This document shows, piece after piece, positions 1-40,068 of a DNA stretch of 40,068 nt. Positions within the stretch are counted from its first letter, which is position 1; every line of letters begins with the position of its first letter. Below the pieces are notes generated by a model. That model was not told where the DNA came from, did no database searches, and was given only the letters and a program-made list of their open reading frames with translations. The DNA comes from Synergistaceae bacterium. Its GTDB lineage: Bacteria > Synergistota > Synergistia > Synergistales > Synergistaceae. Both the position numbers and the translations under genes were made by a program. The stretch is from contig JAISYN010000095.1 in the NCBI GenBank assembly GCA_031269915.1, forward strand, positions 1-40,068, given 5' to 3'.

Positions 1-1178
1 ATTTCGGCGGCGCGAACTGCACGCTGCAGTTCGACGAGATATCCGGGCCTAAGGGCAAAGTATGGGATCCCGATAAAATAGCCTTCACCTTCGACCTTCA
101 GGCGCCTTCGCATTCCGAAAAGGTGTCGAACAACCAGAAGATAATCCGGGAATTCGCCAAACGCCAGGGAATCACGCGCGTGTTCGACATCAATCACGGC
201 ATAGGGCAGCACGTGCTTCTGGAGAACGGATTGGTCAAACCGGGCGACGTCATACTCGGCACCGACAGCCATATGAACCTGCTGGGCGCGGTCGGCGCTT
301 TCGCCACCGGCGTCGGCAACACGGACATAGCGGCGTCGTGGCTGTCGGGGACCAACTGGTTCCGCGTGCCCGAGACGGTGAAGATAGAGGTCGGGGGCGA
401 GTTTCCCTGTGGAGTCTCCATGCGCGATCTTCTGACGACGATAGTGGGCGAACTGGGCGCGGGGGGCCTCGATTTTCTGGCCGTCGAGTTCACGGGCGGC
501 GCGATAGAGCGCGCGAGCCTCGCGGAACGTATAACCCTCTGCTCCATGGTGACCGAGATGAGCGGCAAGATCGGGCTCATCCTGCCGGACGGGCCCGTGC
601 TCAATTGGCTTGCGGAGCGCGCCGGCCCGGAGGTTCGCGCGCGCGCGGAGGCCATAAAGCCGGACGCGGACGCGCCCTATATAGATGTTCGCGGGTACGA
701 CGCGTCTCGCCTGGAGCCCATGGCCTCGTGTCCGGACGCGCCGGACAACGTGAAGCCCGTGCGCGAGATCGCCGGAACGCCGGTCGATCAGGTCCATATC
801 GGAAGCTGTACGAACGGGCGTTTCGAGGATATCTCGGCCGCGTTCGATGTGTTGAAAAAGGGCGGGTTCAAGGTTTCCCCGAATGTGCGTACGATAATCA
901 CTCCAGCGACCATCGAGGTCATGAAACTCTGCGCGAAAGAGGGCATGATAGAGAAATTCCTCGACGCCGGGATAGTCTTCACCAACCCCACATGCGCCCT
1001 CTGCACCGCCGAGCATTACGGCGCGCTGCCGGGCGGCGACGTCGGAGTCTCGACCACGAACCGCAACTTCATCGGTAAGGTCGGCAAGGGCAGCCATACA
1101 TATCTTCTCAGCCCTATGACGGCTATGGCGACCGCTGTGCGCGGGGTGATAACGGATCCCCGCGACATAATCTGCTGA
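1..1178 (+). CDS. aconitase-superfamily hydro-lyase large subunit (LeuC/HacA-like), copy 1; 5' end cut by the window edge
   Basis: Frame 3 is open from nt 3 (FGGANCTLQFDEISGPKG...), so the M listed at 123 is internal. GTDSHMNLLG, GSCTNGRFED and NPTCALCT...STTNRNFIGKVG correspond to the DSH / CTNGR / CxxC...NRNF.G motifs of isopropylmalate and homoaconitate isomerase large subunits. Confidence 0.85.
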   Translation, partial: FGGANCTLQFDEISGPKGKVWDPDKIAFTFDLQAPSHSEKVSNNQKIIREFAKRQGITRVFDINHGIGQHVLLENGLVKPGDVILGTDSHMNLLGAVGAFATGVGNTDIAASWLSGTNWFRVPETVKIEVGGEFPCGVSMRDLLTTIVGELGAGGLDFLAVEFTGGAIERASLAERITLCSMVTEMSGKIGLILPDGPVLNWLAERAGPEVRARAEAIKPDADAPYIDVRGYDASRLEPMASCPDAPDNVKPVREIAGTPVDQVHIGSCTNGRFEDISAAFDVLKKGGFKVSPNVRTIITPATIEVMKLCAKEGMIEKFLDAGIVFTNPTCALCTAEHYGALPGGDVGVSTTNRNFIGKVGKGSHTYLLSPMTAMATAVRGVITDPRDIIC

Positions 1179-1195
1179 GCGAGGAGGAATTCGAT

Positions 1196-1714
1196 ATGAG
1201 CGAAACGCTCAAAGGGCGCGCGTGGGTCTTTTCGGACGACGTCGATACGGATCTCATATATCACAACAAATATCTCGCGGAAACCGACCCTCAAAAAATG
1301 CCGCAGTATTCGTTCGAGTACTATCCGGGCAAGGAAAATTTCGCGAAAGACGTGAAACCGGGCGATTTCGTGGTGGCGGGCAAAAATTTCGGCTGCGGTT
1401 CCAGCCGCGAACACGCCGTTTACTGCCTCAAGGAGGCGGGCGTCCCGGTAATTCTGGCCGAGACCTGCTCTCGGATATACTACCGCAACGCTATAAACAA
1501 CGGCTATCCCGTGCTCTTCGTCAAAGGATTGTCCGAAGCCATCAAGTCGAAGGAGATCGAGGACGGCGACGCTCTTGAAGTCGATCTCGCGACAGGGACG
1601 ATCACGGACGCCACGAACGGCAATACGTTTCACGGCGACGCCGTGAGCGAACTGGAGCGCGACATAATGACGGCGGGCGGACTGATACCGTATCTGAAAA
1701 CAAGGAGAAAGTAG
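1196..1714 (+). CDS. aconitase-superfamily small subunit (LeuD/HacB-like), copy 1
   Basis: ATG lies 8 nt after GAGGAGG. KGRAWVFSDDVDTDLI, GKNFGCGSSREHA, YYRNAINNG and GGLIPYLK are the classic LeuD swivel-domain motifs. Confidence 0.88.
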   Translation: MSETLKGRAWVFSDDVDTDLIYHNKYLAETDPQKMPQYSFEYYPGKENFAKDVKPGDFVVAGKNFGCGSSREHAVYCLKEAGVPVILAETCSRIYYRNAINNGYPVLFVKGLSEAIKSKEIEDGDALEVDLATGTITDATNGNTFHGDAVSELERDIMTAGGLIPYLKTRRK

Positions 1715-1723
1715 GAGGGCCCC

Positions 1724-2986
1724 ATGGGAAAGACATTTGCTGAAAAAGCTCTGGGACGCGCCGCGGGGCATCCCGTGAGCGCGAACGAAGTGATAACTGT
1801 CGAGCCGGACTTCTGCATGAGCCACGATAACACCGGGCCCATATCGCGCACGTTCAAGAAAATAGGCGTCAGGAAAGTATGGAAACCGGAGCGCCTGGTC
1901 GTGATTCTGGATCACGGCGTCCCGGCGCCGTCGAGCGATCACGCCATAAATCACAAGGAAGCGCGCGAATTTATGCGCGAACAGGGAGCGCCTCACTTTT
2001 ACGACGTGTCGAGCGCGGGAGGCGTCTGCCACCAGAAGTTTCCCGAGGAGGGCTTTGCCCTGCCGGGACAGATAGTAATAGGCAGCGACAGCCATACCTG
2101 CACCTACGGCGCGTTCGGCACGTTCGCCACGGGGATAGGGCGCACGGAAATGGCGGCCGCCTGGGCGACCGGAAATATCTGGTTCAAGGTTCCCGAGAGC
2201 ATGAAGATAACGGCGGAGGGTATGTTGAAGCCCGGCGTCTCGGCCAAGGACTTCATTCTCAAAGTCATGGGCGACGTCAAATCCGACGGGGCCGACTATA
2301 TGAGCGTCGAGTTTCACGGCGGCGGGATAAGCGGCATGAGCATATCCGAACGCATGACCCTCTGCAACCTGGGGATAGAGATGGGCGCCAAAAACGCCGT
2401 CTGCGAGCCCGACCGAAAGGTCCTCGACTTCATAAAAGGCAGGGAAAAATCCTCCGGCTGGGAAGCGCTGTGGGCCGACCCCGACGCGGCGTACGCCAAG
2501 GAGCTGAAATACGACCTCGGCGACATAAAGCCGGGCGTGGCGAAACCGCACACCGTGGACAACTACGCCGAAATCGCCGATGTGAAGGGAACGAAGATAA
2601 ATCAGGCGTTCATAGGAACATGCACGAACGGGAGGGCCGAGGACCTGCGCGCCGCCGCCGGAGTGTTGAAGGGCAAGCGGGTGGCGGTGCGGACGATAGT
2701 GATCCCCGCGTCGTGGAATATCTACCGCGAGGCCATGCGCGACGGCACGCTGGATATATTGCTCGACGCCGGCTGCATAATCTGCAATTCCGGCTGCGGT
2801 CCGTGCCTCGGCGCGCACATGGGGACGCTTGCGCCCGGAGAGGTCTGCGTCAGCACGGCGAACCGCAATTTCAAGGGGCGCATGGGCGACAAGGAGAGCT
2901 TCATATATCTGGCGAGCCCTCTAACCGTCGCTTGCAGCGCCGCGGCGGGCGAGATAGCCGATCCGAGGGAGGCGTTTGCGAGATGA
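1724..2986 (+). CDS. 3-isopropylmalate/homoaconitate dehydratase large subunit (LeuC/HacA-like), copy 2
   Basis: AGGAGG precedes the ATG. Motifs: LDHGVPAPS, GSDSHTCTYGAFG, GTCTNGRAEDL, CNSGCGPCLGAH, STANRNFKGRMG. Confidence 0.9.
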   Translation: MGKTFAEKALGRAAGHPVSANEVITVEPDFCMSHDNTGPISRTFKKIGVRKVWKPERLVVILDHGVPAPSSDHAINHKEAREFMREQGAPHFYDVSSAGGVCHQKFPEEGFALPGQIVIGSDSHTCTYGAFGTFATGIGRTEMAAAWATGNIWFKVPESMKITAEGMLKPGVSAKDFILKVMGDVKSDGADYMSVEFHGGGISGMSISERMTLCNLGIEMGAKNAVCEPDRKVLDFIKGREKSSGWEALWADPDAAYAKELKYDLGDIKPGVAKPHTVDNYAEIADVKGTKINQAFIGTCTNGRAEDLRAAAGVLKGKRVAVRTIVIPASWNIYREAMRDGTLDILLDAGCIICNSGCGPCLGAHMGTLAPGEVCVSTANRNFKGRMGDKESFIYLASPLTVACSAAAGEIADPREAFAR

Positions 2987-3477
2987 GGATAAAAGGGCGC
3001 GTCTGGAAATACGGCGACGACGTGAACACGGACGTCATATTCGCCGGGAAATACACGTACACTATAAAAGACCGGGCTGAGATGGCGAAATACGCACTGG
3101 AGGACCTGGATTCCGATTTCAATAAAAACGCCGCCGCCGGGGATATCATCGTGGCCGGCAAAAACTGGGGCTGCGGTTCCAGCCGCGAACAGGCGGCGAT
3201 ATGCCTCAAAGAGCGGGGCATAGGGGCGATAATAGCAAAAAGCTTCGCGAGGATTCATTACCGCAACTGTCTCAACGAGGGACTGCCTATAATTATCAGC
3301 GCCGAGGCCCGAGACCTCGTGGAAAAAGGCGGCGAGATCGAAATAGACTTCGACGCCGGTGAGATAACGGCGGGCGGCAGAAAGATAAAATTTCCGCCGT
3401 ATCCCGAGTTTGTGCAGGGCCTTGTGAACGATGGGGGGTTGATACCGCACGTCAAAAAATCGTTGGGATTGGCATAA
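2983..3477 (+). CDS. 3-isopropylmalate/homoaconitate dehydratase small subunit (LeuD/HacB-like), copy 2
   Basis: ATGA start/stop overlap with the preceding gene. Internal M of ORF 1879..3477: MRIKGRVWKYGDDVNTDVIF, GKNWGCGSSREQA, HYRNCLNEG, GGLIPHVK. Confidence 0.9.
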   Translation: MRIKGRVWKYGDDVNTDVIFAGKYTYTIKDRAEMAKYALEDLDSDFNKNAAAGDIIVAGKNWGCGSSREQAAICLKERGIGAIIAKSFARIHYRNCLNEGLPIIISAEARDLVEKGGEIEIDFDAGEITAGGRKIKFPPYPEFVQGLVNDGGLIPHVKKSLGLA

Positions 3478-3519
3478 AACAACAATATTTACAAATGTTT
3501 TATTTAATCGCCTTCAAAG

Positions 3520-3528
3520 TGCTAGAAT
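3520..3528 (+). promoter_or_regulatory. candidate extended -10 promoter element (TGCTAGAAT)
   Basis: TGnTAnAAT-like element in an AT-rich spacer, about 33 nt upstream of the ATG at 3561. No good -35 is seen. Confidence 0.35.
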
Positions 3529-3560
3529 AACAAACAATTCAATATTTGGAGGCGAAACGC

Positions 3561-3998
3561 ATGAAAACAAGCGAATTAGGCGCAAAAGAGGCAAGGGCGA
3601 AGACGGAGCGCGTATTGGCCGGGGCCAAAGTCGTATACATGGCCACCAACGGCTCTCACGGACATCCCAACGTGAGGGCCATGTCGCCCGCGAAAACGGA
3701 TGGCGCCAAAGCGTTGTGGTTCGTCACGGATGTCGGGTCGAGCAAGATAGCCGAACTCGTTAACGACGGCAAGTCGGTCATTTACGCGATGGCGCCCCGC
3801 GCCGCCGGAGAGTGCAGAGTCTGGGGCAGCGTTGATATACTGGACGACGAGAAGTCCCGAAAGATAGCGTGGCGCGACGAATTCGCGGAGCATTTCCCTG
3901 GAGGGAAGGATTCCCCCGAACTGAGGGTTCTCCGTTTCAATGTGTCGAACGGGGTGTATTGCGGCAAGACGGGGAAAAAGGGAGAATTCAAAAACTGA
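3561..3998 (+). CDS. pyridoxamine 5'-phosphate oxidase-like FMN-binding protein (general stress protein 26-like)
   Basis: GGAGG lies 8 nt upstream of ATG 3561, so the TTG at 3546 is unlikely. VVYMATNGSHGHPNVRAM...ALWFVTDVGSSKIAEL... is the typical PNPOx split-barrel pattern. Confidence 0.6.
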   Translation: MKTSELGAKEARAKTERVLAGAKVVYMATNGSHGHPNVRAMSPAKTDGAKALWFVTDVGSSKIAELVNDGKSVIYAMAPRAAGECRVWGSVDILDDEKSRKIAWRDEFAEHFPGGKDSPELRVLRFNVSNGVYCGKTGKKGEFKN

Positions 3999-4052
3999 CT
4001 CGCGGCCTGGCTGACAGCCGGTTCCGCGAAACGAGACGGAGGAGGTATCGCG

Positions 4053-5312
4053 GTGAGCCGTGACGTTATGAAAGTGCGTGAAAAAAAGGACCGTTACAGG
4101 GTCTGTTATATGTCGGGAGACGATTCCGGGTACGATATGATGGAGGGGGCTCTCCTGGTCTTAGAGGCGATGGACCTGCCGATCGACTGGGTGCGCGCCG
4201 ATTTGGGCTGGTGTATTTGGGAAAAGTCGGTGGCGAAGTTCGGCGAGGGCGATCCGCGGTGCAACACCGTACCGCCTGAGACCGTCGAATCCATAAAAAA
4301 CACCGACGCTGCGCTGATGGCCGCGATCACGTCAAAAGCGGGAGTCAAGGGTTTCAAGTCAGCGATACTCCAGATGAGGCAGTTGTTCGACCTCTACATA
4401 AATCTCCGCCCCGCTAAATCGCTGCCCGGCATAGGCACTCCGCTCAAGACCGATCCCAAAATAGACATAGTGATGTTCCGTGAGAACACAGAGGATTTGT
4501 ACGCCGCCGTCGAGTTTTACCCGTTGCCGAAAGAGCAGTTCGATCTGCACCCAGGCATGGAACGTTTCAAAAAGTGCAGCGAGGTCGCGGTATCGTGGCG
4601 CGTCTTTTCCAAAGAGGGCTGCGAGCGCATAATCCGCGCCGCGTTCGAGTACGCGAAGGAGACTGGGCGCAAGACGGTCCACTGCGGCAACAAGGCCAAC
4701 GTCATCCGCCAGACCGATGGCATGATGAAGCGCGTGTTTCTCGAAATAGCCAAGGAGTACGAGCAGTACGGCATAAAGGGCATAGAGGAGAACGCCGACG
4801 CGACGGCGATGTGGCTCATAAAGAACCCCCAGGATTACAGCGTGGTAGTGGCGAGCAACGTGTTCGGCGACATCCTGTCCGACGAGGCGAGCCAGCTCAC
4901 CGGCGGGCTCGGTTTTGCCCCCAGCGGCAACATAGGCGAGAGCACGGCCATTTTCGAACCGTCGAGCGGTTCAGTCCCCAAGTACGCGCACAAGTATCGC
5001 GTCAATCCCTGCGCTATACTCCTGACGTCCAAGATGATGCTGGAGTACCTCGACATGCGGGAGGAAGGCGCGAAGATAGAAAAAGCGATCGGCGAGGTTC
5101 TGGTGGAAAACAGGCCGGGAACGCTGACATACGACATCCTGCGCGACTTCCGGGGAGATCCCGACTGGGAGAAAAACGCGGCTTCGACTCTCGATATGGC
5201 GGCTGCCATAGCCCAGAAAATAGATCCCGCTTTCACCGGCGAGCGGTTGGAAAACGCGAAAGCGAAAGTTCACGACATGTGCGACTGGAATAAGACCATA
5301 GGATTCGAATAA
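4053..5312 (+). CDS. isocitrate/isopropylmalate dehydrogenase-family beta-decarboxylating dehydrogenase (atypical member)
   Basis: GTG lies 7 nt after GGAGGAGG. Motifs: MRQLFDLYINLRP, FRENTEDLY, NKANVIRQTDG, ADATAMWL, NVFGDILSDEASQLTGGLG, VNPCAILLTSKMMLEYL. Confidence 0.85.
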   Translation: MSRDVMKVREKKDRYRVCYMSGDDSGYDMMEGALLVLEAMDLPIDWVRADLGWCIWEKSVAKFGEGDPRCNTVPPETVESIKNTDAALMAAITSKAGVKGFKSAILQMRQLFDLYINLRPAKSLPGIGTPLKTDPKIDIVMFRENTEDLYAAVEFYPLPKEQFDLHPGMERFKKCSEVAVSWRVFSKEGCERIIRAAFEYAKETGRKTVHCGNKANVIRQTDGMMKRVFLEIAKEYEQYGIKGIEENADATAMWLIKNPQDYSVVVASNVFGDILSDEASQLTGGLGFAPSGNIGESTAIFEPSSGSVPKYAHKYRVNPCAILLTSKMMLEYLDMREEGAKIEKAIGEVLVENRPGTLTYDILRDFRGDPDWEKNAASTLDMAAAIAQKIDPAFTGERLENAKAKVHDMCDWNKTIGFE

Positions 5313-5320
5313 AATTTTTG

Positions 5321-5346
5321 GGCCGGGGCCTCAAACAGCCCCGGCC
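5321..5346. terminator. 9-bp GC hairpin between convergent genes (possible bidirectional terminator)
   Basis: GGCCGGGGC-ctcaaaca-GCCCCGGCC sits between the dehydrogenase stop (5312) and the ABC ATPase stop (5355). The flanking A/T runs are short and offset, so terminator function is uncertain. Confidence 0.4.
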
Positions 5347-5354
5347 TCATGCCG

Positions 5355-6731
5355 TCATTCACCGTCAAAGCCCATGATTCTCCCGCACATGCCTTTGAGT
5401 TCCCGTTCGTCGAGGGAGAAGAGCGCTATGCCCTTTCCGCGCGAGGAGAGCTCGGCCATCAATTTGTATATCTCTGTCTTTGCGGCCTCATCCGCGCCGC
5501 GAGACGGTTCGTCGAAAATTACAGCGTCCGCGCCGCCGAATATCAGGTCGGCGCAGCTTCGTCCGTCCAATGTCCCGGACGGCGTGAACAGGTTCTGTAT
5601 CATCGCCGTTGTTTCCTCGGAGGAACTGCGGCCCCCGAATAGCTGCGCCGGCAGCAGCGAACGCCTGTCGTCGTTTATCGGGTTGTGTTCGACCCGCGCG
5701 TAGGCCGACGCTTTGCGCGCCGTCACGCAGAGCGCCGCGCACCGCAGCTTCCTTGCGTCCGGCGACAGGCCTATCCGTAGTTTCACAGCGTTGCCGGGAG
5801 GGCCCGTCCGCATCTTTATGCCGAATATCGTCGTTTCTCCGCCTCCTCTGGGATCGACGCCGAATATCGAACGTATGATCTCCGTTTTCATCGCGCCGTT
5901 CGCGCAATTTATTCCCAAAATCTCGCCTTGCCGTATTTCGATGCCGGTTTTGGACAGTGTGCGGACGGTTTTCCCTCCGGGTGGAACGGAGCGCGCCGGG
6001 TACTCAGCGCGATGCGTTCCCATGAGCCGCAGAAGTTCGTCCGGCCCCGCGTCTTTTGATTCGAGAGTCCCGGCCCTGCGTCCGCCGCGCAAAACCGTCA
6101 CGCGATCGCACAACCCGGTTATAGCGCCGGGATCGCGCGATATCAGGATCACGGGCGTACCCCTGTTTTTCAGCATCTCCGTAATGCGGCGCAGCTTTCG
6201 CATGCCGTTCGAGTCCAGGCCTTCCGACGGTTCATCCAGCACAACCAGCCCTGTTCCGAGAAATACCGCCCGCGCTATCCCGATAAACTTGCCGAGGCGT
6301 TCGGGCAGCCGTTCGGCGTAATCAAGGGGAGATATGTCCCCGATTCCCATCGCTTCGAGCAGTGCGCCCGCTTCCTCGTTGAGGCGTCTGTCGCTGATAA
6401 TTCCGAACCTGCCGTGCGGTTCGCGTCCCATCATTATGGTCTGGGCGGCGGTGACTCCCCTCATCGCGGGAAGGTCCTGATAAGCGACCCCGATGCCGGA
6501 CGCCTGCGAGGACGCTACGCTGTTTATGCCGCGTCGCGCTCCTCGGAATACTATATCGCCGGAGTCGAGTTCGATGATTCCCGCTAGAACATGGGCGAGC
6601 GTCGATTTTCCGGAGCCGTTTTCGCCGGTGAGCCCGTGAATTTCCCCCTCCCGGACATCTAAGTCCGCTCCGTCCAGAGCGGCTATTCCGGCGAATATCT
6701 TTTTAACCCCGGCCATTTCGAGAACGTTCAT
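5355..6731 (-). CDS. tandem-NBD ABC transporter ATP-binding protein (RbsA/MglA-like sugar-type), degenerate motifs
   Basis: ATG at 6731 (MNVLEMAGVKKIF) follows AAGAAGG. Walker A is GENGSGKST, Walker B is LVVLDEPSEGLD, and the second NBD has AVIFDEPSRGADEAAK. The domain order matches RbsA. Confidence 0.8.
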   Translation of the reverse strand: MNVLEMAGVKKIFAGIAALDGADLDVREGEIHGLTGENGSGKSTLAHVLAGIIELDSGDIVFRGARRGINSVASSQASGIGVAYQDLPAMRGVTAAQTIMMGREPHGRFGIISDRRLNEEAGALLEAMGIGDISPLDYAERLPERLGKFIGIARAVFLGTGLVVLDEPSEGLDSNGMRKLRRITEMLKNRGTPVILISRDPGAITGLCDRVTVLRGGRRAGTLESKDAGPDELLRLMGTHRAEYPARSVPPGGKTVRTLSKTGIEIRQGEILGINCANGAMKTEIIRSIFGVDPRGGGETTIFGIKMRTGPPGNAVKLRIGLSPDARKLRCAALCVTARKASAYARVEHNPINDDRRSLLPAQLFGGRSSSEETTAMIQNLFTPSGTLDGRSCADLIFGGADAVIFDEPSRGADEAAKTEIYKLMAELSSRGKGIALFSLDERELKGMCGRIMGFDGE

Positions 6732-6812
6732 ATCAGCGCCTTCTTGTTCTGGCGCGGCCAATCGGCGGAACGGAATCGCGTCCAGAAGTATTTCGGTGCA
6801 AGGATCGAAATG

Positions 6813-6821
6813 ATTTTACCA
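6813..6821 (-). promoter_or_regulatory. candidate extended -10 (TGGTAAAAT on the minus strand) for the ABC ATPase gene
   Basis: The reverse complement of ATTTTACCA reads TGGTAAAAT, about 80 nt upstream of the ATG at 6731. Confidence 0.35.
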
Positions 6822-6888
6822 TGCCGGAATCGGGATGTGACTGCGAAATATCGGTTTGGCGTGCCTGGACATGCCGCGTAAAAGCCCC

Positions 6889-7038
6889 TTATTTTTTCGC
6901 GATTATGAGCAAAGCGCAGGATAGCGCCAAAACGGCGAACGACGCCGTGATGAGCGTGCCGTTCGCCGTTAGTCCTCCCTGGTAGGACAGGTAAAACCCC
7001 AAAATGAATCCGGCGCAGGATATGCGCAGTAGAGCCAT
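6889..7038 (-). CDS. small hydrophobic protein, 49 aa (below the ORF-track cutoff)
   Basis: Hand translation gives MALLRISCAGFILGFYLSYQGGLTANGTLITASFAVLALSCALLIIAKK*. The ATG at 7038 lies 10 nt after a GGGAGG that sits in the last codons of the lactate permease gene. Two hydrophobic segments are present. Confidence 0.45.
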   Translation of the reverse strand: MALLRISCAGFILGFYLSYQGGLTANGTLITASFAVLALSCALLIIAKK

Positions 7039-7045
7039 GTTTTCA

Positions 7046-8602
7046 TTACCTCCCGACAAGCCAGACGATAAGCCCTATCAATGAAACGTTGACGAACCAG
7101 TAGCGAATCGTTGCGGCCATGATTTTATTCTCCCCGCCCCTTCCGATTCCGACATTGGCAGCGCCGGTCATGATGGTCGAAGGCGAGATGGATACGCTGA
7201 GGGAACCGCCGACCGACTGCGAGGCGGCCATGAGCACCGCGCTTTTTCCGAGAGCGGCCGCGGTTTTGTACTGCATCATACCGAACATTACGTTCGAGTT
7301 TGTATTGCTGCCGGTGATAAACGTGCCAAGGGCGCCGATGAAAGGCGACGCGAGAGGATAGAGGCTTCCGAAAGTTTCGGCGACGCCTCTTGCGAGGTAA
7401 TTGGTCATTCCCGAGTCGGTCATTGTGAGCGCCATCATCACTATCGTCGCGATGCCCGCGGACATCGGCACGCATTTCGCCGAGGTCTTTTTCATAGCGA
7501 TCCGCAGCAATTCGGCGGAACCGTAGGGGCAGTTGCCGAGTTTGGGGTATATGACGGCGCCGAACAGGGCCGCGGCGGTCAAAATCAGCATCGGATGCGA
7601 AAAGAATTGTATCTTGGCGTAGTTCGGCGCGGCATCCGTGGTATACCCCAGAACCGTCGACACAGACGGGAAGTCGAGCCCCCAGTAATAGGGGCTCAGC
7701 GCGCTTTTGACCGCCGGTATCTGCGACAGCAGAGTGAGCGCGATAACGACGTAATACGGCGATGCGGCTGAATGGAAACTCATTTTGTTATCCGATTCGG
7801 CGGGGATTTTGCCTTCTCTGCTCTTTTTCAGTATCGATATGGAGGAGAGCAGTAAACAGCCGCTCATGCCCGCGGCTAGGGTCGATATCTGCGCCATGCC
7901 TATTTTGTTCATGAACCAGAGCATGAAAGACATGAGCGCTCCTGTCGCTAAAACGGGCGCGGCCCCTTTTTTCAGGGCGGGGAAACCTCCGTATATGTGC
8001 AGGACTGAGAATCCGGTCGAGAAGACCGCGGCCGAAAAGAGCAGGGACATGGCCGGGCCTATCGTTTCCCCGGGCAGGCCGGTCACCAGTTGAATGGCGT
8101 TGTAGCTCGAACCCATAGAGCCGAAGGATATTGACCAGGAGTGTCCGATAAGACAGGCCGCGACGGAGACTATGGGGTCGAAACCTATCGCGGCCATGAT
8201 TGGCGCGACTATCGCGACCGGCACTCCGAAGCCGGCGATTCCTTGAAGAAGAGCTGAAAAACACCATGAGAGCAAAAGGCATTGAATCATCTTGTCGTCG
8301 GAGATATTGCGCATCACGCCGCTGATTATTTTCACGGCGCCCGCGCTATCCGCCACGTTATACAGGAGAATCGCGCTCCAGATGATGAGCAGCACGTACA
8401 GAGAGAGCGCGAGGCCTTTGGCGTTGGCGAGAGCCATCAGCCGCGGGCCGGCCTTGAAGAAGAAGTATGCCGCGAAGATTCCGACGAACCACGAGACGGC
8501 CCCCACCTTAAACGACTCCCAGTGGAACAGGAGAATGCATCCAAGCAGAACTATGACCGGCGCGGCCGAAACAAACCAGTGAAGTAAATTTATGGATTCC
8601 AT
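7046..8602 (-). CDS. L-lactate/glycolate permease family transporter (LctP family)
   Basis: FSALLQGIAGFGVPVAIVAPIMAAIGFDP and GTFITGSNTNSNVMFGMMQ match the LctP signatures (E. coli LldP has FLEGAAGFGAPVAI and FLTGSDTSSNALF). Start is ATG 8602 (MESINLL); the TTG at 8620 and ATG at 8611 are alternatives. Confidence 0.85.
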   Translation of the reverse strand: MESINLLHWFVSAAPVIVLLGCILLFHWESFKVGAVSWFVGIFAAYFFFKAGPRLMALANAKGLALSLYVLLIIWSAILLYNVADSAGAVKIISGVMRNISDDKMIQCLLLSWCFSALLQGIAGFGVPVAIVAPIMAAIGFDPIVSVAACLIGHSWSISFGSMGSSYNAIQLVTGLPGETIGPAMSLLFSAAVFSTGFSVLHIYGGFPALKKGAAPVLATGALMSFMLWFMNKIGMAQISTLAAGMSGCLLLSSISILKKSREGKIPAESDNKMSFHSAASPYYVVIALTLLSQIPAVKSALSPYYWGLDFPSVSTVLGYTTDAAPNYAKIQFFSHPMLILTAAALFGAVIYPKLGNCPYGSAELLRIAMKKTSAKCVPMSAGIATIVMMALTMTDSGMTNYLARGVAETFGSLYPLASPFIGALGTFITGSNTNSNVMFGMMQYKTAAALGKSAVLMAASQSVGGSLSVSISPSTIMTGAANVGIGRGGENKIMAATIRYWFVNVSLIGLIVWLVGR

Positions 8603-8678
8603 ATCGTTCATCTCTTTCAACTATATTCGAAGCATGTCGTTCATCTGCGATTATCGCACGAAAATTAATATGCGCGGT

Positions 8679-8732
8679 AAAAAACAAAGCATCCCGGCGG
8701 AATCCCAAACGCTGGGAGTCTCCGGGATGCTT
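8679..8732 (-). terminator. intrinsic terminator after nhaC
   Basis: 11-bp stem AAGCATCCCGG/CCGGGATGCTT. On the minus strand it is followed by TGTTTTTT, directly downstream of the NhaC stop at 8739. Confidence 0.6.
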
Positions 8733-8738
8733 TTGCGC

Positions 8739-10154
8739 TCAGTCGAGATCCCCATATCCTCCGGCAGGCCTGCGCCAGATTTTGGCTCCGGTGATGTCGT
8801 ATATAACGAGGAAAACCATTCCGAGGTATGTCAGGGGGGAATACATAATGTATTCTCCAGTTGGGACGCCAAGCGTGTTCGCTATAAACGCGCCGGTGAC
8901 GCTCCACGGCACTATGGGCGCCAGCGCTGTGCCGCTGTCCTCCAGCATGCGGGATATATTCGCCCTGTGCAGGTTGTAGCTGTCGTAGAGAGGACGCATG
9001 ACCGGGCCGAGCACGGCGAACGTGACATAGTAGCTGCCTGTTATGCAGAAAAACGCGGTATGCGTGATGAACGCGCAGACCTGCATGAGGTTCTCGCTCT
9101 TTGCCTTGCTCTTTATCTGATTTATCAGTATCGCGATCACGCCGGCCGTCTTCAGCGGAGCGCCGAAAATGGCGGCCGCTATGAGCAGCACCACCGAACT
9201 CAGCATGCTGTTGAGGCCGCCTCGAATCAGCATGCTGTCTATTACGGCGATTTCGGACTTTGCGGTATAGCCCTTCTGGAGCGCCGATGATATTTCCCCC
9301 AAGCTCAGTCCCTGAAAGAAATAAGCGAGTACGCAGCCCAAGGCGATGCCCACGGTGAATACCGGAAGAGCCGGCTTTTTCAGTATTATCAGTCCCAGCA
9401 CCGCTACGGGCGGCAGGAGCAGTATCGGTGAGAGCGAGAATATCGAGCTGAGGCCGGACGTTATGATTTCGACGCTGTCTCCCGTTATGACGCGTCCGGC
9501 CGCCGCGCGTCCCAGGAACAGATACAGCGCCATGGATATGAGATATGGCGGTACCGTCGTCCAGAGCATGTATTTTATGTGATTGATTATATCCACGCCC
9601 GAGACGGCCGACGACATGACTGTGGTATCCGAGAGAGGGGACAGCTTATCCCCGAAAATAGCGCCGGTCACTATAGCCCCGGCGGTATATGCGAGAGGAA
9701 TTTCAAGCCCCGCGGATACTCCCATCAGAGCCACTCCGACCGTCCCTATGGTGCCCCAGGATGTTCCCATGCACACCGACATCATCGTGCAGACGATCAG
9801 AGTCACTATCAGAAACGAGCCTGGAGAGAGTATTTTGAGGCCGTAATAGACCATAAGCGGCACGGTTCCGCACGCTATCCAGATGCCTATCATCAGTCCG
9901 ACCGACAACAGGATCAGTATGGCGGGCAGCATGGCGTTTATATTGCTGAGCATGTCCCGCTCCAGATCTTTCCATTTTATTCCCCAGATCATGCAGGCGG
10001 CCGAGCTTACGACACCCGCCGTAAGGAGCACTATCGATGAATTTGCCTTCACCCAGAGAACCCCGCCAAAGACCATAAGTATGGACAGTACAAACAGAAC
10101 TAAAGCTTTTGCCGCGGACAAATTTTGACTTTCCTGTTCCCTCACGTATCTCAC
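8739..10154 (-). CDS. nhaC: NhaC-family Na+/H+ (or organic anion) antiporter
   Basis: GTG start. Motifs: LPAILILLSVGLMIGIWIACGTVP, YYGLKILSP, GTSWGTIGTVGVALMG, GAIFGDKLSPLSDTT. Close to the NhaC consensus throughout. Confidence 0.85.
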   Translation of the reverse strand: MRYVREQESQNLSAAKALVLFVLSILMVFGGVLWVKANSSIVLLTAGVVSSAACMIWGIKWKDLERDMLSNINAMLPAILILLSVGLMIGIWIACGTVPLMVYYGLKILSPGSFLIVTLIVCTMMSVCMGTSWGTIGTVGVALMGVSAGLEIPLAYTAGAIVTGAIFGDKLSPLSDTTVMSSAVSGVDIINHIKYMLWTTVPPYLISMALYLFLGRAAAGRVITGDSVEIITSGLSSIFSLSPILLLPPVAVLGLIILKKPALPVFTVGIALGCVLAYFFQGLSLGEISSALQKGYTAKSEIAVIDSMLIRGGLNSMLSSVVLLIAAAIFGAPLKTAGVIAILINQIKSKAKSENLMQVCAFITHTAFFCITGSYYVTFAVLGPVMRPLYDSYNLHRANISRMLEDSGTALAPIVPWSVTGAFIANTLGVPTGEYIMYSPLTYLGMVFLVIYDITGAKIWRRPAGGYGDLD

Positions 10155-10174
10155 CCCGTAATATTCAATATCAT

Positions 10175-11347
10175 TCAGCAGATTATGTCGCGTATCACTC
10201 TTTCATATATCTCCGCAGCCTGCTCGACCTCCTTTATCGATCCGAATTCGTTCGGGCCGTGAAATCCCTCTCCGGACGGCCCGAATGTTACCGTGGGAAT
10301 GCCGCCTAAAACCACCAGGTAATTGGAGTCGCACACGGAACGATCTATTTCGAGCGACGGATCGCTTCCTGTCACCTCCCTGAAGTTGCGCGTCACCGAC
10401 AGAAGCAGAGGATGATCCCGCTCTATTACGAAACTCTCCATGAAAGGGGTATCCCTTTTGGTCAGAGCCACGGTCACTCTGTCCTCGATCCCCAGTGATT
10501 TCGCGGCGCCGAGCACCTGCGCTGTGCAACTTTCCGGGGTCTCTCCGGGAACCACGTAGCGATCGATGAAAATACCGCATTTGTCCGGTACTGAGAGCGT
10601 GGTCTTTATGCCGCCCTCTATGTGGCGTATGCACCACGTTCCGCTCCCCGCCTCGGGGTGTTTCGCGGTCGGGAGTTCCTCTATGGCGACCGCGAGCTTT
10701 GCCGCGTCAATTATGGCGTTCCGCCCCATCTCGGGGTATCTGCTGGCGTGCGCGGCCGCGCCGCGGACATCGGCCGTCATGCTGTAGCGGCCCCGAAAGC
10801 CGATGGCGATATTGCTGAAACGGCATTCCGCCATGATCGCCATGTCGGCCGACAGTCCTTCCTTGAGCAGCTTGTATGTGCCGCGGGACAATCCCTCTTC
10901 ATCGGCGGAAAACGCCAGATGCAAGTCGCCTCTGTTTTGTGGGCGGCCGCCGCTTTTTTCGATGAACCTGTTCACCGCTTCCAGAATTGCCGCTATGCCG
11001 CCCTTCATGTCCGACGAGCCGAGAGCGTACACGCGATCCCCGTCTACGACGGGAGTGAAAGGGTCGGTCCTCCATCCTTCTGTCACGGCTACAGTGTCGA
11101 GATGGCCTATGAGGAGCAGCGATTTCGCGGACGGGTCAGAGCCCTTGAGAGTGGTTTTTAAGGACGGCCACTTCTTCTCCTCGGCCCAGTGCCATTCGAC
11201 GGGCAGCCCCATGCTTTCCAGTTCCCCCGCGACGTATCCGGCTACGGCCTCCTCGCTTCCGGTTACGCTCGGCGTGCGGATGAGCCTGTCATAGCGCGCG
11301 AACAATCTGTTATCGGGCAAATATCTTTCTTCTGAACCCATTTTCAA
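10175..11347 (-). CDS. M20-family metallopeptidase (ArgE/DapE/acetylornithine deacetylase-like)
   Basis: TTG lies 6 nt after GGAGG. Motifs: LLLIGHLDTV, SSDMKGGIAA, FSADEEG, GPSGEGFHGPNE. Confidence 0.8.
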   Translation of the reverse strand: MKMGSEERYLPDNRLFARYDRLIRTPSVTGSEEAVAGYVAGELESMGLPVEWHWAEEKKWPSLKTTLKGSDPSAKSLLLIGHLDTVAVTEGWRTDPFTPVVDGDRVYALGSSDMKGGIAAILEAVNRFIEKSGGRPQNRGDLHLAFSADEEGLSRGTYKLLKEGLSADMAIMAECRFSNIAIGFRGRYSMTADVRGAAAHASRYPEMGRNAIIDAAKLAVAIEELPTAKHPEAGSGTWCIRHIEGGIKTTLSVPDKCGIFIDRYVVPGETPESCTAQVLGAAKSLGIEDRVTVALTKRDTPFMESFVIERDHPLLLSVTRNFREVTGSDPSLEIDRSVCDSNYLVVLGGIPTVTFGPSGEGFHGPNEFGSIKEVEQAAEIYERVIRDIIC

Positions 11348-11723
11348 TCTCAGCCTCCCTTTTAGATATTACTTTACAATATTTGGAACCAACTCCTGGA
11401 AACAGACGGCGGAAATGGTTCACACAAAAAGCCCTTACGGTTCTTGGCACTGATTTTATCAACTGTGATCCATTTACGGCAACCTATATTCCGCAACCTG
11501 TTAATATTTACATTAATTACACTAAATACAGTTTTTACAGGATAAATACTATCATTGCCCAGATCGGAAGTCAACAAACGCCGATCGATTTATGTTTTGC
11601 CGGCGGGCCTGCGCGAAATCCTCGCGGTAAATATTTCGATGCTATTAGTAAAATAAAGTCAAAGCTTATAAACGCTTTTCCGCGTCGAACTGGAGTGACT
11701 GGCCGCCCGTCCGCAATGCGCGG

Positions 11724-11770
11724 CGAGGCGCCTCCGGGGGAAGGGGTTTCGCGGAGGCGCCTCGTTTTTT
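11724..11770 (+). terminator. strong plus-strand intrinsic terminator with no annotated plus-strand gene upstream
   Basis: Perfect 13-bp stem CGAGGCGCCTCCG/CGGAGGCGCCTCG, a 15-nt loop, then TTTTTT. On the minus strand no U-tract follows the stem. Confidence 0.6.
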
Positions 11771-11784
11771 GTCTTTATCATCGG

Positions 11785-11814
11785 GAAAAATTTCCGGTCC
11801 GGGCAGTTGCCCGG
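11785..11814 (-). terminator. weak hairpin plus U-run after the YbaK-like gene
   Basis: CCGGGC-aact-GCCCGG on the minus strand, followed by ACCGGAAAUUUUU, starting 4 nt after the stop at 11818. Confidence 0.35.
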
Positions 11815-11817
11815 TTT

Positions 11818-12303
11818 CTATTTTTTGATGTCGGTTTTCGTTCCGCCCGTTATCCTCAGCAGTTCCCCGGGCGATATCGGGAAGAAGTCGTGATCCGATC
11901 CCGCCGCAGCCCATACCGTGTCGAACTGAAATAAATCCTCGTCCAACAGGGTTTTGGGTTGCTCCGGATATCCAACCGGAGGCACGCCGCCCGGCTCGAA
12001 AGAGGAGAACGCTTTTATCGCCTCCGCAGAACCCATTCTCACCTTGGACGCGCCGAGCGCTCGCCTCACTTTTTTGTCGTTGACCCTGTTCGATCCCGAC
12101 ATCAAAGCGAGCGCCCACTCCCTGTCATCCACGAAAAACAGCAGGCTTTTCAAAATTTTTTCGGGCGGGGCTCCTACCGTCCGGGAGGCGTCTCCGACGG
12201 TAAATATCGTCTCGCCCGTATGGACTATCCGCGACGCGAGGCCGGACGCTTCCAGGAATGTCCTGACGCGGGCCACCGGATCTTCTTCGGGCAGGTCAGT
12301 CAC
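11818..12303 (-). CDS. YbaK/ProX-type aminoacyl-tRNA editing (deacylase) domain protein
   Basis: GTG start overlapping the slt stop by 8 nt. KSLLFFVDD..WALALMSGSNRVNDKKV...FEPGGVPPVGYP is the YbaK/ProRS-INS domain pattern. Confidence 0.75.
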   Translation of the reverse strand: MTDLPEEDPVARVRTFLEASGLASRIVHTGETIFTVGDASRTVGAPPEKILKSLLFFVDDREWALALMSGSNRVNDKKVRRALGASKVRMGSAEAIKAFSSFEPGGVPPVGYPEQPKTLLDEDLFQFDTVWAAAGSDHDFFPISPGELLRITGGTKTDIKK

Positions 12304-14362
12304 CGTCGCTCCCCCCTCTTTCGGCGTACAGCAATTTATAGACTTCGATGTTCCTCAGCACGGCTTTGACGTATCCCCTGGTCTCCCGGTACGCGATGTC
12401 CTCCACCCATTCGGCCATATCCGTTATCGGAGCTTTACTCCATCTGGAGACCGGCGAACCGCCGGCGTTATACGCGGCGAGGGCGAGCGGGGCCTGTTTG
12501 AAGCGCGCGAATAACCAGGCGAGGTAATTGGCGCCGAGCAATATATTGTCGGCGGGTCGGAGATACGCGTCGGCGGACATGGCCATTTTTTTTGACTCGT
12601 CTTTTGCTGTCGCGGGCATCAGCTGCATAAGGCCGTAGGCCCCGGCGCTGCTCGTCACGTTGGGTTCGTAAACGCTCTCCTGCCTCATTACGCCCCATAT
12701 CACTCCCTGCGGCGTTCCCGTCCTGTCCGACGCGGCCTCTACGGCCGCTTTGAACGCCTGCGGATACGATATTTTGAGCATCTCCGCCGCCGCCAGTTCG
12801 TCGGGGGGCAGCGCCTTGCGCATTACCGAAAAGGTGCGGACGGCCGACGGGAAATCCCCGTTCCAGAGGGCAAGGCGCGCAGACCTGTAAAGGACTGGTA
12901 TGTCCTCGCTCGTGACGTTCGCGGATGTGATGCCTGAGCTTGCGAGCCGGGCGTCGGTCACGAACCCCCATTCGGAGAGATCGTCCGAGACGACGTATTT
13001 TTCGGGCGCGTCCCCGGATTTTATCCCTCCGTCGGGGCTTGCCAGGAAAGTATAATACTCGGCGGGCCATCTTGAGACGAGCTGATTTTTTATCCGCTCC
13101 GCCGCTATCGGGCTGTTCAGTTTTTCCAGCGCCCTCATCTGCCAGTAAAGCAGCCGCGAGGCGGTCTCCGGATTTTCGATATCGTGAGAATATCCGGCCG
13201 ACCATTGGTCGTAGGCATCCCTGTATCTTTTCTCTTTCCAGGCGCGCCATCCGCGCTCCCATCGGATCGCCGCCGCCTGCGCGCTCGACGTGTGAATGGC
13301 GAAGAGAATGCGTTCGGCCTCTGCCGCCTCGGACGGCCCGCCTATTCTCATGAGTGCGGCAAGCGCGTCCGACGCGACCGCCGGATAATCTTTCTCGCGG
13401 GCCGCGGCCGCTTTTTTGAAAAGTCCGATTATTTCGTCTTTTTTATAGCGTCCCGCCAAAGTTTCGAGCCTCTGCACGGAGCGTTGGGGATAATCGAAAC
13501 CGGTGAGGGCCAAATCCGACCACAATTTGTACGCCGTATCGTCTTTTTTCTCGCGGTATGCGGAGTAAGCGTGATAATATCTGGCGGCTTCCCCATACGC
13601 GATGTCTTTTGAAGCGAGTTCAAAGTGCGCCATGGCTTCGCCGTATTTTTTGCCGATATATGCCCTGTAGCCCAACGCGTATTCCACGAGGCCGCTCGTA
13701 CCGGCCTTGGCGTCAGCCAGCAGGGCGAGGGCTCTTTTGTCCGTTGGGGAATTTATCAGTAAGGCCGCCGCGTCCTCCGGGCCCGCGCCTCCAAGCTCAA
13801 TTATCTGAGAGAGCGCCTGAACCGCGTGTTTTTTGTCGGACGCCAGATCGTACATCCTCCTGAACCAGACGACGGATTCGTCTTTCATGGACAGATCGCG
13901 GGAGAGGCGGGCAATCGCGTAGGCGACATAATACCTCATGTTTTCGGGCGGTCCGCTCTCCCACAGGGATAGCCCCTTGCCGTACGCCTCCTCTTTCCTG
14001 CCCGTTCGCTCAGTACCTAATACGAACAGCATATCGGCGTAAGCACGTAAGCCATCTGGAAAATCTTGTAGTATGCTTTCCAGGACGGAAACGCTTTCCT
14101 CATAGCGGCCCTGGAGCCAGAGAGCGTTGACGTAGATGGATTTTTCGCGCGCAGAGAGGGGCGAGGAGACGCCGGCGATGTCTCCCGACGCGGCGGAGGA
14201 ATAGATTTCGTCCAGCGCGTGCCAGTCTCGCGACCAAAAAGAGGACTCGATATCATTCGAGGTATTTGCGGAAACAGCGCAAAATACTATCGCCGCAATT
14301 GAAAATATGGCTGGGAAAAGAAATTTTCGGGAGAATCTCGCGATGATGTTATCCGATTTCAT
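12296..14362 (-). CDS. soluble lytic murein transglycosylase (Slt70-like: helical-repeat N-domain plus C-terminal SLT domain)
   Basis: ATG at 14362 gives MKSDNIIARFSRKFLFPAIFSIAAIVFCAVSA (signal or anchor sequence). The C-terminus has GVMRQESVYEPNVTSSAGAYGLMQLMPATA...AYNAG, the SLT catalytic motif with Glu. Confidence 0.85.
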   Translation of the reverse strand: MKSDNIIARFSRKFLFPAIFSIAAIVFCAVSANTSNDIESSFWSRDWHALDEIYSSAASGDIAGVSSPLSAREKSIYVNALWLQGRYEESVSVLESILQDFPDGLRAYADMLFVLGTERTGRKEEAYGKGLSLWESGPPENMRYYVAYAIARLSRDLSMKDESVVWFRRMYDLASDKKHAVQALSQIIELGGAGPEDAAALLINSPTDKRALALLADAKAGTSGLVEYALGYRAYIGKKYGEAMAHFELASKDIAYGEAARYYHAYSAYREKKDDTAYKLWSDLALTGFDYPQRSVQRLETLAGRYKKDEIIGLFKKAAAAREKDYPAVASDALAALMRIGGPSEAAEAERILFAIHTSSAQAAAIRWERGWRAWKEKRYRDAYDQWSAGYSHDIENPETASRLLYWQMRALEKLNSPIAAERIKNQLVSRWPAEYYTFLASPDGGIKSGDAPEKYVVSDDLSEWGFVTDARLASSGITSANVTSEDIPVLYRSARLALWNGDFPSAVRTFSVMRKALPPDELAAAEMLKISYPQAFKAAVEAASDRTGTPQGVIWGVMRQESVYEPNVTSSAGAYGLMQLMPATAKDESKKMAMSADAYLRPADNILLGANYLAWLFARFKQAPLALAAYNAGGSPVSRWSKAPITDMAEWVEDIAYRETRGYVKAVLRNIEVYKLLYAERGGSDGD

Positions 14363-15326
14363 GAATTTAGTTCCGCCTTTCTGCTCAAATATCGATTCGA
14401 ACACTCCAGTCGTTCCAGCGTGGGAACGGGACGCGGTCGCTCTGGGCGCGCTCGCCGCGCTCGCCACATACGAAGAGCTGATGCTCTCTCCGAAACCCGG
14501 ACTGGTCTGCCCTGATTCGCCCGGCAGCCACTCCGATATGAACTGGATAACCTTCCTGATCGGTGCGTCGGCAATTGCCCCCTTGTGGCGGGTTCAGGCG
14601 CACGCCGGACTTTGCTGCGGACATTATAAACCATTGAGCGAACTTGCCGATAAATTGCGCGTGACCGGAAGAAAGATGGAATGCGCGATGTTCGAGGCCA
14701 CCGGAGGAGTGAATACGCACAAAGGGCTGATATTCGCGCTGTCGCTGCTTGTGGCCGCCTCCGGCGCGCGCATTCCGGCCCGGGAATATTCGCCTAGCGC
14801 CGTATTGGAAGCGGCCGGCGGTATTATCGCCTCAGACGTCGGAAGAGAATTTAACTCGATCGCCCAAAAAGTAGAAAGAGGGGAGAAGATGACTCATGGA
14901 GAAAAAATTTATTTTTTGCATGGAATAGGAGGTATAAGAGCTGAGGCAGCCGGAGGATTCCCGTCAGTAAAAGCGGGCCTCGGAGCGCTGGAAGAAGCGC
15001 TTTCGGAAGGCGCCGCGCTCCGTGACGCTGCGATAAAGGCGATGCTGACGATTATGTTGGAGTGTGAGGACACCAACGTCATACACAGGGCGGGTGTGAA
15101 TTTCTGGCGCGGCGAATATAAGGAGAGAGTGAGCGGGGCGCTGCGGGGTTTCGATCCGGTATGTCCCGGGCGATACGAGCCGTTGCGCGGACTTGGGGGC
15201 AGATTAATCGAATTGGGAGCGAGTCCTGGAGGTGCGGCGGATCTTTTAGCCTGTACACTTTTCATGTATCGTAGTAAAATATCAGGCAACAAGCTGCTAA
15301 AAAAACGAAGGAGGGAAATGAAATGA
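14343..15326 (+). CDS. citG: triphosphoribosyl-dephospho-CoA synthase (CitG/MdcB family)
   Basis: Motifs: SPKPGLVCPDSPGSHSDMNW, ATGGVNTHKGLIFAL, GIRAEAAGGFP, NVIHRAGV, SPGGAADLLA. The start is uncertain: ATG 14343 follows GGGAGA by 8 nt; ATG 14361 and ATG 14307 are alternatives. Confidence 0.8.
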   Translation: MMLSDFMNLVPPFCSNIDSNTPVVPAWERDAVALGALAALATYEELMLSPKPGLVCPDSPGSHSDMNWITFLIGASAIAPLWRVQAHAGLCCGHYKPLSELADKLRVTGRKMECAMFEATGGVNTHKGLIFALSLLVAASGARIPAREYSPSAVLEAAGGIIASDVGREFNSIAQKVERGEKMTHGEKIYFLHGIGGIRAEAAGGFPSVKAGLGALEEALSEGAALRDAAIKAMLTIMLECEDTNVIHRAGVNFWRGEYKERVSGALRGFDPVCPGRYEPLRGLGGRLIELGASPGGAADLLACTLFMYRSKISGNKLLKKRRREMK

Positions 15327-15715
15327 GCCTTGGATTACGATTGCGGACGCTCAGAAAAAACGCGTCTCTGACACAACAGAAACTGGCGGACAATGTCGGC
15401 GTGAGCCGGATATATATCCAGGCGCTGGAGAGCAACAGGCGGGTGCCGTCCATCAAGCTGCTCTATCGTCTGGCGGACGCGCTTTCGGCCACAGTGAACG
15501 ACATAGTGGACGAATATCCTCCCAAAGGCGGCCGCCTGCAGATCGAAGAACTTTTGTCCAGCGGGGAGTCGGAAGTGTGGTTTCACAGGAAAAAGCTCTC
15601 GGACGGCGAATTGCGGCAGATTGAGCGCGTTATCGACGCTATCCTGACGGACTATGACGACGCGGGCGGTTCCCGTTCGCGCAAGCATGAAAGAAGGACG
15701 AAAAACCCCGCCTGA
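15323..15715 (+). CDS. XRE-family helix-turn-helix transcriptional regulator
   Basis: ATGA overlap with the citG stop. LRTLRKNASLTQQKLADNVGVSRIYIQALESNRRVPSIKLLYRLADAL is a canonical HTH_3 (Cro/C1) domain. Confidence 0.85.
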   Translation: MSLGLRLRTLRKNASLTQQKLADNVGVSRIYIQALESNRRVPSIKLLYRLADALSATVNDIVDEYPPKGGRLQIEELLSSGESEVWFHRKKLSDGELRQIERVIDAILTDYDDAGGSRSRKHERRTKNPA

Positions 15716-15733
15716 CAAGGGTATCGGCGGGGG

Positions 15734-16699
15734 ATGAACCTAAGGAGAATAGCGTTTTTCATTCCGCTCCTCGGTTGCGGGCGCAGGTGCGTCTATTGCG
15801 ATCAGAACGCGATAACGCGTGACGCCGGAGCGGGCGGCGCTGCGACTCCCGGCGCTGTCCGGGAGGTTCTGGCCGCTCTGGACTCGCCCGTTGAGTTGTG
15901 TTATTTCGGAGGAAGTTTCGCGCGCGTTCCCCGCGCGCGGATGATCGATTTTTTGGATGCGGTGCGCGCGGCGCCCTCGGGCAGCGTGATAACTTTTTCA
16001 TCATACCCCGGCGATTTTGACGGGGCATATGGACTGGAAACCATCGCGACCCTGAAGAAATATCCCATAGCGACCATTGAGCTTGGCATCCCGTCCATGG
16101 ACGCCGCGATACTCGAAGCATGCGGCCGGGGCGGTGACTCCGAGGCGATAAAATTTGCGGTGAAGCGCCTGCGCGACAACGGTTTCCACCTGGGCGCGCA
16201 GATTATGATCGGCCTGCCCGGACAGACCGCGGATAGTGCCATGTCCGACGTGAACACGCTTGCTTCGCTCATGCCCGAGGGCGGAAAGTGGGATTTCAGA
16301 TTGTACCCATGCCTGGTGCTTGAAGGCACGGAACTCGAAGCCATGTACAGGCGCGGCGAATACCGTCCCCTGGAACTGGGCGAAGCTGTGCGGATGAGCG
16401 GGAAATTGACGTTGGAGGCCGAACGTCTCGGTTTCAGAGTGATCCGCGTCGGCCTGCCCGAATCCACGAGCTTGAAAAAATCCGTACTGTCCGGGCCGTA
16501 TCACCCCGCGTTCGGAGAACTCGCCCTGTCCGAAAAGACAGCCCTCTCCCTTGTCGCTCAAAAACCCAAAGGCCCTTGGACTATAGAGGCGAAAAATATT
16601 TCACACCTTACCGGACACGGCGCCCGCGGTATAAAACGCGTTGCCGAATTGGCGGGGATGACCGAAAAAGAAGTGAGGTCGCTGCTGCGCGTCCATTGA
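15734..16699 (+). CDS. radical SAM protein (ELP3-like, no acetyltransferase domain)
   Basis: CGRRCVYC gives the CX3CX2C cluster motif at residues 15-22. YFGGSF and IELGIPSMD...IMIGLPGQT are typical of ELP3/HemN-like radical SAM cores. Confidence 0.8.
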   Translation: MNLRRIAFFIPLLGCGRRCVYCDQNAITRDAGAGGAATPGAVREVLAALDSPVELCYFGGSFARVPRARMIDFLDAVRAAPSGSVITFSSYPGDFDGAYGLETIATLKKYPIATIELGIPSMDAAILEACGRGGDSEAIKFAVKRLRDNGFHLGAQIMIGLPGQTADSAMSDVNTLASLMPEGGKWDFRLYPCLVLEGTELEAMYRRGEYRPLELGEAVRMSGKLTLEAERLGFRVIRVGLPESTSLKKSVLSGPYHPAFGELALSEKTALSLVAQKPKGPWTIEAKNISHLTGHGARGIKRVAELAGMTEKEVRSLLRVH

Positions 16700-16870
16700 C
16701 GCCGATTTTTGTTTCAAACGGCCGCTTCGTTATGATATATTTTGAGAGTATAATAATAGACTTTTATTGACTTAAATAAATTTTTTCTTGCCATTCAGTA
16801 TGAAAAACAGATCCACTGTGAAATTTGCGGGATTTTTTTGTTGGGAATGCATCGCAATAATCCTAAATTC

Positions 16871-16879
16871 TGATAAAAT
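16871..16879 (+). promoter_or_regulatory. candidate extended -10 (TGATAAAAT) upstream of ybaK
   Basis: TGnTAAAAT in an AT-rich 290-bp spacer. A TTGGGA-like -35 lies about 26 nt upstream of the -10 hexamer, which is well beyond the optimal 17-nt spacing. Confidence 0.3.
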
Positions 16880-16986
16880 TTGTAGTGAACCTCTCGATAC
16901 TTCGTGTTGTGCGCGGCAGCGCGTACGATTCCATGATAAAATATAAAATATCACACTGGGGATTTATTAGAAGGGAATGCTGCGGA

Positions 16987-17490
16987 ATGATGAAAATGAA
17001 GAAGGACGGTAAAACCAAGGCGACGAAGCGGCTCGACGAGTTGGGCATCGCGTACGAATTTATTCGTTATGACGTCAATTCCGGCAATCTCTCGGCGGAA
17101 CACGCGGCCGATGACATGGGCATGCCTTACGAGATCATTTACAAAACGCTCGTGCTGCGCGGCGACAAAACCGGCATGTTGGAGGCGTGCATACCCGCCG
17201 GTTTCGAACTCGACATCGAATCGCTCGCGAGCCTGTCGGGAAATGAAAAGGTTTCAATGGTAAACCCGAATGAACTTTTTCTCCTCACCGGATACGTCAT
17301 GGGCGGATGCTCTCCGATAGGCGTCAAGCCTTACAAAGTTTATATTTACGAAGACGCGGCGAATCATGAAAAAATAGCGGTGAACGCGGGAGAGCGGGGG
17401 CTGATGTTTCACATGTCCACTCAGGATCTCGCGAAGGCAACGAAAGCAATTTTCGGCAATATCGCGAAAAAGAAACAGAACGCTGTCTGA
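16987..17490 (+). CDS. ybaK: Cys-tRNA(Pro)/Cys-tRNA(Cys) deacylase YbaK/EbsC family
   Basis: MMKMKKDGKTKATKRLDELGIAYEFIRYD... and GYVMGGCSPIGVK are the hallmark YbaK N-terminus and G-G-x-SP-(I/L)G motif. ATGs at 16987, 16990 and 16996 are all possible starts. Confidence 0.8.
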   Translation: MMKMKKDGKTKATKRLDELGIAYEFIRYDVNSGNLSAEHAADDMGMPYEIIYKTLVLRGDKTGMLEACIPAGFELDIESLASLSGNEKVSMVNPNELFLLTGYVMGGCSPIGVKPYKVYIYEDAANHEKIAVNAGERGLMFHMSTQDLAKATKAIFGNIAKKKQNAV

Positions 17491-17522
17491 ATCTGTAAAT
17501 TCGAATCCAAGGAGGTTTTGTC

Positions 17523-18047
17523 ATGAGCAATCCGGTACTCGAAACAATTTCCGAACGCAGGAGCATCCGCGCTTACAAGAAGGAGCAAATTACGCAGGAA
17601 CAGCTCGACGCTATTCTCGCGTCCGCCCTCGAATCGCCGAGCGCGCGCAACAGACAGCCCTGGCATATGACGGTCGTGCGGAACAAATCCGTCGTGGCTG
17701 AGGTCAACGCGGAAGCCAAAAAAATCCTGAAGCTTGATCGCGAGGATATCTTTTACGACGCTCCGACCGTCGTCTTCATCAGCGCCGAAAAGGGCTGGCA
17801 GTGGAGCAAGCTCGACGCCGGAATACTTGTGCAGACGATGGCGCTTGCCGCGCAGTCGCTGGGACTGGGAAGCGTGATACTGGGCCTGCCCGCCGGAGCG
17901 TTTCAGGGCCCGAGAGAGGGCTATTTTAACGAGCTGCTGAAGTTCCCTCCGAACTACGAGTTCGCAGTGGCGATATCAATAGGCGTGCCGGACGCCGCGA
18001 AGGAAGCCCACGAACAGGAACCCGACAAGATAAAGTACGTGGATTGA
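17523..18047 (+). CDS. nitroreductase-family FMN oxidoreductase
   Basis: AAGGAGG precedes the ATG. Motif: ISERRSIRAYKKEQITQEQLDAILASALESPSARNRQPWHMTVV. Confidence 0.85.
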   Translation: MSNPVLETISERRSIRAYKKEQITQEQLDAILASALESPSARNRQPWHMTVVRNKSVVAEVNAEAKKILKLDREDIFYDAPTVVFISAEKGWQWSKLDAGILVQTMALAAQSLGLGSVILGLPAGAFQGPREGYFNELLKFPPNYEFAVAISIGVPDAAKEAHEQEPDKIKYVD

Positions 18048-18201
18048 ACGAAAGCGCCGAAGGAGGATGCGGGAAAATCGCCGTAAAAACTATGGTGGCT
18101 TGATGCGCCGCGCGTAACGCTGGTCTTCAGTAAACTGTTTTGAAACATCATGCTGAAAATAATCTTCAGATAAAAAACTGAACAAAGTCGATTACAGGGT
18201 T

Positions 18202-18576
18202 TTGAAGTGTTTTGAAGACGGTGGCTGGGTCAACCTCAGCGAACTCGGCATAGTGGAAATCGGGAATGACGAAGCGCTCATCACCGCGGCGCTTATCATA
18301 GTCGATGGCGAGCCCGGCGACGAAGAAGACGTTAAATATCCGGCTGGAGGTTCCGGAAAGTGCGGCGTCAAGCTGGTCGAGTCCGAAGGGGAAAAATTCC
18401 TTTTCATCTACGATGGGAAAAAAGATGGGATTGCGAGCGATCCGATCACTCTCGTAAACTTTGACGACGGTCCGGGGAGCGGTTCCGGCGGCGGGTGTGA
18501 CGCCGGCCTGAGTTTCGGCGCATTTGTCCTGCTCGCTGGAATGTTTCTGGTATCGCGCCGCGGCAAACGGCAATAG
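18202..18576 (+). CDS. ORF carrying a Synergist-CTERM-type C-terminal sorting signal; probably a 5'-truncated remnant of a surface protein
   Basis: The C-terminus GSGSGGGCDAGLSFGAFVLLAGMFLVSRRGKRQ has a Gly/Cys signature, a TM helix and a basic tail. The only start is a TTG with no SD, there is no N-terminal signal peptide, and the frame is open only from 18163. Confidence 0.4.
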   Translation: MKCFEDGGWVNLSELGIVEIGNDEALITAALIIVDGEPGDEEDVKYPAGGSGKCGVKLVESEGEKFLFIYDGKKDGIASDPITLVNFDDGPGSGSGGGCDAGLSFGAFVLLAGMFLVSRRGKRQ

Positions 18577-18608
18577 CTGGAACCGCCGCCAAACATATAA
18601 ACACAGCG

Positions 18609-18635
18609 GCCGGAGGTCAATTCCTCCGGCTTTTT
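18609..18635 (+). terminator. intrinsic terminator
   Basis: GCCGGAGG-tcaatt-CCTCCGGC followed by TTTTT, 33 nt after the stop at 18576. Confidence 0.65.
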
Positions 18636-18783
18636 CGTGAGTTCGGCGTTTTCTTCCGTTGTATCGCTCGTCATGCGCATGCCGCAAAATGTCATAATAA
18701 CCCGTGAAGCGCCATTATTTCCGGTATTGGCTGGAAAGTAAAACGCAAATCGGCACGGAATGAAATTTGCGCCCCGCACAAAA

Positions 18784-18812
18784 TTACCGTAAAAATTTTT
18801 TTAGGATATAAT
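18784..18812 (+). promoter_or_regulatory. sigma70-type promoter for ppdK (TTACCG-17 nt-TATAAT)
   Basis: Exact TATAAT at 18807-18812, with TTACCG 17 nt upstream, about 70 nt before the ppdK ATG. Confidence 0.5.
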
Positions 18813-18879
18813 ATGTGTGCGGAATTTGTTTCGCGCACAGCGCGAGCGACGGCGCAAAATATTTGAGGAGGTAACAGAT

Positions 18880-21513
18880 ATGGCAGATAAGAAGTACGTT
18901 TACGACTTCAACGAGGGCGACGCCAGCATGAAAGCCCTTCTTGGCGGCAAAGGGGCCAACCTTGCCCAGATGAGCAAGATAGGGCTTCCAGTGCCGCCCG
19001 GCTTCATCATAACGACAGAGGCCTGCAAGGCTTATTGGACGCAGGGCGCGAACCTGCTCGACGAAATATGGCCGGACGTCCTTTCCTCGGTTGCTCGCGT
19101 CGAAGCCTCCACCGGCAAAAAACTCGGTTCCCTCGACAATCCTCTGCTTGTCTCCGTCCGCTCCGGCGCGCCGGTGTCGATGCCGGGCATGATGGACACC
19201 ATATTGAATCTCGGGCTGAACGACGATACCGCCGAGGCTCTGGCGAAAGTATCGGGCGATCCCCGTTTCGCTTACGACAGTTACCGCAGATTCATACAGA
19301 TGTTCTCGGATGTCGTGCTCGATGTGAGCGCTGAATTGTTCGAGGAGAAACTCTCGGGCATCCGCAAATCGCTCGGCGTGGAATTCGATCACCAGATTCC
19401 GGCCGACTCACTCAAAAAGCTGATAATAACCTATAAAGAGATAGTGAAAGAGGCCGGAAAAGAATTCCCGACCGACCCCGAAAAACAGCTCCGTCTTGCC
19501 ATCGACGCCGTGTTCCGCAGTTGGAACACCCCGAGGGCAAACACTTACCGCAAGATAAACAACATATCGGCTGATCTGGGAACCGCCGTCAACGTGGTGT
19601 CCATGGTGTTCGGCAATCTGGGCGACGATTGCGGCACGGGCGTCTGTTTCACCCGCGACGGCGCGACCGGCGAAAACAAGCTTTACGGCGAATATCTGAT
19701 GAACGCTCAGGGAGAGGACGTCGTAGCCGGCATAAGAACTCCCAGCCCGATAGCCGAACTCGAAAAGGTCATGCCCGAAGTCTACAAGGAATTCTTCCGC
19801 ATAGCCAAGAATCTCGAAAATCACTACAAAGATATGCAGGATATAGAGTTCACCGTCGAGCGCGGCAAACTTTACATCCTCCAGACCCGCAACGGCAAAC
19901 GCACCGCCGCCGCCGAGGTCAAAATCGCGATGGACATGCTGCGCGAAGGTCTGATAGATACGCGGACCGCCGTGACGCGCGTGTCGCCCGATCAGGTGGA
20001 ACAGCTTCTTCACCCGCAGATAGATCCCAAAGCGAAATACAAGGCGCTTGCCAAAGGGCTTCCTGCGTCTCCGGGCGCAGCTGTCGGCGAGGTCGTGTTC
20101 GACGCCGACGAGGCCGCGGAAAAAGGCGCGAAAACCCCCGTCATACTCGTTCGTCCAGAGACCACTCCCGACGACATACACGGGCTGTTCGCGGCGCAGG
20201 GCGTTCTTACGACTCACGGCGGCATGACCAGCCACGCGGCCGTAGTGGCCCGAGGCATGGGCAAACCGTGCGTGTCGGGGGCCGAGACGGTGAAGATCGA
20301 CCTCAAGGCGCAGCAGTTCACAGTGGGCGGCGTGACCGTGAACAAGGGCGATTTCATATCGCTCGACGGTTCCAAGGGAGAGGTGATCGTCGGCAAGGTC
20401 CCGCTCATCGAAGCTCAGTTCTCCGACGACTTCAAAGCGCTGCTCGACAGCGCCGATAAGGAATCCAGGCTCGAAACCTGGGCAAACGCCGACACCCCCG
20501 AGGACGCGCGGCGCGCCCGCGAATTCGGCGCCCGCGGAGTGGGTCTCTGCCGCACTGAACACATGTTTATGGCGGCGGATCGCCTGCCCGCCATGCAGAA
20601 GATGGTGATCGCCTCCACGAAGGAGGAGCGCGTCAAAGCGCTTGCCAGCCTCGAACCGATGCAGCGGGAGGATTTCGTGGGTATTTTCGATGCCATGGAC
20701 GGTTTCCCCGTCATAATCCGCCTTCTGGATCCGCCGCTGCACGAGTTCCTGCCCAAGATACCCGAGTTGGAGAAAGAACTGGCCGAAGTCGGTCCCGGCA
20801 GCGCGCGCGGCGCGATAATCAAGACCGAGATAGCCCGCGCCAACGATCTGCACGAGATCAACCCCATGCTGGGCTTCAGGGGCTGCCGCCTCGGCATAGT
20901 CTATCCCGAGATATTCGAAATGCAGATACGCGCGATAATATCGGCGGCCTGCGAGGTTTCCCGCAAGGGCGGGACGGTTCACCCCGAGATAATGATGCCG
21001 CTCGTGGGCATCAAGGAAGAAATGCGCCGCCTCGAAGCGATGGCCCGGCATATAGCCGCCGAGGTCATGGAAAAAGAGAAGGTCAATGTCGGTTATAAAG
21101 TCGGCACGATGATAGAGGTCCCCCGCGCCGCGATGATAGCCGACGAAGTGGCCGAATACGCCGAGTTTTTCAGCTTCGGTACGAACGATCTCACCCAGAC
21201 GACCTACGGCTACTCCCGCGACGACGCCGAGAACAAATTCCTCGGTTTCTACGTCGAAGACGGAGTGGTGGAGCACAACCCCTTCCATGTTCTCGATAGA
21301 AATGGCGTCGGCGGTCTGATGAAGATAGCGAAGGAAAAGGGGCGTTCTGTCAGAGCGGATTTGAGCATAGGAATATGCGGAGAGCACGGTGGAAATCCGT
21401 CCAGCGTGGCTTTCTGCCACTCCCTCGGGCTCAATTACGTGAGCTGTTCCCCATTCCGCGTCCCGGTGGCCCGGCTCGCCGCCGCCCACGCGGCTTTAGG
21501 CAAGCTGAACTAG
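18880..21513 (+). CDS. ppdK: pyruvate, phosphate dikinase
   Basis: GAGGAGG precedes ATG 18880. Motifs: MADKKYVYDFNEGDASMKALLGGKGANLAQMSKIGLPVPPGF, the phospho-His motif TTHGGMTSHAAVVARGMGKPCV, and the C-terminal GLCRTEHMF...NDLTQ...CGEHGG. Confidence 0.95.
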   Translation: MADKKYVYDFNEGDASMKALLGGKGANLAQMSKIGLPVPPGFIITTEACKAYWTQGANLLDEIWPDVLSSVARVEASTGKKLGSLDNPLLVSVRSGAPVSMPGMMDTILNLGLNDDTAEALAKVSGDPRFAYDSYRRFIQMFSDVVLDVSAELFEEKLSGIRKSLGVEFDHQIPADSLKKLIITYKEIVKEAGKEFPTDPEKQLRLAIDAVFRSWNTPRANTYRKINNISADLGTAVNVVSMVFGNLGDDCGTGVCFTRDGATGENKLYGEYLMNAQGEDVVAGIRTPSPIAELEKVMPEVYKEFFRIAKNLENHYKDMQDIEFTVERGKLYILQTRNGKRTAAAEVKIAMDMLREGLIDTRTAVTRVSPDQVEQLLHPQIDPKAKYKALAKGLPASPGAAVGEVVFDADEAAEKGAKTPVILVRPETTPDDIHGLFAAQGVLTTHGGMTSHAAVVARGMGKPCVSGAETVKIDLKAQQFTVGGVTVNKGDFISLDGSKGEVIVGKVPLIEAQFSDDFKALLDSADKESRLETWANADTPEDARRAREFGARGVGLCRTEHMFMAADRLPAMQKMVIASTKEERVKALASLEPMQREDFVGIFDAMDGFPVIIRLLDPPLHEFLPKIPELEKELAEVGPGSARGAIIKTEIARANDLHEINPMLGFRGCRLGIVYPEIFEMQIRAIISAACEVSRKGGTVHPEIMMPLVGIKEEMRRLEAMARHIAAEVMEKEKVNVGYKVGTMIEVPRAAMIADEVAEYAEFFSFGTNDLTQTTYGYSRDDAENKFLGFYVEDGVVEHNPFHVLDRNGVGGLMKIAKEKGRSVRADLSIGICGEHGGNPSSVAFCHSLGLNYVSCSPFRVPVARLAAAHAALGKLN

Positions 21514-21519
21514 ACGCTG

Positions 21520-21560
21520 TATAGCGGGCGAGGGGGCTTCTCGCGCCCGCTATACCATTT
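21520..21560 (+). terminator. intrinsic terminator after ppdK
   Basis: TATAGCGGGCG...CGCCCGCTATA (11-bp stem) followed by CCATTTTG. Confidence 0.55.
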
Positions 21561-21582
21561 TGTCTCCAGCGGAGGTGTTTGT

Positions 21583-22848
21583 TTGGAGCGGAAAATATCC
21601 ACGGCGAAACATCAGTTTTTGAGAGAAGAATCTTCCAGGTGGGTCGAGGAGGGCATCATCTCGCCCGAGATCCGGGACGGAATCATGTCTGGTTACGCTT
21701 CGGCGAAACAATTGCCGGCGGTGATTTGGGCGCTAGGCGTGACGATGATCGGGCTCGGCGTTTTAAGCTTCATCGCGGCTAATTGGGATGCGCTGGGCAG
21801 ATTCGTCAAAATAACGCTGATCGTCGGCCTGTACGCGGCGAGCGTAGCGGCCGCGTATTTTTGCGAGATAAAGGGGCGCAAAACCGCGGCGGAAACGTTG
21901 ATTTTATTGTCCGGGTTTCTCCTGATGGGAGGAATCGCGCTGATGTCGCAGGTGTTCCATATCAGCGGTTCAGTCGAAAGCCTGCTCCTGACGTGGCTGA
22001 TCGTATATATGCCGGCGTTTTTGATAGTGCGGAAGCTGCCGATATTTTTATTGTACGAAGTAGTGACGTTATTTTATCTGAATACGGCTTTTATTTATTA
22101 TATGAAGGACAACGGTTCCTTCTACGGCATGGCATCCTCATCCTACGCGCTCCGCGAGGGCCCCGCGGGGCCTTTCCTGATTGGCGCGCTGCTGCTGGGT
22201 ATGGCTTGGCGGATGTGGGCCGAACGAAAAAAACTCCCGGACGATTCAGCCGGTTCTCCGGTAAAATATGTTTTCATCGGAGGGTCGACGAGGAGAATTT
22301 TTTTCGGTAATTTCCTCATTTTGAACTGGTTTACGTGGATGTGCGTCATAAACAGCAGGCACGAAACCGTTCTGCCGTATATCTTCGGAGTGCTCGCGAT
22401 CGGGGCTTTGATAACGTTTATTGCGGGAAAACTGGACGCGGCGGATCTGGAATGGCAGGGGCTGCTGATCGTCGGGGCGGCGGGGCTGAGCCTGACCGCC
22501 AGGTTTGTGTGGGATTTGGATTTCAGTTTCAAGTATGCAGGAAGCGGTTACTATACCGAGGGAACTCTCTCCGCGCCGGTTTTGTCGAGCGTGCTGCTTG
22601 GGGCTTATCTGGTGAGCCGCATACTCCTGAGGTATCGCGGCGGAGGTTTTTCGGCGTTTTTGTTCTGCGCTCTGCTGGCGCGCTGGTATTTCGATCTGTT
22701 TTACACCTTCATGGATACGGCCATATTCTTTATCTCCGGCGGCATATTCCTGATCCTCGTGGCTTACGCTTACAAAAAATGGCACAAGCTGGGCGGGCAG
22801 AGTCCGGATGCGGGAAACGGGGGCGGCGGCGATGAAAATATCCGGTAA
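21583..22848 (+). CDS. DUF2157-type polytopic membrane protein
   Basis: TTG follows GGAGG. A soluble N-terminal helix (FLREESSRWVEEGIISPEIRDGIMSGY) is followed by about 10 or more TM segments, and the gene is paired with a GDYXXLXY gene, as is usual for this family. Confidence 0.7.
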   Translation: MERKISTAKHQFLREESSRWVEEGIISPEIRDGIMSGYASAKQLPAVIWALGVTMIGLGVLSFIAANWDALGRFVKITLIVGLYAASVAAAYFCEIKGRKTAAETLILLSGFLLMGGIALMSQVFHISGSVESLLLTWLIVYMPAFLIVRKLPIFLLYEVVTLFYLNTAFIYYMKDNGSFYGMASSSYALREGPAGPFLIGALLLGMAWRMWAERKKLPDDSAGSPVKYVFIGGSTRRIFFGNFLILNWFTWMCVINSRHETVLPYIFGVLAIGALITFIAGKLDAADLEWQGLLIVGAAGLSLTARFVWDLDFSFKYAGSGYYTEGTLSAPVLSSVLLGAYLVSRILLRYRGGGFSAFLFCALLARWYFDLFYTFMDTAIFFISGGIFLILVAYAYKKWHKLGGQSPDAGNGGGGDENIR

Positions 22849-23398
22849 ATTACTCGAAAACATCCCCCTAAAATACGCCGCCATCGCGGTACTTCCGCTC
22901 ATTTCCCTGCTGTGGGTTCCCATAGTCAATTTCACGGTGCTGCTCGCCGGCGAAAGCGTGCTGCTCGAGACATTGCCGGTCGACCCCACCGATTTTCTGA
23001 GGGGTGATTATGTGATCCTGAACTATAAAATTTCAAACATATCGGGCGACCTCGTTCCGCCGGATATCAACGACAGCCACTACCGGAGACCCCGGCAAGC
23101 CGTCTACGCCGCGCTGGAAAGGGACGCTGAAGGCATCGGACATGTCAAAAGCGTCTCCTCGACGAGACCGGGCGGACTGTATCTGAGGGGCTCGCAATAC
23201 TACAGACATATGATCGATTACGACGGAATAAACGCTTATTACGTCCCGGAGGGCATGGGCCGCGAGATAGAGCGAAGGATAAACGACTCGGACGTCCTGG
23301 TGGACGTGCGCGTGTTTCACGGACATGCCGCGATAAACGGGCTGGTTTTCACTGAAAAGGATGAGGACGGGGTACGGAACGGCGAAGAAGATGAGTGA
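22832..23398 (+). CDS. GDYXXLXY-domain protein
   Basis: ATG 22832 overlaps the upstream stop. It has an N-terminal TM/signal segment and the literal motif LRGDYVILNYKIS. Confidence 0.75.
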   Translation: MKISGKLLENIPLKYAAIAVLPLISLLWVPIVNFTVLLAGESVLLETLPVDPTDFLRGDYVILNYKISNISGDLVPPDINDSHYRRPRQAVYAALERDAEGIGHVKSVSSTRPGGLYLRGSQYYRHMIDYDGINAYYVPEGMGREIERRINDSDVLVDVRVFHGHAAINGLVFTEKDEDGVRNGEEDE

Positions 23399-24414
23399 TT
23401 TTGGAACAGAGATTGGAATTGGATAAAAGGCCTTTCAGGGAAATATGGGAGGAGCGCGAACTGGAATGGCTCGCCCCTTGGGCTTGCCCGGCGGCAAAGA
23501 GCAGAGGCAGGGAGCGTGCGGAGGAACCGTGCGGCATACGCACCGCGTTCCAACGCGACAGAGACAGGATAATTCACTGCAAATCTTTCCGAAGACTGAA
23601 GCACAAAACTCAGGTGCTGATGTTTCCCGAGAGCGATCACCCAAGGACCCGGCTCACCCATACACTGGAGGTCGCGCAGATATCGCGCACCGTCGCGCGC
23701 GCGCTGCGCCTGAATGAGGATTTGACCGAGGCCATTGCCCTCGCCCATGACCTCGGGCACGCGCCGTTCGGCCATCATGGGGAGCGGGTGCTGAATGAAA
23801 TAGCGGTTTCGGAGGGGCTGCCGCCCTTTCACCACGCGCAGCAGAGCCTGAGAGTAATTGATGCGCTCGAACGCGAGGGGCGCGGGCTCAATCTCACTTG
23901 GGAGGTCCGTATGGGCGTTGTCCAGCACTCCAAAGGACAGGTCGACGTGCGCGAGGGCTTCGGCCTCAGCGCCCCCTCTACCGTCGAGGCCTGGGTGGTG
24001 AGGGTCTCGGACTCCATAGCGTATCTCAATCACGACCTGGACGACGCGATTGACGCGGGCCTCATAGAAAAGGGCGATATTCCAAACGGCGTCTTTGAAA
24101 CACTCGGAGCCTCGCACGGCGCGAGGATAAATTCGCTCGTGAAGGACGTAGTTTCTCACAGCAGAGGCGGCCGTATCTTTCTGAGCGAGCGTGTTTTGGA
24201 GCAGGTGGAGGCGCTGAGAAATTTCCTGTATGGCTCTGTCTATCGCCACGAGGCCATCATAAAAGAGGAGCCTCGGCTGGCGAAAATATTGAAATTCCTG
24301 TACGGACATATCCGGGAGGAACGGGGCTTGAGCGCGAGAGAAGCCATAGACGAGATATCGGGCATGACGGACCGCTACGCCCTCCAAATTTTCAATTCTC
24401 TGTCCGGCAAGTGA
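23395..24414 (+). CDS. dGTP triphosphohydrolase-like HD-domain phosphohydrolase
   Basis: GTG overlaps the upstream stop (GTGA). Motifs: RTAFQRDRDRIIHCKSFRRLKHKTQV, TRLTHTLEVAQISRTVA, LAHDLGHAPFGH, RVSDSIAYLNHDLDDA. Confidence 0.85.
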   Translation: MILEQRLELDKRPFREIWEERELEWLAPWACPAAKSRGRERAEEPCGIRTAFQRDRDRIIHCKSFRRLKHKTQVLMFPESDHPRTRLTHTLEVAQISRTVARALRLNEDLTEAIALAHDLGHAPFGHHGERVLNEIAVSEGLPPFHHAQQSLRVIDALEREGRGLNLTWEVRMGVVQHSKGQVDVREGFGLSAPSTVEAWVVRVSDSIAYLNHDLDDAIDAGLIEKGDIPNGVFETLGASHGARINSLVKDVVSHSRGGRIFLSERVLEQVEALRNFLYGSVYRHEAIIKEEPRLAKILKFLYGHIREERGLSAREAIDEISGMTDRYALQIFNSLSGK

Positions 24415-24423
24415 GCCCGGACG

Positions 24424-26697
24424 TCACTGAATGCTATACTGCTTCAAAAGATCCTGATAACGTTGTTCCAGTTCGATCGCCGGCGATGGGTCGTCTATGT
24501 AAGGCGCCAGTTCTGGTTCGGGCAATTGAGGAGCGGGCGCGTTCACAGGCTCGAATACCTGCGGTTCCTCGTCGGTATTTGGCAGCGCCAAAGCGTATAT
24601 CAGCCTGTTCTCGTCATCCATTGACGTCAGCAGTAACTGCGGCGCGTTCGTGTCGTTCTGCGCGGCCAGGAATTCGCCTCCGTGCCAGGGGCAGTATGAC
24701 TCGGGCGCCTGGCCGATAGCCATCAGAATGTTGGCCTTGCTCGGGCAGCTCTTTGTGGCCAGGTACCCAGTGGATCTGCATATTGTCACGCTTTGCACCC
24801 CCACTCCCGAAGGTATCTGGAATTTGTCGGGAGTTTTCATTATTTTTACCGCCTGTTCCATGAATTCTTTCCATACCGGCGCCGCGACGGTTCCGCCGAA
24901 TGCCCGTCCAAGCGTCTTGTGGTTGTCGTTACCGACATATACCACGCTTACCAGATCGGGAGTTCCCCCGGCGAACCATACATCCGTCCATTCGTTGGTC
25001 GTTCCGGTCTTCCCGAACGTCTGATAGCCCTCTTTTGCCAGATTTGCCCTTGTCCCGGTTCCCCAACTGACGGCCTGCATCAGCATCGACCTCACTGTTA
25101 CGGCGGTTTCGGGGGAGAGCGCGTCCGTGATGACCGGGCCGTTCTGCTCGACGGCGTCGCCGTTGCTGTCGAGTATCTCGCGCACGCCGTACGGTTCCAC
25201 CCTATGACCGTTATTCGCGAACACGCAGAAGGCCGCCGCCATTTCCAGCGGCGTCACACTGCTTGAACCGAGCGCGACCGACAAGTCCTCGGGAAGATAT
25301 TTCGTCGTTATTCCCATGCGGCGCGCCTGATTTCTTATCGCGTCCACGCCAGTGACCTGCGCCAGGCGCACGGCGGCTGTATTTACCGATTGAGACAGCG
25401 CGTTGATCAGCGTTATCTCGCCTTTGAATTTGTTGTCGCTGTTTTGCGGCGACCATCCGTTCGGGAATTTGAGCGGAGCGTCGAGAATTCTGTCGACCGG
25501 CCTGAAACCGTTTTCGATCGCGGCCGCGTATACTATCGGCTTGAAAGCCGATCCTGGCTGTCTGTATGCCTGCGTGGCGCGGTTGAATTTGCTGTCGTTG
25601 AAATCCCTGCCGCCCACGAGCGCCAGAATCTCGCCTGTGTTAGGGTCGAGGCAGGCCAGCGCGCCTTCGAATTTCATCTTGGATATCACTTCTTCGGCAT
25701 GCCGCTGCAAGTCCAGATCGATGGTCGTGCGGATGGTGAGGCCGCCCTTGTATATCCGGTCGCGCCCGTATTTCGGCAGCAGTTCCTTGAAAAGTATATG
25801 CGACACGAAATGCGGAGCGTCCTCCATGATGAATCTCACTTTGGCGTCCGCGCTCGCCACCGCGTAGGTGAGGTTCGCCGCGAACGCCTGCGATTTTTCC
25901 TGTTCGGTTATCATTCCTGTGTCCGTCATGCGCCCTAGTACATAGCTCTGCCTCACTTTCGCCTTGTCCAGGTGCCTTATCGGGTTGTAGGCGTTCGGCG
26001 CCGGCAGCAGTCCGGCCAGCAGGGAGGCTTCAGCAAGCGTCAGATTGGCTGCGCTCTTGCCGAAATAATTCTGCGAGGCAGCCGTGATGCCGTAAGCTCC
26101 CTGACCGAAATAGGCCATATTCATATACAGCTCCAATATCTGATCTTTGGTGTACTTCTTTTCCATCTTGATGGCCTGTATGGCCTCGCTCGCTTTCCGT
26201 TTGAGGGTGCGCTCGCGGGTGAGGAACATCATGCGCGCGACTTGCTGTGTTATAGTGCTGCCTCCCTGCAATTTGCCCCTCAGTATCAGGTCGTTTACAG
26301 CGGCCCGGACGATGGCCTTCAGCCTTATGCCCTGATGTTCGTAGAATTCGCTGTCCTCGGCGGCGAGAACGGATTTGACCGCCCACGGCGATATCTGCCC
26401 GAGTTCTGTCCACGTTCTGTTTTCCTCGAAAAGCTTGGCGATGACGCTGCCGTGTCTGTCGTAGACGACCGATGTGAGGCTTGGAGTTCGCATGTTTTCG
26501 ACCGGCGGGAGATCGCGCATAATGTCTTGAAGCATTATCACCGTCAGTACGGACGCGAAGGCGGCAGCCCCAATGAAAAGGAATAAAATGAAGAGGAATA
26601 TTCCCCTGAAAACGGAAAAAATTCCTGCGCGTTTTTTCTCTTCGCTAGTTTTCGTAGGGCCCCGCCTATTTTTATTCATTGCAGTGAAATCCTCCAT
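24424..26697 (-). CDS. class A penicillin-binding protein (PBP1A; glycosyltransferase plus transpeptidase)
   Basis: GT51 motifs: AAEDSEFYEHQGI, GGSTITQQVAR, RKASEAIQAIKMEKKY. Transpeptidase motifs: QPGSAFKP, SQSVN, KTGTT. The start could instead be ATG 26679 (MNKNRRG), 11 nt after GGAGG. Confidence 0.9.
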   Translation of the reverse strand: MEDFTAMNKNRRGPTKTSEEKKRAGIFSVFRGIFLFILFLFIGAAAFASVLTVIMLQDIMRDLPPVENMRTPSLTSVVYDRHGSVIAKLFEENRTWTELGQISPWAVKSVLAAEDSEFYEHQGIRLKAIVRAAVNDLILRGKLQGGSTITQQVARMMFLTRERTLKRKASEAIQAIKMEKKYTKDQILELYMNMAYFGQGAYGITAASQNYFGKSAANLTLAEASLLAGLLPAPNAYNPIRHLDKAKVRQSYVLGRMTDTGMITEQEKSQAFAANLTYAVASADAKVRFIMEDAPHFVSHILFKELLPKYGRDRIYKGGLTIRTTIDLDLQRHAEEVISKMKFEGALACLDPNTGEILALVGGRDFNDSKFNRATQAYRQPGSAFKPIVYAAAIENGFRPVDRILDAPLKFPNGWSPQNSDNKFKGEITLINALSQSVNTAAVRLAQVTGVDAIRNQARRMGITTKYLPEDLSVALGSSSVTPLEMAAAFCVFANNGHRVEPYGVREILDSNGDAVEQNGPVITDALSPETAVTVRSMLMQAVSWGTGTRANLAKEGYQTFGKTGTTNEWTDVWFAGGTPDLVSVVYVGNDNHKTLGRAFGGTVAAPVWKEFMEQAVKIMKTPDKFQIPSGVGVQSVTICRSTGYLATKSCPSKANILMAIGQAPESYCPWHGGEFLAAQNDTNAPQLLLTSMDDENRLIYALALPNTDEEPQVFEPVNAPAPQLPEPELAPYIDDPSPAIELEQRYQDLLKQYSIQ

Positions 26698-26726
26698 CGC
26701 GTATCTGCGCGTATATTCGCTATATT

Positions 26727-26735
26727 ATTATAACA
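26727..26735 (-). promoter_or_regulatory. candidate extended -10 (TGTTATAAT on the minus strand) for the PBP1A gene
   Basis: The reverse complement of ATTATAACA is TGTTATAAT, 30-50 nt upstream of the candidate start codons. Confidence 0.45.
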
Positions 26736-26848
26736 CCAAGGCGCGCGTTCGAATCGGCGCGGGAGCCGAGTACGCGCCGCGAACGTACGAATCCCTGGAA
26801 TCTCAACAGCCGCCGAGGCGGACAATTTGCCGAACAAAGCTCTGGGCG

Positions 26849-26876
26849 AAAAAAAGAGCCTTTGGGCTCTTTTTCC
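26849..26876. terminator. bidirectional terminator-like hairpin inside a divergent intergenic region
   Basis: AAAAAGAGCC-tttg-GGCTCTTTTT has an A-run on one side and a T-run on the other. It lies between the divergently transcribed PBP1A and cheV genes, where no terminator is expected. Confidence 0.45.
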
Positions 26877-26996
26877 GTTCCGTCTTTTTGGCATACCTGC
26901 TTTACCATATTTGTCTTATACTATAAAATAATATCAGCGATTTTCCCGCGTCTACGAGTGAAAAATCAGGTTGTATCAAAATGGGGAGTGATCGGC

Positions 26997-27935
26997 ATGG
27001 CACGAAGGACGGACGAAAAAATTCTCACTGAGGTTGGCACAAACGAATGGCAGGTCGTAGTTTTTCTGTTGGGCAGTCAATATTTCGCCATCAACGTTGA
27101 CAAGACGAGGGAAATACTCCGCTGGCCCGGCGTACGCGACGTACCGCAGACACACCCGGCAATGATCGGAATAACTACCATACGGGGCGAGGTAATACCT
27201 CTCATTGACCTCAGAGCCTATCTGGATATCACCCCTAGCGTCGAACGCGACGGCAGCAAGCTCATTGTGGCCGAGTTCAATAAGATGAAGCTGGGGTTCG
27301 TCGTAGACGCGGTTGACAGAATTTACCGAATCAATTCGGATGAGTTGGACGCGTCGTTGACCGGAACGTTTCTCGGCGAAAACGCCCTCTACGTCATAAA
27401 ACGAGAAGAGCGCAATATCCTTCTGCTCGACTACGAACGCATAGTGCAGGTGGTAAACCCGGGTCTCTCCGATCAGTTCAAGGTGGAGGGCAAAATATCA
27501 CCCAGTCTCACAAGCGGTCTTGGCGACCTCGACGAATACAAAATTTTGGTAGCGGAAGACTCCCCGCTCATCCGCAAATTGATACAGGACGTGCTGGTAT
27601 CGGGCGGTTTCCACAATTTCGAGGTGGTCGGGCACGGCAAGGCGGCTTGGGACAGACTGGTTGAGGATGGAGACGAGTTCGACATACTGCTGACGGACAT
27701 AGAGATGCCGAAGATGGACGGGCTCACTCTCACCCGCCGCGTCAAGGAGGATGAGCGGCTCTCCCGTATTCCGGTCATAGTCTTCTCCAGCGTTATGGCG
27801 GAGGATATCAAGCGCAAAGCGCAGAGCATAGGGGCTGATGCGCAGATTACAAAGCCCGAAATGCAAAACCTCCTTGGAAAAGTCATAGAGCTTTTGGGAA
27901 AAACCCCAAAGGCGGCCCGGCGTCTCGCTTCTTGA
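26997..27935 (+). CDS. cheV: chemotaxis protein CheV (CheW-like domain plus receiver domain)
   Basis: GGGGAG precedes ATG 26997. CheW-like region: WQVVVFLLGSQYFAINVDKTREIL...IRGEVIPLIDLR. REC domain: KILVAEDSPLIRKL...ILLTDIEMPKMDGLTLTRRVK...IPVIVFSS...GADAQITKP. Confidence 0.85.
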   Translation: MARRTDEKILTEVGTNEWQVVVFLLGSQYFAINVDKTREILRWPGVRDVPQTHPAMIGITTIRGEVIPLIDLRAYLDITPSVERDGSKLIVAEFNKMKLGFVVDAVDRIYRINSDELDASLTGTFLGENALYVIKREERNILLLDYERIVQVVNPGLSDQFKVEGKISPSLTSGLGDLDEYKILVAEDSPLIRKLIQDVLVSGGFHNFEVVGHGKAAWDRLVEDGDEFDILLTDIEMPKMDGLTLTRRVKEDERLSRIPVIVFSSVMAEDIKRKAQSIGADAQITKPEMQNLLGKVIELLGKTPKAARRLAS

Positions 27936-27997
27936 GGGGGGCGTCGAACAGGGGTATGTTTGGCGGCGTCTCGCGTCTCCCGTACTGGAGCCAAAAC

Positions 27998-28627
27998 ATG
28001 GAATTCGATATTGAGACGTGGGTGCCTTACAGGTGCGACTTCAAACCGATTACCACAAACTCGCTTTTCAGCGACGCGCTCGGCGATATCGCGGAGATGG
28101 CGATGATGCTGGACAGCGAGTTGCTGTATATGTGGAACGATGAAGACTGCCCGATCGGGACTCTCGTTCCTGAAAATCTGATACGGGCGCGTTGCGTGAC
28201 GGAACCGCACAGAGGGTTCGCGATCGTGTTCGCGTATTCCGAGGCTATGGAAAGAGCGCTGCACGGGCTTGGCGGATCCGGTTCATTGTTCGGGGCGGGC
28301 GTGACGTTCTGCGGTATTTGGAAAAGTTCCGTACTGCTCGACGAGTGCAAAGTCCTGGTCATAGCGAGCGTCAACCCGCTCTTTGACCACGAGGAGTTTC
28401 TGGGTTTTCTGAAAAACGAACTCTCCCGGCGCGGAAAGCCGGAAGGAAGAAGAATCCCCTATTTCGCCGAAAAATTCGGATTCAGAAGGTTTTCAATCCC
28501 CTATGAAACGGACGATGTCATAGAACTTCAGATATCGAACCTACTGATGGATTTCGAGTTTGACGAGACCAGGCGTTTTATCGGAATACCGCTCGAACTC
28601 TCGCTGGACGACTATCAGGAGGTATGA
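27998..28627 (+). CDS. hypothetical protein (about 209 aa)
   Basis: ATG 27998 lies 8 nt after GGAG. I recognise no strong family motif. FSDALGDIAEMAMM weakly resembles the CheC/CheX (D/S)xxxExxN segment, but with D..E in place of E..N. Confidence 0.5.
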   Translation: MEFDIETWVPYRCDFKPITTNSLFSDALGDIAEMAMMLDSELLYMWNDEDCPIGTLVPENLIRARCVTEPHRGFAIVFAYSEAMERALHGLGGSGSLFGAGVTFCGIWKSSVLLDECKVLVIASVNPLFDHEEFLGFLKNELSRRGKPEGRRIPYFAEKFGFRRFSIPYETDDVIELQISNLLMDFEFDETRRFIGIPLELSLDDYQEV

Positions 28628-28633
28628 TCCATT

Positions 28634-29176
28634 GTGAAATACGACGACAGGCCGGATGTCTTCACAAAAGGCCGCGTTCAGGTATATACGGGCAACGGCA
28701 AGGGAAAGACTACCGCGGCCATTGGGCTTGCCGTAAGGGCTCTTGGAGCCGGAATCAAAGTTTTTTTCGCTCAATTCCTGAAATTGGGCGACTACAGCGA
28801 GATTCAAATATTGCGAAACCTCAAAAACGTAACGTGCCGTCAATACGGCGCCGGAGGCTTCGTCGGGTCCCATCCGTCCGACGAGGATAAAGCATCCGCG
28901 CGGCTCGGTATAGATGACGCGCTCAGCGCGATGAAAAGCGGCGATTACAGAGTCGTGATACTCGACGAAGCTAATGTGGCATACAGTCTTGGCCTGATAT
29001 CGAAAGAAGAATTGATGTCGCTGGTTCGCGAACGCCCGTCATCGGTGGAACTCGTTCTGACAGGCAGGGGCGCGCCGCATGAGCTGATAGAAGCCGCGCA
29101 TCTCGTGACCGAGATGCGCGAGATAAAGCATTATTTCAAATCCGGAGTAAAGGCCCGCAAGGGCATAGAGAGCTGA
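28634..29176 (+). CDS. cobO: cob(I)yrinic acid a,c-diamide / cob(I)alamin adenosyltransferase (CobO/BtuR type)
   Basis: GTG start. Motifs: GRVQVYTGNGKGKTTAAIGLAVRALGAG (P-loop), VILDEANVAYSLGLIS, LVLTGRGAP..LIEAAHLVTEMREIKH. Confidence 0.85.
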   Translation: MKYDDRPDVFTKGRVQVYTGNGKGKTTAAIGLAVRALGAGIKVFFAQFLKLGDYSEIQILRNLKNVTCRQYGAGGFVGSHPSDEDKASARLGIDDALSAMKSGDYRVVILDEANVAYSLGLISKEELMSLVRERPSSVELVLTGRGAPHELIEAAHLVTEMREIKHYFKSGVKARKGIES

Positions 29177-30967
29177 TCACGACAAAATGATAATTCCCGT
29201 CTCGTCTTCACCGTCCAGATACGCGGAGAAGTTTCCCTCGTATATCCTGACAGCCGGATGTCCGCCGACGGTATAATATGTCGTATCCAGCCATTCCTTA
29301 TTGTACTTGTTGCCTCCCTGTCTGCTGAAAACCGGCAGATACAAGATTCCATCGGAGTCCATGTCGAGGAAGAAGTGCGTTCCGAAGGACAATTCCGGGG
29401 AAAAATTTAGGTCGGGCACGCTTATCTCCGCCAATACCCCGCAGTTGCATATCTCGTCATATCTTACCGGCACGCCGAGCGCCGGGTTGCGGCTTCCCCA
29501 TCTGCCTGGACCGGCCAGTATATATTTCGTTCCGGTGAGGCGTTTGTTGGCCTCTCCAACCGCCCGCGCCGTTCCGGACGGATCCCAGTTGTTCTTGTAA
29601 AGGGCGGGGTCGACGTACACGAGATGAGTCACGTTTTCGAGCATTCCATTGCTTACCATCCTGTCGCCCTTGAAAATTATTTTTTCGTCCGGAGTCTCTG
29701 GAATCTCGATTCTGCTAAGCTCCTCATACGAAGCGAGCGGTCTCATCTGAAGGACGCTCAGTTTTTTTTTCGGCGCGGTTTCGTAAGAGAACTCGATATC
29801 GACGGGGAATCCGGTTGTGTCCTCCATGTATTTCAAAAGCGCTTTTGACGCGTCGAACAGCGCGCGTTCGCGTATATGCAGCTCGGGAAAAGAGAAAATG
29901 GGGCGTGTCGGCACCTCGGGGTCGGCCATGGTCGAGTATAGGAAATCGTCGCCGTAAAGCTGCACGTATACTCCGAAATTCTTGTGTTCTTTCATGAGAA
30001 ATCGGTAGAACATGGGGAGCGCTCCCGTTAAGAGCACGCCGTGATCCGTATCTATATAGTCGAAAAATTCCTGGCTCTCTTCCGCTATCTGCGACGGAAG
30101 GCTGCCTTCAGGGCGCAGCGACGGGTTTGTGAGGTAAAACGTGCGGGCGGCGCAGCGGTCGACGGATCGCGTTCCGAGCCCGAAGCATACCCTCATTAAA
30201 CCGTCTTCTTTTTTTATTCTCGGGTTGGGGCGGCGAAAAACACGCGAAAAGAGGGTTCCGGCCAGCTCTGGGTAATAGTAGCTTCCATGGCGTTTTCCGG
30301 CGACGGATTGCACTATCACGGCCATCGACTCTTTTGCCCCGAGCAGTCCGTGTTTTTCGCGGTAGGCCCTCGCCGATGGGTTGAAAACGGAGGAAAAGAC
30401 GGTGCGAACGGCTTTTTCCAGCATTGCGTACCGCTCGGAACGCGAACCTATGTTCGGTGAAAAGCAGGTCTGGTATTTGCCGGCGAAGGCAAGGGATATG
30501 GAATCCTCCAGCAGGGAACTGGAGCGTATCGCAAGCGGCGGAGCGCCAAGCGCGTCGAAGCGTTCCAATACTCGTTCCAGCTCGAGCTTCATATGAGGAG
30601 GGAACAACGTTTCGTATACCGCGCCTCGCGCGCGTTCCCAGTCTTCGTCCCCGAACGGGGCGTCGAGCCCGCTTCTGAAGATATAATCGTCGAACAGCTC
30701 GGTGGACAGCACTATGGTAAGGTCGGGAAAAACGACGACATCCCCGAGGGGAGAGCCTTCGAGCGCGCATATGGCGTACGCTATCCCTTTCGCTTTTCCG
30801 CCGCAGCGTCCGGCGCCTATTATGGTTTTCTTCTCCTGAAAATAATCTTCGGCACGGAAATCCCCGTAATCCACGAGCGGCATTTTCAAAGAGATTCCCC
30901 CTTTTTCGCGGCGGCCGCAAATGTGGTTCAGCCAATCATTAATGTGGTAAACTATATCATATTTCAT
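29177..30967 (-). CDS. PEP/pyruvate-binding (PPDK_N-type ATP-grasp) domain protein without a phospho-His swivel domain
   Basis: GAGRCGGKAKGIAYA and LAIRSSSLLEDSISLAFAGKYQT match the GGK...G and VRSS...ED....FAG motifs of PEP synthase/PPDK N-domains. No GGxTSHAA motif appears anywhere. The start is uncertain: ATG 30967 has no SD, and 30991 and 31063 are alternatives. Confidence 0.7.
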   Translation of the reverse strand: MKYDIVYHINDWLNHICGRREKGGISLKMPLVDYGDFRAEDYFQEKKTIIGAGRCGGKAKGIAYAICALEGSPLGDVVVFPDLTIVLSTELFDDYIFRSGLDAPFGDEDWERARGAVYETLFPPHMKLELERVLERFDALGAPPLAIRSSSLLEDSISLAFAGKYQTCFSPNIGSRSERYAMLEKAVRTVFSSVFNPSARAYREKHGLLGAKESMAVIVQSVAGKRHGSYYYPELAGTLFSRVFRRPNPRIKKEDGLMRVCFGLGTRSVDRCAARTFYLTNPSLRPEGSLPSQIAEESQEFFDYIDTDHGVLLTGALPMFYRFLMKEHKNFGVYVQLYGDDFLYSTMADPEVPTRPIFSFPELHIRERALFDASKALLKYMEDTTGFPVDIEFSYETAPKKKLSVLQMRPLASYEELSRIEIPETPDEKIIFKGDRMVSNGMLENVTHLVYVDPALYKNNWDPSGTARAVGEANKRLTGTKYILAGPGRWGSRNPALGVPVRYDEICNCGVLAEISVPDLNFSPELSFGTHFFLDMDSDGILYLPVFSRQGGNKYNKEWLDTTYYTVGGHPAVRIYEGNFSAYLDGEDETGIIILS

Positions 30968-30995
30968 TTTTTTGTGTGGTGAGGGAGGCATAATC

Positions 30996-32390
30996 TTGAA
31001 TCTTCCAAGATTGATAATAGCTGACGAGCAAAGACCCGGGAAAATAATGTCAGGCCTACTCATCGCGGCAACCCTGAAAAAGATGGGTTATAAGCTGAAG
31101 CTGTTTTTGGGCAATGTCGACGAAATATCCATCAGATTGCTTCAATTGCTCTGCGAGCAGCCTGTAACGCTGCTCGATCCGACGCTGTGCGACGGACGTG
31201 CGAATTTGAGATGGCTATTCCAGCAGGCGGCCTCGCCGGACTGCCTCAATCTCATTATAACCAGCCTTGGAGGCAAATGGACCGAGGATTCTCCGTTTCG
31301 CATTCCCAGGGAGTGCGGGCTGCTTGCCGAATGGCTCGAAAGCGAGATTGTACCGGTGCTTTACAGCGACTCATCCTCCACTCTCACTGTGCGCACTCTG
31401 AACGAAGTTGTGACTGGGTTTCAGCAAAACGGAAACATCGTGATACGTGCCGTATTGTTTCGTTCAACCCTGAACAACAGGGAATACGAGCTGCTCGACA
31501 GAGAGGTTGGCCGCCAGTTTATCATAATGCCGATTGGTTCCATATCCCAAAAAATCGACCGAAACGTTCCCCTTTTGACAGACCTGTTCTTTCAAGAAGC
31601 CGTAAAAGCCATCTTCCCCATAAAATCAGCCTACTTGCAATTGATGCATATGAATTATCAGGTGAATTGGATGATGTTCAGCGCTCTCGCGAACCTCAAT
31701 TCCGGCTGGCTGCCGCAAGCGAGGCTCTGCGAGCCGATAACCGACAGCGGGAAAGTCAACATCGCCGTCATCAGGCATGAAACGCTGACGCTGGGAGGCG
31801 ACGGCACCGAACATCTGATGCGCGCTCTTGGCTGCAATGTTGTGGAAGTATCTCTTGAAGGCCAAATAGTTCACAACGTCCCGATACACGGGGTGTATAT
31901 ACCTCATGGCCCATCGTACATGACCCTGCCCAAGTTTTTCTCCAATATTTATCTCAAGACGATGCTTAACAGGGCGTCGAGCGGGGGTTCGTTCATGCTG
32001 GCTGAAGGAGGGGCGGCGCCGGTACTGGGGGATAAAATCACTCTTCCGGATGGAGTGGCCGGAGGTGGTATGGGACGTGGTTTTGGCATACTTCCTTATG
32101 ACAGCCTGTATAAATCTTCGTCGCCAGGGGTTCCTCAAAAAAACGTGGCCGTCCGCAAGAGGATGAATCCCCTCATATCCGGTTCTCATGAATGGATATG
32201 GGGATACTCGTCGCCCAATCTCTCGCTGGAAAGCAAATCGCCGGACGACGAATGCTGGGAGACGCGGGAAAGCCTTGACGGTAAACAGTTGGGGGCTGAC
32301 GGTTGGTGCAAGGGAAGGATACTCTCTTCAGCGATGAGAATTGAGCCGTGGAGCGCTCCTTTTTCGTTCCGCCGGTGGCTGGAAGGATGA
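30996..32390 (+). CDS. cobyrinic acid a,c-diamide synthase (CbiA/CobB)-like protein with eroded catalytic motifs (probable pseudoenzyme)
   Basis: TTG lies 7 nt after GGAGG. It is collinear with CbiA: PRLIIADEQRPGKIMSGLLIAATLKKMGYKL against ..ILAGTGSGCGKTTVTLGLL..RGLRV; VNIAVIRHETL...YIPHGPSYM...FMLAEGGAAPVLG against LALA.DEAF.FYY...WLGGGYPEL...IYAECGGLMYLG. Confidence 0.65.
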   Translation: MNLPRLIIADEQRPGKIMSGLLIAATLKKMGYKLKLFLGNVDEISIRLLQLLCEQPVTLLDPTLCDGRANLRWLFQQAASPDCLNLIITSLGGKWTEDSPFRIPRECGLLAEWLESEIVPVLYSDSSSTLTVRTLNEVVTGFQQNGNIVIRAVLFRSTLNNREYELLDREVGRQFIIMPIGSISQKIDRNVPLLTDLFFQEAVKAIFPIKSAYLQLMHMNYQVNWMMFSALANLNSGWLPQARLCEPITDSGKVNIAVIRHETLTLGGDGTEHLMRALGCNVVEVSLEGQIVHNVPIHGVYIPHGPSYMTLPKFFSNIYLKTMLNRASSGGSFMLAEGGAAPVLGDKITLPDGVAGGGMGRGFGILPYDSLYKSSSPGVPQKNVAVRKRMNPLISGSHEWIWGYSSPNLSLESKSPDDECWETRESLDGKQLGADGWCKGRILSSAMRIEPWSAPFSFRRWLEG

Positions 32391-33556
32391 ACATTGGCGC
32401 GAAGATGCTCTCCGAAGCGGAGGGGATAGCGGGTGACCTTGTCGAGTGGCGCAGATATTTTCACCAGTTTCCGGAACTCGGCATGGAAGAACATATGACG
32501 TCGAGCAAGATAGAGGGGTTGCTTTCGTCCATGCCCGGCATGGAGGTAGTAAAGGGCTTTGCTCTCTCTACCTGTGTTGTGGGGAGGATAGGGGGTTCGC
32601 TTCCCGGCGGGGCTGTCGCGTTTCGTGCCGAGATGGATGCTGTGGAGGTTAGGGAGGATACGGGGCTGCCGTTCAGCTCCTATGACGAGGGAATCTCCCA
32701 TGTGCAGGGACACGACGCTCATATGGCGTCGTTGCTTGGTACGGCAGCTCTGCTCTCCGATCATCGGGACAGCCTCAAACATCCCGTCGTGTTCATCTTT
32801 CAGCCCGCAGATGAAGGCAAGGGCGGTTCGAGATATCTGCTCGACGCGGGTTTGCGGGAAAAATTCGGCATAGAAAAGATGCTTTGCGTCCATTGGGTTC
32901 CTTATCTGCCCTACGGACAGGTGTTTACAAACAAAGGCGGGATCACGGCCTTCACGAACAAGCTCCATATCGGCCTTTCCGGGCAGGGAGGTCACGGAGC
33001 GACGCCATATCTGACGGCCGATCCGCTGTATTTGTCGGCTTTGATACAGGTTACTCTTCAATCGGTCCTGATTCGCGAGGTCTCCCCTCAAAAGACGGCG
33101 GTACTGTCCTTTGGGCGCATCGAAGCGGCGGAAGTTTACAACGTCATCGCCAAAGAAGTCAATATGTGGGGCACGCTCCGTACGACGGATCGCGATACGA
33201 ACCGTTTTCTCAAACGGAGAATAGAGGATGTCGTCCGTGCGATGGCGCATATAGCGCACATATCCGCTGCGGTCGAATATACGCTTGATTATGGGCAGGT
33301 GGTGAACGACGGCGAATTGGTGTCCGATATATTTGAAGCCGGCACTGCTCTCATAGGCAGCGACGGCATGTGCCCGCTGAAAGAGCCTCTCCTGGTCGGA
33401 GAGGATTTCTGCTATTTCGCTGAAAGAATACCTTCCTGTATGATGTTTCTCGGCACTGGGATGGAATACGGATTGTACCATGCCAGGTACGACATACCGG
33501 AAAACCTGCTGCCTTTCGCTTCGGCGTGGGGCGCGTATCTTGCTATGTCCCTCTGA
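32387..33556 (+). CDS. M20D-family amidohydrolase (N-acyl-amino acid amidohydrolase / hippurate hydrolase-like)
   Basis: ATGA overlap with the upstream stop. Motifs: LVEWRRYFHQFPELGMEE, FRAEMDAV, GHDAHMASLLG, FIFQPADEG, GQGGHGATP, VGEDFCYF. Confidence 0.85.
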   Translation: MNIGAKMLSEAEGIAGDLVEWRRYFHQFPELGMEEHMTSSKIEGLLSSMPGMEVVKGFALSTCVVGRIGGSLPGGAVAFRAEMDAVEVREDTGLPFSSYDEGISHVQGHDAHMASLLGTAALLSDHRDSLKHPVVFIFQPADEGKGGSRYLLDAGLREKFGIEKMLCVHWVPYLPYGQVFTNKGGITAFTNKLHIGLSGQGGHGATPYLTADPLYLSALIQVTLQSVLIREVSPQKTAVLSFGRIEAAEVYNVIAKEVNMWGTLRTTDRDTNRFLKRRIEDVVRAMAHIAHISAAVEYTLDYGQVVNDGELVSDIFEAGTALIGSDGMCPLKEPLLVGEDFCYFAERIPSCMMFLGTGMEYGLYHARYDIPENLLPFASAWGAYLAMSL

Positions 33557-33585
33557 CTTGCGGGCGGCACGGGAGGAGTTATGTT

Positions 33586-35061
33586 TTGTTGAATGACAGA
33601 CTTGACGAGATGATTATGCGGGGGTGCTCGGCATACCCTACCGAACCTTGCCTGTGGTGGCACGGGGAGTGGTGGTCCAGGGGCGCGCTCGACGAAATGG
33701 TAATGGAATGCGAGGACAATTTGGTCCAAAGCGGTTTTTCGGCCGGTCAGAGATTGGGCTTGGTCATGCCGAACAGTCCTCTGCTGCTTGCGAGCTGTGT
33801 CGCCGCATGGCGGCTTGGCGGAGCTGTCGTTCCGGTGAACCCCCAATTGAAATACCCGCACATCTCGGAATATCTGAAAAGCGTCGATGTATTTGGCGTG
33901 GTGGTGAACCGTGAAATAGATTTTATCGCCGACAAGCTGGTAGAAGCCGGAATACCGGCCGCGGTAGCCGGACAGGGAGACGCGATCCCCACAATGGAAG
34001 GCAGACAGGGCATTCCGGACCCCGATTCTAAACTTGCGGCACTGTTTCATACAAGCGGAGCAGGCGGGGTTGTAAAGGCCGTCCCGATAACTCACGAAAA
34101 CATCGTCACTCTTCTTTCGTCTATTTTGGAAGCCATTTCCGGCATGAACGAGGACGATGTCATATTGAACGCTATACCGAACTATCATTCACTTGGTTTC
34201 GTGGTCGGAGGGATAATGCCGCTTGCGGCCGGAATACCGCAGGTGCTCGTTTCTTCTTTCACGCCGCCCAAAAACGCGCTTAATGCCATACGTCTGGCCG
34301 GCGTGACCATAATACCCGCGGTGCCCGTAATGCTCAGTATTCTGCTGAGCGGGGCGAATATGACTCCGATGTCGAAAGTGAAGCTGGTGTTCTATGGCGG
34401 AGGAGAACTCATGCCCGGCGTCGCGGAGAGGGCGAAGGAGATATTCGGCGTGACTCCTCTCCCCGGCTACGGCCTCACTGAAGCGTCCAGCGTCCTCGCG
34501 GTCACTCCGTCGGAGGGCTCGATAAAGCCTGGGACGTCCGGCAAAATATTGCCATGTTTCGATGCCAAAGTAATCGGTCCTGACGGCGAGCCTCTCCCTT
34601 TCGGCGCGGACGGCATGCTGTGGATACGCGGCGGAGCGCTCGCTTCCGGATATTACAGAACGCCTGAGATATCGTCCGAGAGATTCCGCGACGGCTGGTT
34701 CGACACGCAGGATGTTGTGAGAATCGATGAATACGGCTATATAACCATAGCCTCTCCCGCTGTGGATGTGATGACTATAGAGGGAATGGCGGTCTATCCG
34801 GGCGAGATAGAGGCGGTGCTGAAATCCCATCCCCATATAGCGGAAGCCGCCGTGATAGGGTTGCCGCGAGGACAAAAAGGGGAATACGCGCGAGCTTATG
34901 TCGTGCTGAAGGAAGGAAGCTCGCTGCGCCCCAAAGATATAATCATGTACGGGCGAAGCCGCCTGCCCAATTACAAGGCGCCGAGGTCGGTCAGGATACT
35001 TCCGGAACTTCCGGCCGACAGTTTGGGCAAGGTGCTCAGGCACGAACTCAGATCGCTCTGA
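33586..35061 (+). CDS. AMP-dependent synthetase/ligase (acyl-CoA synthetase-like adenylate-forming enzyme)
   Basis: TTG lies 9 nt after GGGAGG. Motifs: LFHTSGAGGVVKAV (A3-like), GYGLTEAS, GWFDTQDV, LPADSLGKVLRHEL (A10 Lys). Confidence 0.85.
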   Translation: MLNDRLDEMIMRGCSAYPTEPCLWWHGEWWSRGALDEMVMECEDNLVQSGFSAGQRLGLVMPNSPLLLASCVAAWRLGGAVVPVNPQLKYPHISEYLKSVDVFGVVVNREIDFIADKLVEAGIPAAVAGQGDAIPTMEGRQGIPDPDSKLAALFHTSGAGGVVKAVPITHENIVTLLSSILEAISGMNEDDVILNAIPNYHSLGFVVGGIMPLAAGIPQVLVSSFTPPKNALNAIRLAGVTIIPAVPVMLSILLSGANMTPMSKVKLVFYGGGELMPGVAERAKEIFGVTPLPGYGLTEASSVLAVTPSEGSIKPGTSGKILPCFDAKVIGPDGEPLPFGADGMLWIRGGALASGYYRTPEISSERFRDGWFDTQDVVRIDEYGYITIASPAVDVMTIEGMAVYPGEIEAVLKSHPHIAEAAVIGLPRGQKGEYARAYVVLKEGSSLRPKDIIMYGRSRLPNYKAPRSVRILPELPADSLGKVLRHELRSL

Positions 35062-35064
35062 CGA

Positions 35065-35850
35065 ATGGACGGACATCCGCTCTGTTTTATCTTCGATGAC
35101 TCGTCGGAGGGCCGCGTGTTGTGCAAACCGGACGGCGGGCTGCTCTCACCGGAAGAGGCCGGCGGTTTAGAGGGATATTTCGAAACGGGCGGAATGGTAT
35201 TGAAGCGTCAGCCATGCGATACTTGGGGCCTGCTTAAATTTGGCTCCGACGTGCATGGGCGGGACGAATATACTTTTGTAAGCAGAAGAAGTTTCTCCGA
35301 TAAGGGAGACGATCTTTTCAGGCGAGCCGGAGTCGCTTTTCAGATGATGCGACTGCGCCTTAAAAATAAATACTGCGGCGTCTGTGGAGGCGTTATGGCC
35401 GATCACGAACAGGATCGGGCAAGGGTTTGCCCTTCGTGCGGAAATGTCGTGTATGCAGCGCCGGCGCCGGCCGTGATAGTAGCCGTTGAAAAAGACGGAG
35501 AGATACTTCTGGGACACAATGTCAATTTCCCCAAGGGACGCTACAGCGTTATCGCGGGCTTCGTGGATCCTGGGGAAACCTTGGAAGAGACAGTGGCCCG
35601 CGAAGTCTTTGAGGAATCCCGAGTCCGAATAAAAAATATACGCTACTTCGGAAGCCAGCCGTGGCCTTTCCCAAACTCTATGATGTTCGGTTTCACTGCC
35701 GATTGGGAAAGCGGCGATCCTACGCCGGACGGCGGCGAACTAAGCGACGTCCGCTGGTTCAAACCGAGCGCCTTGCCCGACCTTCCTCCATCGGTAAGCA
35801 TATCGAGAAAACTTATCGACGGCTGGCTTGAAAGATCGCGAAATAAATAG
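35065..35850 (+). CDS. nudC: NAD(H) pyrophosphatase / NAD-cap decapping Nudix hydrolase NudC
   Basis: Zinc ribbon: CGVCGG...CPSCGN. Nudix box: GFVDPGETLEETVAREVFEESRV. NudC-specific motif: SQPWPFPNS. Confidence 0.85.
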   Translation: MDGHPLCFIFDDSSEGRVLCKPDGGLLSPEEAGGLEGYFETGGMVLKRQPCDTWGLLKFGSDVHGRDEYTFVSRRSFSDKGDDLFRRAGVAFQMMRLRLKNKYCGVCGGVMADHEQDRARVCPSCGNVVYAAPAPAVIVAVEKDGEILLGHNVNFPKGRYSVIAGFVDPGETLEETVAREVFEESRVRIKNIRYFGSQPWPFPNSMMFGFTADWESGDPTPDGGELSDVRWFKPSALPDLPPSVSISRKLIDGWLERSRNK

Positions 35851-35974
35851 TCAATAAAAATCAATTCTCCAAACCTCTTTTAATGGCATGAGCCCTCAGT
35901 TGTACCGCTTCACGGTTACGCTTTATGTTAAAATATCTATAAAATAAACCGCGATAGAAGCTTATAACGGGGAG

Positions 35975-36892
35975 GTGATAAAGATTGGAAAAAAATTCGT
36001 AACCTATGCGCAAGAATTTGAGGATTGTATTTTATTTTGCGTTCTGAACTGGATTGAAAAAGGGTTTTATGTAGACGTTGGCGCGAACGATCCTGCAATT
36101 CTTTCAGTGACCAAAGCGTTTTACGATCGTGGATGGAACGGAATAAACATCGAGCCGTTGCGGGAGGAATACAGCAAACTCTGTCGTGACCGACCACGCG
36201 ATATCAATCTGAACATTGGCGTCGGCGGAGAAAACGGAGAGAAGGAATTTGCGGTTTTGGGCGCGAGTACGACCTGTGATATGGATGAAATACTTAAATT
36301 ACAAGATGAAATTGGCGTATTGAATAAGAAGATTTTACCAATAAGGAAATTATCTGATGTATTACGGGAATACGAGGATGAACACGGAAAACAAACAATA
36401 CATTTTTGCAAGATAGATGTGGAAGGATCGGAAAGAGACGTACTCGAAGGTATGAATCTTGAAGCCTGCAGGCCATGGGTTATGCTGCTTGAAGCTGCCT
36501 TTCCAGGTACACATATGCCAAACCATGATAGATGGGAAGATTTGCTGGTCGGCAACGGATATGAATATGTTTTCTCCTACGGAATCAATAGATATTACGT
36601 CGACACGCGCCTGGACCGCGGAACGCTCTTGAGACTGCGGGACGGTTTTCGCGACGCCGAACTGTGCGGAAAGGGCGAATATGACTTTGTAAGGCAATCT
36701 AATCCTGACAAAATATTGAACGGTTATATGCTATTACGTTTTACGCGTGATTTTATCAAAAAGATTGCCCTAGGCGAAATAACTTTTAATGAATACATAA
36801 CGCGTCGCAGAGCGATTAAAGTTTTCGCCAATATTCCATTGTTAAAGGAAATAGAGTGGTTTGGTAAATTTATTCTGCTGCGCAGGGATTAG
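35975..36892 (+). CDS. FkbM-family SAM-dependent methyltransferase
   Basis: Motifs: AQEFEDCILF...GFYVDVGANDP...SVTKAFYDRGWNGINIEP...KIDVEGSERDVLEGM. The GTG start overlaps the GGAGG, so the exact start is uncertain. Confidence 0.75.
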   Translation: MIKIGKKFVTYAQEFEDCILFCVLNWIEKGFYVDVGANDPAILSVTKAFYDRGWNGINIEPLREEYSKLCRDRPRDINLNIGVGGENGEKEFAVLGASTTCDMDEILKLQDEIGVLNKKILPIRKLSDVLREYEDEHGKQTIHFCKIDVEGSERDVLEGMNLEACRPWVMLLEAAFPGTHMPNHDRWEDLLVGNGYEYVFSYGINRYYVDTRLDRGTLLRLRDGFRDAELCGKGEYDFVRQSNPDKILNGYMLLRFTRDFIKKIALGEITFNEYITRRRAIKVFANIPLLKEIEWFGKFILLRRD

Positions 36893-36922
36893 TTCATAAA
36901 TAACTTGGACAATACAGTTACA

Positions 36923-36952
36923 GCGCCGCGGGCGGATTTGTGCTCGCGGCGC
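36923..36952. other. 8-bp GC hairpin between convergent genes
   Basis: GCGCCGCG-14 nt-CGCGGCGC. There is no U-tract on either strand. Confidence 0.3.
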
Positions 36953-36963
36953 AGAGTAAGCGG

Positions 36964-38760
36964 TTACACGGCGAATTTCGCTACTTGCCCCTGCATATCG
37001 TTCGCGATAACGGACAAGTTTTTGCTGAAGTCCTCTATTTTCCCGACGCTTGCCGATTGATCCTGAGTCACACAGGCGATGCCCTTCGCGGCGCCGAGTG
37101 TCTTGGAACAGATATTGCCCAGCTCACCGGCGACATCCTGAACGACTCGGCTTGACTCGGAAAGTTCTTTCGCCACGGAGGTGATTTTTTGGATTTCCTG
37201 GTCCAGTTCTCTGATGTTGGCGATGATTTTTTCCAGAACCTCGCTGTTTTGAGTGACTACCGCCACGCCTTTTTCCGACTCGGTCACGCCGATATTCATC
37301 AGATCCACCGTGCCGTCCGCGTCCTGCTGGAGTTCGAGGATCTCCTGGGTTATTTTTTCCGTAGCTTGCCGCGACTGTTCCGCCAGCTTTCGAACCTCTT
37401 CCGCCACGACGGCAAACCCCCGTCCCTGCTCGCCCGCTCTTGCCGCTTCTATCGCCGCGTTGAGAGCCAGAAGGTTGGTCTGAGCTGAGATTCCGTTGAT
37501 AAGTTCCACTATCTCGTTGATCTTTTTGAATTTTTCTCCCAGGCTTTTCACAGCCTCGGCAGTCTTTTTCGTGGTCTCGGAAATATGATCCATTTGCGCT
37601 ATCGCTCCGCTCAGGGATCTGCTCCCTTCCTCCGCCATAGCTGAGGTCTGAACGGATTTGTCGGATATTTTCGCGCTGCCGGACGCTACATCTTCGATTC
37701 CTCCGCCAATCTCGTCAATCGCCTTAGTCATATTTTCGACAGCATACATCTGCGCCTGCGCGTCTCTCGCGATTTCTTCGGCGGAACCAGCCACTTCGCG
37801 GGCGGAGCGTGCCGACTGCTCAGAGTTTTCCAGCAGCACGCCGCTCGTGCCGAACAATTCTTCGGCGGACTCGTTGAGCTGTTTCAACAACCCGGCAAGG
37901 TTCTCCGCCATATCTTTCATAGATTTTCTGAGCGCGCCTATCTCATCCCGCCGTGAATCTTCTTCTATTTTAACGGCGAAGTTGCCCTGCGCCACTTCGG
38001 CCGACAGCTCGCTCAGCTCCATAATAGGCTTCACAAACCTTTTTGTGTAAGCGAAAGTGAGACACAAGACCACAATGAAAAGGGCCAGAAATCCGGTCAC
38101 CGTATAAATGAGCAAACGGTTGATGAAAGCCTGCGCTTCCTTCTGCCAGTTGGCAATCTGAGCGTCAATCGCGGCGTTCCAGTCCTCGGTCCAGAATCCT
38201 GTTCCAATGACCCACTTCCAAGGTTTGTATTCGATGGAATAGCCGATTTTTTGCTTGCCCTCGGTTTCACCGGGTTTTTCATAGAAAAATTCCGTGAAAT
38301 CGCCTCCTCGCATTCCCGACTCAATGATCGCGCGGATCATCTCCATATTGTTGGCATCAAGCGCTTTTATGCGGTTTTTCCCCTCTATCTGCGGCGTAAT
38401 GGGATGAAGGACATTATTTCCATTCGTCTCGTCAATCCAGAAATAATTTCCTCCCTGCAACGCTTTATTGTCCGTATCATACCGTATAACCCTGATTTGT
38501 TCTTTCGCCTGTTCCTGCGCTTCTTTTAACGAAAGATTCCCGTCTCTCACCTGCCTGTCGAAATACTCGAAAAGTGATGAGAAGGCGATAGTGATGTTCT
38601 TCATGCTTTCTTTCTGCACATCGAACAGAGATTGTCTGGTGTAGCGCAAATTTTGCTCATAATTCGCCCGTATCTCGTAAATCTGAAACACGACGGCGAA
38701 AATCATCACCGAGACCAGAATGGCGGCGATGGAGAATGTTAATTTATACCGTAAGCTCAT
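36964..38760 (-). CDS. methyl-accepting chemotaxis protein with a periplasmic sCache_2-like sensor, HAMP and MA domains
   Basis: GGGAGGG lies 8 nt before the ATG. It has an N-terminal TM helix, the Cache motif [27 protein letters not shown], a second TM helix, HAMP (PIMELSE..AQGNF) and a signalling domain ([37 protein letters not shown]). Confidence 0.9.
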
Positions 38761-39260
38761 GTCGATACCCTCCCAGTGTAACGCAATCCGAAATTAGAAA
38801 AAGCGGCGTCTCGCGGAATTGGCGTCGCCTCGCCGCGCAAATACTTGAAAACCGCAGCGTAAGTTGAAATACTATTAAGAAGGCTGATTTATCGTTAGGG
38901 GCCTAAAGGGTAAAGATTTATATCCTTGCGGCGCCTGTGCTTCTAAACGGTAAGATGCCGTTTAAGCGAATTAATCAGCGCTTCCTTAATTTATACTTTA
39001 TCATAATTATCCATCATATTATCTTTTTTTTCTTTTATTTTTCTATTGCTTTTACAGAATAAAATCACCGACATTCGGCGTCCCCGCAGGCGGACATGTT
39101 TTTTCGCGCTGTCTCGCGCTATAGGACGGAATTTTAACTGTAAAAATTTGAGTATATGGGCATTGACTATTAATGATTTTCGGAACCCTCCAAAAATCGG
39201 AAAGACAAAAGGGAAGTTTCGTTGTATATTTATGAGGACGGAAAAAGGAGCTGAATTTGC

Positions 39261-39749
39261 GTGGAAGCGAGTCACGAATTCGATCATGAGATATGTAATT
39301 CGCGCGTAAGACCGATTGCGGACGCGCTGATAAAGAAATACGACGAACTGCACCATATTCCGCTGGACAGCATTCTCTTTATAGTGAATCACAAATATTC
39401 CGGTTCGAAGGACAGGATTGTCCTGGCGCGCACGTATTCCGTGCCCGAAAAATGGAGGGACATCCTCTTTCAACTCGGCGCGCTTTCCTGCTCTTATATA
39501 ATGGAATTTTTCAGCAAGACGACGTCGTGCCTGGACGAAAATCAAATGACGGCGCTGGTTTACCGGGAACTCAGGAGGATAGGCGCGGAGGGAAAAATAA
39601 TCCCCCCTGACACCAACGAATGGTGGCAGGTTTTGATAGGTTTGGGGCGGCATTGGTTTTATCCCGACATGAGCTGCCCGAACCTGCTGGACGAGAACGT
39701 CGACTGGAAAATATTGATGGGACGCAACTATGAATTGCCCTCTGAGTGA
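39261..39749 (+). CDS. hypothetical protein; layout resembles small phage/ICE-borne 'putative metallopeptidase' proteins but lacks the His ligands
   Basis: GTG lies 10 nt after AAAGGAG. ...IKKYDELHHIPLDSILFIV...DRIVLARTYSVPEKWRDIL...YIMEF...LDENQMTALVYRELRRIG...PPDTNEWW.... The expected HELxH position reads RELRR. Confidence 0.4.
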   Translation: MEASHEFDHEICNSRVRPIADALIKKYDELHHIPLDSILFIVNHKYSGSKDRIVLARTYSVPEKWRDILFQLGALSCSYIMEFFSKTTSCLDENQMTALVYRELRRIGAEGKIIPPDTNEWWQVLIGLGRHWFYPDMSCPNLLDENVDWKILMGRNYELPSE

Positions 39750-39831
39750 ACATGGATCTCCGCGCCATGGAAGTAACGAACCTATTGTGCGGGCTGGCTG
39801 CCCGAAGGACGATATCGAAAGGAGTCCGGTC

Positions 39832-40068
39832 ATGAAAAAATCGCTAAACGGGCAATCGCGGGCTGTGTTTTTTTTGTCTCTTCTGATCTGCCTGTTACTT
39901 TCTGGAGGCGCGATCGCCGGCGAGGCATTTTCCGTAAAGGAATTTTCGCCGCAGGGAGAGGTGAAAGAAGCCGCCAATATACTGATAGACTTTTCGGCCT
40001 CCGTGGTCGTGAGCGACGATGTCGGGAAGTCGCTCACGCGCGACGAGTGGCCTGTGGTCTTCAATCCG
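39832..40068 (+). CDS. secreted protein, N-terminal fragment running off the window (possibly alpha-2-macroglobulin-like)
   Basis: AGGAG precedes the ATG. The signal peptide is MKKSLNGQSRAVFFLSLLICLLLSGGAIAG. It continues FSVKEFSPQGEVKEAANILIDFSASVV, which resembles the start of bacterial A2M/MG1 domains (from memory only). Confidence 0.45.
   Translation, partial: MKKSLNGQSRAVFFLSLLICLLLSGGAIAGEAFSVKEFSPQGEVKEAANILIDFSASVVVSDDVGKSLTRDEWPVVFNP

Follow-up and report, generated by a model that had tools for sequence, protein, structure and literature searches.

The 40,068-nt window, by which we mean the whole stretch of Synergistaceae DNA that was analyzed, carries a gene for an ATP-grasp protein that is divergent from a compact four-gene operon. 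The operon lies on the plus strand in the order psCbiA–M20D–ligase–NudC and begins with psCbiA (464 aa; 30996 to 32390), which hhalign aligns to canonical CbiA. It continues with an M20D-family amidohydrolase (32387 to 33556; TIGR01891, 270 bits; cut-off, 153.75) and an adenylate-forming ligase of the ANL superfamily (33589 to 35061, with an alternative start at TTG 33586; PF00501 and PF13193), and it ends with a NudC-type NAD(H) diphosphatase (35065 to 35850; NF001299, 227.1 bits; cut-off, 158). The PPDK_N-type ATP-grasp protein (570 aa; 29177 to 30889; PF01326, E 2.6e-32) is encoded on the minus strand, tail to tail with a plus-strand gene for a CobO/CobA/BtuR-type ATP:corrinoid adenosyltransferase (28634 to 29176; PF02572, 208.9 bits, E 8e-62). 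In NCBIfam this adenosyltransferase scores slightly under the cut-offs (181.3 versus 185 and 155.8 versus 167.75).

Most junctions described in the original prediction held up. Translation of psCbiA starts at TTG 30996, with GGGAGG 7 nt before it, and the gene overlaps that of M20D in an ATGA at 32387 to 32390. M20D ends at 33556, so that a ligase start at TTG 33586 or 33589, preceded by GGGAGGAG, puts 29 or 32 nt between the two genes, and 3 nt lie ahead of the NudC ATG at 35065. No spacer separates the CobO and PPDK_N genes, since base 29177, next to the CobO TGA (29174 to 29176), opens the reverse-complement stop codon of the PPDK_N gene. The exception was a proposed 597-aa PPDK_N frame only 28 bp from the operon. 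Because homologues are 568 to 580 aa long, their alignment begins at window residue L59/M61, and a GGGGGA ribosome-binding site lies upstream of TTG 30889, the gene spans 29177 to 30889 and the divergent control region measures 106 nt (30890 to 30995).

Within that region is a 22-nt element (30942 to 30963, no strand assigned) with the near-invariant sequence ATGTGGTAAACTATA(C/T)CAT(C/A)AT, containing the imperfect palindrome TGGTA-N5-TACCA. Among related loci from the window's own Synergistaceae lineage, here called clade A (the other clades being from other Synergistota), the element is found as a single copy at a constant position in nearly every locus, being degenerate in L025, and the spacer outside it varies. 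The window has a single occurrence, where chance would give 0.00. Both strands of the element resemble an extended -10, so that it may function as a bidirectional promoter, an operator, or both.

The first operon gene had been described as CbiA-like with eroded catalytic motifs, and both halves of that description proved correct. The alignment of psCbiA with canonical CbiA is full length (hhalign probability 97.7% over 436 columns), and in Foldseek searches with a confident AF2 model (pLDDT 92.9) the N-terminal half matched SIMIBI NTPases and the C-terminal half GatD/HisH glutaminases. It thus shares over its full length the two-domain architecture of CbiA/CobB and the related CfbB and CobQ/CbiP, with a DTBS/MinD-like SIMIBI N-domain and a GATase_3 class-I glutaminase-fold C-domain. 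Some acidic residues of the substrate side are kept: D42 corresponds to the first Asp of GPDYID in CbiA, and D61 to the Asp of NLD. By homology, psCbiA descends from cobyrinic acid a,c-diamide synthase (CbiA/CobB). In contrast to CbiA/CobB, however, it has lost GxxGxGK[ST], including the Walker A Ser/Thr, has Gly in place of the nucleophilic Cys of the glutaminase ECGG motif, and lacks the histidines of GHxFH and HLHF. The protein is therefore predicted to be incapable of binding or hydrolyzing ATP through a Walker A loop or of hydrolyzing glutamine, and so to lack CbiA chemistry. It also has invariant motifs missing from CbiA (PRLIIADE, NPREYQLLE.E.GR, and Y.PHG) and, unlike CbiA, lies outside any cbi operon and has no riboswitch. 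The family is tiny, with 38 clusters in 1.84 billion representatives; psCbiA had no match in Pfam and scored only 20.8 bits against the CobB profile (cut-off, 254). GatD of the GatD/MurT lipid II amidotransferase is the top structural match of the C-terminal half (Foldseek E 6e-8), and there too a GATase_3-fold protein accompanies a separately encoded carboxylate-activating ligase. The differences are that GatD is an active glutaminase with the Cys and His that psCbiA lost and that its partner is of the Mur-ligase type rather than ANL; an interaction between the proteins of this locus would be hypothetical.

The PPDK_N protein (AF2 pLDDT 87) has intact ATP-grasp motifs and lacks both the phosphohistidine swivel domain and the PEP-binding domain. 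Its Foldseek matches were rifampin phosphotransferase, PEP synthase, HpeI, and PPDK, with HpeI (PDB 9goj) and rifampin phosphotransferase among the top ones. The hydroxyphenylethanone kinase HpeHI is a split dikinase built on a PPDK_N ATP-grasp module (PMC12167813). As here, the PPDK_N domain is separate from the PEP/pyruvate domain in HpeHI, in phenylphosphate synthase, which is likewise split, and in rifampin phosphotransferase. Those dikinases, however, have a swivel domain (PF00391), either within the chain or on a partner subunit, whereas PF00391 was undetectable in the PPDK_N protein or its neighbors. The PPDK_N protein has instead an unclassified C-terminal domain of about 180 aa, which is conserved (GPGRWGS…ELSFGTHFFLDMD), includes an invariant GTH motif, and matched nothing among Pfam and PDB sequences.

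The unusual motifs originally read from the M20D and ligase genes, HVQGHD and TSGAGGVVKA, are indeed in the sequence. In HVQGHD of M20D a Gln stands where the metal-ligand Cys would be, and the M20D of the window's closest relatives has Asp instead of the general-base Glu (ADEG). The ligase deviates in A3 (the P-loop TSGAGGVVKA), A7 (TQD), and A8 (SPAVD) and retains the A5 motif and the A10 Lys. All clade-A loci have HVQGHD or HAQGHD, and most have TQD and SPxxD. Since orthologues of both proteins outside clade A have canonical motifs, the erosion is a derived trait of the window's lineage; the divergence that had been attributed to these proteins is real, but in M20D and the ligase it is lineage specific and no trait of the families. 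With such motifs, the clade-A M20D and ligase could perhaps no longer be catalysts. NudC is as canonical as had been claimed, with the Nudix box, four Zn-ribbon cysteines, and SQPWPFPNS all in place, and the Nudix box, SQPWPFPxS, and the four cysteines are conserved.

Loss of textbook catalytic residues from three of the five proteins might suggest that they are pseudogenes, or under relaxed selection, and functionless. The selection analysis contradicts this idea, which we regard as scarcely credible. More than 20 genomes have all of the frames uninterrupted, and dN/dS is 0.05 to 0.21 over all genes with dS up to 2.7 (0.10 to 0.21 for psCbiA and for CobO, 0.05 to 0.08 for M20D, and 0.08 to 0.13 for the ligase), so every gene of the module is under purifying selection. 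The derived residues are themselves conserved, as noted above, and the AF2 models of psCbiA and the PPDK_N protein are confident.

Syntenic copies of the module were found in many genomes; the block is seen in more than 20 independent contigs, which is beyond chance, and the PPDK_N gene keeps close to psCbiA in three different arrangements. The divergent PPDK_N–psCbiA pair is present in 22 of 22 clade-A loci, M20D and the ligase in every clade-A locus of sufficient length, and NudC after the ligase in 17 of the 19 with room for it, starting 3 to 40 nt downstream and missing only from L010 and L015. Of 21 related loci, 13 have CobO beside the PPDK_N gene; it is not adjacent in L001 and the L018–L030 subgroup. 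The original proposal of a six-gene pathway therefore survives as a conserved syntenic module, but its strict core is five genes; CobO, in a separate, convergent transcription unit, is optional, and the operon is modular. Loci outside clade A frequently have a monocistronic psCbiA, and M20D–ligase–CitC also occur without psCbiA, so the parts are separable, and this modularity across Synergistota means that there is no single obligatory six-gene pathway. The slot after the ligase depends on lineage, holding a CitC-like nucleotidyltransferase/ligase, an RfaE-like kinase, or NudC; the substrate of such enzymes is an adenylate or a sugar phosphate.

A possible but somewhat doubtful explanation is that this neighborhood reflects descent, with only psCbiA–M20D–ligase functionally tied and PPDK_N, CobO, and NudC being housekeeping genes retained from ancestral synteny. 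The three tied genes might then serve, for example, N-acyl amino acid catabolism, in which M20D would split the substrate into an acid and an amino acid, with acyl-CoA then being made by the ligase. Synergistota are amino-acid fermenters, a lifestyle that suits this example. The nearest PDB entries of M20D are YxeP, Sapep, ILL2, and N-acyl-glutamine aminoacylase, its nearest solved relatives thus being N-acyl-amino-acid hydrolases, and those of the ligase are feruloyl-, malonyl-, and fatty-acyl-CoA synthetases (E about 1e-48). In other Synergistota the PPDK_N gene belongs to a housekeeping synteny block of AsnRS, GDH, RluD, and ApgM, where it is cotranscribed with a bona fide AsnRS (558 bits) or lies beside ApgM, with GDH, RluD, HD, and SerA around it. 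For this reason its adjacency to psCbiA may be partly inherited rather than selected. NudC, which is not in the operon outside clade A or in L010 and L015, could be merely a cotranscribed housekeeping gene. Yet all 22 clade-A loci keep the PPDK_N–psCbiA pair, with its shared near-invariant palindrome, although their surroundings are rearranged, and the close spacing of NudC behind the ligase in 17 of 19 loci is likewise hard to assign to descent. The coordinated motif changes of clade A also speak against an ordinary pair of aminoacylase and CoA ligase.

Corrinoid salvage or remodeling, the speculative link made in the original prediction, is in our judgment unlikely. It would have psCbiA keep the corrin-binding scaffold of CbiA and present a corrinoid to its partners, with M20D as a CbiZ-like amidase, the ligase re-activating the propionate carboxylate, CobO adenosylating the product, and NudC cleaving an intermediate linked to ADP or GDP, for instance AdoCbi-GDP or the alpha-DAD that CobT makes from NAD+. 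The alpha-DAD route reportedly requires a pyrophosphatase not yet identified. Maggio-Hall and Escalante-Semerena (2003), cited in PMC4657239, proposed alpha-DAD as an intermediate on the way to B12. What stands of the link is the descent of psCbiA from CbiA/CobB with D42 and D61 kept, the position of CobO beside the block in the 13 clade-A loci despite differing genes upstream of it (CheW-RR and a 231-aa protein, MCPs, or a 360-aa protein), and a cbi cluster behind NudC in three loci. CbiD follows NudC in L019, which has an additional cbi/hem cluster, and in L022, and it lies 4.5 kb downstream in L030; a PduO-type adenosyltransferase is also two to three genes from a distant psCbiA-like clade. 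Against these, a cobalamin riboswitch was found neither in seven related loci nor in the window, where a permissive E ≤ 1 was applied as well as the gathering threshold, and no cob, cbi, or btu gene besides CobO was found in the window. Matches to CobO, CbiD, PduO, or CbiG were absent from all 45 loci of other clades, and where CobO is adjacent in the window it is the last gene of a CheW-RR/231-aa protein/CobO unit convergent with the PPDK_N gene. The likeness to corrinoid remodeling by CbiZ (adenosylcobinamide amidohydrolase) or CbiR is conceptual only, in that an amidohydrolase beside an adenosyltransferase might open a corrinoid amide; M20D has a different fold and no sequence relationship to them, and unlike those systems the locus has no riboswitch, btu, or cob context.

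The CitC-like gene of other lineages raises the improbable alternative of a carrier-protein system based on the prosthetic group 2'-(5''-phosphoribosyl)-3'-dephospho-CoA, made by CitG and attached by CitX, in which CitC and/or the ANL ligase would acylate the thiol and the clade-A NudC would cleave the dephospho-CoA pyrophosphate. In at least eight metagenome loci, as well as in T. velox and L037/L040, the ligase gene is overlapped or directly adjoined by CitC (TIGR00124, 264 bits; cut-off, 262), with CitX in the same locus, three or more genes away, and no citDEF in the flanks covered by gene tables or family scans. The window has a CitG homologue 14 kb upstream, and another lies beside the distant psCbiA-like clade. 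Although this resembles the accessory gene sets of citrate lyase and malonate decarboxylase, the neighborhood lacks their structural genes and acyl-carrier protein; nothing was recognized as an acyl-carrier protein, and none of the invariant residues of psCbiA is a Ser. CitC and CitX are missing from the window's lineage, CitX and the window's CitG fall under family cut-offs, and both CitC and CitX may belong to a citrate lyase whose genes are in another part of the genome.

The distant psCbiA-like clade, 27% identical, is translationally coupled through a 4-nt overlap to a match of NF052526, "putative NPN-dependent ornithine cyclodeaminase" (601 bits; cut-off, 440). According to PMC13524815, a recent report (Desguin 2025) has ornithine cyclodeaminases using nickel-pincer adenine dinucleotide. 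Members of the psCbiA family might accordingly be accessory factors for enzymes using nicotinic-acid-derived dinucleotide cofactors, with NudC, an NAD(H)-type dinucleotide hydrolase, interconverting dinucleotide and mononucleotide forms. We consider this very improbable, as it draws only on the most distant clade; the gene tables and general family scans gave no match or annotation for LarB, LarC, or LarE, and in L033 and L034 the cyclodeaminase is a 67-aa stub beside a psCbiA-like gene that is still there.

The explanation to which we tentatively lean is a real, lineage-specific Synergistota module in which a scaffold-led operon and an ATP-grasp protein process an adenylate-linked amide or carboxylate. 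The substrate would be a small metabolite in which an adenylate or an ADP-linked moiety is joined with an amide or a carboxylate, and a corrinoid, or a nucleotide-loop precursor of one, is one candidate. M20D would open an amide bond, the ligase would bind or activate the released carboxylate, NudC would cleave a dinucleotide-type pyrophosphate, and the PPDK_N protein would supply phosphoryl transfer. psCbiA could be a ligand-holding or scaffold subunit, or else an enzyme with a new active site formed from its family-specific invariant residues.

No protein of the module has a close characterized orthologue, and no description of the gene set was found in the literature. The cluster is real, undescribed, and limited to Synergistota. 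Its likely history begins with an ancestral psCbiA–M20D–ligase operon, ending in CitC or an RfaE-like kinase and bearing canonical motifs, that would have been re-tooled in the window's lineage. There, NudC would have taken over the CitC/kinase slot, the metal-binding Cys of M20D would have become Gln, and A3, A7, and A8 of the ligase would have been altered, as AsnRS, HAD, and MocR left the neighborhood and CobO was gained as a neighbor.

The ATP-grasp (PPDK_N) gene, the CbiA-like gene (psCbiA) and the genes for the M20D amidohydrolase, the adenylate-forming (ANL) ligase and NudC make up a conserved, selected, divergent set of five with a shared control element and a CbiA-derived protein in first place, and we consider it very probable that this module is real and functional. 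In the window's own Synergistaceae lineage (clade A), sampled as 25 species-level genomes, all of them Synergistaceae MAGs, together with look-ups of individual homologues, the PPDK_N gene lies divergent from psCbiA in all 22 loci that span the junction. The M20D and ligase genes are present in every clade A locus long enough, down to 46% psCbiA identity, and NudC in 17 of 19 (it is missing from the related loci L010 and L015), while the genes outside the block differ from locus to locus. The synteny foreseen in the original prediction, with the PPDK_N gene facing psCbiA, M20D and the ligase, therefore recurs through clade A. Because the genome scan used a narrow alignment and was biased toward this clade, a metagenome scan with another alignment was added as compensation.

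Selection on the module is strongly purifying. Nei-Gojobori dN/dS ratios were 0.10 to 0.21 for psCbiA, 0.05 to 0.08 for M20D, 0.08 to 0.13 for the ligase, 0.12 to 0.20 for NudC and 0.06 to 0.18 for the PPDK_N gene, for which two further values (0.79 and 2.44) are artefacts of an over-long query that crossed upstream stop codons. Such low ratios mark these as working genes and rule out a reading as pseudogenes or genes under relaxed selection. A defense-system reading was also rejected, as PADLOC was negative and its sole match was a weak Nudix hit (22 bits).

Most of the predicted gene layout stood up to direct reading of the junctions. CobO is encoded on the forward strand at 28634-29176 (ORF map and junction reading), with its TGA stop at 29174-29176, and because base 29177 is the first base of the reverse-complemented PPDK_N stop, the two genes lie tail to tail with zero spacer. 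Equally borne out were the operon start at TTG 30996, where GGGAGG precedes the TTG by 7 nt on the forward strand, the ATGA overlap between psCbiA and M20D at 32387-32390, and the 3-nt gap from the ligase stop to the NudC start. The ligase begins at TTG 33586 or 33589, preceded by GGGAGGAG, and alignment with its orthologue from Thermanaerovibrio velox DSM 12556, a carrier outside clade A, begins at 33589. The divergent gene had to be redrawn, having been described as 597 codons long and only 28 bp from the operon. Its homologues measure 568 to 580 aa, their alignment begins at L59/M61 of the long ORF, and TTG 30889 has the ribosome-binding site GGGGGA ahead of it; the gene is therefore placed at 29177-30889 (570 aa), leaving a divergent spacer of 106 nt, and the starts giving 597 or 628 aa were dropped.

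That spacer holds the best evidence for co-regulation of the PPDK_N gene and the operon in clade A, since a near-invariant element is shared across loci. When 22 divergent spacers were aligned by eye, a single block, ATGTGGTAAACTATA(C/T)CAT(C/A)AT (window 30942-30963), stood out from a remainder that varies in sequence and in length (83 to 277 nt). The block occurs once per locus, the window having one copy where chance predicts 0.00, and contains an imperfect palindrome, TGGTA-N5-TACCA. It has the look of an extended -10 element on both strands (TGGTAAACT on one, TGGTATAGT on the other), and we infer that it may serve as a bidirectional promoter and possibly also as an operator for a GntR/MocR-type factor. 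A promoter and terminator consensus scan gave counts not above those of shuffled sequence. In other Synergistota (L035, L037, L040, L042, L048 and others), the spacer between psCbiA and a divergent asparaginyl-tRNA synthetase (AsnRS) gene carries a conserved element of its own, (T)TAGTGTATCATA.

Several genes around the module belong to the window rather than to the block. Upstream of CobO, the gene for a 231-aa protein that matches nothing in Pfam, NCBIfam or PADLOC (27932-28627, forward) shows translational coupling to a CheW-response regulator fusion (26862-27935), and this trio with CobO is kept in 5 to 7 close relatives. Downstream of NudC lie an FkbM-family methyltransferase (35975-36892, forward) and a Cache/HAMP methyl-accepting chemotaxis protein (36964-38760, reverse), neither of them conserved beside the module in other loci. 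Elsewhere, at 10175-11347 (reverse), a further M20-family peptidase/amidohydrolase gene has a lactate permease and a Na+/H+ antiporter-family transporter as neighbors. At 123-5312 on the forward strand, two consecutive aconitase-family large/small subunit pairs, a PNPOx-like flavoprotein and an isocitrate/isopropylmalate dehydrogenase may form a homocitrate or isopropylmalate-type chain-elongation set.

The first protein of the operon retains the two-domain CbiA/CobB architecture, a SIMIBI/DTBS-like N-domain followed by a GATase_3 C-domain, but has lost catalytic motifs in both. In profile-profile comparison (hhalign), psCbiA aligned full-length with canonical CbiA (probability 97.7%, 436 columns, 19% identity). 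In Foldseek searches with its AF2 model (pLDDT 92.9), the N-terminal half resembled the SIMIBI NTPases HypB, FleN and NifH and the C-terminal half the class-I glutaminases GatD and HisH. Where CbiA has the Walker A motif GxxGxGK[ST], the window reads ADEQRPGKI (GxGKT to RPGKI), and across the family the Lys at this position is variable and Ser/Thr is absent from all members. The glutaminase Cys nucleophile is gone (AECGG to AEGG), as are the catalytic His (GHxFH to WGY, in WGYSS) and HLH/HLHF, replaced by R/E, and GGGYPE has become IPHG. These losses are common to every full-length member down to E 2e-44, and canonical CbiA sequences show up in the profile search only from E ~1e-18. The family has invariant motifs of its own: PRLIIADE, NPREYQLLE.E.GR, Y.PHG and W…RWL. 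No Pfam family matched psCbiA, its profile had no matches among PDB sequences, and against CobB model NF002204 it scored 20.8 bits (cut-off, 254). On these comparisons, psCbiA is a descendant of CbiA and, judged from its motifs, cannot carry out ATP- and glutamine-dependent amidation. The family is small, with 101 to 106 clusters at 90% identity and only 38 representatives at E<=1e-30 among 1.84 billion, and its carriers are all Synergistota wherever the source names an organism. Sources call its members "hypothetical protein" or misname them "cobyrinic acid a,c-diamide synthase."

The original prediction described every operon member except NudC as a motif-divergent outlier, a description that holds for clade A and fails for the protein families as such. 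M20D (TIGR01891, 270.4 bits against a cut-off of 153.75; catalytic and dimerization domains PF01546 and PF07687 both matched) and the ligase (AMP-binding PF00501, 200 bits; AMP-binding_C PF13193, 66 bits) have canonical motifs in orthologues outside the clade. There, the M20D metal site reads H[AG]CGHD and AEEG (HAAGHD in L037, L038 and L040), whereas every clade A protein has HVQGHD or HAQGHD, and the general base, Glu elsewhere, is Asp (ADEG) in the window's closest relatives. The Cys of HxCGHD we take to be a metal ligand, as in the M20D structures ILL2 and Sapep. Of the full ligand set (Cys and His of HxCGHD, Glu of EE and two further His), clade A thus lacks the Cys, which is Gln throughout; the general-base Glu is Asp in the window subgroup, and the remaining ligands are kept. 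Against the ANL consensus ([ST]SG[ST][TS]GxPKG at A3, TGD at A7 and Arg at A8), the window ligase reads TSGAGGVVKA, TQD and SPAVD, with A5 (YGLTE, for a YGxTE consensus) and the A10 GK conserved. Outside clade A, the corresponding motifs are TSGT[TSG]GxPK[AVSL], TGD (TED in L035 and L042) and [DSAE]RxxD, with A5 and the A10 Lys kept (Lys to Glu in L035 and L042). Within it they are T[SA]G[AV][GS]Gx[VPA]KA, often with Asp, then mostly TQD (AQD in four, TLD in L001) and mostly SPxxD, with A5 kept and the A10 Lys mostly so. On these alignments, the loss of canonical motifs is a derived feature of clade A. It coincides with four other changes: NudC occupies the slot of a CitC-like protein or kinase, the AsnRS/HAD/MocR neighborhood is lost, the palindrome appears, and CobO becomes adjacent. 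Given this coincidence and the strong purifying selection, the whole operon looks like a case of neofunctionalization in one lineage, not of decay.

NudC itself is conventional, scoring 227.1 bits against NF001299 (cut-off, 158) and carrying all of its signatures, namely, the Nudix box, four zinc-ribbon cysteines and SQPWPFPNS; the box, the Cys4 ribbon and SQPWPFPxS are conserved across 16 loci. The PPDK_N protein is less so. Its only Pfam match is PF01326 (112.9 bits), the ATP-grasp nucleotide-binding domain of PPDK and PEP synthase, with intact and invariant motifs (GGKA, RSSxxxED..FAGK, VQ and DIEF...QMRP), and, unlike those enzymes, it has no Pfam match to a phosphohistidine swivel (PF00391) or a PEP/pyruvate domain (PF02896). 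The last ~180 aa (GPGRWGS…ELSFGTHFFLDMD) drew no hits at E<=10 from Pfam or from PDB sequences. An invariant GTH invites comparison with a divergent swivel, but sequence support for this was nil, and the predicted beta-alpha-beta order has no obvious fit to that domain. The closest Foldseek matches to the AF2 model (pLDDT 87) were rifampin phosphotransferase, PEP synthase, HpeI, which is a subunit of the split kinase HpeHI (PMC12167813), and PPDK. The window also encodes a complete PPDK at 18817-21513 (forward), with PPDK_N, PEP-utilizers and PEP-utilizers_C all present, so the PPDK_N-only protein is a paralogous extra copy rather than the cell's PPDK.

Outside clade A, homologue look-ups and the metagenome scan, which gave 45 more loci, revealed a modular operon. 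T. velox and at least eight others carry psCbiA-M20D-ligase-CitC, followed at some distance by MocR and CitX; an RfaE-like kinase takes the fourth place in L070, L073, L080 and L081. Shorter versions comprise psCbiA-M20D-kinase (L043, L045 and L047), psCbiA-ligase-kinase (L003, L048, L056 and L083), psCbiA-ligase (L062, L074 and L079), psCbiA alone (at least 11 loci) and M20D-ligase-CitC without psCbiA (L037 and L040). NudC joins the operon only in clade A. The usual downstream genes are a convergent HAD hydrolase, a MocR regulator and a 77-aa protein. At the edge of L003, a SECIS_4 selenocysteine insertion element (17746-17780, reverse) scored 41.6 bits, above the gathering score.

The main rival account confines the functional unit to psCbiA, M20D and the ligase, serving for instance in N-acyl-amino-acid catabolism, and treats PPDK_N, CobO and NudC as neighbors by descent; we judge it unlikely, though worth keeping in view. 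In ~27 loci, psCbiA has a bona fide AsnRS gene (558 bits) divergent from it, and in ~12 of these the PPDK_N gene is cotranscribed downstream of AsnRS; the gap is 20 to 36 nt or an overlap (L035 8727-11743; L037, L040, L042, L048 and others). L070, L072 and L073 carry one or two PPDK_N paralogues on the psCbiA strand, upstream of that gene; in L070 and L073 these come after an ApgM-type mutase and before RluD. PPDK_N thus stays near psCbiA in three different arrangements, the clade A, AsnRS-linked and same-strand layouts. However, since it sits in a housekeeping block (AsnRS, GDH, RluD, HD, ApgM and SerA), the adjacency may be partly inherited rather than selected. The two tandem PPDK_N-only paralogues directly after the ApgM-type gene (L070 3900-8633, and L073), which share 50% and 36% identity with the protein of the window, hint at a role for the family in central carbon or phosphoryl metabolism.

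Made specific, the corrinoid link floated in the original prediction would make the module a corrinoid pathway, which strikes us as rather improbable. The lineage of psCbiA speaks for it, together with its retention of D42 (aligned with the first Asp in GPDYID) and D61 (aligned with the NLD Asp). So does CobO (PF02572, E 8e-62, 208.9 bits; NCBIfam models just under cut-offs, 181.3 against 185 and 155.8 against 167.75), which directly adjoins the PPDK_N gene in 13 of 21 clade A loci, with at least three different upstream gene sets, an adjacency that outlasts rearrangement of those genes. Yet CobO is convergent, lies in a separate transcription unit and is absent from about a third of clade A loci: L001 has an Opp transporter in its position, and the L018-L030 subgroup has zinc-ribbon and TPR genes there. 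CobO is also absent from all 45 metagenome-scan loci, none of which matched CbiD, CbiG, PduO or CitG either. CbiD directly follows NudC in L019 and L022 and lies 4.5 kb downstream in L030, and tetrapyrrole methylases, CbiG and HemC come after it in L019. The cbi/hem cluster of L019 (15115-20060) is of the anaerobic type (CbiD, tetrapyrrole methylase, CbiG-methylase fusion and SirC-HemC fusion) and starts 244 nt past NudC, with no cobalamin riboswitch detectable. A cob/cbi operon under such a riboswitch, the usual context of CbiA/CobB, is not that of psCbiA, as cbi genes are near in only these three loci and downstream of NudC. Rfam searches for the riboswitch or another RNA element covered the window at the gathering threshold, its 26.5-37.2 kb part at E<=1 and seven related loci, and found nothing relevant; the proposed search for other cob, cbi or btu genes came up empty across the 40-kb window. 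In the most distant psCbiA-like clade, a PduO-type adenosyltransferase is two to three genes away. A NudC-type enzyme could also cleave alpha-DAD, the dinucleotide product of CobT from NAD+, for which the pyrophosphatase reportedly remains unidentified. Maggio-Hall and Escalante-Semerena (2003, as cited in PMC4657239) put alpha-DAD forward as an intermediate.

A phosphoribosyl-dephospho-CoA prosthetic-group system is hinted at by the CitC, CitX and CitG homologues that recur around the psCbiA family. In T. velox-type loci, CitC directly follows the ligase and CitX comes further along; CitG lies 14 kb upstream in the window and beside the distant psCbiA-like clade, and no citDEF genes were seen nearby. 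Against this, CitC and CitX are missing in clade A, the Cit-family scores reach their cut-offs at best, and there is no sign of a carrier protein. The window's orphan CitG/MdcB-like triphosphoribosyl-dephospho-CoA synthase (~14475-15326, forward; 189 to 191 bits, cut-offs of 272 to 282) has an SLT transglycosylase gene on one side and a radical-SAM gene on the other, with no citrate lyase or malonate decarboxylase genes nearby.

Our own outline, scaffold-led processing of an adenylate- or ADP-linked amide or carboxylate, is the likeliest of the mechanisms considered, yet tentative, being somewhat less likely right than wrong. In it, psCbiA would be a ligand-holding or scaffold subunit, and the substrate would be an amide or carboxylate joined to an adenylate or ADP-linked group. 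M20D would open the amide, the ANL protein handle the carboxylate, NudC cleave a pyrophosphate and the PPDK_N protein transfer a phosphoryl group. The main reason for proposing a nucleotide-linked moiety is that the slot after the ligase holds, in different lineages, CitC-like, RfaE-like or NudC proteins, all adenylate or sugar-phosphate enzymes. A psCbiA-like clade of 27% identity overlaps by 4 nt with a gene matching NF052526, "putative NPN-dependent ornithine cyclodeaminase" (601 bits; L005 8829-11386, L032 3666-6217), an indication that members of the psCbiA family can work with enzymes of quite different kinds. Beside the psCbiA-like gene in L005 and L032 are a PduO-type adenosyltransferase, CitG, RpiR, PfkB and arginase, and in L033 and L034 the cyclodeaminase gene is cut down to a 67-aa stub. 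Ornithine cyclodeaminases reportedly use a nickel-pincer adenine dinucleotide (Desguin 2025, as cited in PMC13524815), which makes the handling of such a cofactor a further, remote lead. A long shot is that psCbiA acts as a dead-enzyme "substrate holder," drawn from a B12 amidotransferase, that nucleates a multienzyme complex of the ATP-grasp phosphotransferase, the retooled M20D and ANL proteins and NudC for salvage or remodeling of a complex nucleotide-linked cofactor, whether a corrinoid, the lower-ligand dinucleotide alpha-DAD or a nicotinate-derived nickel-pincer-type dinucleotide, by a route without a described counterpart.

Our literature search found no description of the gene set or of the psCbiA family. 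Novelty lies not in the component folds, all of which are known, but in the pseudoenzyme family, the C-terminal domain of the PPDK_N protein, and the module with its lineage-wide retooling. The work defines a small unannotated family whose members JGI pipelines mislabel as cobyrinic acid a,c-diamide synthase, an error that could inflate predictions of B12 biosynthesis for Synergistota, and it draws attention to an uncharacterized class of PPDK_N proteins whose C-terminal domain is new. Clade A and the canonical T. velox-type orthologues offer a ready-made comparison for enzymology. If a corrinoid or dinucleotide-cofactor reading is true, the module could fill gaps in the cobamide metabolism of gut anaerobes, the alpha-DAD pyrophosphatase being one example. 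Should the genes of the module act as a single unit, they would give a clear example from nature of a pathway organized around a pseudoenzyme, in which a B12 amidotransferase fold has been kept for binding rather than catalysis and two neighboring enzymes have been retooled together in a single lineage.
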